DNA from: Candidatus Obscuribacterales bacterium
GTDB taxonomy: Bacteria; Cyanobacteriota; Vampirovibrionia; Obscuribacterales; Obscuribacteraceae
Length of the DNA stretch: 64,000 nt
Assembly: GCA_965228855.1 (NCBI GenBank)
Contig: CBDDIJ010000003.1
Span: 1,184,001 to 1,248,000 of the forward strand
Direction of reading: 5' to 3'
The notes beneath the pieces were generated by a model. That model ran no database searches. It was not told the origin of the DNA and worked only from the letters and a program-made list of their open reading frames with translations. Position 1 is the first letter of the stretch; every line of letters begins with the position of its first letter. Below are positions 1 to 64,000 of the stretch, in pieces. Position numbers and translations under genes: made by a program.

Positions 1-563
1 CAGGTTTGGGTGTCGCATCGATTGCGGTCGGCTTCGCCCTGAAGGAAATTTTGCAAAACTTTTTTGCGGGCGTGTTGATTCTCTGGCGCAAACCATTCTT
101 GATCGGAGATGAGATAAACACCGGCGACTACAGGGGTACGGTAGAAGATATAAATATTCGCGCTATCAGACTGCGAACTTACAGCGGTACAGTTGCTGTG
201 ATTCCTAATTCGCAAATCTTCGGTAATCCTGTTGAGGTGATTACCGGGTTGTCACAACGACGGGTCGAACTCGTCGTAGGAATTGGCTATTTTGACTCAA
301 CGTCGAAAGCGAAGAGTTTGATCCTGAATTATCTGGAGACGTTACCTGAAATTGAGCGACCAAAGGCTTATATAACCGAACTCGCTCCTTCCAGCGTTAA
401 CATAAAAGTCCACTTCTGGACTCAAGCGCACGAACTCAACGTTCTCAAAATGACCGACATGGCGCTGGAGGGAATCAAAGATACTCTCGATAACGCCGGT
501 ATCGACATTCCGTATCCGCACAGCGTCATTCAATTTCATAACGTCAACGGCAAAGTAAAGTGA
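1..563 (+). CDS. mscS: Small-conductance mechanosensitive channel (MscS family), 5' end truncated by window edge
   Basis: GFALKEILQNFFAGVLILWRKPFLIGDEI...GTVEDINIRAIRLRT...VIPNSQIF...GIDIPYP are MscS TM3/beta-domain motifs; frame is open to the window start. Confidence 0.9.
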   Translation, partial: GLGVASIAVGFALKEILQNFFAGVLILWRKPFLIGDEINTGDYRGTVEDINIRAIRLRTYSGTVAVIPNSQIFGNPVEVITGLSQRRVELVVGIGYFDSTSKAKSLILNYLETLPEIERPKAYITELAPSSVNIKVHFWTQAHELNVLKMTDMALEGIKDTLDNAGIDIPYPHSVIQFHNVNGKVK

Positions 564-605
564 TGGACGCAGCTTGCCACTGTATGCAGTGCAGATAACA
601 CCAGA

Positions 606-1640
606 CTACTCAGAGTCATCGATTGATTTTGTCACCAAGACCGATTTCTTTGTTCGACCTGGTGAACTCGCGCGAGTGAATGAATCGGACTCATCTGTTT
701 CCTCCACGATTGTCCTTGTTTCTGGCACTGCAGCCGGAACTCTTCTGTGGGTGAAGATGGCGATGCCTATGAACAATCCGGAAACGATGACTGCAATACT
801 TATCGTCTTGCTAATGCTATCTATGGCCTTCTGCAATCCGCCTATCTGCGCCTGAAGCGCATCAACATTCTTGTCCAGTCGCTTAATCGACCCGCTTAGA
901 TGAGCCAGAGGCTCAGGAATCTCGGAAATTGTCTTAGGAAGATTTTGCAGTGGTGCGCTCATTGATGCAAGCGGTGCACGCAAATCTTCAATAGGCTTGT
1001 GTAGAGACGCTGCCGATTTGCTTAGCGTCTGAATCGGTGTTTTCAGTTGTTGAATCGGTTGCTTGAGCTTGTCGACTGGATTCGACAGTTGCTGAACCGA
1101 CGCGTCGAGTTTGTTGATCGGATCTCTTAGCTGATCGATTGGCTTCTCCAGCTTTGTAATTGGTGTTCTTAAATTGTCCAGAGGATCTTTCAGATTTTGG
1201 ATGGGCTGGTTCAGATCGCTGAGAGGTCTATCCAGCTTGCTGAGCGGTGCCTGAAGGCGCCCTATTCGTCTGTTTAGTTGATTGACCTCCTGACCCAAGT
1301 CCTCAAGAGGATCTTCCAACGACTTTAACCCTTTCTCCGTACCGCGCATCGGCGAGATCGCCCCAAATGGCGACAGAAGGCTCGGGAAAATTCCTTCCTG
1401 TTTGTCTTCTTCCTGTGAAACCTCTCCTTCCAATGAGACCGCCGAAGTTGAGGTTGAAGTGGCAGCCATGCCGGATCTTCTGCCGCGCCGATGCAAGGCT
1501 GCATTCAAAAGTGGCGTTCTGTGACCGGATGAGTCTGGTAACTCAAACTGGGTTGTGGATGCTAGACCTTCCATTGGGGTCCAGCAAAACAAACAAAGCG
1601 TCGAAAGCAAACTGACAGTTACGACTTTCATTCCGAACAT
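606..1640 (-). CDS. Exported/membrane-anchored protein with proline-punctuated heptad repeats
   Basis: GAGGTG RBS; N-terminal signal-like segment, ~24 heptads P-[LIV]-x-x-L-x-x, C-terminal TM helix (ISIAVIVSGLFIGIAIF). Confidence 0.75.
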   Translation of the reverse strand: MFGMKVVTVSLLSTLCLFCWTPMEGLASTTQFELPDSSGHRTPLLNAALHRRGRRSGMAATSTSTSAVSLEGEVSQEEDKQEGIFPSLLSPFGAISPMRGTEKGLKSLEDPLEDLGQEVNQLNRRIGRLQAPLSKLDRPLSDLNQPIQNLKDPLDNLRTPITKLEKPIDQLRDPINKLDASVQQLSNPVDKLKQPIQQLKTPIQTLSKSAASLHKPIEDLRAPLASMSAPLQNLPKTISEIPEPLAHLSGSIKRLDKNVDALQAQIGGLQKAIDSISKTISIAVIVSGLFIGIAIFTHRRVPAAVPETRTIVEETDESDSFTRASSPGRTKKSVLVTKSIDDSE

Positions 1641-1904
1641 TCATCACCTCCGATGCTCGTCGCGACAGAGTTCTGGAATTGCAATTCTGGTGGCTGGCAA
1701 TCTGTCTTGAACGCCGATTACCTTACCATCGTTCTATCCATCTAGCATTTATTTAGACCGGTCGCGCTGGTCCCGTTCAGCGCAGGGTTCCGAAAAGACG
1801 GATGTTAATTAAAAACAATGCGCGGTTTCTTCGCGATATTAGTGGCGAAGATAAATGTGCTTTCTTTCGGCATTGTTTCAACGTAGTACGTGTTATTGAT
1901 AGTG

Positions 1905-3323
1905 TTAATTTGAAAGAAGAAGTTCTGCAGTCTTTCCGTTGTCTACGACTGAAAAGTCTTGAAACTGCCAGGCAAACTCTTTAGCGCGAACGGTTGATGG
2001 TTTCCATTTCGTGCGGTGAATCTCTAACTCTCCGATGTACTTGTGTGCGACCGGCAAGATGCTTTGAAAAGGCAGATCTCCCGGGAGTAATAGCCCGCGG
2101 CGAGGATTGTCCAGTGCCCAGGTCATAGCGCTTAACACGGAAGATGCGACTTGCAGTACGGTCGCGTTGAACTGAGGTCCGACTATTTCACGCGTGCGTT
2201 TTATAGATAAACGGTTCCCTACCCAAACAGCACCATATGCGCCCATGAGAAGTACACCTAAATCGTCGCTTCCCTCACTTATCTCAGTGGTCAACAGATG
2301 GTCTCGCGCAACGTTGATCCTGTTGTCGGCGAAAGCATACAGCGACTGCAGTGCAGGCAATGATGGGCGATAGATGAAACAGACCGTGGGGCGGTAAAGC
2401 AGCTTACCGTCTTCCCATAGCGATAGCCGATTGCCCATCGTGAAGGTCTCACCGTGCGGAATCATCATGCCGGTCATCTCTTCGGTAGGCACCCATGATC
2501 GAACTGGGAAATTGATTCCTTTGCGTTTGATGCACAGATGGAAAAGCCGGTCATGGCTTAGCTGCAGAGCCTCAGGAGGCAGGCTTCGCTCGTGTGTTCC
2601 CCAGGAGCACTCGGTAAACGCATTCGATTCCTCACGTAGTCCTTCGGCAGACCAAGTGTTAACGAATACAGTCGGATTGCGTTTTGTCGAAGATACTTGA
2701 CGGTCGTATTCGGATACGTGTACAACTTTTGTGCCAGTCAACATGGCGACGCGTGCGTAATCTTTGGCTCGCAAAGCCATTTCGATATCAGAATCAGAGA
2801 ATTCTGACGCCAGGTGTTCCAGTCCGTGTTTCAACCAGTGACTGACCAATCCGGGATTGGCTCCGTGTTCTAAAATCGCGGTGGGTGCGCCATCTCGCCA
2901 ATGAGCAAAGCGCTCGTAGAGTCGCGTGTAACGCATGAACATCGTGTCGTGCAAAGGGTCGCTGAGCTCACAGTTCTCTTTTCGCCACAGTTCTACCGAA
3001 GTATCAACGTAGATGACGTTGGTGTCATGACACCACTCTAGTATGTCGGCGCTGTCGACTCCGGCGAGAAGGTTTACCACCATGTCGCCAGAGCTGACGA
3101 TCGTTTGCAGAAAAGTCTGATAGTTGTCCGGAGATAGTCGGAAGTGATGGAATGTTGCTCCGGCTTCAATGAGTGGATTCCGTTTTGGATCTTGGGGACA
3201 CGCGTCTACTAATACAATCTGAGAGGGCTTTAGCTCGTCATTCTGTAAAAGAAGTGCCTGCAAGCAGCGAGATACGGCGCCACAACCAAGCAGGATAAGG
3301 CGACCTGACGAGGACAGTTTCAA
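1905..3323 (-). CDS. hss: Homospermidine synthase
   Basis: Rossmann LLGCGAVS, EHGANPGLVSH, FVNTWSAEG, PHGETFT, NATVLQV, WQFQDF; AAGGAGG RBS before TTG start. Confidence 0.88.
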   Translation of the reverse strand: MKLSSSGRLILLGCGAVSRCLQALLLQNDELKPSQIVLVDACPQDPKRNPLIEAGATFHHFRLSPDNYQTFLQTIVSSGDMVVNLLAGVDSADILEWCHDTNVIYVDTSVELWRKENCELSDPLHDTMFMRYTRLYERFAHWRDGAPTAILEHGANPGLVSHWLKHGLEHLASEFSDSDIEMALRAKDYARVAMLTGTKVVHVSEYDRQVSSTKRNPTVFVNTWSAEGLREESNAFTECSWGTHERSLPPEALQLSHDRLFHLCIKRKGINFPVRSWVPTEEMTGMMIPHGETFTMGNRLSLWEDGKLLYRPTVCFIYRPSLPALQSLYAFADNRINVARDHLLTTEISEGSDDLGVLLMGAYGAVWVGNRLSIKRTREIVGPQFNATVLQVASSVLSAMTWALDNPRRGLLLPGDLPFQSILPVAHKYIGELEIHRTKWKPSTVRAKEFAWQFQDFSVVDNGKTAELLLSN

Positions 3324-3477
3324 TTAAACCTCCTTTACGCGAGTTGAATCTCTAGTATTATAGCCGCTCTTGAAAGTTCTTACCTGAAACCAACGGAAAG
3401 GCTTGTCAATTCCGGCATCGGCGAGACAAAAGCTGTGCCACCATAGCCGGTGTCGCGGAAGGATCACGAGTGAAACG

Positions 3478-6400
3478 CTATTTTTCCGGGTCCTTTGTTT
3501 TTTGCTCTTTATTCATGAATCTGTAGAAACTCGGTATTACCAGCAAAGTTAGAAGGGTCGCTGAAATGAGTCCGCCGAAAATCACAGTCGCGAGTGGGCG
3601 CTGAATTTCTGCTCCCGTACCGTGGGAAAATAGTTTTGGTAGCAAGCCCATCATCGCTACCATTCCTGTCATCACTACAGGACGCAAGCGAATGCGAGCC
3701 CCCTCTATTATTGCTTCATCGAGACCCTCACCGTTTTCTTTCTCCTGCAATTGCATGATGTAACTCACCATGATCACGCCGTTTTGGACAGCCACTCCAC
3801 ATAGTGCAATAAATCCAACAAAGGCAGGAACGGAAAGTGGCTGATGGGATACCCAGAGTCCTATGACACCGCCGATGGCGGCAAACGGAACGGTCATCAT
3901 AATTAGCGCAGCGTTTTTAATAGAGTTAAAGGTGAAGAATAGCAAGATGAAAATCAGGAACAAGACGATGGGAACTACGATTGAGAGCCTCTTCATCGCC
4001 CGTTTTTGGTTCTCAAATTGACCTCCCCAGACGACCTGATAACCCTTTGGTAATTTAACTTTCTCTGATACGACTTGCTGCGCTGCATTTGCCCAACTGC
4101 CGAGGTCTCGACCTCTAACATTTACCATTACGACTGAGCGTCTCTGCCGATCCTCTCTCTTAAGAAGCACTGCACCTCGCTCGATTCGAATGTCCGCAAG
4201 TTCTTCCAGGGGAACTCGCGCTCCGTCAGGCATTTCCACCAGCATACTGCGTAAACGCTCCTCGGTTTGTCTGTGCTCGGGAAGAAACCGAATTAACAGG
4301 CCAAATCGCCTGTTACCTTCAATAACTTCTGACACAACTCGACCGGCTGTAGCGATCTGCACAAAACGCAGAACATCTGCCGATGTCGCACCGTAACGAG
4401 CGATGGTGTCACGGCGAAGCTTGATTCGGAACTCTGGTAATCCTATCAACGGCTCGCGCATCAAGTCGCCGGTGCCTGGAACGTCCCGGATTGCGTTCAT
4501 CACTTCGTCGGATAGTTTGTTTAAAACTTCAAGGTCATCGCCGAAGATTTTTATTCCAACATCGGCTTTGATTCCCGTTATCAAGTCATCGATCATGTCG
4601 GCGATTGGTTGCGAAAAACTGTACATGACGCCCGGAATTTTAGCAACTTCATGGGCGAGTTCTTCCGTTAACCTCTCCTTGTTTTGTGTCCGCCACTCAG
4701 ATCTCGGTTTTAACCCGATATACATATCTGCGGCGTCCACGCCCTCTACATCAGACCCCATCCCCGATCGTCCAATGCGAGTGACCGCTATGGTCACTTC
4801 CGGAATGCGTTTGACCAAGGTTTCAGCCGCAGTGGCAATTTCCTGCGACTTCGTGTGAGCAATACTCGCCGGCATCCGGAGGCGAAGCCATAAGGAACCT
4901 TCATCGAGACTGGGGATAAATTCAGAGCCCAGCAATGGAAGCAGTGCAGCGGACCCCGCCAGGCAGACCAGACAACCTAAGAGCAGTTTTCCCGGACGTA
5001 GTAGCGACCATCTCAACAGCGGTGTGTAGTTGTTCTTAAGCCAATCCATAACTGGATTGCGTTTTTCCCTCACGTCCTTTTTTAGAACCCAAAAGCAGAT
5101 GACGGGTATGATCGTCAATGCGACAAACAGTGCCCCGAGCAGAGCATATATAAAGGTTAACGCCAATGGTCCAAACATTTTTCCTTCGACGCCCTCCAGC
5201 GAAAATAGCGGAAGGTATACGGCGATGATAATGAAAATTGCGAATGTGATTGGTCGTCCCACCTCTTGAGCCGCCTGTGTTATTACGTTCAGCCGCTCCT
5301 CTGTGGAAAGTGATTTTCGCTCCGCTAGTCTCCGAAAAATATTCTCAACCATGACGACGCCCGCGTCGACAACCACTCCGAAGTCCACCGCCCCTAGTGT
5401 CATAAGATTGGATGAGAGACCGGTGTATTTCATCATCGCGAAGCTAAATAAGAGCGATAACGGAATGATTATGGACACGATCAAAGCAGGCTGGATGTCC
5501 ATCAGGATTGCTGCTAACACGATTATGACCAACGCGCCGCTGAGCATCAGAATTTCTTTGACTGTATCCATGGTTCGATCAACCAGGTCCTTCTGGTTGT
5601 AGAACGGTCTGACCGAGACGCCTTCAGGTAGCGATTCTTGAATTTCCGCAAGCCGCTTCTCTACCTCTTCAACCACCTGTTTCGTGTTAGCGCCTTTTCG
5701 AGAAAAGACTATGCCGATTATCGCTTCGCCTTCTCCATTCATCGAGGCGGATCCTCTTCTGAACGCAGGACCGACCTCTACAGATGCAATATTTCGGACT
5801 TCGACTGGAGTACCATCAACTTCCTTGAGAACAATTTTCTCGATATCTGAAACCGTTTTCACCCGTCCCAACCCTCGGATGATCACCTCTTCGTCCGCCT
5901 GCTCGATGAAGTTTCCGCCGATATTCAAATTGCCATCGTTCAGTTTCCTCGAAACTTCTGTAAGACTAAGGTCGTAGCTCTTCAGTTTTATAGGGTTGAT
6001 GAGTACCTGATACTCTTTGATGAAACCGCCATAGGTGACGACGTTAACCACTCCAGGTGTCGACAGCAAGCGCTTGGCGATGTTCCAATCCTGGATTGTG
6101 CGCAAATCAATCAGGTTGTGCCTGTCACTGGTGACGTGGTACATGAATACCTGACTGAATGTTGAAATGACTGGTCCAAGTTGTGGTGGTGGCACATCCG
6201 GTGGCAGTCGTAATGTGGTGAGTCTCTGTTGTACGAGCTGCCGAGCAAGATAAAGGTCACAATCATCTTCGAAAATCGCGTTAACGACTGACAAGCCGAA
6301 TTCCGAACTGGAGCGAGTTTTCTTTATAAACGGAACACCATTGAGTGCATATTCAATCGGAACAGTAACTAGTGATTCAACTTCCTCGGTAGCCATCCCT

Positions 6401-6561
6401 TCTGGTTCGGTGATGATCTGCACCTGAATGTTGCTAACATCGGGGAACGAGTCAGCTGGAATGGTGAGAATGGAATGAATACCTATTGCGATGATAGCAA
6501 TGATCAGCAGGAGAACTCCTGCGCGTTGCTTAAGGGCGAAGGTAATGAGTTTGTCTATCAC
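3478..6561 (-). CDS. czcA: CzcA/CusA-family heavy-metal RND efflux transporter
   Basis: DSFPDVSNIQVQIIT, GAVDFGVVVDAGVVMVEN, EGVEGKMFGPLA, GTGAEIQRPLATV; 1027 aa. Confidence 0.93.
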   Translation of the reverse strand: MIDKLITFALKQRAGVLLLIIAIIAIGIHSILTIPADSFPDVSNIQVQIITEPEGMATEEVESLVTVPIEYALNGVPFIKKTRSSSEFGLSVVNAIFEDDCDLYLARQLVQQRLTTLRLPPDVPPPQLGPVISTFSQVFMYHVTSDRHNLIDLRTIQDWNIAKRLLSTPGVVNVVTYGGFIKEYQVLINPIKLKSYDLSLTEVSRKLNDGNLNIGGNFIEQADEEVIIRGLGRVKTVSDIEKIVLKEVDGTPVEVRNIASVEVGPAFRRGSASMNGEGEAIIGIVFSRKGANTKQVVEEVEKRLAEIQESLPEGVSVRPFYNQKDLVDRTMDTVKEILMLSGALVIIVLAAILMDIQPALIVSIIIPLSLLFSFAMMKYTGLSSNLMTLGAVDFGVVVDAGVVMVENIFRRLAERKSLSTEERLNVITQAAQEVGRPITFAIFIIIAVYLPLFSLEGVEGKMFGPLALTFIYALLGALFVALTIIPVICFWVLKKDVREKRNPVMDWLKNNYTPLLRWSLLRPGKLLLGCLVCLAGSAALLPLLGSEFIPSLDEGSLWLRLRMPASIAHTKSQEIATAAETLVKRIPEVTIAVTRIGRSGMGSDVEGVDAADMYIGLKPRSEWRTQNKERLTEELAHEVAKIPGVMYSFSQPIADMIDDLITGIKADVGIKIFGDDLEVLNKLSDEVMNAIRDVPGTGDLMREPLIGLPEFRIKLRRDTIARYGATSADVLRFVQIATAGRVVSEVIEGNRRFGLLIRFLPEHRQTEERLRSMLVEMPDGARVPLEELADIRIERGAVLLKREDRQRRSVVMVNVRGRDLGSWANAAQQVVSEKVKLPKGYQVVWGGQFENQKRAMKRLSIVVPIVLFLIFILLFFTFNSIKNAALIMMTVPFAAIGGVIGLWVSHQPLSVPAFVGFIALCGVAVQNGVIMVSYIMQLQEKENGEGLDEAIIEGARIRLRPVVMTGMVAMMGLLPKLFSHGTGAEIQRPLATVIFGGLISATLLTLLVIPSFYRFMNKEQKTKDPEK

Positions 6562-8003
6562 CGCGTCAAATTTTCCCGACCAGAGATAACCATGGCTCCT
6601 GGTCGCCCGGACGCTACCTCAGTTTTGAGTAGAAGCGAGCCGGTAGTGACAACACGGTCGCCTTCTTTAAGTCCGGAGATGACCTCGTAGAACTTTTCAT
6701 TGTCTCTTCCGAGCCGGACAGGTTGTTCTATAAAGTGATCTTCATCAGCTACGTAAACCACGTCATGACCCTTCTTCTTTTGAATTGATTCTTTCGGGCA
6801 GGCCAGCACCATATGCGGTGGTAGCTTTATAGTCGTGTCCGCGAACATGCTTGCCTTTAGCTTCGAGTCTTTATTATCGAGCCGAGCGCGAATCGGAGCC
6901 GTTCTAGTCTCTGGGTCAATGTGCGAGCCGATATAGTTTATTTTGCCTTCGAATTTTCGACCCGGTAGACCGCTTATCCGAGCCACAACCGGCATGCCGA
7001 TACTGAGACTAGGTAGGTCTACGCCTGGAATCTCCGCGGACAGTGCAACAGTTGAAAGGTCTGAGATTCGAAAGGCTTCCTTGCCCGGATCAACAATCGC
7101 TCCCAGTGCCACGTCTTGTTTTGAAACTGTGCCGGACATCGAGGCTATGATTGGCACAGTACCCTCGATACGACCGCTGGTCATGATCTGGTTTGCTTTG
7201 TCTTCCGTCGTACCTAGAAAAACAAGACGTTGTTTAAGTGTACTGACTCGCTGTTTGGCGCGCCTCACTTCGGCCTGGGCGAGCTGCAGATCACGCCTCA
7301 GCATCGCTTTGTTTTTAAACAAGCCTTCCTCTCTTTCCAGGTTCGCTTTGGCTTGTCGATGAAGTGAACGAGCCCTGTTGTATTTTGCCTGAGATGCATA
7401 GACGTCTTTGCTAGCCGCGATTCCTTCCTTAAGGAGCTTCTGGTATCGCTCCATATTCTGCTTACTCAATTGAAGCTGCACCTTCGCCTCTTCGAACTGT
7501 TCCTTAGCCTCTAAGAGAGTCTCGGGTCGTTTTATTTGCTCTCGATAGACCTGCCTCTCTCGCTCCTCGTGAGCCTTTGCAATATCAAGTTTAGAATTGG
7601 CTTCAATCAGTTGAGATTGAAGATCGCTTATTTGCTGACTATCTATCAATGCAAGAACTTGTCCCTTTTCGACCTTGGAGCCAGGCTTGACAAAAATTTT
7701 CACGACACGACCGCGCACACGGTTTGTTAGTGACACCTCTTTGCCGAACTCCGGAAGAATCTCGCCGGCTACATTCAAAGAATCGCCAAGTTTTCGCTTC
7801 TTCACAGCTTGCGTTTCCAACTCGATGTGTTCGGACGTTTGGTCTAAAGTTTTTGATTCTTCAGCTAAATGCTTTGTCTGCGTGTCTCCACAGCCGCATA
7901 GTGTCCCGATGGAAAGCGCGAATGTACACAAGACGGCTAGCGATGATAATGATGTGAGCGATTCGAAACGTCGACTGACTTTTCTCTTGCTGTTGATCGC
8001 CAT
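6558..8003 (-). CDS. czcB: RND periplasmic adaptor (CzcB/CusB family), probable lipoprotein
   Basis: Lipoyl/barrel motifs GRVVKIFVKPGSKVEKGQVLA, IDPETRTAPIRA, GLKEGDRVVTTG; long coiled coil; 4-nt overlap with czcA. Confidence 0.88.
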   Translation of the reverse strand: MAINSKRKVSRRFESLTSLSSLAVLCTFALSIGTLCGCGDTQTKHLAEESKTLDQTSEHIELETQAVKKRKLGDSLNVAGEILPEFGKEVSLTNRVRGRVVKIFVKPGSKVEKGQVLALIDSQQISDLQSQLIEANSKLDIAKAHEERERQVYREQIKRPETLLEAKEQFEEAKVQLQLSKQNMERYQKLLKEGIAASKDVYASQAKYNRARSLHRQAKANLEREEGLFKNKAMLRRDLQLAQAEVRRAKQRVSTLKQRLVFLGTTEDKANQIMTSGRIEGTVPIIASMSGTVSKQDVALGAIVDPGKEAFRISDLSTVALSAEIPGVDLPSLSIGMPVVARISGLPGRKFEGKINYIGSHIDPETRTAPIRARLDNKDSKLKASMFADTTIKLPPHMVLACPKESIQKKKGHDVVYVADEDHFIEQPVRLGRDNEKFYEVISGLKEGDRVVTTGSLLLKTEVASGRPGAMVISGRENLTR

Positions 8004-8386
8004 ATTCTGCTCTCCGTATCAAAGTTTGGGACAGGATGGTGAAAGAGTTCTTGTTCTAGAAACCCTCTTGAAACCGAGTCCTTAATAAGTTGTTCTGATA
8101 TCGGTGTAGCATTTTCCATTAAGGCAGGGCTGATTCACTCCGGTTATGTAACTGTATTGACTTACAGGACAGGCACCGCCTATGGTGATAGATTCCTCCC
8201 AGAACAACATTCACTCGAAGCTGTGCATGCTGGCGCTCATCCGGTTCCGTCGATTGCGTTTGTGTCCGTTTTGCTGACTGCTATGCTAATATGACGTCCC
8301 AGTTCAAGATCTTGAACTGTGCTCTGATCCTCTTAGTGGTGCTTCAGGTCGAGAGATGAGACAGCTGTGTCTCAGGGAATAGACTC

Positions 8387-10321
8387 GTGCATATCAGTGA
8401 AGGCGACTTAATTGAGCAGCGCTATTTTATCGAGGAGCGACTCGGTCAGGGTGGCATGGGAATTGTTTTTCGCGGACATGACCGCCTTCTCAATGTCACC
8501 GTTGCGATCAAAGTCTTGTTTGCAAACACTTCAGATCTCGTCATCAAAAGATTTCACATTGAAGCCAGAGCGCTTGCTCAGCTCAATCATCCAAATATTC
8601 TGACAGTTAAAGATTTTGGTCAAACAGCGGATGGACAACTTTTTCTGGTAATGGATTTCATCGAGGGCGAGAGCCTGAGCCGCATCACAGAAGAGCGTGG
8701 ACCGCAGCCATTCCTGGAAGTCTTGCCTGTTTTTGAGCAGGTCTGTCGAGCATTGCGTTTTGCTCACAGCTGTAACGTTTTGCACCGAGACGTGAAACCG
8801 AGCAACATTATGCTAGCAACGGAACGCTCAAATAATTTTGTGAAACTCGTCGACTTTGGATTAGCAAAACAAGTCGATAAGGATTTAGATCTCACAAAGA
8901 CGGGCTCGGCAATGGGCTCACCACCGTATATGAGTCCTGAAGCGATTCACGGAATCGACTCAGATGCTCGTTCAGATATCTATAGTCTTGGCTGCACGTT
9001 GTTTGAGTTGATTGCTGGTGTACCGCCGTTTGTTGGGGATACGCATTTTCATACGATGATGGCGCATTTACACAAGCTTCCCCCTGCGCTTTCAGAGATT
9101 CTCGAAGAGAACGTCGATGAGGAAATCGAAGATTTTGTTCAAAAGTGTTTGAGAAAGAGCCCGGAAGAACGCTTTCAGACGATGGAAGAACTGGTTGGCG
9201 AACTTGAATCACTCAAGAAAATTTTGGTGGAGAGAAGTCAATCGAGGCATGATTCAGAGTCCAAAATCTATTCTTCTGACAATTTTCTCGAGAAGCGAAC
9301 TGACTCGGCTAATCGGATTGTTAAAGGATCAGGTTTGGTTTTCCTTGCGACTATTTCCGTATCGCTAATTGTTTTGATCGTTGCGTTCTGGCCGAGTAAG
9401 AACCATGCGGTGAAAAAGACCGATGATTCACTAAAGCAGCTTTCCCATGCGCAGACCGTAATGGAAAAAACGAAAGCCGATATGGATGAAGCCGGACAAC
9501 TTGGAAGGTCCGGTGCATCGCTAGTGCCTGATGATACGAGTTCCGATCAAATGTGCAGACTCTACGGAGAAATGACGGATGCGGAGTTTTTTAAAGAGAT
9601 TGAGCCCTACAAGAGCATGAGATCGTTTCGGCTCGAAAATCTCTCAATTAGCTTGACCGCGTCCAACTACATTCTTCACCTTCCAATTAAGAGGTTGGCG
9701 CTGGTTGATATGGCAGTCACGGAAGGGCAGATTAACGATTTGAGCACCCTGGAGCACTTAAAGAGTCTCAGATTCTTTTCATGCGGAGACCTTCCGCCTG
9801 GGTCGCTTGAAAAGTTTCAGCGATTGAACCTGGAATCGTTCGACTTTGAACCTGGCAAAAACTACGATCATTTTGGTCCGGCGTTGTCGAAGTTGAAATC
9901 TTTGAGAACCGTCACTATTCGAAACGGACACGTGCGACGCGCTGATATGGATCTCCTGTTAAAGAAGCTGCAAATCAGTGCTCTGAATTTCGATTCTTGT
10001 CTCATTGATGACGATGCCTTTGAAAATCTGAAGTCTGCCAGACATTGCTACATGTTTTCCTGTGTGAACACGAAGCTTACCAATCGACAGTTTGAGCAAA
10101 TTGCAGACCTTCCAAATCTAACAATCATCGATTTGAATCGCACGAATTTGACTGATACCAACTTGAAGATGTTTCATAAGTGCAGAGGGTTAAGAGCTTT
10201 CGTAGTCATTGATACAAGGATATCTCTGACCGCTATCGAACTTCTTGTAGCGAACATCCCTGGACTGAAGCGAGAGTCTGTCATTACCAGGTGGAAAACA
10301 ACTGCCGATGAACCGTTTTGA
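8387..10321 (+). CDS. Hanks-type Ser/Thr kinase with TM helix and C-terminal leucine-rich repeats
   Basis: LGQGGMG, VAIKVL, HRDVKPSN, VDFGLAK, GSPPYMSPE; TM at ~aa 316-335; LxxLxxLxL repeats (LPNLTIIDLNRTNLTDTNLKMF). Confidence 0.92.
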   Translation: MHISEGDLIEQRYFIEERLGQGGMGIVFRGHDRLLNVTVAIKVLFANTSDLVIKRFHIEARALAQLNHPNILTVKDFGQTADGQLFLVMDFIEGESLSRITEERGPQPFLEVLPVFEQVCRALRFAHSCNVLHRDVKPSNIMLATERSNNFVKLVDFGLAKQVDKDLDLTKTGSAMGSPPYMSPEAIHGIDSDARSDIYSLGCTLFELIAGVPPFVGDTHFHTMMAHLHKLPPALSEILEENVDEEIEDFVQKCLRKSPEERFQTMEELVGELESLKKILVERSQSRHDSESKIYSSDNFLEKRTDSANRIVKGSGLVFLATISVSLIVLIVAFWPSKNHAVKKTDDSLKQLSHAQTVMEKTKADMDEAGQLGRSGASLVPDDTSSDQMCRLYGEMTDAEFFKEIEPYKSMRSFRLENLSISLTASNYILHLPIKRLALVDMAVTEGQINDLSTLEHLKSLRFFSCGDLPPGSLEKFQRLNLESFDFEPGKNYDHFGPALSKLKSLRTVTIRNGHVRRADMDLLLKKLQISALNFDSCLIDDDAFENLKSARHCYMFSCVNTKLTNRQFEQIADLPNLTIIDLNRTNLTDTNLKMFHKCRGLRAFVVIDTRISLTAIELLVANIPGLKRESVITRWKTTADEPF

Positions 10322-10445
10322 ACTGGCGATGTGAATATCGAAACTATTTGTCGCCGACTTCGTGAATTAAGTACGCGAACGCAAGCGGATCAGGTTGCCG
10401 AAGTCACCGCTTGCGTTCGCATTTATCGCGCTAGGTACTTGCGCG

Positions 10446-11315
10446 TTATTTGTCTGATTCACGCCCCCCTTGCGGGCGCGAACCGGACGGACCTTCAGGA
10501 CCAGTGGCATGTGATGGACCGCCGTGCGGTCCACCGCCACCTGGGTGTCTGCCAAAGCCAAACCCGGGTGGCGGCGGTGGCGGCCCGTAACGAGGTCCGA
10601 TTCCTGGATTAAAGAACCCCATCATAGGCGGCGCTCCGAACGGTGGCGGACCAAAATCGTCAATGCCTTCCATGTGGGCTCCGATTGGCATCGCATGTGG
10701 TGGCAACGGCGGTGCGAAAAATGGCATGTCTCCACCGGGACCAGCTTGGCGGCGGAGAATCAGGTGTTGCATTTTGCTGCGCTGTTCCGGCGTGAATACT
10801 TCGGCAGTGTCAAGTACGAGTTTTAAATGTTGCTGGGCAAGATCTGATTTAAGAGTAGTCATTTTCGAAAAGAGCTCGGTGACCGCTTTCCTGTCGATTG
10901 ATGCCTCTCCCATCAGCGTTGTCATTCTATGAGATAACGCGATTAGCTCCGCGTGTTTTGCAGCGGTTTCAATTCTGCTCTGGTCGCGCAGCGCCACCAG
11001 CTTTTTCATCTGTTCATCGGTAAGAGGCGGATTCATGCAGCCCTCCTTGTGTGGCGGTTTATCCGTCGGCGAATATGCGACCAGAAAATTCTTGGGACCG
11101 CCGGCTGATTCCCATGAAGTTTCAACTGTTCCGAATAAACCTGATGTGTCTCTGTTCGAATTCGAGCGCAAGTCGGCAGTCATCACGGATGCTTCTCCGA
11201 TACCATCATCAACGCCAGACCCGACCGGTGCGCTATCTGCGTTTGCCATTTCGCAGGTAAATGCAAACATCGCAAGCGATGAAAGCAGAATTGTTTTACT
11301 TCTCACTATTTTCAC
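10446..11315 (-). CDS. Spy/CpxP-family periplasmic protein (LTxxQ motifs) with Pro/Gly-rich tail
   Basis: PLTDEQMKKL and VFTPEQRSKM motifs, signal peptide; AGGAG RBS supports GTG at 11315 rather than 11342. Confidence 0.78.
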   Translation of the reverse strand: MKIVRSKTILLSSLAMFAFTCEMANADSAPVGSGVDDGIGEASVMTADLRSNSNRDTSGLFGTVETSWESAGGPKNFLVAYSPTDKPPHKEGCMNPPLTDEQMKKLVALRDQSRIETAAKHAELIALSHRMTTLMGEASIDRKAVTELFSKMTTLKSDLAQQHLKLVLDTAEVFTPEQRSKMQHLILRRQAGPGGDMPFFAPPLPPHAMPIGAHMEGIDDFGPPPFGAPPMMGFFNPGIGPRYGPPPPPPGFGFGRHPGGGGPHGGPSHATGPEGPSGSRPQGGRESDK

Positions 11316-11937
11316 GGGTTGAATCTCCTGAATTTGAGCCACTGATCACACTTCCGGCGACGGACGTGGAAGCTTCCGGAAGTAAGACTTTGTCCAGAAA
11401 CTTTTTATTGGTTTCCCAAAATTTGGGTACGCGACCGCAGACTGCGGTTAGCCTTGTGCGTGCAAGGATCGTTCGATCTTCATCTTCGTAGAAGCGCTCA
11501 ACAAGCGGGATACTTATGCCTTTGTAGCCCATATTGGACTCGTCACCGACAATGTTTCTCAAAACCATCAGCCATGTTTTGACGCACTCATTGTAGACTT
11601 CCGGTTTTGGCTTCTTTTTTGATTTCTTGATCTTCTGATACAGCGCTTCGCCTAATGCTACCCGCGCATCTATGTCGTTCGGATCCAGTTCAACAGCACG
11701 CCGACCCATCGAGACCGCTCTGTTAACATCGTCGTTGCGTAGAGAAATCTCAGACTGCATATATTGAATCTTCGAGTTGTCGCGCTTCTTCGACTTATTA
11801 AACACCTCATACGACGAGACTCGTTGTCTGACTGCTGATGGACTCTGCGTCTCAGCTGCAAGCGCAAGTGCACTGCCGCTCAGAGTGGCTAACAGCAACA
11901 CAACGATGCATGCGGTGGAGTAGGAATGTAGTGACAT
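11296..11937 (-). CDS. Exported TPR-containing protein
   Basis: Signal peptide; TPR-like RAVSMGRRAVELDPNDIDARVALGEALY. Confidence 0.72.
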   Translation of the reverse strand: MSLHSYSTACIVVLLLATLSGSALALAAETQSPSAVRQRVSSYEVFNKSKKRDNSKIQYMQSEISLRNDDVNRAVSMGRRAVELDPNDIDARVALGEALYQKIKKSKKKPKPEVYNECVKTWLMVLRNIVGDESNMGYKGISIPLVERFYEDEDRTILARTRLTAVCGRVPKFWETNKKFLDKVLLPEASTSVAGSVISGSNSGDSTRENSEK

Positions 11938-12066
11938 TTGTTTCCTGAACCCTGTTGGGGCGTTCGCTTACGACCATTCTCCGGTTATTACGTAAAGGAT
12001 TGATGTGTGCGAAGTACGTCTTTGTAAATCCAGCAAGCAAACGCTTATACTCTCCCGTTTTGCGTG

Positions 12067-12090
12067 AAGGAATTGTAAAGGTGCGAGTCG
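12067..12090 (+). promoter_or_regulatory. Copy 1 of 24-bp motif with GT(G/A)AA-N6-GTAAA tandem repeat (putative OmpR/CpxR-type box)
   Basis: AAGGAATTGTAAAGGTGCGAGTCG; 22/24 identical to 13168-13191. Confidence 0.55.
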
Positions 12091-12135
12091 CTGGGACTTG
12101 GTGGTACATGATAGTGACGGTTAAGGAGATATTCG

Positions 12136-13104
12136 ATGGCAGGTGAGCCCATAATCGAAATTGTTGGAGAGAACATCCTTGAGTTTCGTTGCGACGTCCT
12201 CGCTCTGAAATATGCTCAGGGATGGCATGGTGCCGACCTGGCTGTCTCCAAGGCACTTAAATTGGGCAACTTCTGGGAGGCTCCTGTTTCTGGAGAATAT
12301 CGCACTCTCACGCCCGACACCGATTCCCGTATAGCGGCTCCTCTTGTTTTGCTCGAAGGCATGCCGGCTCTATCGAAAATTACGTACACCAATATCCGCT
12401 CGTTCGCACAATCTGTGATTTCGCATCTCGACCAGGTAGCGCCCAACGTCAAACATATAGCGATGACAGTTCACGGTGTCAACATAGGTATGGATGAGCG
12501 TGAAGCGTTTCTCTCACAGATTGGCGGTCTGGTTGATGGTCTTGCGAACCCTGAGGTATTGCCGGAATTGGAACGAATCTCGATTGTTGAAATCAAACCG
12601 GACAGGTGTCTCAGACTGATGAAAATCCTGCAGGAGCATAGCCTGCATCGACCGATTAAACGAAAATCTGCATCGCCTGTAGACTCCAGCGCACCACTGG
12701 CAATGGCAGGGAGCAAAACGGAGAAACCGCACGTTTTCGTCGCCATGCCTTTCACCGATGATATGGAAGATGTCTATATATTCGGGATTCAGGGACCAAT
12801 TCAGGAGGCTGGGCTGCTTTGTGAGCGAGTCGACATGGATGTCTTTACCGGTGACATTCTTGAACGGATAAAGACCAGGATCGACTCTGCTGACCTGGTA
12901 ATTGGCGTTTTAAACGGAGCCAATGCGAATGTTTATCTTGAAGTGGGATATGCATGGGGCAAGAATCGCAGAACACTTTTGATTTGCAAGAACCCGGACG
13001 AACTGAAGTTCGATGTGAAAGGGCAGCGCTGTTTGATTTATTCGTCTATCAACGATCTAAATAAGAAGCTTTGCAAAGAAATTCAAATCCATATGTCCAA
13101 ATAG
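12136..13104 (+). CDS. Macro-domain-like + nucleoside 2-deoxyribosyltransferase (NDT/TIR-like) fusion protein
   Basis: AAGGAG RBS; N-terminal IEIVGENILEFRCDVLALKYAQGWHGADLAVSKAL resembles a macro-domain start; C-terminal VFVAMPF...SADLVIGVLNGANANVYLEVGYAWGK...FDV is the NDT-like signature. Confidence 0.7.
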   Translation: MAGEPIIEIVGENILEFRCDVLALKYAQGWHGADLAVSKALKLGNFWEAPVSGEYRTLTPDTDSRIAAPLVLLEGMPALSKITYTNIRSFAQSVISHLDQVAPNVKHIAMTVHGVNIGMDEREAFLSQIGGLVDGLANPEVLPELERISIVEIKPDRCLRLMKILQEHSLHRPIKRKSASPVDSSAPLAMAGSKTEKPHVFVAMPFTDDMEDVYIFGIQGPIQEAGLLCERVDMDVFTGDILERIKTRIDSADLVIGVLNGANANVYLEVGYAWGKNRRTLLICKNPDELKFDVKGQRCLIYSSINDLNKKLCKEIQIHMSK

Positions 13105-13167
13105 CTTTGAAGTCAAAGGAGCGATCGGTTCCAGATCACATTCCACAGCAAGAGCGGCTGGCGAGTA

Positions 13168-13191
13168 AAGGAATTGTAAAGGCGCGACTCG
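13168..13191 (+). promoter_or_regulatory. Copy 2 of 24-bp motif upstream of the response regulator
   Basis: AAGGAATTGTAAAGGCGCGACTCG within GTAAA-GGAATT-GTAAA, followed by extended -10-like TGCTATGAT (13200-13208). Confidence 0.55.
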
Positions 13192-13234
13192 TGGGCTTTT
13201 GCTATGATTTAAGGGGTGTCCTCTGCGCGCAATT

Positions 13235-13954
13235 ATGGACAATAAATCTCGCCTCCTAATTATTGATGACGATACGAAATTTTGTCGGTTGATTTCCGAC
13301 TACCTCTCTGGCTTTGGTTATGAAACCGAATCCGCTCATACGGGCGCCGATGGACTTGAAAAGGCGATGCATGAGAACTGGCAGGCGATCATTTTGGACG
13401 TGATGCTTCCCGTGCATAACGGCTTCGAAGTTTTAAAAAGGTTGCGTGAGAAGTCAGAAACTCCGGTCCTGATGCTTACAGCATTGGGTGACGAGGCTGA
13501 TCGCATTGTTGGTTTGGAACTGGGCGCCGACGATTATGTTCCTAAGACTTCCTCACCTAGAGAGCTTCTTGCGCGGCTTCGTGCGTTAATTCGGAGAGCA
13601 TCATATGCGGTGCCGGAAGCGGCATCGGGGACAATTGAACAGATTTCTGTCGGTCCTCTGAGAATAAACCTATCGGCGCGGCATGCAGTTCTCTCTGATG
13701 AAGTTTTGCAGTTAACTCCGGTTGAATTTGACTTGCTCGTTGTTCTGGCACAGTCAAAGGGCCGCGTAAAATCAAGAGAAGAGCTTTTGAATGAGATTCG
13801 AGATCGGAACTACGATGTCTTCGACCGTTCAATCGATGTTCATATCTCAGCTTTGCGTAGAAAGCTTTACGACGATCCGAAAACTCCTAAATACATTCGC
13901 ACCGTCCGCGGTGCTGGATATATGATGGCTTACGAGCTGGAGTCGAAAACATGA
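13235..13954 (+). CDS. OmpR/PhoB-family response regulator, CpxR-like
   Basis: LIIDDD, ILDVMLP, GLELGADDYVPK, LTPVEFDLL, FDRSIDVHISALRRKL, IRTVRGAGY. Confidence 0.95.
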   Translation: MDNKSRLLIIDDDTKFCRLISDYLSGFGYETESAHTGADGLEKAMHENWQAIILDVMLPVHNGFEVLKRLREKSETPVLMLTALGDEADRIVGLELGADDYVPKTSSPRELLARLRALIRRASYAVPEAASGTIEQISVGPLRINLSARHAVLSDEVLQLTPVEFDLLVVLAQSKGRVKSREELLNEIRDRNYDVFDRSIDVHISALRRKLYDDPKTPKYIRTVRGAGYMMAYELESKT

Positions 13955-15720
13955 AGTTCCGATTTCCATTGTACGCGCAGATCATCTGTGTTTTTCTCAT
14001 CAACCTTGCTCTGCTGATTGGATTGCGATACGCAGTGTTTAGCTCGCAGTTTCACGTAGGTTGGGACAGCATTTTGTACAGCCCCATTTCGGAAAAGGTT
14101 CAAGGAATTGCTTTCGACGTCTTTAAGCAGTACCAGACACGTCCCGAGTCTGAATGGACAAGTGTGTTAAACGAATACGGTGACTTCTACCGAGTGAAGC
14201 TGTACGTATTTGATTCGCAGGGACATCAGATTGCAGGAGATCCTGTCGAACTTCCAAAAGCTGTGATGAAGAAGATAACAGAGGACCCGCTAGGTCAACG
14301 TTTTCGCGGTCCTCATGGTGCAGCACCACATGAGATGCGCAGGTTTGTCATGGCGCCTGCATCTGCGAATGATAAGTTGGAGGCTTGTGACGGTCCTCCG
14401 GGAGGTCCTCCCGACCGACCCTGGTTTGACTTGGATAGTGGTCATCTGCCTCCCGAATTCGCGACGGGAAGGGGACCGGAAGGTCCTCGAGCCTTACATC
14501 TTCAAACCTTTCCAGATGATCCATCTCCGCATGGTCCCAGGGAAGGCAGAAACTCCCCTCCTCCGCGTTTCTTCGGACCACTCGATCAATTGCTAGGTCG
14601 TCCCCATCTTCCTCCGCCGGCGCGTCTTATGGTCTATTCGAAAGATCCTAATCTTTTTTGGGTTGGAGCTTTGTTTCCGATGCACTGGCGCAAGCCAATC
14701 ACCGTCGATGGTGCGTTCGACCCTAAGCAGCTTATACCAGGCACACTTATTGCGGTGACGCCAAATATCTGGCAGACCAAGCTGATCTCCGATTACGGTA
14801 ATCTCGGGTTAGTGATTCTTTGCGTTTTTTTTCTATCGCTTGCCTTGTGGTGGCCGTTTGTTTTTCTGCTGACGAGAGCGCTCGGAAAGTTGGTAAAAGC
14901 CACCGAAAGTATTGCCGAAGGAAAATTCGATACCAGTTTAAACATCAACAGATTCGACGAGATTGGTCGGCTGGCACAGGCAATCAGCATTATGTCATCA
15001 CGACTGAAAGCTTACGTCGGTGGTCAGAAAAGGTTTCTTGGCGATATTGCTCATGAGCTTTGCTCGCCAATTGCTCGACTGCAAGTCGCGCTGGAGATTT
15101 TGGAGAGAACCGGCACGAAAGAGCAAGAAAACTGTATCAGCGACATCCGCGAAGAGGTCCAGCAGATGAGCCTGTTGATAAACGAATTGCTCGCGTTTTC
15201 AAAAGCTGGAATTCAAGGACGCGAAACAGCCCTGAAAGAGATTGAAGTCGAACCCTTGATTATCGCTGCTGTCGCACGGTCTTGTGCGGATCATACAGGC
15301 GACATTCGAGTAAACGTTGAAGCCGGACTCGGATGCTTATGTGACGAGGTATTACTGGAGCGTGCGCTCGGCAATGTTCTGCGCAATGCAATTCGGTATG
15401 CCGGGGACGAAGGACCGATAACCGTCGATGCTCACAGAAACAATGACGATGTTCTCATAGCCGTCTCTGATTGCGGTCCCGGCGTTCCGGATACGGCGAT
15501 TAAATCTATCGGAGAACCTTTTTATCGCCCTGAAGAGTCCCGCAATCGGAGCTTTGGCGGTGTCGGTTTGGGACTTGCAATCGTGAAATCTTGTGTTGAA
15601 GCCTGTCATGGAGTGTTTAAGGTCGAAAACATCCAGCCGCATGGATTGCGAGTGGAAATGCGATTAAAGCGTTGCGAAATTAAGACTAAAACGCCACCCC
15701 ATACTGTTTCTTTACCGTAA
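13951..15720 (+). CDS. HAMP sensor histidine kinase, CpxA-like, with Pro-rich periplasmic loop
   Basis: Two TMs, HAMP (DEIGRLAQAI), H-box DIAHELCSPIARL, N-box NVLRNAIRY, G-box GGVGLGLAIV; ATGA overlap with regulator. Confidence 0.93.
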   Translation: MKFRFPLYAQIICVFLINLALLIGLRYAVFSSQFHVGWDSILYSPISEKVQGIAFDVFKQYQTRPESEWTSVLNEYGDFYRVKLYVFDSQGHQIAGDPVELPKAVMKKITEDPLGQRFRGPHGAAPHEMRRFVMAPASANDKLEACDGPPGGPPDRPWFDLDSGHLPPEFATGRGPEGPRALHLQTFPDDPSPHGPREGRNSPPPRFFGPLDQLLGRPHLPPPARLMVYSKDPNLFWVGALFPMHWRKPITVDGAFDPKQLIPGTLIAVTPNIWQTKLISDYGNLGLVILCVFFLSLALWWPFVFLLTRALGKLVKATESIAEGKFDTSLNINRFDEIGRLAQAISIMSSRLKAYVGGQKRFLGDIAHELCSPIARLQVALEILERTGTKEQENCISDIREEVQQMSLLINELLAFSKAGIQGRETALKEIEVEPLIIAAVARSCADHTGDIRVNVEAGLGCLCDEVLLERALGNVLRNAIRYAGDEGPITVDAHRNNDDVLIAVSDCGPGVPDTAIKSIGEPFYRPEESRNRSFGGVGLGLAIVKSCVEACHGVFKVENIQPHGLRVEMRLKRCEIKTKTPPHTVSLP

Positions 15721-15800
15721 CTGAGATTCGGAAAGTTGCATCCTATTAGATGATGCTAAAATTCTCCTAGCCGCGCCGCGGCAGCAGGAGAGATTGATTC

Positions 15801-17492
15801 ATGAGCGATGGACTTAACGAAGGACAATCAGAAGGTCTGCGAGACCATCTCAAACAGAAGCGGGAGCAAAAAAAGCAGCAACAACCCCGGCAGCGCCGGC
15901 TTACTTACGTAGCCGGTCTTGATGGGCGCCGCTACGTCAATGACAAAATCCTCCGGAATCTAGAGGTCCAACAACACAATCAGTACGGTGAGTACATCGC
16001 CTACGCGACACCGGAGAACGTAGGCGCCTACCAGGCATACGATCCGTTTCAACCGATTGACCCTAACGAACTTGCGGCGGGCTATACCGGTCACGGTCAG
16101 CAGCAAGAGCAACCTGCGGATGATGACGAATATCACGAGCTTCATCAAGAAGATCTGACCTGTGCGGAGCCACAGCCAGAGCCCCATGGACGAAACACCT
16201 GGGATGAATCAATTGACCCTGCATTGGGAAATGCCGTAAGTTTGACTCAAGCCGAAGTGGCGAATGCTGACCTGGAGAATGCACTTCAGCAAGCTCGGAA
16301 CAGTGTTCATGCGACATATCATGATCTTTCCAAGGGTGCTTTCGACGCCCATGCGCGTATGGAACCAGCACCTGTCCAGTATGAATCACATGGTTACGCA
16401 GCGCAGACCGGAGGCCTGCCGCCTGGTTATGGAGCAGGCTCGACCGGCGATGTACACGCCACCTCATATAATGGCTACCAGGATCCACAAAATCTGCAGA
16501 TGTTTGGCGAGCAGACCCAACAGCAACAAGTTCAATTCGCCCAGCAACAATTGCAACAACAGCAAGCGCATTATGCTCAGCAACAAGCTCAGGAACAGCT
16601 CGAGCAATATCAACAGCAAGCCAGACATTACCAGCAAACTCAGCAGTCTGATGCCAATAAGACCGCGCCGCCCTCAGTGCCAGTTTCCTCCTCGGCTAGC
16701 GAAGGCACCGCAGGATCTCGCGAAGAGTATAAGAAAATGCTAGGTGGTTTGTTCAAAGATGAACTAGACGAGGCACCGCAGGAGGAAGCCATGATTCCTC
16801 AGCCTCCGATGGAGCCGGACTTCTCCGGCGCACCGGAGACGCCTCAGCAACAGCCCCAACTTTCTCCGCAGGAGAGGATCGTCCTTCAAGCGGCGCAGCA
16901 GCAACAGACAGTGGCTCCGGCAGCCGCTCAGCAGGCAGGTCGTCCTCCTCGCAAAACGATTTCTATTCAGAAGAGTTTGCTCGGTGACGATGATGACGAG
17001 TCCCCGCAAAGGGAACCGTCACCGCAGGCGGTGCCTAATCGTCCGAAGCCTAATCGTATTCCAATTAAGATTCAGCGTGTGGCGCCTCCGCTTCCGCAAC
17101 AGCGCAACGATGAAATCTATTTCGAGGATAATGCAAACAGCGGCAAGACGTCTGTGTTTAAAATGCCGAAGGAAGGCGTGGTAAGTTCCAGTCGCGGTAC
17201 TGTGGAGCTTCTCGTGCATAAGGGCGGGCGTATGTTCCGACCACACTATAACGCTGTCGGTATCCTTCTTCGCGTAGACGTAAGCGACGGATTCTCACTT
17301 ATAAAAGGTGATACCGACAAGGCTCACTGGTTGATGACGGACCGCAGCGGAAATCCTCTCGATGAGGAAGAAATTGTCGGAGTTGCATTCGATAAAAAAG
17401 GCAATCTCTGGTACGAGACAATTAGCGGCAAGAAGACTAAGTTTTTAGTTGCAGGCGGCGTTGAAGTGACTGGTGACAGTAAGCAGAGCTAG
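15801..17492 (+). CDS. Gln/Pro-rich low-complexity protein with globular beta-rich C-terminus
   Basis: AGGAG RBS, 563-aa ORF, poly-Q-like centre; no recognisable family. Confidence 0.7.
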   Translation: MSDGLNEGQSEGLRDHLKQKREQKKQQQPRQRRLTYVAGLDGRRYVNDKILRNLEVQQHNQYGEYIAYATPENVGAYQAYDPFQPIDPNELAAGYTGHGQQQEQPADDDEYHELHQEDLTCAEPQPEPHGRNTWDESIDPALGNAVSLTQAEVANADLENALQQARNSVHATYHDLSKGAFDAHARMEPAPVQYESHGYAAQTGGLPPGYGAGSTGDVHATSYNGYQDPQNLQMFGEQTQQQQVQFAQQQLQQQQAHYAQQQAQEQLEQYQQQARHYQQTQQSDANKTAPPSVPVSSSASEGTAGSREEYKKMLGGLFKDELDEAPQEEAMIPQPPMEPDFSGAPETPQQQPQLSPQERIVLQAAQQQQTVAPAAAQQAGRPPRKTISIQKSLLGDDDDESPQREPSPQAVPNRPKPNRIPIKIQRVAPPLPQQRNDEIYFEDNANSGKTSVFKMPKEGVVSSSRGTVELLVHKGGRMFRPHYNAVGILLRVDVSDGFSLIKGDTDKAHWLMTDRSGNPLDEEEIVGVAFDKKGNLWYETISGKKTKFLVAGGVEVTGDSKQS

Positions 17493-18016
17493 AGTGAGGC
17501 TCTTTTTGCCGGCATCACCACATAAGTAAACGGCATCAAATGTTTCGAGCAGAGCTCTATGCCGGTGGGGCAGTATGCTCGTAGAATAAATGGTGGCGTT
17601 ATTGATACCGTTGTTTTCACTGCTATGTCGCCGTCCACGGCGCCCCCGGTAATCGTTGACGGTAAGTCGCGAACCGTTTCTACAATGTCGGCCTGGTCTA
17701 AAACTTTGAGCGGCAAATTGGTGGGCGAGTGTTTTCGAATTACTGCCTGCACTCGTTGATACGGTGTTTGTCCGGGAGTAACTTTCCGACTTGCGCTGGT
17801 GGACTGCGATGAGGGCGGACCGGAAGCTGCTGCCCGTGCTGCATCGCGACAGACGCTGTCATTGATGCTCGCACCCAGAGCAATGAAACCCATATCGATT
17901 CCAGCGAGAATCAAAGGTACTCCTACAACCAAGCCAGCACATAATTCGACTAGACTTTGTCCACGTGCAAGACGCCTTTCGGTCTTTCGAAGTGCATTGG
18001 CTGTCAGGCTTTTCAT
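17489..18016 (-). CDS. TadE/TadF-like pseudopilin
   Basis: Prepilin motif ARG|QSLVE followed by hydrophobic helix and RDAARAAAS; GAGG RBS before ATG at 18016. Confidence 0.8.
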   Translation of the reverse strand: MKSLTANALRKTERRLARGQSLVELCAGLVVGVPLILAGIDMGFIALGASINDSVCRDAARAAASGPPSSQSTSASRKVTPGQTPYQRVQAVIRKHSPTNLPLKVLDQADIVETVRDLPSTITGGAVDGDIAVKTTVSITPPFILRAYCPTGIELCSKHLMPFTYVVMPAKRASL

Positions 18017-18077
18017 TGTAGTTCCTCTCGTAAGTGGGTTGTTCATTGCTTGTCTTCTGATGATGGAGTTCCATCAT

Positions 18078-18752
18078 CTAAATGAAATAGACTTCTTGAG
18101 TCAGGCCTGTTGACTCTGATTCAAGCTTGAATTTGATTTTTGCCGCTTCAGGTGCTTTCTCGCCTGGAGGCATCACCGACATTCTTCGTCTCTGCAATTC
18201 CATCAGGACGTTAGTGTAGGAAGCGGATGGAACGGAAACGGATGCTACTTTGTCATGGTTCTTTAAAATATCCAGGACCAATCGAAGAATTGTGTTGCCT
18301 GCGGCTCTAGATTCGTCGTAGCCTGCGCATGGTGATTGAACTATTTTGATACCAACATTTTTGTCCGCGGGAATTTTGAGCATCGAACTGCGCTCCAACC
18401 CTATCGGTTGCCCATCGTGATACCAGAGGTTTTCGTAAGCTGAAATATCGCTTTTGGCATTCGATGGATAGAATGAAACTGAGGACTTGACGATCGATTT
18501 CAGGGTAAAGCTTTCGTGTTCGAACGTTCTCGGCGTCATGCCCGTCTCCGCTTGAATGACGAAATCCGGCGCTCCATCAGTAGTGGCACTCTTTTCGGCT
18601 TGAACATCGGTAACTGCACCGGTCTTGGACTGAACCTTGACGCTTGCGCCCCCGTTGGCGCATTGTGCGGAGACTCTTGCCGGTAGAACCGTTACAGCGC
18701 CCAGAACTGCTGAACTCAACGTGATACCGAATGCTATTTTTCTGAAGCTCAT
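18078..18752 (-). CDS. Exported hypothetical protein (paralog of 20433-21059)
   Basis: Signal peptide; YENLWYHDGQPIGLER motif shared with 20433-21059. Confidence 0.72.
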   Translation of the reverse strand: MSFRKIAFGITLSSAVLGAVTVLPARVSAQCANGGASVKVQSKTGAVTDVQAEKSATTDGAPDFVIQAETGMTPRTFEHESFTLKSIVKSSVSFYPSNAKSDISAYENLWYHDGQPIGLERSSMLKIPADKNVGIKIVQSPCAGYDESRAAGNTILRLVLDILKNHDKVASVSVPSASYTNVLMELQRRRMSVMPPGEKAPEAAKIKFKLESESTGLTQEVYFI

Positions 18753-18788
18753 TTGCTTTATAATCCTCGAAGTTAATTGTCGTTGCTA

Positions 18789-19310
18789 TCATTCATTGAT
18801 GAAGTATTCTAGTGAACTTGGGTCTTTTGAGAGATTTTCCCACTGAGAATGTGTTCTGAGAGTTATTTTTGCTGGTTTGAATGGCCCCTGGTAGAGTGCC
18901 GAGATTGTGCAGTCGGCTTTGACTTCCAGCGAGTAGATGCACTGTCCGTTGCTTCCGCCCGGTAGCCATTCGGCAGGCAGCACGCCGTTTTGTTTCGTAG
19001 TGCTACGGGCACCATCAGCGGTGGTAACTAAAATAGTGAGCTTTTCTCCACTGACAGTCACACCGCACTGATTCAAAAGTGTCTTGTACCACTGTTCTTT
19101 TGCGAGCATCGTCTGGGCGTCGGAGAATCGTTCACTATGAGCCAATCTGCGGCAGAGCTCAGTCAGGGCACCTTCGCAAATCATGTAACGCACGGGGATG
19201 AAAGACATGTTCAAAAGCGGAAGGAAGATAAACGTGATCAAGAGAAGAAATGCGCTTCCGAACTCTGATATGTTTCCTTTCTTTGATCGGCTTACAAACT
19301 GACTTCTCAT
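18789..19310 (-). CDS. TadE-like pseudopilin
   Basis: KKG|NISEFGSAFLLLITFIFLPLLN; GGAGG RBS before ATG at 19310. Confidence 0.72.
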   Translation of the reverse strand: MRSQFVSRSKKGNISEFGSAFLLLITFIFLPLLNMSFIPVRYMICEGALTELCRRLAHSERFSDAQTMLAKEQWYKTLLNQCGVTVSGEKLTILVTTADGARSTTKQNGVLPAEWLPGGSNGQCIYSLEVKADCTISALYQGPFKPAKITLRTHSQWENLSKDPSSLEYFINE

Positions 19311-19351
19311 AATTCCTCCGAACGTTTTATACAATTTCCTTGATTGGCTCA

Positions 19352-20281
19352 CTATTCTTGTATCCCGGCTCCAGTTGTACTCGCGACTCCGGTTGTTCTC
19401 ATATTGCCACCGGCTTTGAAACCAATTCCGGTATCAACTTTTAGATCTAGAGAAACCTGGGCGACCGACGGAGCGCATCCGGCAAGATGATTTTTTCGCT
19501 TTGCGGCCAGCATCACGCGAGCGGGAGCAATAATGCCGTCAACCGGTGCGGGCAAGCTCGATAGTTGGAAATCCAGGTCGGAATCAACGGTTGGTAAACG
19601 TAGTGCGTCCGGTGTTTCACTTTTGTACAAGATCATGGCCTTCGCATTTTTTCGTTTGTCCGTTATCAACTGCTTTGTTTCATCGTTTTTGTCCAGGTCG
19701 ACAAAACCTTTGAGTTGCTCCACGTTGCTCTCGACTTCGTCGATTTTGCCGAACTTGATGATTGCCAGCCGTGGCGTTCCTACTCTGAGCCAGGGCAGTG
19801 TCATCGCGTAGCTTCCTTTAATGTCGTTGAAACGCTGTTGCATTGCTTGAGTTGCTTCTACTTCGGCCAATTGTGCAACTCGTTTTCTCTCGCTACTAAG
19901 CGTCTTGGCCGATTCGCGAGCTTCGTCCAGGAGTGGCTCGGCAAATGATTTGAGATCCGGAAAGATCTTGATTGTGTCATCGAGGTCTTGTCTCGACGAA
20001 TAGACCAACTGCCTGCAACGTACTGTCATGTTGTTAATTTGACCTATGCGATCTTTGTCGTTGAGTTTCTTTGCACCGGCAAGCGCTATCTCATCCGCAG
20101 AGCATTGCAGTCTGTTGTTGACAAAAAACAAGCTGGCGAAGGAATACCCCATTAACAAGGTCACGCATGCGATTGCAAAACAAACGGATGAAAGAACTAA
20201 AAAGTTCCCTCTTGTATTCCGTCTTTGCGTGGCTTGGACTGTACGCCCTGGCTGGCAGTTTTTTTCGTTGTCCCTGTTCAT
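19352..20281 (-). CDS. TadG-like (Tad-domain) minor pilin
   Basis: TRG|NFLVL hydrophobic helix followed by RLQCSADEIALAGA, the typical TadG N-terminal LQxAADAAALAGA motif. Confidence 0.8.
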   Translation of the reverse strand: MNRDNEKNCQPGRTVQATQRRNTRGNFLVLSSVCFAIACVTLLMGYSFASLFFVNNRLQCSADEIALAGAKKLNDKDRIGQINNMTVRCRQLVYSSRQDLDDTIKIFPDLKSFAEPLLDEARESAKTLSSERKRVAQLAEVEATQAMQQRFNDIKGSYAMTLPWLRVGTPRLAIIKFGKIDEVESNVEQLKGFVDLDKNDETKQLITDKRKNAKAMILYKSETPDALRLPTVDSDLDFQLSSLPAPVDGIIAPARVMLAAKRKNHLAGCAPSVAQVSLDLKVDTGIGFKAGGNMRTTGVASTTGAGIQE

Positions 20282-20375
20282 TGTGTTGTAACTCGTGAAT
20301 GAAATCTTTGTACTTTCCCGGTCAGCGATTTGGTTTAGACATTAGGCTCGCTAGCTCTTCGATATTTCAAGAATA

Positions 20376-20402
20376 GAGGACGAACGTCCCACGTTCGTCC
20401 TC
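20376..20402 (-). terminator. Perfect 12-bp hairpin, probable intrinsic terminator or processing stem
   Basis: GAGGACGAACGT-CCC-ACGTTCGTCCTC just downstream of 20433-21059; weak U tract (TATTCTT) on the minus strand. Confidence 0.6.
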
Positions 20403-20432
20403 GAAATGTCTCCGATTTGTCCTCGGACTAAA

Positions 20433-21059
20433 CTAGTCGTCGCTGCCATTCGGGTTTCTGAAATAGAGCCTTCGGGAATTTCGCGAGGGGAAGGATTGCA
20501 TGTTGAACATCACGCTTCCGCCATGACCTGTCTCCACTTCTTGCGCGTAGTCTTCACATCCGCGCCTGAGAAGTGCATCGCAAATATCATCAAAGGTCTG
20601 GTCCGGGACGCTAATCGTAATGATTGGACAGAATCGATGATAGGCTTGAAGCGAGAAATGCATAAGTGCAAAGGCGATTGCTCTGTTCTCTTCTTCCGTG
20701 TTCGCCTTTTGCTCGACGTTTATATGCAGAAGTTTTCCGCGCTCCAGTCCTAGAATGCCTTTACGCTGCATTCCAATCGGTTTGCCGTCGTTGCACCATA
20801 GAGACTCATATTCTTTCGGTTCCTTGTCAGAGAGACTGGGTCTGTAGACCAGGTCGACCTTCACAACCTTGTTTAATTGCGATCCTTTGTACTGGAAGGC
20901 TCGCTTAATCTGTTGTGCTTTCAAGATGACGGTCCACTCGTTGCCATCCGCTGCTACGGCAAATTGATTTGTTGTGAGCACAAGCAAAGCTACAATCGTT
21001 GATGTTAAGCCCAGCAGGCCTGATCGCAACTGCTTTTTCATACAAACGGCGTATTTCAT
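20433..21059 (-). CDS. Exported hypothetical protein (paralog of 18078-18752)
   Basis: GGAGGAG RBS; signal peptide; YESLWCNDGKPIGMQR motif. Confidence 0.72.
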   Translation of the reverse strand: MKYAVCMKKQLRSGLLGLTSTIVALLVLTTNQFAVAADGNEWTVILKAQQIKRAFQYKGSQLNKVVKVDLVYRPSLSDKEPKEYESLWCNDGKPIGMQRKGILGLERGKLLHINVEQKANTEEENRAIAFALMHFSLQAYHRFCPIITISVPDQTFDDICDALLRRGCEDYAQEVETGHGGSVMFNMQSFPSRNSRRLYFRNPNGSDD

Positions 21060-21088
21060 AACTCCTCCAAAAAATTTTTGTGCGATGA

Positions 21089-22732
21089 CTACTTTTGCGC
21101 AACCATGGATAGTGCGATGGATACAGCCTTCTCTGCATCCGGCAACCCGAAGCCGAATTCGTCCGTCCGTTGACCGTTGGTTCCGCAGGCTTGAATTAAG
21201 ACTTGTTGAACTTGCAGCGCAGTCAACTTCGGATTTACACGTGTCACTAGTGACGCAACACCTGCCACCAGCGGTGATGCAAATGATGTTCCGTCTACCG
21301 AACTGGTCTTACCTTTTCTTGTGGTGACCTGGATATCTGCGCCGGGACCACAGAAGTCGACGCAGCGTCCGGTGTTCGATCTCCAGCCGTTGTCCTTGAC
21401 GTTTACCAATTGCAGTGGTGCCGCGCCTTTCTTGATATCTTCTTCGCTGACTTGTTTGATCGCTGAGACAGTGTTGATGTAGTCGTATTCCTTGTATTTC
21501 ATCCGCTCGCCGCTATTTCCTGCAGCTACGAATACCAATCCTTGTCGATTGCGATAGAAGTATTTAAATAGCTCGTGCAACACTTCGTGATTGTCGATGT
21601 CGTTAATACCGTCAACACTGATGTTCACTATTCGGACACGGCGCTCGAGTGCCACCACCATTCCAGCTACGAGACCCATGTCATCAACTTTCTTTGAATC
21701 AGTAATCTTAATTGGAACGATATCAAGATCAGGATTTATTCCCACCGTGCCTTTGCCGTTTTCTCGTCCACCTGCACAGGAGGCGACGTTAGTTCCATGA
21801 CCGACATTGTCGCCCGTGCCCATGCTGAGAGTGTGAGCATAGTTGCCCCAGTGCTCGATCTCGTTTTCGAGATCCTCAACGTCGTCGCCGCCGATTCCGG
21901 TTCCTAGAAAACCATCCATCTCATCTTCCAATTTGTCGGCGATTTCTTTGTGGACCCCGGTGACATCAGCACCCCAACTGCCTATTCCGGTGTCTCCTTC
22001 CCACGAGCACCCCGAGTCGAGAATCGCCATGCCATTGTAGACATACCAGTTGTTGGGACCTTTGCGAACTTTATCCATCGCCTCGAACGCATGCATCTTC
22101 GGCAGATGCCACGAGAGCGAAACCGTAGGATCGGTAGGAACATGCGGACCCGCGCACAGATTCATTGATCTGTTTACGTTTACCGCCTGAAAATTCTTGG
22201 TGTCTTTGCCGAGCTTAGCCTCGGTTTGCAAGCCTTTCCCCTTCTCTGCTCGGAGAACGAGAACTTTATAATCACCTTTGCCTATGCTACCAATTACGGT
22301 ACCATGAACATCTTCAAGTGCTTTGTTCAGACTTTCCTTCTCCGCGCCGGCTTTCGGCATGACTAGAAGGATATCGCTGCCTGTGGTCAGATCTGGATTA
22401 TTGTGGCGGTACTGCTTCTTCGGTTTCGCCGCCAGCTTGTTTTGATAGTATTGAGCATATTGCTGTTGCTGACGCATGCGCTGGGCTTGCTGCATCTGTG
22501 CCATCTGCTGAGCTCTCCATTGAGCAATTTGCTGTGGCGTCCACTTGCGCTGGGCCGTTTGTGGCTTTGCCGCCCGGGTCGTCGTACCCGCTTGTGTCTT
22601 CTGAGCGACCGGTGCAGCCGCTGCGCCCATTGAAAACGTTGAAGATAGACCCATGATGGCTGCCATACCCGTTACAGCTGCTTTCCTCAGCTGTTTGCCG
22701 TTTTTTAATAGGTTTAATAACCCGATATCCAT
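21089..22732 (-). CDS. Secreted subtilisin-like serine protease (S8)
   Basis: Catalytic residues AILDSG / GHGTNVA / AAGNSG / GTSFASP; signal peptide and Gln-rich pro-region; GGAGG RBS. Confidence 0.92.
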   Translation of the reverse strand: MDIGLLNLLKNGKQLRKAAVTGMAAIMGLSSTFSMGAAAAPVAQKTQAGTTTRAAKPQTAQRKWTPQQIAQWRAQQMAQMQQAQRMRQQQQYAQYYQNKLAAKPKKQYRHNNPDLTTGSDILLVMPKAGAEKESLNKALEDVHGTVIGSIGKGDYKVLVLRAEKGKGLQTEAKLGKDTKNFQAVNVNRSMNLCAGPHVPTDPTVSLSWHLPKMHAFEAMDKVRKGPNNWYVYNGMAILDSGCSWEGDTGIGSWGADVTGVHKEIADKLEDEMDGFLGTGIGGDDVEDLENEIEHWGNYAHTLSMGTGDNVGHGTNVASCAGGRENGKGTVGINPDLDIVPIKITDSKKVDDMGLVAGMVVALERRVRIVNISVDGINDIDNHEVLHELFKYFYRNRQGLVFVAAGNSGERMKYKEYDYINTVSAIKQVSEEDIKKGAAPLQLVNVKDNGWRSNTGRCVDFCGPGADIQVTTRKGKTSSVDGTSFASPLVAGVASLVTRVNPKLTALQVQQVLIQACGTNGQRTDEFGFGLPDAEKAVSIALSMVAQK

Positions 22733-22971
22733 TTGAGTAAACCTCCTGAAGTGTGTTTTGCGTGATTGGCATCGCCATCAACGCCATAATCACGAGAATA
22801 GAGGTCATTCGTCCCAACTTTGTCCTTTAGATGTCCCTGAAATGTCTCCGGTTGCATCCAAATCGTAAAGTTAGCTATATAAAGATTGAATGTTGTTTGA
22901 AAGCGCAGATCTGGGAAAATTTCCAGTGTAGAGCTTTCCGCCTTCGTCCCGTCCAAATTGAGGAGCCCGAC

Positions 22972-23262
22972 ATGAATAATGGTTTTAGAAGATTCTCGTC
23001 TCTGTTACTATCCGCAGCTGTACTCGTGCTCGGGATTGCGACTACCCCTCAGGCAGCTGAGGCTCGCCACTGCAAGAGTGGATACAAAGCCTATAAACGC
23101 TCTTCCAACTGTGGGCCAAACTACGGGCACCGCGCGTACAAGGTGAACAGAAAGAGCAACAGAATTGCTTATAAGGAAAACAAACGCGCAATTAAGTCAA
23201 ATGCTGTAAACGCTCAACGTGCCAACAAGAGCTACAGAAAAGCAGTTAGACGCTCGCGTTAA
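22972..23262 (+). CDS. Small secreted highly basic protein
   Basis: GAGGAG RBS, signal peptide ending AAEA, K/R/Y-rich mature part with two Cys. Confidence 0.7.
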   Translation: MNNGFRRFSSLLLSAAVLVLGIATTPQAAEARHCKSGYKAYKRSSNCGPNYGHRAYKVNRKSNRIAYKENKRAIKSNAVNAQRANKSYRKAVRRSR

Positions 23263-23304
23263 GCGCTGTTAGCTTGGGTTTCTTTAGTTGGGATAAAACA
23301 GATT

Positions 23305-23331
23305 AGAGGATCACCGTGTGGTCCTCTTTTG
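23305..23331 (+). terminator. Rho-independent terminator
   Basis: AGAGGATCAC-CGT-GTGGTCCTCT followed by T run, between convergent genes. Confidence 0.7.
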
Positions 23332-23353
23332 TTATGACAAACTTCCTCTACAA

Positions 23354-23707
23354 TTAATCTCGTTCTTTCAGAGCTTCCTCAATATCGCGAGTAAGTTTTC
23401 TGTACTCGATTTCTACGTCAGGATCAAGAGTTAAACCGGCTACGGCTGTTGCTGTGGCCATATAGTCGAGTTCTTGTTTTCGCGCGATCATTTTCTCCAG
23501 GCGATTCTTTGCTGCCGCTCTTTCCTCGGAACTTACTGGGCTCTGATTGTGTTTAATAAGTGTGACGCTGCCGTCGGGCAAAACGCTGATATCGCGCCGG
23601 TCAAATCCCATTGATATGAGGCGTTCGATTTCCGCTTTTGTCTTTGCGGATTGTCCTTTTGTGTCGTCAGAATGCGCGTTAATGGCTACTTTCCTCTTTC
23701 GGAGCAC
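23354..23707 (-). CDS. Small hypothetical protein immediately downstream of the giant protein (candidate immunity/partner)
   Basis: 117-aa ORF starting 6 nt after the stop of 23714-29182; start codon uncertain. Confidence 0.6.
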   Translation of the reverse strand: MLRKRKVAINAHSDDTKGQSAKTKAEIERLISMGFDRRDISVLPDGSVTLIKHNQSPVSSEERAAAKNRLEKMIARKQELDYMATATAVAGLTLDPDVEIEYRKLTRDIEEALKERD

Positions 23708-23713
23708 TTGGAT

Positions 23714-26700
23714 TTATCTTTGCATTACCGGAGTATATGCCGGTGGCGTTCGTAAATCGACACGCTGCTCCCGACCGAGTTCTTCGCTGAAGCGATCCCA
23801 GATTTTTCGAGCGCGGTCGAGTTCTTCCGGTGTCGCTGTGGAGTAGTCGATTAAGTCAGGATTTTCTTTTGTGCCTGTCCAGCCGGGCACCTTGTCGATC
23901 GCTCCTTCTGTGGGTAACCCCAGCTGGCTTCGTCCCTCTGCTGAATTTATCCATTGATTGACTCTGCTCTGAGCCGATTCGATGTCGCCTTGCATCCGAG
24001 CTGACTGCTGTTGAACGTACGCACGTGTTTGCTCGGTTGCTACACCTAGCTTGCCTTTCTCCGGAGCGCCAAGGAAGTCTCGCTGGCTTTGTTTCCAGCT
24101 ATCGACTGATGAGATCTGGGATGGGTTTTCAGGATTGCCGTAAAGCACGTGTCGGTCCTGGAAGAAAACGGCTTTGCCTGGACCGCGCAAACCTATAATT
24201 TTGCTCAGTCCGCCTGGACCTGCGTAGTTGTCGATTCCGTCAGCATCGATTAGCCCGCGTGAGAATTTATTCCAGCTGTTTCCTTCGTTGGGCACGTACC
24301 AGTAGTCTAAACCGGTGCGTTGCAAAAGAGCCTGTTCATCGGGCGTGAGGTTGACTGCTTTGGCGCCTGGGGGACCGCCCGGAACATGTATTAAGCCTTC
24401 TGGACCGAGTGCAAATGGATTTGAGATTTTTGCTTTCAAGCTATTGAAGGCGGTCGTTTCAGCATCGGTCATTACGCGATTTTCAGCCTTTATTGAACCT
24501 TGAATTGCTCCACCATAAATCATTGCCATAAACTCCGGAGGTGCAACCTGGTGTTCGAGAATAGCCTGTCGAATACCCGCGATGCGATCGGCGGACATGT
24601 CCGCAAGGTGAGTCTTCGCGAAGTGTTCGAATGCGGTCGCTCCGTCCACGTTGTGAGTGGTGAAATTGAACTTGGTCTTCAAACCGTCAGAGAACATGGC
24701 CGACAGAAGTAGATCTTGTGTCTCTGCTTTTGAGAAATTGTTACGAGCTGCATAGTCAACTGCGGCGCCGAATTCGCGCTGCGTGTGTTTCCAGTTGATG
24801 GCTTGCTCCGGATCGATTTCGACCATTCTTGTGCCGTGCTCGCGAACAGTTTGCAGTCCATCAAGAATTTGATTGCGCTCTGTCTCACTCATGCCGAGCT
24901 TTTTCGCAAGGCTATCGAATTCCTCTCCGACGTTTTTGCCGTCGATAGTTTTCCAACTGTGCAAGTCTTCTACTAGATCCGGGCGCACGCGATCAAATTC
25001 GGACTTCGCATAAGTTGGAAATTCGCTTTCGATAGGATTGCCTTTGGAGTCGACGATCGCTCCATGCTCATTAATGGTTTGACCACGCTCGTTAACTAGC
25101 CTGCCTTGACCGTTTACAAGTTTTCCATCTTCGTTGATTAACTGTCCACGCTCGTTTACAAGCCGTCCCTGCTGGTTGATCAACTGACCTTTTTCGTTGC
25201 GCCTGAGATTCGCTTGTTCTGGTGTGCCACCGTTATTGGTGCTAACGGGAGCTGCGTCAGTCGTCGGTTTCGCTGCGTCAGTTTGTCCGCTGGGACTGCT
25301 GTCTGTCTGACCTGTTGGCGCTGCGTCTGTTTGAGTTCCTGATTTGGTTCCGTGCGTTCCATCCTTTGGCTGCGGGATAGCTTCCGTAGTGGTGCGAGTA
25401 GCGGTGACAGTTTCTCCGGGGGTAGGATCTTTCACTCTCGGACCGTCGATTATTTTGTCTCCATCCATTAAGCGTCCACGGTCTGTTATAGTTTCGGTCG
25501 TGCCGTTGGCGCGGCGCACCGTTACAGGATCTCCCGGTGAGCCATGGACCACGACGTCGACTGCACCAGTCGCCGCATTAATTTCTTTGCTTACGTTCAA
25601 AACATATTTGCCACCGGCGGCGATACCTTTGAATGCCACAGGCATGATCAAACCGACCGCGCCGCCAATCATAGTCTGATCTCTAAGACTCGTCAGATCA
25701 AGACCGTGTTCGTTGAAAGGTGCGTCCGCGAGTGTTGCTACCGCATTGCCTCCCGCGCCAATTAAGGAGCTTTCTCCCATCTGTTTCAACATTCGGACAG
25801 CTACTTGTTTTCCGCCTTCAGCGGCTTGTTGATTCAAAGCCTGCATGCCAACTTCGATTGCTGTTCCATAATTGCGAGATACACTGCCGACAAGTTGAGT
25901 AGCTAAGGCATTTGTCGCATCTGCTCCCAAACTTGGAGCCGCTTGCTTTAAAACGGCAAGCGCTTCTTGCTGCCCGAAGTTTTTGCCTGCCTGCATCAGT
26001 GATTCGGCAAGGGCTCTCTCTACGGCTGCCCGTTCTGCTGCCTGTAATCCGGCCACGGAGCCAGCGACTGCTCCGTCGGCAAGTATTGCTTTTGCTCCTT
26101 GACCGAAGACGGCTGTAACCCTTCCGACTGGAGGAATCGCAAAAATCAAACCGCCCGCAACGGCACCATGGACGATATCACGCATCATGTGGCTGCGATC
26201 GTAGTCATTGCCAGTGAATGCCATCTTCGTGCCTACCGTGACAGCCGCTCCTGCAGTAGCAGCGACGCCGGCCCATGTTGCCAATGCAGCTACCGACATC
26301 CCGGCAGTGAATGGTGCGGTCGCCAGTGCTGCTGCCGTGATCGTAGCAGTTATCACCATCTCAGCTAGCTTCTCCTTCGACTGTTTGTGTTGCTCCCATG
26401 ATTGATTGAAATATTCGTCGAGCGCCTTCTGTTTGTCAGCGGGCAAAGTTTGGTAAATGCGCTGATATTCTTCCAGTGAATTCGCGGTCTGGTCGATAGA
26501 GCGTTGCATCGTGAGGTATGTTCCGTCCGCGGCTGCACCGCTGTCGCTGCGAAGGGACTTCCAGACATTGTCGTAGAATGTTTGCCTGCCATCGCCTGTT
26601 TCCGGTGTAAGGAGTCTCTTGAATTCGTCGACTTGTTTATCGTCCACTTGCGATAACATCGCGTCGTCCAAGTCCCTGTTGTACTTGAGTGCGAATTCGT

Positions 26701-29182
26701 CTTTGGCTTCCTGCAGCTTACGCAAACCTTCCGGACTCTTGTGCATCTGTTCAAGTTCGGCTTTAAAGTCTTCGGGCTTTGTTTCGATACCCCTTATATC
26801 ACTGGTAGTCATTTGTATCCTGTCTGCCAGTGAAAGTTTGCCACCATTTGCGGCACCATTGTCGATAATCTGCCGCTCGGCTTCACTGAAGCGTGTCCGT
26901 GTCGCAGCACGCTCTTCCGGACTTGCGTTCGCTGCATACTCAATTGTCGATTTGCGATCCATACCGAGGTTCAATCGGTCTTGGACTGTTAATTTACCGG
27001 TTGCTATGAAGTTGTCGACGTTATACCTTGTGTTTCTATTCCACTCATTTGGAGGCATGTGATTTGCCTGCTGTCGGAGATAGCTTTCCGAAATTACACT
27101 TCTGAGCGCCTTGTCCTCCGGCGTCATCTGATCCCGAGGTTTAGATAGTCTGGTTCTCAAACCGAGGTCCGACTCCAAGGCTCTCTGGGCTTGAGACAGG
27201 AGCTCGGGCCGTTTACCACCTTCCGTAGCGAGCTTCAGCAGTTTGTCCGTTTCATCAAGTTGTGGAATCTTTCCTGTTTCAGCAGCCTTGTCGATCATTC
27301 GCAGGGCAAAGGACTGCTCAACTTTGCTGAATTCAGACTCGTTCCGAATAAAATCGCGCAGCTGCTGTGCGAATTGAGGATTCGCCTTCATGTTTGCGGC
27401 GTCGGTCGCCGTCATCGATGAAAAGTTTTTGAGGACATTGTTGGCATCATAGCTGGTGCCAAACCAGAGGAAATCGGTGCCTTTGTTTTCGGCAATCGTC
27501 TCAGTCAACGTGCGATGAATATTCTGAGAGTCCTGGTAGGTTGGCTGTGCTGCTTTATCGCGAAGCATCTGCATGATGCGCGCGCTCTCTCCCTCGTCCG
27601 CGTACTTGGCAAGAGACGTCTCAATCTCGTTGAGAAACTGTTTTCCGTTCGCCGGATCGCGGAGAAGGTTGTAATCTTTCTCGCTTAAATTTTCAGCACG
27701 AGTGAGCAAATCGTTGTGCTTGTGACCGGAACCGAGACCGAACGGTCCCCAAGCCTCTGAGTGGGTACTAGCCATGTCGCTGATGACGGTGTCTCGACCA
27801 TATTTCAGAAAAGATTCTGCAACTGTTGCCTCTCTGGGCGAAAGTTTCTGACTGAAAATTTTGTGGATTTTATCGTAGTAATCCTTGGCTTCTTTTTCCT
27901 CTGGCGTTTGTGGCGCTCTGTTGTCGCCTGTAAGTTTCGCGCCCAGAATGAATTGTTGTCGCTCGGAGTCTGAGGCATTTTTCGCCGCCAGGTTGATGTT
28001 GTCCTTAGCATCAAGAATCCATTTGCCGGTGTTCTCTGTGGTGATGGTTTTGAGCGATATTCGCCCTTCCGTTAGATAGTCCTTCGCGACCGGATCCAGT
28101 AAGTCGTTAACGTTGAGTTTTGCTCGTCCAACCTGAACGTCTCCGCGAGCACTCGCTCGATCGTATAGCCTTTCCACACCGGCTGAACTCCAACTGCCTT
28201 TGTGAAATGCGACAGTCAGATCCCTCATCATGCCCTTATCTGCGAGAATTTCTCTGCGAGCTTGCACCGTAGATGGTGCATCTCCACGTAAAACCTCACC
28301 GAGGAGCCTCGCATCATGCGAGTCAATGGCTAGTCTCGTAAGATCTTTCACATCCTGAGGTGTTCGTTCGTCCACACCCTTGCGCAATATTTCCAGCGAT
28401 TTTATAGTTTGCGGCGTTACGTCTCGACCGGCTTCGCGTGTCGCCTCTTGCCAGGTTTTTCCGTAGTCTCTTTTGAAATTGCTTTCTAGTTCTTTTACCT
28501 GATCTTTATTGAGAGTCTCGAACACTGCTCTGATCGCGACGTTTCCCCGACTGCTGTCTTCTCTTGTCTGATTGATTGCGACCATCAGCGCGCCTGCGTC
28601 ATTTGTTTTGCCGTCGGTCCGATTCATTATCGACGTGATCTTTGCCTGCTCAACGCTCTCCGGACCGTCAAACTTGCTTGCGATTTCGCGTCGCAGCTCA
28701 CTGGATTTGAAATCCGAAGTGTGATCTATTCCAGACTTATCGCTATTTGCGGCAGACAGCTGCCGAGCTTTGCCTTTATCCCCAAATTTTTCTTCGTACA
28801 CTTGCTCAAGCGCGCGACGATCTGAATGGCTCAAAGGCTCTAAAATCCGAAAAACCTTATCTTTGTCCGGACTATTTTTCAGTCCCAGGAAGGAGGTCCG
28901 CGTCAGCGCCTCGTGCAATTCGTCGGCGGAGCGCTCGAGTGTTTTGCGGTCGAGCGTTGGCGGTTTCGTCGCCTCCGGTTTTGTGATTGATTCCAAAGCG
29001 CCGGTCGGCTTGGGCTGCTCGGGCTTAACATCCTTGAGGGCGCTGGAATCTCTGGGCGCTGTAGCCTCTTGAGACAGTGTTGTTCGGGTATCAGGTGCGT
29101 CGACCGTCGTCGCCGGAGTTTCATGCGGTTTGTCAGCCGGCTTTTCAGTCGTCGGCTCCGCTTTCGGTTTCGCACCCACCAT
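23714..29182 (-). CDS. Giant multidomain putative effector: annexin-like repeats, hydrophobic segment, 7-aa repeats, HD-like C-terminal domain
   Basis: ~1820-aa ORF, GAAGAGGG RBS before ATG 29182; motifs detailed in findings. Confidence 0.8.
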   Translation of the reverse strand: MVGAKPKAEPTTEKPADKPHETPATTVDAPDTRTTLSQEATAPRDSSALKDVKPEQPKPTGALESITKPEATKPPTLDRKTLERSADELHEALTRTSFLGLKNSPDKDKVFRILEPLSHSDRRALEQVYEEKFGDKGKARQLSAANSDKSGIDHTSDFKSSELRREIASKFDGPESVEQAKITSIMNRTDGKTNDAGALMVAINQTREDSSRGNVAIRAVFETLNKDQVKELESNFKRDYGKTWQEATREAGRDVTPQTIKSLEILRKGVDERTPQDVKDLTRLAIDSHDARLLGEVLRGDAPSTVQARREILADKGMMRDLTVAFHKGSWSSAGVERLYDRASARGDVQVGRAKLNVNDLLDPVAKDYLTEGRISLKTITTENTGKWILDAKDNINLAAKNASDSERQQFILGAKLTGDNRAPQTPEEKEAKDYYDKIHKIFSQKLSPREATVAESFLKYGRDTVISDMASTHSEAWGPFGLGSGHKHNDLLTRAENLSEKDYNLLRDPANGKQFLNEIETSLAKYADEGESARIMQMLRDKAAQPTYQDSQNIHRTLTETIAENKGTDFLWFGTSYDANNVLKNFSSMTATDAANMKANPQFAQQLRDFIRNESEFSKVEQSFALRMIDKAAETGKIPQLDETDKLLKLATEGGKRPELLSQAQRALESDLGLRTRLSKPRDQMTPEDKALRSVISESYLRQQANHMPPNEWNRNTRYNVDNFIATGKLTVQDRLNLGMDRKSTIEYAANASPEERAATRTRFSEAERQIIDNGAANGGKLSLADRIQMTTSDIRGIETKPEDFKAELEQMHKSPEGLRKLQEAKDEFALKYNRDLDDAMLSQVDDKQVDEFKRLLTPETGDGRQTFYDNVWKSLRSDSGAAADGTYLTMQRSIDQTANSLEEYQRIYQTLPADKQKALDEYFNQSWEQHKQSKEKLAEMVITATITAAALATAPFTAGMSVAALATWAGVAATAGAAVTVGTKMAFTGNDYDRSHMMRDIVHGAVAGGLIFAIPPVGRVTAVFGQGAKAILADGAVAGSVAGLQAAERAAVERALAESLMQAGKNFGQQEALAVLKQAAPSLGADATNALATQLVGSVSRNYGTAIEVGMQALNQQAAEGGKQVAVRMLKQMGESSLIGAGGNAVATLADAPFNEHGLDLTSLRDQTMIGGAVGLIMPVAFKGIAAGGKYVLNVSKEINAATGAVDVVVHGSPGDPVTVRRANGTTETITDRGRLMDGDKIIDGPRVKDPTPGETVTATRTTTEAIPQPKDGTHGTKSGTQTDAAPTGQTDSSPSGQTDAAKPTTDAAPVSTNNGGTPEQANLRRNEKGQLINQQGRLVNERGQLINEDGKLVNGQGRLVNERGQTINEHGAIVDSKGNPIESEFPTYAKSEFDRVRPDLVEDLHSWKTIDGKNVGEEFDSLAKKLGMSETERNQILDGLQTVREHGTRMVEIDPEQAINWKHTQREFGAAVDYAARNNFSKAETQDLLLSAMFSDGLKTKFNFTTHNVDGATAFEHFAKTHLADMSADRIAGIRQAILEHQVAPPEFMAMIYGGAIQGSIKAENRVMTDAETTAFNSLKAKISNPFALGPEGLIHVPGGPPGAKAVNLTPDEQALLQRTGLDYWYVPNEGNSWNKFSRGLIDADGIDNYAGPGGLSKIIGLRGPGKAVFFQDRHVLYGNPENPSQISSVDSWKQSQRDFLGAPEKGKLGVATEQTRAYVQQQSARMQGDIESAQSRVNQWINSAEGRSQLGLPTEGAIDKVPGWTGTKENPDLIDYSTATPEELDRARKIWDRFSEELGREQRVDLRTPPAYTPVMQR
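25033..25198 (-). repeat. Eight tandem 7-aa (21-nt) repeats [N/D]-x-x-G-x-[L/T/I/P]-[I/V] within the giant protein
   Basis: NEKGQLI NQQGRLV NERGQLI NEDGKLV NGQGRLV NERGQTI NEHGAIV DSKGNPI. Confidence 0.85.
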
Positions 29183-29468
29183 GGTATGCACCCTCTTCCG
29201 GAGAAGTGTCGCGATCTACATATACTATTTACCCAGGCGAAATCTAAAAGGGCTCTTGACAAGGGGTGATTTAAGCTTTGCCGGGAGTAAATACTTTCGG
29301 GCCTCTGAGGGTGCTGAACGTGCCCGTCAGATTAGTTGGTACTACGATGAACTTTGTTGGCGCCGTTGTAAACAGGGCGAAGATTCGGACCGGATTTTCG
29401 TCGAACCCCGTTTCCGATTTCGTGAGATGCTGCCACTGCATTTTGAGCTCGGTTCGACATGGCCAAAA

Positions 29469-29978
29469 TCACGGCGACGCCTGCCACTTGATTGATAAAA
29501 AGATTTTGTCCACTAATTTCTCGTGCAGTTCTAATTGACCGGTCGGTGCTGAAAAGTATAGGTTTTGAACCTTCCGGCCTTTGCCGCCATTATCTATGAA
29601 ACATGACATGGTAGAGAGCCCCTGTTCAAGCCAATTACCCTTGATGCGAATCACTCTTCGTTCGTTGACATAAACAGTATCAGCAAGTTTGATTTCGAAA
29701 ACTTCTTTGTTCGATAAACCTTCAATAACCGGCTCCAAATCCTGGATTTCAGTTTCCGATAGCTCGTGAAATGGCGCATAGAGAGCAGCCTGAAATTTTT
29801 CCGCATCGCCTCTACTTAATTCCACATCGCGATATAGGTGGCAGAAGAGGATATCTTTGTTGGTTGCGTCTCGAAAAACAGATATCTGGCGTTCGCCCAG
29901 ATCTAGTCGTTCCTCCGCGTGCCATTCATCGGGAATCTCAAACTGGTGAACAACGCCAAGTTTCTCTTCGATAATCAT
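29469..29978 (-). CDS. Hypothetical protein with PsbP/Mog1/DcrB-like fold pattern
   Basis: FEIPDEW at the N-terminus, beta-meander (VNERRVIRIKGNW...VQNLYFSAP) and terminal LVDKIFLSIKW, the usual layout of PsbP/DcrB-like proteins. Confidence 0.6.
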   Translation of the reverse strand: MIIEEKLGVVHQFEIPDEWHAEERLDLGERQISVFRDATNKDILFCHLYRDVELSRGDAEKFQAALYAPFHELSETEIQDLEPVIEGLSNKEVFEIKLADTVYVNERRVIRIKGNWLEQGLSTMSCFIDNGGKGRKVQNLYFSAPTGQLELHEKLVDKIFLSIKWQASP

Positions 29979-30037
29979 TGTTCTTCCCCTTTGCGTCACC
30001 TGCGAGTGTCGATCGACTTGCGTTCAAACTTAGCTAC

Positions 30038-31000
30038 TCAAGCTGTTTTATTGGAGGCAATCTGAGCAGACATCGTATGTGATTTACCTGGCGGTAACTC
30101 GATTGCATTTACAAGAGCGTTTGCCGTTTCAACACAAACCATTTGTTGCCATACGTCATCACCTAGATCCGCTAGTTTCGCAGACAGCTCGATCCACGGG
30201 TTCCAAACCACGGTTGTCGCAGAATTCTCTTTGCTAATCACCAGGCGTCGCTTCTTGAGCGGGTCTTGAATATAGACTGTTGATTTTGTGTTTATGTATG
30301 GTCTGTCAGTTTCACCGGTTAGTGCAAGAATGTTTTCAGTTTGAGTCTTATGTTTAAACTCATCAGTTTTGTCCAGATAATCTGTATTAACTAAACCGTA
30401 AATACTGATTTGTCTGGCATCTCCTACCGAAAAGTATGAGTGTAGCGCTTCTTCGAAAATGAACGGTTCGCTCGAAGTGTTTTCCACGGTCAGGCGAAGA
30501 GCGAGATTTTTTCCGAACACGATTTTGTATTTCAAAACAAAATTGTCGAAGCCTAGAGCACGCGATGCCTCGTTTGGTTCCAAAGTTAGAGTCATATTTA
30601 CTTTGCCATCAGATACGGTGGCTTCGCTGATCTGCCAAGTGGAAGTTCTCGCGAAGCCGTGCGAAGGACCGTCTGTCCGCGTGGAATACTGGTTTGCTGT
30701 CCGTGAGCCGAACCAGGGGAAAATAATTGGTACTCCGCCTCGAATGACTTTGCCAGGCTCGAACAGGGACTTGTCACTCAGGAAGAACACCGGTTCTGAA
30801 CCGGATGGGCACCACTCAACAAGGTGAGCTCCCTGAAGAAATATTTTTGCGTTACAGGGATCTGTCGTGATTGTCGCGTAGATTAAGCCGAATTCGTTCT
30901 CTGCGAAACTTAGTTTGCCCGGTATGGCGAATTTGTCAATGTATTCTTGCAGCAAAATGCACCTGTCGAAACTGATGGATAAACGTTTTACCGTCCCCAA
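30038..31000 (-). CDS. D-hexose-6-phosphate mutarotase (aldose 1-epimerase family, YeaD-like)
   Basis: QGAHLVEW, IRGGVPIIFPWFG, HGFART, EEALHSYF, VVWNPW, MVCVET; start uncertain. Confidence 0.92.
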   Translation of the reverse strand: MGTVKRLSISFDRCILLQEYIDKFAIPGKLSFAENEFGLIYATITTDPCNAKIFLQGAHLVEWCPSGSEPVFFLSDKSLFEPGKVIRGGVPIIFPWFGSRTANQYSTRTDGPSHGFARTSTWQISEATVSDGKVNMTLTLEPNEASRALGFDNFVLKYKIVFGKNLALRLTVENTSSEPFIFEEALHSYFSVGDARQISIYGLVNTDYLDKTDEFKHKTQTENILALTGETDRPYINTKSTVYIQDPLKKRRLVISKENSATTVVWNPWIELSAKLADLGDDVWQQMVCVETANALVNAIELPPGKSHTMSAQIASNKTA

Positions 31001-31067
31001 TTATTTCATAGGCAGCGTTTCAAAATCAAAGAGATCTGAACTATTTAAAGCGTGTTAGTATCTCGCA

Positions 31068-31685
31068 TCACCAGGAGTAAACTTCGCTATCTTCCTGAAC
31101 ATGAAAGTGGTTAACTAAATTGAAATCAATGCCCTCATATATCTCGCTTAGTGGCAGTTCAAGAACGAGTTCCGTGCAGCATTTTAAGCAAAGAGTATCG
31201 TCTTTGCTTATTTCATCGAATGTCCAGTGTTCACCCTCTCTTTGATAAAGCTCTAAATGTTTCCTGGTTTGATGAACGATGACGTATTCCTGCAGGCTAT
31301 CAATGCTCTGATAGGCTATGCGTTTCTCCCGACGGTCAATTGAAGCGGTAGACTTTGAGAGGATTTCGAAAATCAATTTTGGTGCTTCGCTGAACAAATT
31401 GCTTCGGTCTGACGTACCGCACTCTACGAAGACATCCGGATAGTAAAAAGAATTGCTGCTTTTTACCTGCACTTTCACATCGGAGATGAAGACTTTGCAG
31501 TTTTTGCCCTTTAAGCGGATCTTCAGTGCTGTTAGGATGTTTGCAGCAATTAGATTGTGTGACTTTGTTGCGCCACTCATGGCGAATATCTTGCCATCGA
31601 CAAATTCGTGGCGGACTTCAGAGGTCTCTTCCAGCGCAAGATAGTCTTGCACTGAAATTAATCCGGAGTGTCTTTCTGGTCTCAT
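31068..31685 (-). CDS. Uma2-family endonuclease-like protein
   Basis: RHEFVDGKIFAMSG, YYPDVFV, PKLIFEILSKST, DRREKRIAY, SLQEYVIV. Confidence 0.92.
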   Translation of the reverse strand: MRPERHSGLISVQDYLALEETSEVRHEFVDGKIFAMSGATKSHNLIAANILTALKIRLKGKNCKVFISDVKVQVKSSNSFYYPDVFVECGTSDRSNLFSEAPKLIFEILSKSTASIDRREKRIAYQSIDSLQEYVIVHQTRKHLELYQREGEHWTFDEISKDDTLCLKCCTELVLELPLSEIYEGIDFNLVNHFHVQEDSEVYSW

Positions 31686-31719
31686 AAAAGTATTTTACAA
31701 CGGGTGCCGCGGCCACACC

Positions 31720-32274
31720 TTAAGGTTTCTTCGACCAGTTGATGCTGGCGAGCGTCCCGCCGCTTTCTTTGTGTTTTCTGCAGGTAATGTACACTGACTG
31801 TTTTCCGCTTTCAGCGGTTAGCATGTACATCTCGCCGGTGGTGCTGAGCTCTGACAGCGCTTTTGCCGAAGGTATCTTTACCTTCCAGTTAGCTCTTCGA
31901 CAGGCGGAATTGTAGAAGTCGAATACCTGCTTTGGTTGATCCTTTGTAACAAGCATCGCTGAAGCCGTAGGTTTCCCCTGCGTGGAATGCGAAAAGCTTT
32001 TTGTGACTACGTTGCTAGTGTAAGCAGGGAGCGGAAAGTTCTTCGGCCAGCTGTCCGAGGCGGAGATGTGGTATTTGTCGCTCAAGAGCTTCATTACCTG
32101 CTCTTTTGATTTGTATTGCTGTATATCGCGCAGCACTTCAGGGGAAGCGTTTTGGTATTGTTGCGCCACTGCAGGTGGTGCTGCCAGATAGTTCAAGCCA
32201 GTCGTCATCGTAGCGGCTAGAGCGAGTTTAGAAATGAAACCTGAGAGTGTGAAAAATGAAAGCCGTCTAGTCAT
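31720..32274 (-). CDS. Exported hypothetical protein at the end of the Tad cassette
   Basis: Signal peptide (APPAVA|QQ); WPKNFPLPAY...VFDFYNSACRRANWKV pattern. Confidence 0.7.
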   Translation of the reverse strand: MTRRLSFFTLSGFISKLALAATMTTGLNYLAAPPAVAQQYQNASPEVLRDIQQYKSKEQVMKLLSDKYHISASDSWPKNFPLPAYTSNVVTKSFSHSTQGKPTASAMLVTKDQPKQVFDFYNSACRRANWKVKIPSAKALSELSTTGEMYMLTAESGKQSVYITCRKHKESGGTLASINWSKKP

Positions 32275-32292
32275 GTGATTGCTCTCCGTTTA

Positions 32293-34014
32293 CTAAAGAA
32301 GGCTAGGGACTGCGATCCCCAGTGAATAGATTTCAGTCCAGCGTTTCACTCGAAGATCGCCCAGGCATGAGTTGTAACCCGATCCCGGAGTCCAGTACAC
32401 ATCTTTATCCCAGAGACCCCAGCCAATTGGGAGACCGGGAACCATAAGGCACTTTGGAAGCGGCTGTCCAGATGCGCTATTGTAGAGCGCTGCCGGACAA
32501 TCAGCATCGTCAACGAGCTTCATCTCGGTTCCATCTGGTTCTTCGTTTTGTTTGAGTAGGAGCCACGGTGCCTTCACTAGAGCAAGATATCTCGGTAAGA
32601 CTTCTATGTGTTCTCCGTCCGAAGAAAACATGTAGAACTCGCGTTGATCGGCCAGCAGATACAAGATCGTAAGCGGGCTGTTCAAGCTGTCGTGAACCTC
32701 ATCCACGGTCACAACTTTGCCAACTTTGCCAACCATCTCATTGGCGCGATTGCATAAATAGGCTTCGATCTTCTCCTTGCCTTCGTCCGGAAGCCCAAAA
32801 ATTATCTGGTCTAGCGTGCGAGCGATAACATCGCCGCCTACTTCAACTTCTCCGGAACTTACATAAGAGCAGAAGGCTCCTCCGAAGGGCATTCTCTTCG
32901 CTCCCATCGTTTCCAGTTTATATCCGTATTTTTCAGGATCTCCAAACTCAACCTTCTTGGTTGGACCGAATGGGAAGAAGTACCAATGGACATACATCTC
33001 GTCCAGTTTTATACGGACGAAGGAATGGGGAAGCGACATCCTAAAAGTTTGACCTGGATTGGTTAATACCCATGATGTGGCTTTCTGACCGGCTTTGCCG
33101 CCCTTTGATTCTGCAATTCCCTCTCCTGAAAAAGCATTTGGAACAGGCTTGTCCCAACCTTGAAGAGGTTTTGCTTTAAGCAAGTTGTCTCCGAATTCGC
33201 TTCCGGACACCATGCGTGGTGTCTCGTCGTATACGAAAGGAACTTGCCAGAAATTGCGATCCCCTAGCTGAATTGGCTTATAGCCACTAAGGAAGTAGAG
33301 GTCCTTTCCGCTGGACGGTACGTTCTTCCGTGATGACTTCATTACGAGGTCAGGCATCTGGAAGTTTGGCGGCAGTGAATATTGTGGCGGAGCTACCGTG
33401 ACATTACTTTCGCGACCGCGTTGCATGTAGGAAGTTTGCCAGTTGTTTCCTCGCAAAGCTTTTGTACGAATGTCAGTTCCGAGCATTCTCACAGAGTTTT
33501 TGCCGGCTAATTCGTCGAAGAAATTGTAGAGATTTTCCTTCTGTTGCAGTTTATTAGCCAGGCGATTACTTATTGATTGGGCACCCTCAAACGCTTTTTG
33601 CGCATTTGCCTTTCCCTGTCCGCCAGCGCCTTCACGCTCTGCTGCTTCCGCGTTGATTCCTATCTGGAGTGCCTTTGCCCATATGCGATTGACACGGTGC
33701 AAATTGATTTCTTTCAAATCGGACAGACCGAGAGTCAAACTAGCCAGGTAATCTTCACCATGCGTGGTGTCATTTGCGACATCAGCGAAAATGAGTTCAT
33801 TGGCAGACGGCATGAGGGGGACGCTGACATCATCTGCAACTCGTTTTCCGACATTGAGCATGCCCGCATCGGTTGCGTTCTTCGTTTCATTCTGTCCACC
33901 CATATACATGGTCAAGCCGAAAAAGGCGATCCCGATAAGCAATAGAACAAACGCCAGAACAGCGCCAAGTGAGATGGAGCCGCGGGTTCGGTGTTTCTTA
34001 CTCAATAGCTTCAT
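32293..34014 (-). CDS. Large TadG-like pilus-tip protein with extended C-terminal domain
   Basis: TRG|SISLG hydrophobic helix then ETKNATDAGMLNVG (Tad motif); AGGAG RBS before ATG 34014. Confidence 0.72.
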   Translation of the reverse strand: MKLLSKKHRTRGSISLGAVLAFVLLLIGIAFFGLTMYMGGQNETKNATDAGMLNVGKRVADDVSVPLMPSANELIFADVANDTTHGEDYLASLTLGLSDLKEINLHRVNRIWAKALQIGINAEAAEREGAGGQGKANAQKAFEGAQSISNRLANKLQQKENLYNFFDELAGKNSVRMLGTDIRTKALRGNNWQTSYMQRGRESNVTVAPPQYSLPPNFQMPDLVMKSSRKNVPSSGKDLYFLSGYKPIQLGDRNFWQVPFVYDETPRMVSGSEFGDNLLKAKPLQGWDKPVPNAFSGEGIAESKGGKAGQKATSWVLTNPGQTFRMSLPHSFVRIKLDEMYVHWYFFPFGPTKKVEFGDPEKYGYKLETMGAKRMPFGGAFCSYVSSGEVEVGGDVIARTLDQIIFGLPDEGKEKIEAYLCNRANEMVGKVGKVVTVDEVHDSLNSPLTILYLLADQREFYMFSSDGEHIEVLPRYLALVKAPWLLLKQNEEPDGTEMKLVDDADCPAALYNSASGQPLPKCLMVPGLPIGWGLWDKDVYWTPGSGYNSCLGDLRVKRWTEIYSLGIAVPSLL

Positions 34015-34034
34015 CGGTATTGCTCCTAAGTTTT

Positions 34035-34442
34035 TCAATGAGCAACGACTGGTTCGGTCGCCTGGGCTAAAAATGTATAGCTTGCGCCAATTCCCGGGAC
34101 TGGAATTGGTAGCGAAACGTGCATTTTGGTTGTGGCTGACACGGTTTGCTTCGGCACATAGTCAAGACTTTTGAGACTCAATTCGGTGATGAAGCCGGCG
34201 TTGCCTTTTTTGTTTTCTTTGAGAGAGTTCTGAGCTGCTTCGACAGCTTTTGCTAAAGACGATTGGCTTGCAGCTGCGCGGGCGGCGTTTTTCGCGGCGC
34301 CGTCATTTACACCATTGGCTAAAACCATTACTATTAAATCAATCAGCGCCATTGCGATCACGATGATTATCGTACCGACGGCAACCGCTTCAATCATTTG
34401 CGAGCCGCACTTTCGACGTTTTCTCCTTCGATCATCCGGCAT
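34035..34442 (-). CDS. TadE/TadF-like pseudopilin
   Basis: KCG|SQMIEAVAVG..., KNAARAAAS, HVSLPIPVPG. Confidence 0.8.
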   Translation of the reverse strand: MPDDRRRKRRKCGSQMIEAVAVGTIIIVIAMALIDLIVMVLANGVNDGAAKNAARAAASQSSLAKAVEAAQNSLKENKKGNAGFITELSLKSLDYVPKQTVSATTKMHVSLPIPVPGIGASYTFLAQATEPVVAH

Positions 34443-34965
34443 TTTCAGGGTTCTCCATTGGTCGTTCCGACTCTATGTGAAGCGGCACAGGAGTATTGAG
34501 TGCTGGGACCTTCAAGATTGGAAACGGCACGAACACTGCAGGATTGCAAACGACAGTTGTTTTGACCATGACATACTTGCTGGTCGATGATGCGTCACCG
34601 CCGGAGATGCCATCTCTATAACTAATTTCGGTGACCGGTCGACCGGCAACATTTACAAATTTGCCTAAACCACTGTCATGCCACTGCGCAGGAATTCCTT
34701 TTTTTACCATCCCATTGGGATCCTGAGCTTGTTCGGCGGGCACCAGGGATGCCTCATGAACCTGGTTGTTGTTTAGAACCTTAACTACGCCGTAGGCGAA
34801 ACAAATGGAGACCAGGTCCAGAACAGGAAAGAAGAAGAGTAAAAGCAGAATGAAAAGTGCGGGACCGAACTCCGCGAGCGTTGCAGCGCAGATGTTTCGC
34901 ACCTTCGCTTTGCGTCGGTGTTTGGTAACACTCAGCTTGAATTGTCGCTTCGAATTGCGGATCAT
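34432..34965 (-). CDS. TadE-like pseudopilin
   Basis: Basic leader then ICA|ATLAEFGPALFILLLLFFFPVLD; PFPILKVP. Confidence 0.75.
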   Translation of the reverse strand: MIRNSKRQFKLSVTKHRRKAKVRNICAATLAEFGPALFILLLLFFFPVLDLVSICFAYGVVKVLNNNQVHEASLVPAEQAQDPNGMVKKGIPAQWHDSGLGKFVNVAGRPVTEISYRDGISGGDASSTSKYVMVKTTVVCNPAVFVPFPILKVPALNTPVPLHIESERPMENPENAG

Positions 34966-35079
34966 GGTTGCTGAAACTTGCGAAAGTAATTACATCAAGA
35001 GTTTCCACAGTATCTCACAAAGTATACTTGGGTAGGCGGACTTTTTAGGACGCCTGAACAGTCAGTCAAGGACCACTGG

Positions 35080-36354
35080 ATGACCTCCAACAACCCTCAG
35101 GACGAAAACAGGCAGCTGAATTACTCTGACCACCTCAGGCGAGTCAGGCAAGTAAAGCGAACTCTGGATGTGGCAACGCCGAACGTTGACACTGTTCACT
35201 CAGCTGATGGTGCCGCCGTACCTCGGTTTTTAAAGCAACAGGAGTCAGCGACCGAAACTTATGGAGCTGACGCGAATCTTGCACGGGAGAGTTCTATCGA
35301 TCCCAAGAAAATGAAGCCAGTAGGGCGCGATCACATTTCTCACGAGTCACTGAGGGACCAAGCCGTCTCGCGGAAGACGAGACGTCCAGCAGAAGACGTT
35401 GACATTGCTAAAGCACTTCTGAACGCAGAAACGCCGGCCGGTCATCCAGCAGAGTCGATACAGCAGCCACAATTCCACCCTCAAGATATATCTCCGGATT
35501 CAGCTAAGCCGCCGACGTCGACCAGTTCAGCGGTCCAACCAGGGGTTGATCAGCCGATGGCCGAAGCTGCTTCCCAAAAGCCGCCACAAACTCCGCCATC
35601 TTCGTCTGTCTGGACTGAGCCGGTTGAGCAAGATGCTTTCCGACGGGGCAGCTCAAGGCAGTTTGTCGCAAAAACGCTCATGGATCACAATGCCATTTTG
35701 AAGGCGCAGGCGTTGCGACAGAAAGCCCGAATAGAGAAGGAGATTGCAGAAAGGCAGAAGCAGCCGGTAAAACTGGTGGAGCCGATCAAGGCGCAGAAGG
35801 AAGTTCGCTCCTGCCCCTTTTCGTGGTCGGAAGACGTTTCTGGTGAGCGGTTTAGGTATTGCAGCAAATGCCAGGCTCCAGTCTATAACCTGGATGGGCT
35901 AGATTTTGCCGAGGCCGAAAAACTGATTTTCAAAAGAGAGAATCGCAAGAAGTTTGCGATCTTCAAAAGACCAGACGGCAAGTTCATGACTTCGGATTGT
36001 CCGGTTGAGAAGAGAAAAAGACAGCAGTTTGTCGGATTGATCGCCCTGTCCGTGTGTTTAGTTATCGTCGTTGTTAGTGTTCTGATAATGATGCCTCCCA
36101 GTACCTCGGTTAGTTCCGATAATTTATTCGAAGCTCCTGCACCGGATCCGGTGTCATCAAACTGGTCGGAAGACCCGCCCGTCTCAGGTTCGAAGTCGAC
36201 AGCCACCAAATCTGGTGAGGGGATCCAGCACTACGAAGCTGGCGATGTTTTACCAAAGGAGCCGGCTAGCAGTGGAATCGATACCAGCAAGCCCGCGCCG
36301 AAGGCGGTCACTGAATCCGAGGAGAACGGAGATTTCTGGGAATTCGGACCGTAA
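35080..36354 (+). CDS. Single-pass membrane protein with Cys-rich putative metal-binding module
   Basis: Disordered N-terminus; SCPFSW...RYCSKCQAPVYNL...RPDGKFMTSDCP followed by TM helix. Confidence 0.72.
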   Translation: MTSNNPQDENRQLNYSDHLRRVRQVKRTLDVATPNVDTVHSADGAAVPRFLKQQESATETYGADANLARESSIDPKKMKPVGRDHISHESLRDQAVSRKTRRPAEDVDIAKALLNAETPAGHPAESIQQPQFHPQDISPDSAKPPTSTSSAVQPGVDQPMAEAASQKPPQTPPSSSVWTEPVEQDAFRRGSSRQFVAKTLMDHNAILKAQALRQKARIEKEIAERQKQPVKLVEPIKAQKEVRSCPFSWSEDVSGERFRYCSKCQAPVYNLDGLDFAEAEKLIFKRENRKKFAIFKRPDGKFMTSDCPVEKRKRQQFVGLIALSVCLVIVVVSVLIMMPPSTSVSSDNLFEAPAPDPVSSNWSEDPPVSGSKSTATKSGEGIQHYEAGDVLPKEPASSGIDTSKPAPKAVTESEENGDFWEFGP

Positions 36355-36373
36355 CCGCGTCGACGTACCCGAC

Positions 36374-37939
36374 CTACCTGGCGTGAGCTGCATCTTCACG
36401 TTCTGATCGAACTCGAAGCTGTTTTTCATCCAGAGATCTTCGATAATCTTCAATGACCTCGCTCGATATATGACCTCTATTAGAGAGCTCGTTCAACCGA
36501 TCCTTTTGAGCCATGACCAGCTCGCTGTCAACTTGCAGGCGTTCTAAAACGGTTGCAGAATCGGGCTCTGCATAGGCAAGTTGCAGGAGTTGTTCCGTCT
36601 CCTCTTTTTTGTCTCGAAGTTTTTCGATTTCTTTGCGATGGTGTTTTCTCTCCATCTTGTTTTGTCTAACAAGCGAATCAATGCGCTTCTTTTCATTATC
36701 GAGTCGGGACAGTTGCAGTTCCAATTGTGCGGTCTTCGAAGTTCTAACGGGGATAACTTTCAGCAATTTCACTAATGGTTCCACTGTTAATCCTGGAACG
36801 AGCAAGGTGAAGAGCGCCACACCAAATGTGGTGACGATCACCGCCTCGCGCTGCGGAAAGTCCATGGGCAAGCTTAATGCCATTGCCATGCAGAGCGAGC
36901 CTCTCAGCCCTCCCCAGAGAAGAAGCGCTCGCCACTTCATCGGTATGGGTTGTTGTTTGCTCGATACTAGCGGGCTAAGACCATAGATTACGACAAATCG
37001 TGCAATCAGAATTGCCACGACTCCGGCCAGAATTGATGGAGAATATTTGATCAGTAAGTCGAACTTGATCTGCATGCCAATGAGGAGAAATACCAGCGAT
37101 TCTGCGATGAACGCTGCATACTCCCAGAATGAGTCGACCAGGAGCCTCGTTGATGCGGACATCCTCTGTCTGCTGCCGAAGTTTCCCATGACGATACCGG
37201 AGGTGAGTACTGCTATCACTGCAGATACGTGCAGGTGCTCGGCGCAAATATAGGAGCCGTAAGCAACTAACACCGTAAGAGTGGTCTCGAGCAGATGGTC
37301 ATCAAAATAACGCGTTGCTTTTGACGCCAGAAATCCTGCCGCTGCGCCAACGGCAATGCCACCGCATGTGATGCTGACGAAATCCACCGCTATTGTTGTC
37401 CATGAAAAATCCCCACCCGCAAGAATCGCGGCTAGAAAAATTCTAAAGAGGGCAACTGCGGTGCCGTCGTTCAAAAGGCTTTCGCCTTCCAGTATAGTGT
37501 GCAGCCGTCTGTTTACGTTCAAGCTTTTGAATAATGCTAAAACGGAGATTGGGTCGGTTGCGGAGATCATTGAGCCGAACAGAAGCGCTATCTTCAGATC
37601 AAAGCTGGTCAATGCATGCAGCACGAGTCCAACAGTCACTGTGGACACCATGACACCGACTGTCGCGAAGGCTGTCACGGGCTTCCAGCATTTCTTCAAA
37701 GTTTCGAAGTGCAGGTTCCATGATGCTTCGAAGAGCAGGACTGGCAGGAATATAAGTAAGATCAATTCAGGAGTCATGGCTACGACCGGCAGCCAATGAA
37801 AAACGCCGATGAGTAATCCCACTATCACGAGAGCGATCGAGTAGGGCAGTTTGACCCACTTAGTCACGACTGCCACGCCTGATGCGAGAAGCAACATCGA
37901 GAAGAGTACATACAGATTGAGATTTTCACCGTGATTCAT
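36374..37939 (-). CDS. Na+/H+ antiporter, CPA1 (NhaP) family
   Basis: LPVLLFEA, SATDPISV, EGESLLNDG, WGGLRG; GAGGAG RBS before ATG 37939. Confidence 0.93.
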   Translation of the reverse strand: MNHGENLNLYVLFSMLLLASGVAVVTKWVKLPYSIALVIVGLLIGVFHWLPVVAMTPELILLIFLPVLLFEASWNLHFETLKKCWKPVTAFATVGVMVSTVTVGLVLHALTSFDLKIALLFGSMISATDPISVLALFKSLNVNRRLHTILEGESLLNDGTAVALFRIFLAAILAGGDFSWTTIAVDFVSITCGGIAVGAAAGFLASKATRYFDDHLLETTLTVLVAYGSYICAEHLHVSAVIAVLTSGIVMGNFGSRQRMSASTRLLVDSFWEYAAFIAESLVFLLIGMQIKFDLLIKYSPSILAGVVAILIARFVVIYGLSPLVSSKQQPIPMKWRALLLWGGLRGSLCMAMALSLPMDFPQREAVIVTTFGVALFTLLVPGLTVEPLVKLLKVIPVRTSKTAQLELQLSRLDNEKKRIDSLVRQNKMERKHHRKEIEKLRDKKEETEQLLQLAYAEPDSATVLERLQVDSELVMAQKDRLNELSNRGHISSEVIEDYRRSLDEKQLRVRSEREDAAHAR

Positions 37940-38323
37940 TGGAACTCCTCGGTGCCTATGCACGACAGAACATAGCAAGCGTGTACAACGGAAGTGCGCG
38001 CCATACAGTAATCAGTTTGTAATTTCGCTTGATTCCTCATCCAGCATTTAACCGCGATGGCTCTGCACATCGCGGTTCTAAGCGTGACTCTCGGTCTTCA
38101 AGCTGATAGGTTACCGCGGCTAACGGGCTCTTATACCTGAGCAAATCAAACCGTGTTAACCTTTCGATTATTACGGAAAGATTCTTTCAATAGCCGTTCT
38201 AAACCGAAATTCTTCAGGATTTCGCCGGCGGTTCGTGAAGCAAGTTATGTATGGTAATTGGTCGCGGAGGTGTCGTAATTCGCGTTTGATACCGCCGGTA
38301 GTGACCAATTGGAGCTAGCGATT

Positions 38324-38352
38324 TTGCGCATAATGTACTTTCGTGATATAAT
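38324..38352 (+). promoter_or_regulatory. sigma70-type promoter
   Basis: TTGCGC-N17-TATAAT with extended TG; ~200 nt upstream of 38557. Confidence 0.65.
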
Positions 38353-38556
38353 TGTACTGAAGGCAAGGTAAGAGGAAGCGCTCCGCAAGCTGATGGCGGG
38401 GGACCATCTGCATTTGGAGGTGTGCTGCAAGTATATAGTGATGAAATAGAGCGGGCACTACCAGTGGTGCAATGAAGGCTGACGGACATCGTAGTCGCCT
38501 TTTGAAGGACCGACTCACCTGCGCGAACCGCGTGGGGTGCTCGAAAGGAGGGGAGA

Positions 38557-38961
38557 ATGAAAGATTTTAAGATGTTGCGTTATGTGCTCGCTGGGAGTAC
38601 TGCTCGGCGAGTGCGCAGCTTATACCGTTTGGCCAGAAACAGAAGGGTTCAGCTCCGAGTAAGAGTAGCAGAGAACACGTCATGCCCGATTAGTCTGCTT
38701 GCCATTCTTTCGAACGACGCCAATGCGGAAGTTAGAATGGCTGTTGCGTTAAACTCCAGCTGCACAGACGATCTGCGTCAACTGCTATCAAAAGACGCAA
38801 ATCCTGATGTGCGTTTTCGCATCGCCTCTGCTGGTTATATGCCTATGAAAGTACTTCTGGAGTTGGCTGACGATGAAAATCCATACGTGCAGGCGCGAGC
38901 CGTTCAAACACTAAATAGAGTTGCACAGCAAGGAGTGCTGCGACATCAACGGGTCAGCTGA
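38557..38961 (+). CDS. Leucine-rich-variant (LRV)/HEAT-like repeat protein
   Basis: Repeats LSNDANAEVRMAVALN, LSKDANPDVRFRIAS, LADDENPYVQARA; AAGGAGG RBS. Confidence 0.8.
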   Translation: MKDFKMLRYVLAGSTARRVRSLYRLARNRRVQLRVRVAENTSCPISLLAILSNDANAEVRMAVALNSSCTDDLRQLLSKDANPDVRFRIASAGYMPMKVLLELADDENPYVQARAVQTLNRVAQQGVLRHQRVS

Positions 38962-39135
38962 AAGCTGCTCTCGTTTTAAATTGTCGGTTGCGTTGTTAGG
39001 CAATTTAAAGATGTGTCGAATTCGGTGTGATCTTTTCGTGATCGCACTAATCTTGCACAACTGGTATTTGATTTGTTGCGACAATAGATCTGGTGCCGCT
39101 TGTGGCGAACTTGTGATCGTCAGTTTTATGAAATT

Positions 39136-40779
39136 ATGCCAGTGAAGATTGTCCGTGCATTCTTGTTCTCACTCAGCGTTTGCGTTCATCTCGTAACTCT
39201 TCGATGCGATGTAGCCCTTGCTCAATCTTCAGTGAAGGATCAATCAACTGGACGCTCGACGTCAAGCGATTCGTCCTCGTCTATTTCTCCGGAGGCTGTT
39301 TCTCCGCAAATGACTTCGGACAGTTCTCCTGCCGAACCTGAACCATACGGTGATGCTCCGGCTCTTCGTGGTGTAGATCAAAACTATTCGCCAATAATTC
39401 TTAAAAACCGCATACAGCAAAGTGTGTTTGATAAACCATTCACTCTGGAAGGCGCCGTCAGATACGCCGATGAAAACTATCCATCCATTCTCAAGAGTCG
39501 CGCCCAATCAGAAGCAGCTAAGTCTGACATTAAGGTGCAGAAGCTCAATGAATACATGCCGGACTCGCTCTTTCAGTATCAGGACATCATGGCAAGCCAC
39601 AACAAACTGGCGGAAGTATTCTATGGTAGTCCAGTTTTCCCGGCTGTCTCCGGACCTGGAACCAACAAGATCAGCATGGCACCGGTCTTTTACAGCGGTG
39701 GCGGTTTCAGTCTTGATTGGGCGCCGCTTGATTTCGGATTGCATAAATCGCGAATTAACCTTGTAAAATCTCACTACACAAGAGCCCTTGCACAACAGGA
39801 CTTAACGAGGTTTGATGTCGAAATCGCTACCGCCAGTGCGTTTCTTGATGTCGTCGAGGCGCTTGAACAGGTCCGTGCGGCAGAGGAAAACGTTGCTTCT
39901 TTTTCGCAATTCCGAACCGTTGTGGAGGCGCAAGTAAAGTCAGATTTGAAACCTGGCGCTGATGCGTCTTTAGCCGAGGCGCAACTGGCTAACGCGACTA
40001 ATCAGGTTCTACGCGCACGTCTTAACCGCGAAATATCACTTGCAAATCTTGCCAATGCAATTGGAGCGGGCGGCAGAGAAGTGAACATAAATCCATTTGG
40101 TTTCGTCGCTGAGCATCAGCCTCCCATGCATCTTTTCGTCACGCCGCCGCTATTTGAAAATGTGCCACTATTGCGGGCATCGAGAGCTGCCGTAGATTCG
40201 ACGAAGGCACAACGCAAAGTATTAGATAAAGAGTACTTTCCGGTTTTCCATTTCTTAGGAGGGTTCCAAACGCGCTCTTCCGGTCTTTCTCTCGATGGAA
40301 AACGTAGGCAATCGCAAGGCGGAGCAGGGATCTTTCCCGTAATACCTAACTATCAACTGGCTCTGATCATAAACTGGAACTTCCTTGACTATTTCAGAAT
40401 AAAGGCCGAAAAGAAAGTACAGGACCATCGAATTGTCGCTCAGGAGCAGGACTACAATCAAATTCTGCAAAACTTGCAGACTGAAGATGTGACCTCACGA
40501 GCAAAAATACGCACGGCCATTCAACTGGCTGCTAATATGCCGGTCCAAGTAAAAGCCGCTTCCACCGCAGTGGACCAAGCTCAGGCACGCTATAAGGCCG
40601 GACTTGGCAGCGTTGCTCAGGTTGCAGAGGCGACCCAGGTATTAGCTCAATCGCGAATGCAAGAGGCGATCGCACGAGTTGGAATCTGGCGCGCACTGCT
40701 TTCTGTTTCATCGGTGAGGGGAGATCTGAAACCATTTCTTGCCGAAGCCCGTCGCGCCCAAACAAAGAGTATCCAATGA
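39136..40779 (+). CDS. TolC-family outer membrane efflux protein
   Basis: FTLEGAVRYADENYPSI, DWAPLDFG, QARYKAGLGSVAQVAEA; start uncertain. Confidence 0.85.
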   Translation: MPVKIVRAFLFSLSVCVHLVTLRCDVALAQSSVKDQSTGRSTSSDSSSSISPEAVSPQMTSDSSPAEPEPYGDAPALRGVDQNYSPIILKNRIQQSVFDKPFTLEGAVRYADENYPSILKSRAQSEAAKSDIKVQKLNEYMPDSLFQYQDIMASHNKLAEVFYGSPVFPAVSGPGTNKISMAPVFYSGGGFSLDWAPLDFGLHKSRINLVKSHYTRALAQQDLTRFDVEIATASAFLDVVEALEQVRAAEENVASFSQFRTVVEAQVKSDLKPGADASLAEAQLANATNQVLRARLNREISLANLANAIGAGGREVNINPFGFVAEHQPPMHLFVTPPLFENVPLLRASRAAVDSTKAQRKVLDKEYFPVFHFLGGFQTRSSGLSLDGKRRQSQGGAGIFPVIPNYQLALIINWNFLDYFRIKAEKKVQDHRIVAQEQDYNQILQNLQTEDVTSRAKIRTAIQLAANMPVQVKAASTAVDQAQARYKAGLGSVAQVAEATQVLAQSRMQEAIARVGIWRALLSVSSVRGDLKPFLAEARRAQTKSIQ

Positions 40780-43700
40780 ATCTCATACGGTTAGCTATGA
40801 CTCGTCCGGTCACTATTATCGTGGTGGTCATGGGTGTTGTTCTGTTGTCGGTTCTGGCGATTTCCCGAATGCAGATAGATATTTTCCCTCATTTGAATCT
40901 GCCAAGAATTAGCGTTGTACAGCCGTACGGCGGTATGGATCCTTCTCAAATGGAAGGATACATGGTGACATTTTACGAACAGCATTTCTTCTACATTAGC
41001 GGTGTCGATCACGTGTCTTCTCGTTCGATTCAAGGCGCTGCTGTCATGGATGTCTATTTCCAACCGGACGCGGACATGGCGGATGCGATGTCGCAGGTCG
41101 TCGCTCAGGTCGAGCGTTCTAGAGCATACATGCCACCGGGGACGGTGACTCCCTTCATCCTTAGATTCGACGTCGGTAACGTTCCTGTTGGATATCTTGT
41201 CTTTTCTAGCCCGACTAGAGATCTCGGGCAAATTCAGGATCTGGTTTATGCCCGAATTCGACCGGTGGTTTCAACCATCCCGGGTGCGTCGACGCCACCT
41301 CCGTTTGGCGGAAATCAACGCTCTATTGTACTCACGGTCGATGCGAATCGACTCAATCAATACCACTTGTCTATTGAAGATATCGTTCAAGCTGTCAATG
41401 AAGGCAACGCCATCGAGCCATCAGGGGTGGTGCGAACAGGGGATTTACAGCGCATGTCTTCTGTAAACTCCGTCATCGGCGATATTCGAGGTCTTCTGGA
41501 CATCCCGCTTCGGAAGGGACCGGGCGCAAGTGTTTTTATTCGTGATATTGCCAGCGTTGAGGATACTACTGATATCCTGACCGGTTATGCACTGGTAAAT
41601 GGACGTCGTACTGTCTACATGGCGATATCCAAGCAAGCCAGTGCGTCTACTCTTCAAGTAGTAGATGATGTGAAAAAGAACGTCGCCTATATGCAGACTC
41701 TCTTGCCGGCTGATATCAAAGTTAGTTTCGAATTCGATCAATCTATTTACGTAACTCAATCGTTAAAGGGTTTGTTGGTCGAAGGCGCTATCGGTGCGCT
41801 TTTAACCGGCGGGGTCGTCCTGCTTTTCCTTCGAGATTTCCGAAGTTCGCTCATTGTTGTTTTGAATATCCCCTTCGCGTTATTGGCCGCTGTAGTCGGT
41901 TTGTGGATAAGCGGGCAGACAATCAACATTATGACGCTCAGCGGTTTGTCTCTCGCTGTCGGAATTCTTGTGGACGAAGCCACAGTTACTATCGAAAACA
42001 TTCACGCGCATCTTTTAGAAAACACGCCTCTAAAAGAGGCGATTTGGAATGCTTCTCTAGAAGTAGTGATTCCTAGGTTGCTGGCAATGCTGTCAGTGGT
42101 GTCGGTGTTTCTGCCGTCCTTCTTCATGGTTGGTGTTACGCAATCGCTTTTCGTGCCGTTGTCGCTGGCGGTAGGGTTAGCGATGTTCGCATCATACCTG
42201 TTGTCTGGAACATTCGTGCCGGTTATGTGCGCCTGGATGTTAAAACCGCACACCGCTACTCACGACGATCATGCGAGGCACAAAGAGGGGCTTATGGACA
42301 AAATCCGCCATAAGTATCAACGTGTCTTAATTAGGTTGATGAGACTAAGGCCGCTTGTTCTTACCATATTCGTACTCACTGCACTAAGCGGTATTCTGAT
42401 TTATCCAACACTTGGTCGAGAACTCTTTCCTGAGGGTAATCCCACTAGCTTCCAATTGCGCGTGAAAGCTCCTGCAGGCACTCGTTTTGAAGTCACAGAG
42501 AAAGTCGCCAAACAGATTTTACGAACGATAAGTGACACCGTTGGTGGTGAGAATGTCAAAGTGTCCATAGGTTATGTCGGCACCCAACCGCCGAGCTACG
42601 CCGTTAGTAATGTGTACATGTGGACCTCCGGACCGCAGGAAGCTGTTTTGCTTGTCGACCTGGAGGAAGGCAAATTTAATATGCACGAGTTGAAAGAGAA
42701 ACTTCGAAAACGATTTCGTGAAGAATTACCGGAAATATCAACGACATTCGAGGCTGGAGACATCGTAAATAAGATAATCCAGGTTGGCTCTCCGACACCG
42801 ATTCAAGTTGATATCAGCGGACCGAACTTCGAGGTACTGGAGAAATATGCGCGCAGGCTGCTAACGGCACTTTCGGACGACAAATATCTGCGAGATGTTG
42901 GTATCGTTCAGCCGCTGTCGTATCCAACAATTAACGTTGCGATCGATAGGGTTAGGGCTGGGCAGCTGGATGTGACTGCGCGCGAAGTTGGTCGGGCTTT
43001 GGTAGCTGCGACCTATTCCAGCCGTTTCGTTACGCCCATCTTCTGGCGAGATTCGAAGAGCGGTTTGGCCTATCAGGTTCAAGTTCAAGTGCCGCAAGGT
43101 CAAGTCAAATCTCTGAATGCGGTGGGAAATATACCGATTAAATCGGGAGGTTATGCAGGTCCGTTTTTGCGCGACGTCGCCAACGTCAGCTTTGGTACCA
43201 CTCCTGGTGAATTTGACCACTACAACATGAGCCGAATGATCAGTATTGCTGCAAACATTGGCACCAACGACCTCGGAAAAATCTCTGAAGATGTACAAAA
43301 GAGAATCGACGAGCTAGGAAAACCTCCTCGCGGTGTGAAGGTTTCCATGCGAGGTCAGGTGCCGCTAATGCAGAGCACGTTTACAGCGTTAATGCTTGGT
43401 GTCGTGTTTGCTGTTGTCGCCATTACACTGATGCTGATCGCGTTCTTCCAGTCAGTGAGACTTTCTCTAGTCATTGTCTCCGTGGTGCCAGCCATCCTAT
43501 TTGGTGCTCTCTTCGCGCTTTTCATCACACATACGACGTTGAACATACAATCATTCATGGGGGCAATTATGGCGACGGGTGTGGGAGTCGCCAACTCCAT
43601 TCTCGTCGTGGTTTTCGCTGAGGAACGGCGCGTCGGTGAAAATATATCGACGCGAACCGCGGCGATCAAAGGTGCAGGTGCGCGTTTAAGACCTGTGTTG

Positions 43701-43931
43701 ATGACCAGTATTGCTATGATCGCCGGGATGATTCCGATGGCCCTTGGGATGAGCGAAGGCGGCGACCGAACTTCACCATTGGGACGGGCGGTAATTGGTG
43801 GTCTCCTAGTTTCCACGCCTTCAGTACTACTAATTGTGCCTTTGATTTACTCGATCGTACAACGAAAAGCCAGTCGTAAAGGCGCCTCGGTAATGCCAGA
43901 ACACGCCGGGGAACCAGTAGCGATATCATGA
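40776..43931 (+). CDS. RND efflux permease (AcrB/AcrD/AcrF family)
   Basis: DIFPHLNLP, LAVGILVDEATVTIENI, RLRPVLMTSIAMIAGMIPMALG, PLGRAVIGGL. Confidence 0.93.
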   Translation: MNLIRLAMTRPVTIIVVVMGVVLLSVLAISRMQIDIFPHLNLPRISVVQPYGGMDPSQMEGYMVTFYEQHFFYISGVDHVSSRSIQGAAVMDVYFQPDADMADAMSQVVAQVERSRAYMPPGTVTPFILRFDVGNVPVGYLVFSSPTRDLGQIQDLVYARIRPVVSTIPGASTPPPFGGNQRSIVLTVDANRLNQYHLSIEDIVQAVNEGNAIEPSGVVRTGDLQRMSSVNSVIGDIRGLLDIPLRKGPGASVFIRDIASVEDTTDILTGYALVNGRRTVYMAISKQASASTLQVVDDVKKNVAYMQTLLPADIKVSFEFDQSIYVTQSLKGLLVEGAIGALLTGGVVLLFLRDFRSSLIVVLNIPFALLAAVVGLWISGQTINIMTLSGLSLAVGILVDEATVTIENIHAHLLENTPLKEAIWNASLEVVIPRLLAMLSVVSVFLPSFFMVGVTQSLFVPLSLAVGLAMFASYLLSGTFVPVMCAWMLKPHTATHDDHARHKEGLMDKIRHKYQRVLIRLMRLRPLVLTIFVLTALSGILIYPTLGRELFPEGNPTSFQLRVKAPAGTRFEVTEKVAKQILRTISDTVGGENVKVSIGYVGTQPPSYAVSNVYMWTSGPQEAVLLVDLEEGKFNMHELKEKLRKRFREELPEISTTFEAGDIVNKIIQVGSPTPIQVDISGPNFEVLEKYARRLLTALSDDKYLRDVGIVQPLSYPTINVAIDRVRAGQLDVTAREVGRALVAATYSSRFVTPIFWRDSKSGLAYQVQVQVPQGQVKSLNAVGNIPIKSGGYAGPFLRDVANVSFGTTPGEFDHYNMSRMISIAANIGTNDLGKISEDVQKRIDELGKPPRGVKVSMRGQVPLMQSTFTALMLGVVFAVVAITLMLIAFFQSVRLSLVIVSVVPAILFGALFALFITHTTLNIQSFMGAIMATGVGVANSILVVVFAEERRVGENISTRTAAIKGAGARLRPVLMTSIAMIAGMIPMALGMSEGGDRTSPLGRAVIGGLLVSTPSVLLIVPLIYSIVQRKASRKGASVMPEHAGEPVAIS

Positions 43932-43962
43932 CTGCGACCGTAGATATGAAAAAGGATAAGCG

Positions 43963-45273
43963 ATGACGATTCCGAACAAACCAGCTGTAAATGCCCTGTG
44001 TGCATATTGTATCGCACTACTTCTCACCGCATGTGGTGCAACAAGTCCCGAGAGCAAGCTCGCTAACCATCCGGTACAGAACGGCAAACCAGCCGATGAC
44101 GCTGTTCTTGTTATCACGGCCGAACTCAAGAAATTGAAAAACGAAATCGAGGTGCCGGGCGAATTGCTTGCTTTTCAGGACGTTCCGATTCACGCAAAGG
44201 TTGAAGGATTTATTTCCTGGATCGGTGTTGACCGCGGCTCCTGGGTCAAAAAAGGTCAGAAGATGATCGAAATCTCGTGTCCGGAGCTGATGCAAAAGGT
44301 CGATGAGGCAGATGCGAAATCCAGTGCTGCAGAGTCGGTTGCCCTTCGTGCAAAGTCCGCGCTGCAAACTGAAAAGGCGAAAGTTCAACAAGATCAAGCG
44401 AAGTTCGAAGCGGATGAATTGACTTATAAACGTTTGTTGGAAGCTTCAAAAACTCCTGGAGCAATAGCGCAAAACGAGGTAGATCTCGCCGCGAAGACAG
44501 TCGAAGGCGACAGGGGACGCGTAGCTGCGGGGATAGCTTCTATAAAAGCCGCCGAAGCTGTTGTCGTGGCGGAAGAAAAGAATGTCATGGCAGCTCGGCG
44601 AGTTGTGGACTCTTTGCTCGCGATGCGTTCTTATCTGACCATTCACGCTCCGTTCGATGGCGTAGTCAGTTCGAGGAACGTCCATGAGGGGTCAATAGTT
44701 GCTGTCGATGGTTCTCGAAATGCTACTCCCCTTGTTCGTGTCCAGCAAGTTGATCGGCTGCGTTTGGTCGCTGCAATTCCGGAAGACGCCGTCGGAAACC
44801 TGCACAAAGGCGACAAAATTTCCTTCACCGTACCGGCATATCCTGGAAAGACTTTGTACGGTGTCGTCGCCAGACCTGCCTTCGCTCTGGATCCGGCTAC
44901 GCGCACCATGCCCGTCGAATTGAACGTTGAGAATTCAAAACATGAGTTGGACCCCGGCATGTTTTGCACTGTTCAATGGGTAGTCAGCCGCCCCTATGAG
45001 ACTGTTTTTCTCCCCTCATCAGCGATTGGAACAGACCTCGTTGGCAGTTTCGTCGATAAGGTTAGAGATGGAATACTTAGCAGAGTTCCTGTAAAGAAGG
45101 GTGACTCGATGGGGTCGACTGTCGAGGTGATTGGAGATGTTAAGGCAGGAGATCAGGTTGTCCTGAAGGCCAGCAATGAACTTAAGGACGGAAGTCACAT
45201 TGACTGCAAAATCGCGACGGCTGACCAAACCCAGCAAGCGAATGCTAAGCGAGAGAAAGCGGGAGGCGAATAG
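43963..45273 (+). CDS. RND periplasmic adaptor (MFP), lipoprotein
   Basis: LLTAC lipobox, AKVEGFI...VDRGSWVKKGQ, IHAPFDGVV, LDPATRTMPVE. Confidence 0.9.
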   Translation: MTIPNKPAVNALCAYCIALLLTACGATSPESKLANHPVQNGKPADDAVLVITAELKKLKNEIEVPGELLAFQDVPIHAKVEGFISWIGVDRGSWVKKGQKMIEISCPELMQKVDEADAKSSAAESVALRAKSALQTEKAKVQQDQAKFEADELTYKRLLEASKTPGAIAQNEVDLAAKTVEGDRGRVAAGIASIKAAEAVVVAEEKNVMAARRVVDSLLAMRSYLTIHAPFDGVVSSRNVHEGSIVAVDGSRNATPLVRVQQVDRLRLVAAIPEDAVGNLHKGDKISFTVPAYPGKTLYGVVARPAFALDPATRTMPVELNVENSKHELDPGMFCTVQWVVSRPYETVFLPSSAIGTDLVGSFVDKVRDGILSRVPVKKGDSMGSTVEVIGDVKAGDQVVLKASNELKDGSHIDCKIATADQTQQANAKREKAGGE

Positions 45274-45833
45274 TGAGAGTATTAAAGTGCGTCATCTCTA
45301 CCGCAGTTTTAATTTGCTATCTATTATTAATAGCGGCGTGCGTGTTTGTTGAAAGAGCTCTGGCGCAAAGCCCAGCGGGAAGACTCGGGGATGCGACCCA
45401 AACACCCGGCTTGTCTAAACTAGATCCATATGGAATCAACAGTCCCGGTAGCGGAAGCAATTTTGTCACCCGTCATCAGCGGTTCGGTAGTGATACCGGA
45501 ATTGGTGGCTCATCAATTGGTACCACCTCTCCGACTGCTGACTCAAGACCAGTGGTGCGTCTCGACTCTCATGATAAATCGCCTGCCCTACCCGATAGGT
45601 CACCATTTCAAAAACCGCTGACATTTTCGGAGTCGATGCTATACTCGCCTGCGCTGCGTTCCGCTACTTCGACCAAGCCGATTTTTAACACTGAGACCGA
45701 CTTCCTGACGCCATTGTCTTCCGGCAACCGCTACGAACCGCTGGATGCAAGAAAATTCGATTATTCCGACCTGTCTGGTTCTGTTCGATTCTCCCGTCGT
45801 TACAGACTTTTGAGCCCCTTCTCGCCGTTTTGA
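45273..45833 (+). CDS. Exported low-complexity hypothetical protein
   Basis: Translationally coupled to MFP (TAGTG), signal-like N-terminus, S/P/G-rich. Confidence 0.55.
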   Translation: MRVLKCVISTAVLICYLLLIAACVFVERALAQSPAGRLGDATQTPGLSKLDPYGINSPGSGSNFVTRHQRFGSDTGIGGSSIGTTSPTADSRPVVRLDSHDKSPALPDRSPFQKPLTFSESMLYSPALRSATSTKPIFNTETDFLTPLSSGNRYEPLDARKFDYSDLSGSVRFSRRYRLLSPFSPF

Positions 45834-45963
45834 CCGACCGTTTGGTCTGCCATCTTCAGTGTCACAGAAATTCACAAAGTTTTTTGCGGGTATGCGGTAA
45901 TATAGCGCTCCTCGTTGTTCCAATCGTGAGTGAAACGATTGGAGCCGCGCACTGTAACCGTGC

Positions 45964-46974
45964 GTGGCGCTGGTATCCCCGAATTTATTGAACATGCAAC
46001 AGACATTAGAATCCTCAATAGAAACGATTGCTCCGGTTTCTCGCAGAAACAACTTTTACAGAAAAGTCATTTACAGTCAGGGTATTCCGATCAAGTCAGC
46101 GGATGCAGTGGATGACGAGGCTCTACTGGTCGCTTCGACCAAACTTAATCGCATGCTATGCGGAAACATCAGCATAGTCAGCAATCTTAAGGAGCATGGG
46201 GCGGAACTTCACGTGCTTGGACGGAATCAGCGAACGACCGACCTTCCCGCTTACAGTCACTTCAAACGCAAACGTCTGGGACGGTCAAGTCCGCTTGATA
46301 CCAAATATAGAGGCAGTGGTTTGTACGCTACCTGCCCCGAAGAAAATCTTCTTGAGCTCGCAGGAGATCGATACGCCGGCTTCGACCTCTGCTCTCACGA
46401 GTTCGCTCATGTTATTTATACGTTTGGCACCGATGTTGAGTTTCGCGAGCGATTTCGCCAGCACTATCGTGCGACTATCAAGTCAGGCCTGTGGAGCGGC
46501 TGTTATGCCGCGACCTCGGATGAGGAATTTTTTGCAGAGTTATCTACCTGGTATTTTGGTTCACTCGGTGATTGCGGACACTTAGAACCGAAACCTGAGC
46601 GAGGACCGGATTGGCTGGAAAGATATGACCCTGAGTCATTTGATCTGCTTGATGATTTATACACCGGAGAACTGCTTCAAAAGCCAAATCCAGGCGTTTT
46701 GATTCAGCCGCAACTGGCATTGAATGTTCAGGAACTCAAATCAAAAACTTCGTTCACTCCGGTTTCTATGAGGTTCGTGAACACAGGAAGTGTTTTTGTG
46801 AAGGTGTACTGGGTCAATTATCAGGGTAAGCCGACACTGCTTGGGAAACTGGCTCCTGGAGAGATTCTTCCGGTGAATACTTTCAGAAATCACCCCTGGT
46901 TGATCAAAAAGCTCAATGGCGATTTGCTTGGTGTATATCTTCCTGAGCCAGAAATTTCGGTGGCGCGGATTTAA
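45964..46974 (+). CDS. Zincin metallopeptidase (anthrax lethal factor/PPEP-like) fused to a VHL beta-domain
   Basis: HEFAH...YAAT.DEEFFAE...LERYDP; C-terminal MRFVN...VKVYWVNYQG...LAPGE...NTFRNHPWL; start may be ATG 45994. Confidence 0.78.
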   Translation: MALVSPNLLNMQQTLESSIETIAPVSRRNNFYRKVIYSQGIPIKSADAVDDEALLVASTKLNRMLCGNISIVSNLKEHGAELHVLGRNQRTTDLPAYSHFKRKRLGRSSPLDTKYRGSGLYATCPEENLLELAGDRYAGFDLCSHEFAHVIYTFGTDVEFRERFRQHYRATIKSGLWSGCYAATSDEEFFAELSTWYFGSLGDCGHLEPKPERGPDWLERYDPESFDLLDDLYTGELLQKPNPGVLIQPQLALNVQELKSKTSFTPVSMRFVNTGSVFVKVYWVNYQGKPTLLGKLAPGEILPVNTFRNHPWLIKKLNGDLLGVYLPEPEISVARI

Positions 46975-47269
46975 GACCGTTATAACAGCTACTAACATTC
47001 TGACGCAGCGATGCAGTCTAGTCGATGCGTCACTCATCAGAGTGTGAATTCTGGCGATTCATCGCATTCTCGACGCCGGTTATGCGTGTCGAAGCTGCCA
47101 CGTAACAGAAAGATTGTGCTAGTGAATTCGAGAGGCGCTCATTTTTTTCACTCCTGTGAGGGATGACATCTCACAGATCTGAATGTAAGGTGTAAGTGGA
47201 GGCAACGTGCGTTCCAGTCTTGGCGTTCGAATTCGCAAGAGCTCGTCGATACGTTGTTGGCGGTGAATA

Positions 47270-48736
47270 ATGGCTTTGAGTGTGATGCTTGTCGAAGATC
47301 AAGCGCTCATTCGCATGGGAATAGAGCTCGCTATAACTAAGGTCTCGCAATCGGAAATTGTAATCTGTTCAGTCGCCGAAAACGGTGATGACGCCGTTCG
47401 CAAATTCACGCACGCTAAACCGGACGTGATCTTAATGGATATGCACATGCCAGGCATGGACGGTCTCGAAGCCTGCAAACAGATCCGTGTTATTGATAAG
47501 CATGCGAAGATAATTTTCCTGACCAATAATGATGCAGTGGAGGACGTCTTCTCTGCATTTTCTAGTGGTGCGAGCGGCTATTGTCTGAAGGATGTTAAGC
47601 CCGACACCCTGGTGGACTTTATCCGGAAGGCTTATGAGGGTGCAATCTCCGTCGACCCGAGAATCGCTGCGGATATGCTTCGTTTTCTCACCTCACGGGA
47701 GGCGATGCCGGACCTCAAAGCGACAGCGCAGATGAATGGTCCATGCTTGAATGCTCGTGATGCTGAAGTTCTTGGTCAGATGATTAACGGTTCGGCCGGT
47801 GAGATCATGACCGTCAACACAAAGTTAAGCATCATCAACATCTTGAATAAGATCGCTTCGTTGAGTAACACCGGACGGACTAAGGCCTACTCGGAGCTTG
47901 GTGATACGGTCGCTGTCTCTGACAAGTACGAGCTCATCGAACTTCTTGGTCGAGGGGGCATGGGAACCGTTTACAAAGCCATGAACAAGAGTTCAGGCGA
48001 CCTTGTAGCGATCAAAGTTCTCACGCCAGGAAGCGCATCTGCGTGGCAGCGGTTCGTACAAGAAGCTAGCATGCTAACGAAGCTTTCGCATCAATCTGTG
48101 GTCAAGGTTTTCGATTTCCTTGTCGACCATGACGGCACTGCGTACATGATAATGGAACTGGTGGATGGTCCGTCGCTTATGAATGTTGTAGATTGCGGTG
48201 GCGCAATCATCGAAAAGGAAGCAGTCCCAATTTTTCTTCGATGCGCCGAAGCGCTTGAACACTTGCATCGCGCGGGAGTCGTGCATCGCGATCTGAAACC
48301 GAGCAACATAATTCTCTTTTGCGAGGACGAGAAGACAATCATTCCAAAAGTCGTAGATTTTGGAGTGTCGAAATTTAGTAACTTGCTATCGGCGGATCGG
48401 CTCACATTACAAGGAGAAGTTCTAGGAAGTCCGTTGTACATGAGCCCAGAGCAGTGCCGTGGTGATGATGTCACCTTCCATTCCGATATTTATTCTTTTG
48501 GGTGCGTCATGTTCGAAGTCCTCACTGGTTTTCCGCCTTTCGTGGGCGCAAACTATTTTGAAACTATGAACCTACATTCCTGTGCTCCGGTTCCAAATCT
48601 TCGAGAGATAACGAGCGCAAAGCATGCATTAAGCTCTGCAATAATAGAGATTGTGGAAAAGTGTTTGACAAAATCTCCCCACGACAGATACGAAAACGCT
48701 GATCAGCTGGTCCAGGCTCTTACTAGCATCACATAG
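47270..48736 (+). CDS. Receiver domain-Ser/Thr kinase fusion
   Basis: VMLVEDQ, DVILMDMHMPGMDG, GYCLKD; LGRGGMG, HRDLKPSN, VDFG, GSPLYMSPE. Confidence 0.92.
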   Translation: MALSVMLVEDQALIRMGIELAITKVSQSEIVICSVAENGDDAVRKFTHAKPDVILMDMHMPGMDGLEACKQIRVIDKHAKIIFLTNNDAVEDVFSAFSSGASGYCLKDVKPDTLVDFIRKAYEGAISVDPRIAADMLRFLTSREAMPDLKATAQMNGPCLNARDAEVLGQMINGSAGEIMTVNTKLSIINILNKIASLSNTGRTKAYSELGDTVAVSDKYELIELLGRGGMGTVYKAMNKSSGDLVAIKVLTPGSASAWQRFVQEASMLTKLSHQSVVKVFDFLVDHDGTAYMIMELVDGPSLMNVVDCGGAIIEKEAVPIFLRCAEALEHLHRAGVVHRDLKPSNIILFCEDEKTIIPKVVDFGVSKFSNLLSADRLTLQGEVLGSPLYMSPEQCRGDDVTFHSDIYSFGCVMFEVLTGFPPFVGANYFETMNLHSCAPVPNLREITSAKHALSSAIIEIVEKCLTKSPHDRYENADQLVQALTSIT

Positions 48737-48782
48737 ATGAGTTTATTCCTCGGTCAAAAGCAATTTTCAAAACGGTGGCGAA

Positions 48783-51700
48783 ATGTCTCTTCCCGAAATC
48801 CTGATCAATATATTGAACCAAATTCCAGAGGGCATCGCGATTTGTGATAAAAATGGGAGACTATCATTTCTGAACGACACGGGCGCCAACATCCTCGGCG
48901 TCGCCGGCGTCGGAAGTATGGCCGAAGAGTGGACCACAATATTTGGCTTGTATCATGCCGACAAAATTACACCGGTGCCGGTATCAGCTCTTCCGCTTTT
49001 CCGGGCCAGCAAAGGAGAACCTACTTCCGATATCGAATTGTTTGTAAATAACGGTGCAGTATCAGGACGATGGATTACTGTATCTGGTAAACCATTGGTA
49101 GGTCTGGAAAACTTGGAACTTGCGGGGGTGGTCGTATTCAAGGACATAACTGAGCGCAAGACGCAAGAGATTGCCGCGCAGGAGCTAGCAGCAATCGTAG
49201 AGAATTCGAACGATGCGATTGTCGGAAAAACTATCGATGGAATCATTCGGAGCTGGAATAAAGGCGCGCAAATGATTTTTGGCTACGAGCCTGATGAGGT
49301 AATCGGGCGACATGTCTCTCTTTTAATCCCTGCGAATAAGCTCGAGGAAGAGAGCACAATCATTGATTGTGTGAAGGGCGGCGAACGAATTGATCATTTT
49401 GAAACTGTTCGTCTTTCGAAGGATGGCCGCTTGGTCGATGTGTCTCTAACGGTTTCTCCGATTAAGGATGAATCTGGCACAGTAATCGGCGCGTCAAAGA
49501 CAGCTCGCGATATAGGCGAGCGTAAGAAACTCGATGAGGTCCAGAAGGAACGTCTGTACATTACCATGCTAGGTTTGGAAATAAGCACGATCGTTAATGA
49601 GCCTTTGTCGTTGGAACAAATGCTGAACAAGATCGTAGATGCACTGGTAAAACGATTCGATGCTGCATTCGCAAGAATTTGGTTGTTCAACAGGGACGAG
49701 AATGTTCTTGAACTCAAGGCTAGTGCCGGTCTATATACTCATTTGAACGGTAAGCACAGTCGAATCCCTCTTGGGGAATTAAAAGTTGGGGTCATAGCAG
49801 AGGAGCGAAGCGCGCACATTACCAACTCTATTCTCGAGGACCCGCTTATCGCCGACAAAGCTTGGGCTCAACGAGAGGGGCTAGCTTCATTCGTCGGTCA
49901 TCCCCTCGTTGTAGACGGTGAGTTGCTCGGTGTTGTCGCGATGTTCGGCAGAAAGCCTTTTCCTGAATTGACCATGAAGGCGCAAACGTCGGTCGCAAGC
50001 ATCGTTGCACTGGGAATTGCCAGAAAAATTACAGAAGAGGCTCTTAAAGCTTCAAGGAAGAAATTGGAGACCTTGAATCAAGCGCTTTCTCATGCTCGCG
50101 ATCAGGCTCAATCAGCCTCCCAATTTAAATCGGAGTTCGTCGCTAACATGAGTCACGAGATCAGAACTCCTATGAACGCCATTATAGGCATGACAAACTT
50201 TTTGCTGCAAACACCTTTAACAGAGCAACAGTACAGATTTGCCGATAACATCAGCAATGCATCGACCACGCTATTACGTGTCGTGAATGACATTCTCGAT
50301 TTTAGCAAAATTGAGGCCGGAAAGTTTGATCTCGACTGCATTGACTTCGATTTATCTAACCTTGTAGAGGGCGTGTGTGGGCTATTCTCTATCGAGGCGA
50401 ACTCGAAAGGTTTGTCTCTGATGAGTTATATAGATCCAGTTATTCCTCGGACTCTACGCGGCGATCCTGAGAGAATTACTCAGGTCTTGCTCAACCTCGT
50501 TGGCAATGCCATCAAATTCACGGAGTCAGGGCACGTCGTAGTCAGAGTGCTATTGGAATCGATTACCGACGGCTTCGCAACTCTCTGTTTTTCTGTTGAA
50601 GATACTGGAATCGGTTTGTCAGAACATGAGATTGAACGATTGTTTCAGCCGTTTGTTCAGGGTGACGGCTCTATAAGTCGACGATACGGTGGTTCAGGTC
50701 TGGGCTTAAGCATTTCGAACGGACTGGTGAAGCTAATGGGTGACCGAATTCGTGTTGAAAGTCAAAAAGGAGTGGGTTCAAAATTCTCCTTCGCAATCGC
50801 GTTAGAACCGAGAAATTCGAAAAGTGAATCTGAAGTTAAAAAGGCAAGCGTTCTAAACGGGACTAAAGTTCTTGTAGTAGATGATAGCGACCATGCAAGA
50901 GAAATTCTTAATAGCTATCTGCATTCCTGGAAAATGGAAGTTAGCACCACATCTAGTGCAAGCCAAGTCTTGAATCTTCTTCGAGCAGCCAACCAAGAAG
51001 GAAATCCATTCCAGATTGCGATCATTGATATGATGATGCCTGATGTTACAGGACTTGAACTTGGAAGACAAATACTCTCTGACCCCGCTTTAGACCAAAC
51101 AAAGTTGATGCTATTGACTGCGCACGATGTCGCTGGTCTTTCCAAGCAAGCTAATGATGTTGGATTCAGGGCCTTCTTGACCAAGCCGCTTCGTCAATCG
51201 CAACTACTCGAAAGCATCACTCAGGTTCTATCAGGAAAATCTGGTATCAAGGTATCGGCGAGTTACCCAAGAGTGAGGCATAAGGAGCGAGGCGAACGAA
51301 AGGAAGACCAGCAAGACGTGCAACGCCATGAGTTGATACTGATTGTGGAAGACCATCCGATCAACCAGCAAGTAGCCCAAATTTATGCTTCTGAATTGGG
51401 TCTCGAGTTTCACTCAGCGAGCAACGGACATGAAGCGGTTGCCGCCGTGGGACTTCATAACTACTCACTGATCCTTATGGATTGTCAGATGCCCGATATG
51501 GATGGCTTCGCTGCCACGAGCGCAATACGTAACCTGGAGTCTTCACAGGGACACCGGACGCCGATAATCGCAATGACTGCCCACGCTCTGCGAGGAGACC
51601 GTGAGCGTTGCATTGCCGCAGGAATGGACGACTACATCAGTAAACCGATCGACCCCAAAGAGTTTCGCGCCGTAGTGAATAGGTGGCTGGATATTTCTGA

Positions 51701-52079
51701 GCGGACGCTCGTAGAGGCTTGCAAAAATGAACTTGAGCCGACCCTCAAAGAACTTGACACGGAGGCTCTGCTTGAGAAATATGGAGAAGCAAATTCCCAA
51801 AAATTGGTTTCTATGTTCCTGAGAGATATGCCGTCTCAGCTTGAAGAACTCGCAGGAGCCGCCTCCAATCATGACACAGTAAAGGTCAAGGACGTTCTGC
51901 ATCGGATAAAAGGACTAACATCCGCGGTCTGTGCATCCAAAATGTTTGACCTTTGTCGGAACCTGGAGAAGATCGAGTTTACCGGTGACGATGCTGTCGT
52001 TCATACTCACCACATTACGAAGGAATTCGAACAGCTGAGCAATTATTGTCGAACTTCATTTCTTCCGAACGACGAGTGA
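48783..52079 (+). CDS. Hybrid histidine kinase PAS-PAS-GAF-HisKA-HATPase-REC-REC-HPt
   Basis: [18 protein letters not shown] (GAF), [20 protein letters not shown], two REC domains, LHRIKG (HPt). Confidence 0.94.
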
Positions 52080-52217
52080 GTCGAACTTCTATTGGAGCGG
52101 ACTTATGAGTTCAGAGAACTCTCGAAATAAGGGATGTCATTGGGGTTTTGAAATTCTATTGAAACCAAAGTGATATAACCTGTCCAATGATGCCACTGCC
52201 CGTGGAGCAAGCCCCGA

Positions 52218-54710
52218 ATGTTTAGTTACTCAAATGGCATGGCGAGTAACGTGTTCACGGTGTGCTTAGCTTTGTTGATGTTGGTTACGTCGATTCCGGC
52301 ATCATGGGCTGCTGAGCCTCCGCCTGCAGTAACTCCTTTGTCTCAACAAGCCGCTGAAATATTAGCGATTAAACCTGAATTAGAAAAGCTCATATATTTA
52401 GAACAGAAGGGTGAAACTTATTCAGAGGAGTCCTTGGCTCTCAGGACTTATATCTACACGCAGATTTTAAAAGGAGTGTTTGATACCAGTGATGGTTGCA
52501 ATACAATCGAACGGGAGCTTGTCTACACTTATGGACTTTTACAGAGACAACAGAAAAAGCAACAGAACGCTGGTGATTTCCTCAACCTTCTGAACTTTGT
52601 GCAATTCGGAACCATTTATACTATCGAGCCAATTGTAAGATTACGTGGACAGTTTGAAGCCTCCGGAATTCTCACTGGAGTAGCTGCGGGTACCGGTATT
52701 GTTCTTCCGACAACAAACATTTTATATGGCAAGCTCTCTAAAACTTCCAATGTTTCGCCACCAAAGGGGTTCCGGCATGTTGTATCCGGCAATCCTGTTA
52801 ACAAATTCAAGTTCCCGAAATCGGTTGAGCTATTCATGGAGATGAAACCGCCTGGAGCTGCCGTCTCTCGCCGTGCGATGCTCCGTGAAGTCTGGCGAAA
52901 ACGTTTCGGCACAAACGAGATGACGTCAGAGGCTCTCCACAGTCTCCTCGACGGGAAGAGTAAAAACGCGAAAGATCTCAACGATCGAATTGTGCATCTT
53001 TGGGCACTGCATACGGTGGTACAAGATTTGGATTCCGCCTTGCTCCAGCTGATGAGATTTGTAGTTCCGCTCAAGTCACCACTTGACGGTGCTGTTCAGA
53101 ATGACCCACCGCTTCAGCTGGATAAGGGTGCCACGGAAGCGCTCAATCTATTAGGTATAAGGAGGGAAGCGGCTGCTCTGGCAGACCTGAACAAATCCGG
53201 GGAGAACGGAAAACTGAGACGAGAGCTCGAGGCATACGTTCTCGGCAAAATTATGTTAGGTAGTTTGGAGATGAGGTGCGCTGTTGATCGAATTTATGAG
53301 GAACTCAACTATGCCTATGATGTCGCTCTCGCTGAGTTGGAAAGTAAGCGTGCACGCGGACTTCAGCGCAATTACGAGGCCAACTTCATTCAGATAAACA
53401 CATTCGGCGCAATCGCAAGCCTCCTCTATCTCAAAGGTTATTCTAAGCCTGGAGACGAGATGTTCGTAATCGGCGATTCAATGAGCATGGCGCTTTCGAC
53501 TCTCGCCTTGCTACAACTGCGTGGTGGCAAGCGAGCTATCGACACCCCGCCCAATTCGCTTGCGGATTTCCTAGATTTGAACCCACCGAATCAGTATTGC
53601 TTTAGTCCTTTTGTCTCCTCTTTTCTCGCTTCCAAGGACCCATATTCTAAAGAAGGACTGACTCACAAGGGAGAACTTTTGGCGATATGGAAGAGAGACA
53701 AGGTGGCGACAATCAACTATGATGACCCCGAAAATCAGATGCGGCTTTCTGCCATGCCTGGTGCCAAGAAAGATACCATCAAAATTCTCAGAAACCGTGC
53801 AAATTTGCTCGCTTCACTTCGGGTTAGATTTCAGTTTCTAGATCAAGAGCTGCTTGATGCTTTAGAGGCTACTGAACCAGGCGCGAGAATAAGTACTTCG
53901 ACAGTCGGTTCTGATGATTCTTTGAGAGTTAACAACGAGCCTACTTGGAGAACTGCACAGCTAATCGGAGCTATTAACGAAGCTAATCGAATCAATGAAC
54001 TTCGACGAAAGGGTGCTTCCGCTGCAGATTTGTTTGAGCCGCGACTTTCATTTACCAGGCAGCTTCTGAAAGCAAAACTTGAAGTTCGAAAGACCTCAGC
54101 GAACATTGAACAGGAAATCGCTGCTGAGCAAACCGAGGTTGACAATCTAAAACGATATCGTGACATGAGTGTTCAGCTCACGAACATCGGCAACTTCTAT
54201 CAGATAGGTGTACTCGGCGTTATATCAGATGGTCTTCTGGGGCTGTCAGGAAAGGCGAATAGCGAGTACCGAGCGAACGTCGTAAATATTGTTTCTGGGT
54301 CGATGGTGACTGGTTTAGGAACTTTCGCGTATCTGCTCAGATCTGGCGGAGTGAGGCTTAAGTCACCACCTCCAAATATGCTTGGTCCATGCCTATCTGT
54401 AGAGTCCCCTGCAAAGAAATTGTACGCTCCCCTACTCATTCGCTACCTCAATGACGAAGACCCGTTATCGTCACCCCGGCAGACTCGTGCTGCCGAACTA
54501 CTTGAGTTTTGGAAAAACTCACGGATACTATCAATCGATATCGGAAAAGCCGAGGTTCAGGAAAAGGTTTCGGCTTCAGGCAAGCACCACCGGTGGTGGA
54601 ACGAGCGGATTAAACTGATTGAAAATCGAATCAACATGCTCTTCGACCTGAGATCGGTGATTAACATGCTCGAAGGGGATCTGTCGAAACTCATGGAAAC
54701 AGTGAGCTGA
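52218..54710 (+). CDS. Exported/membrane protein made of three tandem homologous ~270-aa domains
   Basis: Signal peptide; thrice-repeated NF[V/I/Y]Q hydrophobic hairpin, PP[K/N] motif, E[L/V]..W[R/K], [D/N]R..[H/L/M]L..L. Confidence 0.78.
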   Translation: MFSYSNGMASNVFTVCLALLMLVTSIPASWAAEPPPAVTPLSQQAAEILAIKPELEKLIYLEQKGETYSEESLALRTYIYTQILKGVFDTSDGCNTIERELVYTYGLLQRQQKKQQNAGDFLNLLNFVQFGTIYTIEPIVRLRGQFEASGILTGVAAGTGIVLPTTNILYGKLSKTSNVSPPKGFRHVVSGNPVNKFKFPKSVELFMEMKPPGAAVSRRAMLREVWRKRFGTNEMTSEALHSLLDGKSKNAKDLNDRIVHLWALHTVVQDLDSALLQLMRFVVPLKSPLDGAVQNDPPLQLDKGATEALNLLGIRREAAALADLNKSGENGKLRRELEAYVLGKIMLGSLEMRCAVDRIYEELNYAYDVALAELESKRARGLQRNYEANFIQINTFGAIASLLYLKGYSKPGDEMFVIGDSMSMALSTLALLQLRGGKRAIDTPPNSLADFLDLNPPNQYCFSPFVSSFLASKDPYSKEGLTHKGELLAIWKRDKVATINYDDPENQMRLSAMPGAKKDTIKILRNRANLLASLRVRFQFLDQELLDALEATEPGARISTSTVGSDDSLRVNNEPTWRTAQLIGAINEANRINELRRKGASAADLFEPRLSFTRQLLKAKLEVRKTSANIEQEIAAEQTEVDNLKRYRDMSVQLTNIGNFYQIGVLGVISDGLLGLSGKANSEYRANVVNIVSGSMVTGLGTFAYLLRSGGVRLKSPPPNMLGPCLSVESPAKKLYAPLLIRYLNDEDPLSSPRQTRAAELLEFWKNSRILSIDIGKAEVQEKVSASGKHHRWWNERIKLIENRINMLFDLRSVINMLEGDLSKLMETVS

Positions 54711-54738
54711 GAATTAGCCTAGCTGAGGTTGGAATGTT

Positions 54739-56370
54739 TCAAGCAGGGACTGGAACGGCTGCATCCCATGCTCTTTTGGTAAGTGCCGAAAACGCGTCAT
54801 CGACTGTGGCGAAGTTGTTCTGCTCGTCGATGACGATTCCGACTCCTTCGAGTATTGTGCGATTACCTTCGTTTAGTCCTACAAATACCACACCCCCGGG
54901 CATGCCTTGCCAGTCTTCGAGTGCCTCGTCGAGAGCGTAGGCGCCTGACTGGTCAATGAACGGGACATTATTGAAGCGAAGCAAAACTACTTTTGAATTT
55001 TTCAAATCTGACCATACTTCTATAAAGTTTGAAACTTCTCCGAAGAAAATTGGCCCCATAAAATCATAGACGTAGACTTCGTTTCTCACGATCTCCGGCA
55101 GACCGTCCGTGAGTTCTCTCCAGTGCTGGACCGCTTCTACCGGTCTGACTCTGGAGCGCTTCTCGTCCGCCATTCGCTTCGCAAAGATTGTGCTGGCAAG
55201 CGCAACTCCGATAGCAACCGCCATGATCAAGTCTACAAATACCGTCAAGACCAGCACAATAAGCATAACGGCGGTATCGGTTTTCGGAGCCGTTTTTACG
55301 CTTGACAGTGTTTTAGTGTCTATAATACCGATTCCGACTGTAATGAGAATTCCGGCCAGAACTGACATGGGAATTTGAGCGGCCGTCGATCCCAGTCCCA
55401 GTAAAACGGCCAGGAGTAGGCAGCCGGCAAAAATGCCGGAGATGCGGCTGCGACCGCCAGACGTCACGTTGACGATACTAGGCATCGTCGTTCCCGAGCA
55501 AGGAATTCCGCCAAATAATCCTGCAGCGATGTTTCCAAAACCTTGAGCGACCAATTCTTTATCGCTTTTGTGTCTCTGTTTCGTCGTCTTGTCCACCAGC
55601 ACTGATGTGAGCAACGAATCGATACTTCCAACGACGGCGAACGACAAACCGCTAGCTAGAACTACGTGTATAAGTTCAAAATTAAAAACGGGTATTTGGA
55701 GACGCGGGAGTCCTCCGGGAATTTCGCCTATTGTCGGAACGTTAAGGTTGAGAAGAAGAGAAGCCGAGGTCCCCCCTACGAGTGCCACCAATAGCGGTGG
55801 AATTTTCCAGGGCAGTTTCTGGACGGCGTAGATCGTCGCTATGGTGGCTAACCCGAGCAGAAGCGCTCCTATGTTTGCCTGACTGCCCTTAAGCCAGAGC
55901 ATCTCGAAAGCGGTAAATATGTCTCCTTCTGTGCGGAGACCAATTAGCGGAAGAAGTTGGATGGATATTATTATGACGCCAATCCCGGTCATGAATCCAG
56001 AGACGACAGGATGAGGAATATACTGAATCAACTGACCAATTTCCAGTTTGCCAAGAATTATCTGGAATATACCGGCCGCGATTCCACTGGCAAAAACGAG
56101 TTCTGGCTTGTCTGGATGTTGAAGCGCAAGCGCGGCTATCATGACTGTCACGGGTCCTGTTGGACCTGAGACCATGCCCGGTGTGCCACCGAAGATGGCA
56201 GCGATAATTCCGCAAGCGATCGCGCCGTACAGCCCTGCGATCGCCCCCAGACCTGATGCTACGCCGAACGCCAGCGCCAAGGGGAGTGCAATTATTGCCG
56301 CCAGCAAACCACCGATTAAATCACCGGCGATCTGCTGACCGAAATTGTTTTTCTGTGATGAAGCTGTCAT
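54739..56370 (-). CDS. SulP-family anion transporter (BicA-like) with STAS domain
   Basis: ALPLALAFGVASG, GLYGAI, SGPTGP, ELVAQGFGN, GPIFFG, FIDQSG. Confidence 0.93.
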   Translation of the reverse strand: MTASSQKNNFGQQIAGDLIGGLLAAIIALPLALAFGVASGLGAIAGLYGAIACGIIAAIFGGTPGMVSGPTGPVTVMIAALALQHPDKPELVFASGIAAGIFQIILGKLEIGQLIQYIPHPVVSGFMTGIGVIIISIQLLPLIGLRTEGDIFTAFEMLWLKGSQANIGALLLGLATIATIYAVQKLPWKIPPLLVALVGGTSASLLLNLNVPTIGEIPGGLPRLQIPVFNFELIHVVLASGLSFAVVGSIDSLLTSVLVDKTTKQRHKSDKELVAQGFGNIAAGLFGGIPCSGTTMPSIVNVTSGGRSRISGIFAGCLLLAVLLGLGSTAAQIPMSVLAGILITVGIGIIDTKTLSSVKTAPKTDTAVMLIVLVLTVFVDLIMAVAIGVALASTIFAKRMADEKRSRVRPVEAVQHWRELTDGLPEIVRNEVYVYDFMGPIFFGEVSNFIEVWSDLKNSKVVLLRFNNVPFIDQSGAYALDEALEDWQGMPGGVVFVGLNEGNRTILEGVGIVIDEQNNFATVDDAFSALTKRAWDAAVPVPA

Positions 56371-56373
56371 GTT

Positions 56374-56601
56374 CTAGCCGGGAACGTTTCTAGGATCGTT
56401 GCCATAGCTGTTTCTTCTTGAAATGCGGCCATTCATGTTGTGAATTATCAATTCCACTTTATTTTTTCTGGCTATGTCGCGCGCTGTATTCACAGCTTCC
56501 TCTTTAGTCTCGTGGGTGCTCATTACTGTGTCCTTGCCTTCTTCTTCAATAGCCCACGAGTCATTTTTGTGTACGACATGAATAAATGGATTCTTTTGCA
56601 T
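56374..56601 (-). CDS. DUF2188-family small protein
   Basis: IHVV...W...THETKEEAVNTARDIA...ELIIHNMNGRI...SYGNDP; AAGGAG RBS before ATG 56601. Confidence 0.85.
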   Translation of the reverse strand: MQKNPFIHVVHKNDSWAIEEEGKDTVMSTHETKEEAVNTARDIARKNKVELIIHNMNGRISRRNSYGNDPRNVPG

Positions 56602-56867
56602 TTTGAACTCCTTCTGCGATGGCCTTTCAAAAAGAAGGCTCGGGAAATTGTCAGGCACCACCCGCAGTGGCTGTTTTGATGCGACCGTAATCCAAACTTT
56701 AATTTCTTGAAACCGTTGGAACTTTCGCGTAAGGAAAAGCATCAGCCGCCTGAGCTTTATGCGATTTTCATAGCACAAAAAGTTGTTGCCGATAGGTGAA
56801 TTGCCTGTTGTGCTATTCTGATGTGATATCTGTATAGGTTTAACCTCAAAAAGTGAGCGAGTAGAGC

Positions 56868-57611
56868 ATGACCTCATCGGGCTGGGATGCACTGAAGTTC
56901 TGGGGCGAGGACGCTGTTCGTGTTAAACCACTGGCAGGCGGTGTTGCAAATGATGTGTGGAGCGTCACAATCGATGGGACTCTCGCTGTTGGCCGCCTTG
57001 GATCACGAAGCAACGTAGATCTGGCATGGGAAGCCGACCTTCTTCAATTCCTGGACCTTTCGGGCATTTCCGTTCCTGTTCCAATTCCTGCCCAGGACGG
57101 AAGATTGTTCGTTCAGGGGCTGATGGTGATGAAATACCTGGAGGGTGGTCCGCCTGAAACAAAAGCCGACTGGGGTCGTGTAGCAGAAACGCTTCGCCGT
57201 GTCCATGTGTTGACGCAGGGCCGGTCTCAACGACCAGGTTGGCAATCATCGACCGATTTGATTTCCGTCGAAGAGGGGACAAAGGTCAATCTCCGCGCGA
57301 TGCCTGCTGAAGGGGTAGTCCGATGCCGAGCTGCTTGGTCACGGCTCATTGGACGACCGACATGCGTGGTTCACGGGAATCCGAATAATCCAGCTAATAT
57401 ATTGATGACGGCTGATCGGGTTGCGTTAATCGACTGGGACGAATCTCACGTGGACGTCCCTGACCTCGATCTGGTTCTCCCTTATAATGCTGCGGAGCTC
57501 GATGACGTTCGGTTCGACGTTGCAGCGCAAGCGTTCGCGGCATGGGAAGCTGCGGTTTGCTGGGATGACGACTATGCAGTGCGACGGCTTTCAACAGTCA
57601 GAGCGGTGTGA
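56868..57611 (+). CDS. APH/choline-kinase-superfamily phosphotransferase
   Basis: LAGGVANDVW, LAWEADLL, VPVPIP, VVHGNPNNPANI, LIDWDE. Confidence 0.8.
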   Translation: MTSSGWDALKFWGEDAVRVKPLAGGVANDVWSVTIDGTLAVGRLGSRSNVDLAWEADLLQFLDLSGISVPVPIPAQDGRLFVQGLMVMKYLEGGPPETKADWGRVAETLRRVHVLTQGRSQRPGWQSSTDLISVEEGTKVNLRAMPAEGVVRCRAAWSRLIGRPTCVVHGNPNNPANILMTADRVALIDWDESHVDVPDLDLVLPYNAAELDDVRFDVAAQAFAAWEAAVCWDDDYAVRRLSTVRAV

Positions 57612-57690
57612 GTGGCAGTTCGTATTTTCCCCAGTTACAGCGAGGCGAGAATCCATATGATTGTCCTACGCTGCTATGAGTTTTTATTTT

Positions 57691-58392
57691 ATGCCAAATG
57701 AAATTGCAAAAGAGTTGGATAGCAATGCTGTCCATAAGCTTGAATCGTCAGGCTTGATTAATCGACTTCAAGATGAAACGCATCACGAAAAAAAGAGTGA
57801 GACACTGTCGGGTGTGCAAGCGTCTCTTTCTGACTGGAAAGGTCACCTGGTAAGAGACAGTGCTGGAGCTGCCGCTGGATTTACGATTGGAAAATTCGGC
57901 GACGTCTACGCACCATTTGCACGAAAGGTCCCTTGGATAGTTGGCTCGGCTGTTGCGATCAATCTGATTTACGATGCCGTTGCCGGCGAGAAGGGTGAAA
58001 ACCATTCTAAAGATTTCAACCTCGGGAAGTTCGGCACCGATGTTCTCAGCACCGCGACTGCGGGCTTAATAACCGGGCGGCTTGCCTGGGGGAAAGAAGG
58101 TGCGCAACACCTGGATTATCTGGCGCTGCGTGATGGTTCATCCAGATATGTGCCAGCCCACAAAAGCGTGTATGGTCCTAAGATTTATAGCTTTGGCGCG
58201 CACACCGAATACACCGGTTTGACCATAGGCCAAAAGACGAGAGACGTGCGAGAATTTTTGAAAGATCGTCGGCAACTAGACCAATTGCCGAGCGCGCTTG
58301 AGCGAATGAAAGCCGCTCATAATCCGAATCTCGAGGGACGTATCTGGACTTCGAAGCGCATTCCTGAGAGTGTGAAAAGGAATTTCTTATAG
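57691..58392 (+). CDS. Hypothetical protein with Gly/Ala-rich hydrophobic segments
   Basis: Long ORF filling the gap; no recognised motif; start uncertain. Confidence 0.55.
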   Translation: MPNEIAKELDSNAVHKLESSGLINRLQDETHHEKKSETLSGVQASLSDWKGHLVRDSAGAAAGFTIGKFGDVYAPFARKVPWIVGSAVAINLIYDAVAGEKGENHSKDFNLGKFGTDVLSTATAGLITGRLAWGKEGAQHLDYLALRDGSSRYVPAHKSVYGPKIYSFGAHTEYTGLTIGQKTRDVREFLKDRRQLDQLPSALERMKAAHNPNLEGRIWTSKRIPESVKRNFL

Positions 58393-58418
58393 AGAGACTT
58401 TGCCTCGTGGAGCTTCCG

Positions 58419-58703
58419 TCAAAACTCTCTTGAGAGTCGTGCCAGGTTGCTTAGAATCGAGCGCTCAAGAATTTCAACTTGAGAAATATCAATGTTGAAT
58501 TGGTCGGCCAATTCCTGGTGTGATGCCTTTTGCTCCAGAAAGTTTTGCCAGATTGTCAACTCCACGTCTGAGAGCAGCTGTCCGAGTTCAAGCATCTTCG
58601 TTGCCCGACGTTCTGCTCTCGTCCGACGAGCAGCGATGCTCGCGTCCGAATGAAACCCCCAGGCGTCGTGGATTTGTTTCTCTGATGTTTGTGAATCGTC
58701 CAT
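58419..58703 (-). CDS. Small protein with sigma70 region 4-like HTH
   Basis: LSDVELTIWQNFLEQKASHQELADQFNIDISQVEILERSIL resembles the region-4 HTH pattern. Confidence 0.55.
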   Translation of the reverse strand: MDDSQTSEKQIHDAWGFHSDASIAARRTRAERRATKMLELGQLLSDVELTIWQNFLEQKASHQELADQFNIDISQVEILERSILSNLARLSREF

Positions 58704-58841
58704 ACCGATCCGAGAGAGCTTTAAGTCTCGCTTGGTTCTTCTTAGATCCAGTTTAGCAGATGGATATCCGCCTCTATGTGTGCGGCTAGATAGAGCCTTA
58801 TAATGGGAAGTGACTGACTTGCTTTGTTCAGAGGAGTTTGT

Positions 58842-59186
58842 ATGCCAAACCAAGAGATGCATCCTGAGGCGGGGAAGGTCTTTCGTATTGATTTGGGACC
58901 AGGACTACAAGCCATTCAGGATGTCCATCTACATGGGAAATTGGTGCGCATCGAGGATTGGGCAGACCGTATGGAATACAGCGAGCTAACCGAATGGCAA
59001 ATCTCGGTAATTCTACAGTTCTATGTGAACCGATGTTTGCCGGACTTTCCCGAACTAGAATTGATCAGACCGTCTGACGTAGATTTGCGAGGTCTAGTGC
59101 TCGGAACAGTTCTTGCTCCGCCGGTACCAGGCGGTTTTGTCGAGAGAACGATTCTAAGGAAAAGCGAGATGGCGTCTGTTGTTTAG
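58842..59186 (+). CDS. Hypothetical protein
   Basis: GAGGAG RBS before ATG 58842; 114 aa. Confidence 0.55.
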   Translation: MPNQEMHPEAGKVFRIDLGPGLQAIQDVHLHGKLVRIEDWADRMEYSELTEWQISVILQFYVNRCLPDFPELELIRPSDVDLRGLVLGTVLAPPVPGGFVERTILRKSEMASVV

Positions 59187-59275
59187 CTTGTCAGTTACTG
59201 CTCCTTTTCGATACCTCTAAAATCAGAACTATCCTATATAATTCTGGCATCCATCTAAGTTGAGTGTCAGGAAAT

Positions 59276-59902
59276 ATGGCTCGTGTGATTCGCATCATAT
59301 TAATCGCGTTGGTTGCCCTGGCGGTTCTCGCAGGCGGCGGGTTTTGGTATTGGACTACGACGCCGGCATATTCGCTCGAGCAGATCCGAGACGCCGTTCG
59401 CGACCATAACCTTTCCAAGTTTCAAATGTACTTTAGCGTTGATGAAGTCGCGGAATCGATGGTGAAAGATCTGCTCGCTTCGCCTGTACGAAAAACGCTT
59501 GGCGGTGAAATGCTGGAGAGAATTTTGTCTAGTGGAATGGTGAGCCAGGCAACTGTTCAACACGAAGTTGCTTCTAGTATCGCAGGCGATATCAAGACTT
59601 TGGTGGACACGGGAAGTTTCGCTCAGCCATCTGGAAGTAATTTTGATAAAGCCTCGATGGGGACGCTCGATCAGCGACTCGGGATCAAGACGATTTCCCT
59701 AACGAAGGTTCAGGATATTAAGGTAGATGGCAGTACTGCTACGGTAACTATGCTCTTACATAGTGGAAAATTTGACACCGATCTTCCACTTGTAGGGGAG
59801 ATGCAAAATAAGGATGGATACTGGCAGGCGACGCGCATTCTGAACACGGTCGAGGTGTTTGGCAAGCTGTTTGAACTTGAGAGCGCGAAAGCGAGCGAAT
59901 AG
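59276..59902 (+). CDS. DUF2939-like membrane-anchored protein
   Basis: N-terminal TM followed by TPAYSLEQIRDAVRDHN...YFSVDEVAESM. Confidence 0.65.
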   Translation: MARVIRIILIALVALAVLAGGGFWYWTTTPAYSLEQIRDAVRDHNLSKFQMYFSVDEVAESMVKDLLASPVRKTLGGEMLERILSSGMVSQATVQHEVASSIAGDIKTLVDTGSFAQPSGSNFDKASMGTLDQRLGIKTISLTKVQDIKVDGSTATVTMLLHSGKFDTDLPLVGEMQNKDGYWQATRILNTVEVFGKLFELESAKASE

Positions 59903-59951
59903 GATTTGCTTGGTTTTCAATTGCCAAGTTTAAGCGCCTGCACCTATATAG

Positions 59952-60593
59952 TTAGTGAGCGGCAAGTTCTCGGAGAGTCTCAAGCAGTCTATTGGCTTTG
60001 AGAACGTGCACACCGTCTATGGTGCGCTGCGATAATTCCAGTCGAGCTCGCGTAAATGCGAGAATGGGAACGACCCTCCCGCAATTCCTTTGCGAGCTGA
60101 TGATACCTGCTTGTCGCAGAATTACAGCTATCAGGTCACGTTCTAGTTCTTTGTCGCTTCGGATAAGCTTGCCATCTCTCTCGGAGATCACGCCGCTATG
60201 TGATTTTACGTCGACTGCGAAAACCTTTTGATTTGGTGAAGTGACTAAAAAGTCGATGTCACCTTCGCGCGGTAGTAAGACATTTTTTTCAATCGACCAA
60301 CCCTGATCTCTCAATGCCGAAAGCATCTCGCCGACTCGATCTTCAGCCTCTCCTCCTTTCTCCGCACGTATCGCTGCTTCCGTGGCACCTTTGGATTCCA
60401 AAAACAGAAAACGCGCGGCCGCCAGAAAAATACAAACAAGCCAAAATGGGGTATGCGTACCGCCTGTTAGTATCAACACCGCCGGGATAATGATTGACAC
60501 GATCCACGCTACGCGAAAGAGTTTCGCCTTTCGATGACGTTGGAGTGCAAGTTCCTTCGGACCGTTGTAGGGCCTCTTCATACGTGACTCCAT
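59952..60593 (-). CDS. NERD (nuclease-related) domain protein with two N-terminal TM helices
   Basis: KGGEAEDRVGEML, GDIDFLV, VFAVDVKSHSG, RQA, VVPILAF. Confidence 0.85.
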   Translation of the reverse strand: MESRMKRPYNGPKELALQRHRKAKLFRVAWIVSIIIPAVLILTGGTHTPFWLVCIFLAAARFLFLESKGATEAAIRAEKGGEAEDRVGEMLSALRDQGWSIEKNVLLPREGDIDFLVTSPNQKVFAVDVKSHSGVISERDGKLIRSDKELERDLIAVILRQAGIISSQRNCGRVVPILAFTRARLELSQRTIDGVHVLKANRLLETLRELAAH

Positions 60594-60696
60594 TAGCGAT
60601 CACTCATGGCTTCGATTGACATTTTACGCGAGCCATCCGTAAAAATAAACGAGTACGCTGTTCCACCTCCATTGTTTCAAACTACCTTGCAGTAGC

Positions 60697-60725
60697 TTGA
60701 CTGGTACGAGCACCTGGGTTAGAGT
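60697..60725 (+). promoter_or_regulatory. sigma70-type promoter for the rsgA leader
   Basis: TTGACT-N17-TAGAGT. Confidence 0.6.
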
Positions 60726-60758
60726 GAGGTAGATACGGTTAATGCAATGGAGGTGCAC

Positions 60759-60824
60759 ATGAAAGAGATTGTCTCGCTGAGCGGAAGCTTTCCCGTCGTG
60801 CGCGCTTCATTCGCTCGTAACTAA
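60759..60824 (+). CDS. Putative 21-aa leader peptide MKEIVSLSGSFPVVRASFARN
   Basis: Strong GGAGGTG SD 5' of ATG; lies between the promoter and rsgA. Confidence 0.5.
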   Translation: MKEIVSLSGSFPVVRASFARN

Positions 60825-61023
60825 TTTAAGTTTTTGAATTGAATCACCAACGACGGCACACGTCCTTGTTTTGCTGCGCATATAGCCGGCAGGTGCAAGG
60901 AACCTGGAGACTGTTGCTATTTCTTGCGCACCGCAAATGGTGCGGGGACTTAGAACGGTTTCGCTCGCCTATTTCAAGCTAATAGATCCACTTAAATTTA
61001 AAACAACCAAGGACCAACCGACA

Positions 61024-62034
61024 ATGATTCCAGAAAATTTTAAAGCGCTTGTGAAAGCGCCGCTTGTCTGCGCGCGCGTAGTCGCGCAGAATCGTGATTC
61101 ATACCAAATCACTTCTGAGGACGGAGAAGTCAGGGCCGAAATCGCCGGCGTTATGCGTTACGAAAATGAAGAAACAACTGAACTTCCAGTCGTCGGAGAT
61201 TTCGTTGCGGCTGAATTATTTGATGGTTTTGCAATCATCAAATCTGTATTGCCTCGCGCTAATTTATTCTCGCGTCGAGGAGTATTTCGTTCTCACTCAA
61301 TGCAGCCGATTGCGGCTAATATAGACCGACTCTTCCTAGTGATGGCTGTTAATGGCGACTTTAGTAGGCGCCGACTGGAACGCTATATGGTGGCAGCCAC
61401 TGCATATGGTGTTCCATGCGCGGTCTTGCTGAACAAAATCGATCTCGCAAACGATCCGCAAAGCTTCCTCGACGAAGCGCATTCGATTTCAGGAGCGCTG
61501 CCGGTTCTTGCCGTCTCCGCTTTGAATGAGATTGGCATGGATGCGTTTCGACCGTATAGAGGGAGGGCGAAAACATTCGCCTTCGTTGGCTCATCAGGGG
61601 TTGGCAAATCTACTTTGATAAACAGGTTGCTCAATCAAGATCTGCTTTCGGTAAGCGGCGTTCGTGAGAAGGATGACAGAGGAAAGCACACGACAACTCG
61701 ACGATGCTTGGTTTATCTCCATGATGGGACCGCAGTGATCGACACGCCAGGGATGCGCGAGTTTGGTCTTGCAGATGCGGGTTCCGGCGTCGAGCAGACG
61801 TTCTCAGACGTTTCAGATCTGGCAAATGAGTGTCGTTTCCGTGATTGCAAGCACGATACCGAACCCGGATGTGCGGTGCGTGGTGCCGTCGAAGATTCTC
61901 GTTTGCACAGCTGGCGAAAGTTAGAACGCGAAGCTGCCTTTGAAGCCCGAAAAACCGATCGCTTGCTCGCAGAGTCGGAGCGCAAGAAATGGCGTGCGAT
62001 TCACAAGGAGGCTAAGCGACGGCAGCGCTACTAG
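61024..62034 (+). CDS. rsgA: Ribosome small subunit-dependent GTPase A
   Basis: PVVGDFV, QPIAANID, LNKID, GSSGVGKSTL, RGKHTTT, DTPGMRE, CRFRDCKHDTEPGCAV; AAGGA RBS before ATG 61024. Confidence 0.95.
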   Translation: MIPENFKALVKAPLVCARVVAQNRDSYQITSEDGEVRAEIAGVMRYENEETTELPVVGDFVAAELFDGFAIIKSVLPRANLFSRRGVFRSHSMQPIAANIDRLFLVMAVNGDFSRRRLERYMVAATAYGVPCAVLLNKIDLANDPQSFLDEAHSISGALPVLAVSALNEIGMDAFRPYRGRAKTFAFVGSSGVGKSTLINRLLNQDLLSVSGVREKDDRGKHTTTRRCLVYLHDGTAVIDTPGMREFGLADAGSGVEQTFSDVSDLANECRFRDCKHDTEPGCAVRGAVEDSRLHSWRKLEREAAFEARKTDRLLAESERKKWRAIHKEAKRRQRY

Positions 62035-62076
62035 ACCTTTCTCGTCTCACAATGGGAACTGCATTGTCTGCCGAGG

Positions 62077-63831
62077 TCAATGTTTTGACGCAACAGCGAC
62101 CTCGGTAGGTGCTGCTTCCGTTTCGACTTTCCCTGTAGCTGCCTTCCATGTCAGGAAACCGCCCGCAAGGTTTTTCGCTTTGAAGCCTTTTTGTGATAAG
62201 AGACGATAAGCCATATATGAACGCTGACCGCTCTGGCAGTATGTGACTATTTTTTTGTCGGCAGGCACGTCTGCGATTCGCTCTCTCAAATCCGGAAGCG
62301 GGATGTGGACGCTGTTCGGAATGTAACCCAGCTTGCGCTCAGCGCTGGTTCTTACGTCGATGATGCAAATGTCGTCGCATTCTAATTCTTCGTCGAGATC
62401 CGACCAGCTTTCTTGCGTGTTCAAACCATCGAGTATGTTTGTTCCAACCATGCCGGCCAAATTGATCGGATCTTTGGCTGATCCGAATGGAGGGGCGTAT
62501 GCGAGTTCCAGCTCTGCGAGATCTCTAATAGTCAATCCTGCCTTCATCGCGGTTGCAATTACATCGATGCGCTTGTCAGCGCCGTTTTTTCCAACGATCT
62601 GCGCACCGAGAAGTTTGCCGCTTTCGCGATGAAACATCACTTTCATGTCGAGGCGTTCCGCGCCCGGGTAGTATCCCGCGTGGTGGCTTGGATGAATGAA
62701 AACGGTTTCGTACGGTATTTTGTCGTCTTTCAACGTTTGTTCATTTAAACCGACCGACGCTGCCGCGAGTTCAAAGACTCTCAAAATGGCAGTACCTATG
62801 GTGCCGTCGTATGTGCGAGTGTTGCCAAAGATATTGTCCGCTACGATTCGTCCTTGTCGGTTAGCGGGACCGCCAAGCGCAATCAACGTCCATGCGTCGT
62901 TAGTTGGATTTTTGACTTCGATTGCGTCGCCCACCGCCCAGATATGTGGAGTACTCGTCTGCAAATGCGCGTTGACGCGGATACCTCCTCTTTTGCCGAT
63001 CTCTATGCCGGCGTCATGAGCGAGTTGCGTTTCAGGTCTGACTCCCAGCCCCAGGATGACCAGGTCTGCTGGTACTGGTGAATTTTCACCGGCCTGCACC
63101 CAGCAGGATTTTGGTGCCGGGTAGATGCAGCTAATTTTTTGCGGTTCAATAAATTCCGAGATTGGCGAACCGAGGACTAGTTGAATGCCATGCTCTCGCA
63201 ACTCGGCATGAACCAGCTCAGCCATTTCCGGGTCGACTGGCGTAAGGACCTGTTTCTTACCATCAATAATGGTGACATTGAGTCCCAGATTTTTGAGTTG
63301 TTCTGCTGTTTCAAGTCCAATAAAACCGCCGCCGGCAATGACAACGTCCTTCGGTTTATGTTGTTTGATCCAGGCTTCGATCAATTCTATATCATGGATG
63401 CTTCGGACTGAAAAAATTCCGGGGCGATCGATTCCAGGAATCGGAGGTCTAATTGGCGCCGCACCAACCGCCAGGATCAGCTCGTCATAGCTCTCTTCAT
63501 ATTGGCGCCCGGATGCTAAATCTTTTACGGAGACTTTTTTCGCTTTCGGATCTATTGAGACGACTTCGCTATTTGCTCTAATATCGAGCTTTAGTTTTTT
63601 TCTCAGATCAGGTTCCTTAACTACGAGCAGTTTATCTTTTGATTTGATTTCGCCGCCTAATAGATAAGGCAAACCGCAATTCGCATAGGAAACATATTCT
63701 CCTCTCTCAAACACTACGATCTCGGCTTGTTCCGAAAGGCGGCGTGCCCTTGCCGCGGCGCTCATGCCTCCTGCGACTCCACCTACTATAACGATTTTTG
63801 TTGCCTGCTCGGCGAAGCTGTGATTGTTCAT
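62077..63831 (-). CDS. CoA-disulfide reductase-rhodanese fusion (FAD-dependent pyridine nucleotide-disulfide oxidoreductase)
   Basis: GGVAGG, SYANCGLPY, GGGFIGLE, AYAPPFGSAKDP, C-terminal rhodanese YCQSGQRS. Confidence 0.93.
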   Translation of the reverse strand: MNNHSFAEQATKIVIVGGVAGGMSAAARARRLSEQAEIVVFERGEYVSYANCGLPYLLGGEIKSKDKLLVVKEPDLRKKLKLDIRANSEVVSIDPKAKKVSVKDLASGRQYEESYDELILAVGAAPIRPPIPGIDRPGIFSVRSIHDIELIEAWIKQHKPKDVVIAGGGFIGLETAEQLKNLGLNVTIIDGKKQVLTPVDPEMAELVHAELREHGIQLVLGSPISEFIEPQKISCIYPAPKSCWVQAGENSPVPADLVILGLGVRPETQLAHDAGIEIGKRGGIRVNAHLQTSTPHIWAVGDAIEVKNPTNDAWTLIALGGPANRQGRIVADNIFGNTRTYDGTIGTAILRVFELAAASVGLNEQTLKDDKIPYETVFIHPSHHAGYYPGAERLDMKVMFHRESGKLLGAQIVGKNGADKRIDVIATAMKAGLTIRDLAELELAYAPPFGSAKDPINLAGMVGTNILDGLNTQESWSDLDEELECDDICIIDVRTSAERKLGYIPNSVHIPLPDLRERIADVPADKKIVTYCQSGQRSYMAYRLLSQKGFKAKNLAGGFLTWKAATGKVETEAAPTEVAVASKH

Positions 63832-64000
63832 TATTTAGCTCCGTTTCTAACCACTCACTTATTTTAGTATATCGTCGATTAGTTATATAGCGAACGACCA
63901 AAAGATTGATTTTTCGTTTCAATGCATGTTCTACAGACGGGCGCTGGGATGGTAAACGAAAAGCGCGCAACTGTCTGCTGCGCGCTGGATTCTGTTGCGG

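Follow-up and report, generated by a model that had tools for sequence, protein, structure and literature searches.

MARTX toxins string unrelated enzymatic domains behind a membrane-inserting carrier and shuffle them between strains. HD-type alarmone hydrolases act as antitoxins. In two papers on conflict systems, as far as the openings of their abstracts go, HD-type hydrolases degrade toxic alarmones and do not figure as cargo. Polymorphic toxin systems, in the account given in the main text of PMC3482391, combine a constant N-terminal carrier with variable enzymatic cargo and a linked small partner gene; toxin and partner are exchanged by recombination, and PsbP/MOG1-like genes flank the toxins. 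In the annexin-bearing toxins of PVC/eCIS particles, as far as the passages concerned go (PMC3482391, PMC3894181), annexin is a proposed membrane-breaching accessory that precedes the enzymatic toxin; some of these proteins also have transmembrane segments, and they are led by a DUF4157/PVC metallopeptidase. An annexin-plus-toxin kind is already known from these sources (PMC3482391, PMC3894181, PMC8213781). In type VI secretion (T6SS), according to the sections of PMC7773334 used here, DcrB/DUF1795 proteins (Eag) chaperone the transmembrane segments of effectors, in the gene order small gene, effector bearing a transmembrane domain (TMD), immunity gene.

The window analysed here, 64,000 nucleotides of a Candidatus Obscuribacterales genome, holds the gene for a giant protein, P0001, with a small gene on either side. 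The Obscuribacterales are largely uncultured, non-photosynthetic relatives of cyanobacteria; the family of the source genome, f1 in our genome set, we infer to be the Obscuribacteraceae. Positions 22800-30200 are found whole and without differences in one contig each of two runs from two studies, which are possibly the source of this DNA. The features, by position in the window, are the following.

29469-29978, minus strand: upstream accessory gene, 169 aa, conserved beside giants and part of the system; it did not figure in an earlier sequence-only reading of this DNA
23714-29182, minus strand: giant carrier-plus-cargo protein P0001, 1822 aa, intact in two contigs
28958-29182, minus strand: low-complexity P/T/A/K leader, aa 1-75, without signal peptide; putative export signal
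28448-28939, minus strand: two annexin repeats, about aa 82-245, from a five-member profile; boundaries approximate
26393-28447, minus strand: conserved helical carrier region, about aa 246-930, with no family match
25610-26359, minus strand: four Gly/Ala-rich hydrophobic helices, aa 942-1191, from hydropathy; conserved in paralogs
25208-25450, minus strand: Thr-rich linker, aa 1245-1325, from composition
25037-25204, minus strand: eight 7-aa repeats of LVNERGQ type, aa 1327-1382, from a pattern script and by eye
23717-25003, minus strand: HD/PDEase-fold cargo domain, aa 1394-1822, from predicted structure and alignment
23354-23707, minus strand: small partner gene, of 117 aa if it starts at GTG 23707 and of 109 aa if at ATT 23683; predicted HD inhibitor
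23366-23506, minus strand: two-helix hairpin core of the partner, holding all confident predicted contacts
23305-23327, no strand assigned (listed for plus): 10-bp terminator-like hairpin that follows the partner gene and lies where two genes converge

The reading frame of P0001 runs unbroken from ATG 29182 to TAA 23714 on the minus strand; the sequence-only reading had found the right frame and given it 1820 aa, two too few. Most of the domain string it proposed is borne out. The disordered P/T/K-rich leader indeed has no signal peptide (aa 1-75: P17/T16/A13/K12%, with no hydrophobic signal stretch), and the Gly/Ala-rich block resolves by hydropathy into four moderately hydrophobic stretches (aa 942-961, 963-984, 1007-1027 and 1170-1191; Kyte-Doolittle peaks 1.5-1.7), which from their sequence are likely to serve in membrane insertion or translocation. 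The Thr-rich linker (23% Thr), the 7-aa repeats (six units from the script's pattern, two by eye) and the enzyme-like C-terminal domain, for which a confident model was obtained, are likewise present. Residues 1201-1325, in and around the linker, are the least conserved part of P0001 (72% vs. L005, the locus in a sister genome). The 7-aa repeats, on which DUF3659 scores below its cut-off, stand before each HD copy in the tandem-HD protein P0002. The several annexin-like repeats that had been claimed come down to two clear ones and a possible third. P0001 by itself does not match Pfam annexin and its homologs exceed the Pfam Annexin cut-off; a profile of five family members matches annexin VI with E=6e-11 across the two N-terminal repeats, and aa 780-845 give a weak match. 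The annexin calcium loop has the motif GxGT; the site reads LGLKNSPDKD in P0001 and GIGTDKD or GAGTDEQ in its paralogs. The giant, the partner and the upstream gene have no significant match in Pfam, NCBIfam or PADLOC.

The P0001 system shares with polymorphic toxins all the features listed above, the adjacent PsbP/MOG1-like gene being a possible one (PMC3482391, main text). It differs in that the carrier matches none of the secretion signatures tested, that the cargo on P0001-type carriers is often several domains in a string, and that no orphan toxin-immunity cassettes lie downstream of the giant at this locus. The polymorphic toxin layout recognised in the sequence-only reading (membrane segment, linker, enzyme, small gene) holds by virtue of swapped C-termini and a linked partner. 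We favor the view that the P0001 gene joins carrier and cargo as modules, that its alleles are exchangeable, and that the product is likely a polymorphic toxin against bacteria, having an HD cargo and a hairpin inhibitor; we consider this view to lie just on the probable side.

The carrier consists of the first ~1190 residues (leader, annexin repeats, helical region and Gly/Ala hydrophobic helices). Residues ~70-1190 are common to P0001 and three paralogs in the same genome, where the carrier profile also partly matches an 8.5-kaa ORF. The profile is found in 66 of 72 other f1 genomes, mostly at no fewer than three scored places each, and in 1 of 178 genomes of the class's other families. Behind the common region the three paralogs have differing cargo: one has an entirely different tail with FHA and apparent protease motifs (the latter recognised by eye), and another has RHS repeats followed by PRTase-CE and a tyrosine phosphatase. 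In scans of 18, 31 and 15 proteins, picked from longer matches, carriers bear zeta toxin, papain-fold toxin, DSP/PTP phosphatases, PRTase-CE, FHA, NUDIX, GGDEF and RHS repeats, as well as PGDYG repeats, TPR-S and LysM. Two proteins (L081, P0160) have the carrier and zeta with no Pfam or motif sign of HD. The HD domain, for its part, is found on unrelated N-termini at 60-66% identity (P0004, P0005, P0010), and 16 of 48 HD-bearing proteins of at least 1100 aa, some of them fragments, have no carrier; one HD-bearing giant without the carrier has HigB, and P0093 (4023 aa) is led by eCIS_core. Homologs therefore do swap C-termini, with variable cargo strings behind a constant N-terminal carrier, and the occurrence of one cargo domain on unrelated carriers is a hallmark of polymorphic toxins. 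The enzyme that had been placed at the C-terminus is there in P0001; in homologs the HD domain is often internal in the string. The FHA, GGDEF and phosphatase cargo, together with neighbouring kinases, is of a signalling type and counts against the view we favor.

How the giants might leave the cell is addressed by a comparison of protein and genome with known machines. As in the annexin-bearing PVC/eCIS toxins, annexin repeats precede an enzymatic domain; unlike those toxins, as described in the passages cited above, P0001 has no eCIS_core match and the genome has no sheath or baseplate match. P0001 shares the gene order of the T6SS TMD effectors but has no PAAR match, and the genome shows no T6SS marker. 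Compared with MARTX, P0001 lacks matches to the RTX repeat and the CPD protease, and partner genes are present. In the source genome (8.2 Mb, 95% complete) no match was found to FHIPEP (T3SS/flagellar gate), VipB (T6SS sheath), tail sheath, baseplate J, Phage_base_V (VgrG-type) or WXG100 (T7SS), all with positive controls; genome searches for gp19 and eCIS_core were blank, as were their controls. The genome has three secretins and five pilus-type ATPase matches, near which lie genes that we take to be those of a type IV pilus, Tad and type I secretion. A cluster on contig C4 is presumably a Trb conjugation cluster, which makes type IV secretion conceivable despite the lack of a VirB4 domain match in the genome. 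The export route of the carrier matches none of the injection systems tested.

That no export machine was found would agree with a self-directed defence, in which the giants form an array of toxins and antitoxins at the membrane; phage infection would set this array free to kill or arrest the cell that made it. Zeta and HigB are classical toxin-antitoxin toxins, and TPR-S and PRTase-CE among the cargo fit this scheme too. We consider it very unlikely, as neither the giant nor its two neighbours match PADLOC, no defence island is evident at the locus, and RHS repeats and an eCIS-core carrier imply export. Under the favored view of an antibacterial toxin, delivery of the giant to other cells would follow export.

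The C-terminal domain folds poorly as a single sequence (pLDDT 46) and confidently with an alignment (pLDDT 94, pTM 0.93). Its family (C-terminal 429 aa; 144 representatives at 50% clustering) lies outside Pfam, with none of 53 members tested matching Pfam HD, and a PDB sequence search with the alignment gave no match. In a wide structural search the best 50 rows are HD/PDEase-fold proteins throughout; for some of them, whose titles are silent, we presume the fold. The best match is 2pq7 (Z 12.6, rmsd 3.5, 172 residues aligned), and YpgQ (5dqv; Z 12.4), class I PDEs (Z 10-12), the PDE domains of Legionella SidE/SdeD (Z 9.6-9.8) and YedJ (3gw7) are among the other relatives (overall Z range 9.6-12.6). 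Foldseek was weak (2qgs, prob 0.96, E 0.48), with nothing at E<=0.001 in the PDB and viral libraries. A Z of about 12 alone is not decisive for a helical protein; we assign the modelled domain to the HD/PDEase fold because the match list is uniform and the motif register agrees. When the domain is aligned with the HD proteins of the same genome, H1466 takes the place of H, S1498-D1499 that of HD, K1502 that of K, H1510 that of H and E1543-H1544 that of xH; this register is exact but statistically weak (E 0.07).

The motif order H...xD..K...H...EH...D is thus shared with the HD/PDEase superfamily, at an identity of at most 19%. The P0001 family differs in having Ser (or Ala) for the His of HD and an invariant Glu four residues after the first His, and it adds QxxPP and KIxxxRGP. 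Ten residues (H1466, E1470, D1499, K1502, H1510, H1544, Q1545, D1648, N1652, K1661) are invariant in 95 of 95 copies. The His-Asp doublet is replaced, with Ser1498 where the His is expected: Ser-Asp is found in all 42 copies carried by giants and in 42 of the 53 that stand alone, and no copy has His. All 95 copies keep the other metal ligands (first His, Asp, two further His, distal Asp). From this pattern E1470 may stand in for the lost His ligand. The domain is likely a metal-dependent phosphohydrolase. In the first 300,000 of its 357,715 characters, the paper of Zhang et al. 2012 (PMC3482391) uses none of the terms "HD domain," "HD fold," "HD superfamily" or "zeta"; its supplement could list related architectures. 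A literature search over the main text of openly accessible papers found no published description of the carrier, the HD cargo or the hairpin.

The HD family is present in 86 of 104 f1 genomes; 250 other genomes from the phylum gave no member. In most f1 genomes there is also a stand-alone HD protein (520-600 aa) that keeps the invariant residues and mostly lacks a hairpin gene, and L003, the second HD giant of the source genome, has no adjacent hairpin. Partner-less stand-alone copies with intact residues, the partner-less L003 and the failure to find a delivery machine all count against the favored view. From the partner-less copies it follows that the activity either is not always self-toxic or is controlled in trans.

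What might be the target? Zeta toxins target a peptidoglycan precursor, and zeta cargo and LysM on some carriers suggest that the targets are bacteria; interbacterial systems typically have a dedicated inhibitor encoded next to the toxin. These observations make quite unlikely an alternative in which the carrier brings its effectors into a eukaryote, as host or as prey (for instance an alga or a protist), with the hairpin as a chaperone or pre-delivery inhibitor and not as kin immunity. The match of the HD domain to the Legionella PDE domains would suit such a role, as would the lack of a partner beside most stand-alone HD copies. Annexins, moreover, are mostly eukaryotic and are proposed as markers of anti-eukaryote eCIS effectors in the relevant part of PMC8213781, and the related Vampirovibrio preys on Chlorella, according to the portion of PMC4451040 cited here.

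We return to the antibacterial reading and to the partner on which it depends. The small ORF had been placed 6 nt after the stop of the giant, which holds for a start at GTG 23707 and not for ATT 23683; the latter has an AGAGGA ribosome site, is no less plausible as a start and is retained in L005. The N-terminal half of the partner is seen only in this orthologous group and after zeta in the HD-less giant L081; on the sequence of that one HD-less zeta locus, it may be zeta-related. Elsewhere the hairpin is a stand-alone gene of 55-70 aa, and the source genome has one hairpin gene. The ESM Atlas gave no usable match for the partner, and a metagenome scan with its alignment found nothing. Among non-redundant loci with enough flank, 26 of 30 HD-bearing giants have a hairpin gene nearby. 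The corresponding figures are 4 of 12 for further HD giants with too little flank, 6 of 50 for stand-alone HD genes (9 more lack the flank), 2 of 5 for unclear cases and none of 7 for HD-less giants. As the seed of the profile came from neighbours of giants and the loci are kin to one another, these counts overstate the association. Three of the six positive stand-alone genes fall in a giant clade and are probably cut contigs. Hairpin-positive loci are spread over several separate clades of the HD tree.

Complex prediction agrees with the gene neighbourhood. The HD-partner pair scores an ipSAE of 0.81 (best control 0.00); the runs agree in at least 98% of contacts, with a partner pLDDT of at least 73. 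Of solved pairs, 116 of 157 came up to that mark, as did 2 of 215 mismatched ones, counts that are a rough guide for alignments of our own making. The confident contacts are all in the hairpin and fall on HD residues 1504-1507, 1550-1565, 1661-1674 and 1685-1702, patches that adjoin the invariant EHQxxPP and K1661/R1666. The hairpin is thus predicted to bind the HD cleft next to EHQxxPP and KIxxxRGP, and the partner is predicted, from these models, to be an inhibitor of the HD domain. The link between the downstream ORF and the C-terminal domain, proposed from the sequence, finds support in both neighbourhood and predicted complex.

At some loci (L107, L108) two or three copies of the hairpin stand in tandem. 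In giant operons with the order giant, accessory gene, hydrophobic TPR protein, kinase, it also makes up the N-terminal domain of the Ser/Thr-kinase-like proteins. This last arrangement is what one might expect if the giants were never exported and acted as membrane-anchored intracellular signalling hubs, the HD domain hydrolysing a nucleotide messenger and the hairpin being a regulatory subunit that can recruit a Ser/Thr kinase. The FHA, GGDEF and phosphatase cargo, the high rank of class I phosphodiesterases in the fold search, the near-universal stand-alone HD paralog in f1 and the absence of a classical injection machine from the genome searches all agree with such hubs. Zeta, HigB and papain-fold toxin cargo, an eCIS-core carrier and the exchange of alleles as blocks are, however, signatures of conflict systems, and we regard signalling hubs as an unlikely explanation.

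Exchange is seen at the locus itself, where different alleles lie between the same upstream and downstream genes: HD alone in the window, HD-HD in G002, G005 and G006 (an architecture also found in P0002), and HD-PGDYG-zeta in L005 and L006 (also found in P0003). The two closest loci from named genomes are both of Candidatus Obscuribacterales, and L005, one of the two, agrees in its coordinates with G007, a genome of the same genus. The window is 5.0 kb shorter than L005 here. For this one genome pair, six flanking genes show fourfold-site distances of 0.10-0.22 and codons 1-150 of the giant a distance of 0.07; the value rises to 0.43-0.72 over the rest of the giant and is 0.50 in the partner gene. 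As the distance jumps after codon 150 and stays high through the partner gene, the sequences make it likely that gene body and partner were replaced as a single block in one of the two lineages. The HD domain retains 90% amino-acid identity to L005 though its synonymous sites are saturated. In a carrier tree (a quick version, rooted by distant rows and with no clade test) the zeta-bearing L006 is basal and the window stands beside L005 and P0003; on this tree, loss of the zeta tail is the more economical account. Some tailed loci have additional cargo ORFs (L082, L100). We also considered the small gene as a zeta antitoxin orphaned by a clean 5-kb deletion. This idea was rejected, since loci without zeta have the hairpin behind HD and since HD is its predicted binding partner; a recent 5-kb deletion was likewise discarded, the synonymous divergence showing allele exchange instead.

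The upstream accessory gene belongs to a family with 8 copies in the source genome. The family is found in 28 of 30 f1 genomes, in both genomes of the sister family and in none of 118 others, and so is confined to the order among the genomes searched; of 26 giants flanked on either side by enough sequence, 19 have a member no more than 2.5 kb away. In the ESM Atlas the protein has a feature score of 0.93 to a DcrB cluster (112 of 256 features common), which is a loose lead: none of 17 family members matches Pfam DcrB, and the protein has no PDB profile match. A PsbP/DcrB-like nature is thus a weak lead. The protein is a possible chaperone or adaptor, by analogy with the DcrB/DUF1795 chaperones of effector transmembrane segments and the PsbP/MOG1-like genes that flank toxins.

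It is tempting to hypothesize how an antibacterial P0001 would work. In the producer, the hairpin protein would cap the HD domain and keep it inactive, and the upstream protein would perhaps shield the Gly/Ala helices before use. The giant would leave the cell by a signal-peptide-independent route, for which Tad, type IV pilus and type I systems are the candidates present. On the target, the annexin repeats would dock on the membrane, the Gly/Ala helices would then insert, and once in the cytoplasm the HD domain would break down its substrate, a nucleotide or a phosphodiester. A fuller reading joins these elements into a family-wide, undescribed delivery by Obscuribacterales of annexin-led multi-enzyme carriers into other cells without any of the known injection machines. 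The HD cargo would then be the first polymorphic toxin of HD fold, and its metal site would be a rebuilt one of Ser-Asp/Glu type. Its control would fall to a hairpin of 50 residues that acts alone, in tandem or by targeting a Ser/Thr kinase that phosphorylates and silences the toxin. We put this reading forward tentatively and, taken whole, hold it to be somewhat doubtful.

The novelties at this locus are an HD-fold enzyme family outside Pfam, a minimal hairpin, predicted to be an inhibitor, that is reused as a putative kinase-targeting module, and a carrier with no match among the injection systems tested. The HD-hairpin pair is small and suits a direct toxin-antitoxin assay. Most of the Obscuribacterales relatives have not been cultured, and little is known of how they live. 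A carrier that occurs in nearly all genomes of one family, usually in several copies, and is near-absent elsewhere in the class would be a group-defining weapon or interaction system.

The giant gene (window 23714-29182, minus; annexin/hydrophobic-helix carrier with a C-terminal HD/PDEase-fold cargo domain) is flanked by the following genes.

Window 17489-20281, minus: TadE/TadG-like cluster, downstream side
Window 21089-22732, minus: subtilase gene, downstream (Peptidase_S8, E 4e-26)
Window 32293-34965, minus: TadE/TadG-like cluster, upstream side

The genes of both clusters resemble TadE/TadG pseudopilins in their motif, a hydrophobic N-terminal helix. The synteny of the upstream cluster is kept in the orthologous locus L005 and not in the orthologous locus L006. 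The subtilase follows the giant not only here but also in L005, L013 and L016. Within the giant itself, a 3.2-kb contig from sequencing run X4 (depth 642) matches 370 bp (window 26735-27105) and then diverges.

The orthologs of the small downstream partner gene have apparent non-ATG starts (ATT, TTG, GTG, ATC), with a ribosome site ahead of each. The putative start codons behind these sites are as follows.

Window 23683-23707, minus: partner gene
L005, 20334: ortholog
L006, 18637: ortholog
L014: ortholog
L016: ortholog

The two-helix hairpin of this gene is a predicted HD inhibitor. A stand-alone 574-aa member of the giant's HD family is encoded at G000:C5:1433359-1435083 (L004), and most of the family's genomes encode such a protein, mostly without a hairpin gene. 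The same genome has a hairpin-less member of the operon kinase family (G000:C5:1002826-1003815; E 2e-61). On its 182-kb contig C4 (about 55000-66000) lies what we take to be a Trb-type conjugation cluster (TrbB, TrbE, coupling protein, relaxase), possibly part of a mobile element or of a contaminant; a PF03135 search of the genome did not pick it up.

Part of the carrier lies inside an 8543-codon open frame (G000:C3:2827640-2853271; profile match, E 1e-42), and the longest family members extend to 13,497 codons (genome G245). Many giants also have a neighbour from a second family, whose members are hydrophobic, rich in Gly/Ala and differ from one another at the C-terminus (TPR, NADAR-like, LRR), for example:

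L083:3979-5409
L002:3955-4998
L096:12057-14423

A loose profile matched 62 ORFs in G000, a count inflated by TPR and low complexity. These proteins possibly form a smaller second carrier family. Elsewhere in the genome, large proteins with unstructured leaders (G000:C3:2061082-2063910 and C5:1070539-1072992) immediately precede copies of the upstream-gene family (that of the 169-aa accessory gene, window 29469-29978, minus), and they may represent further cargo.
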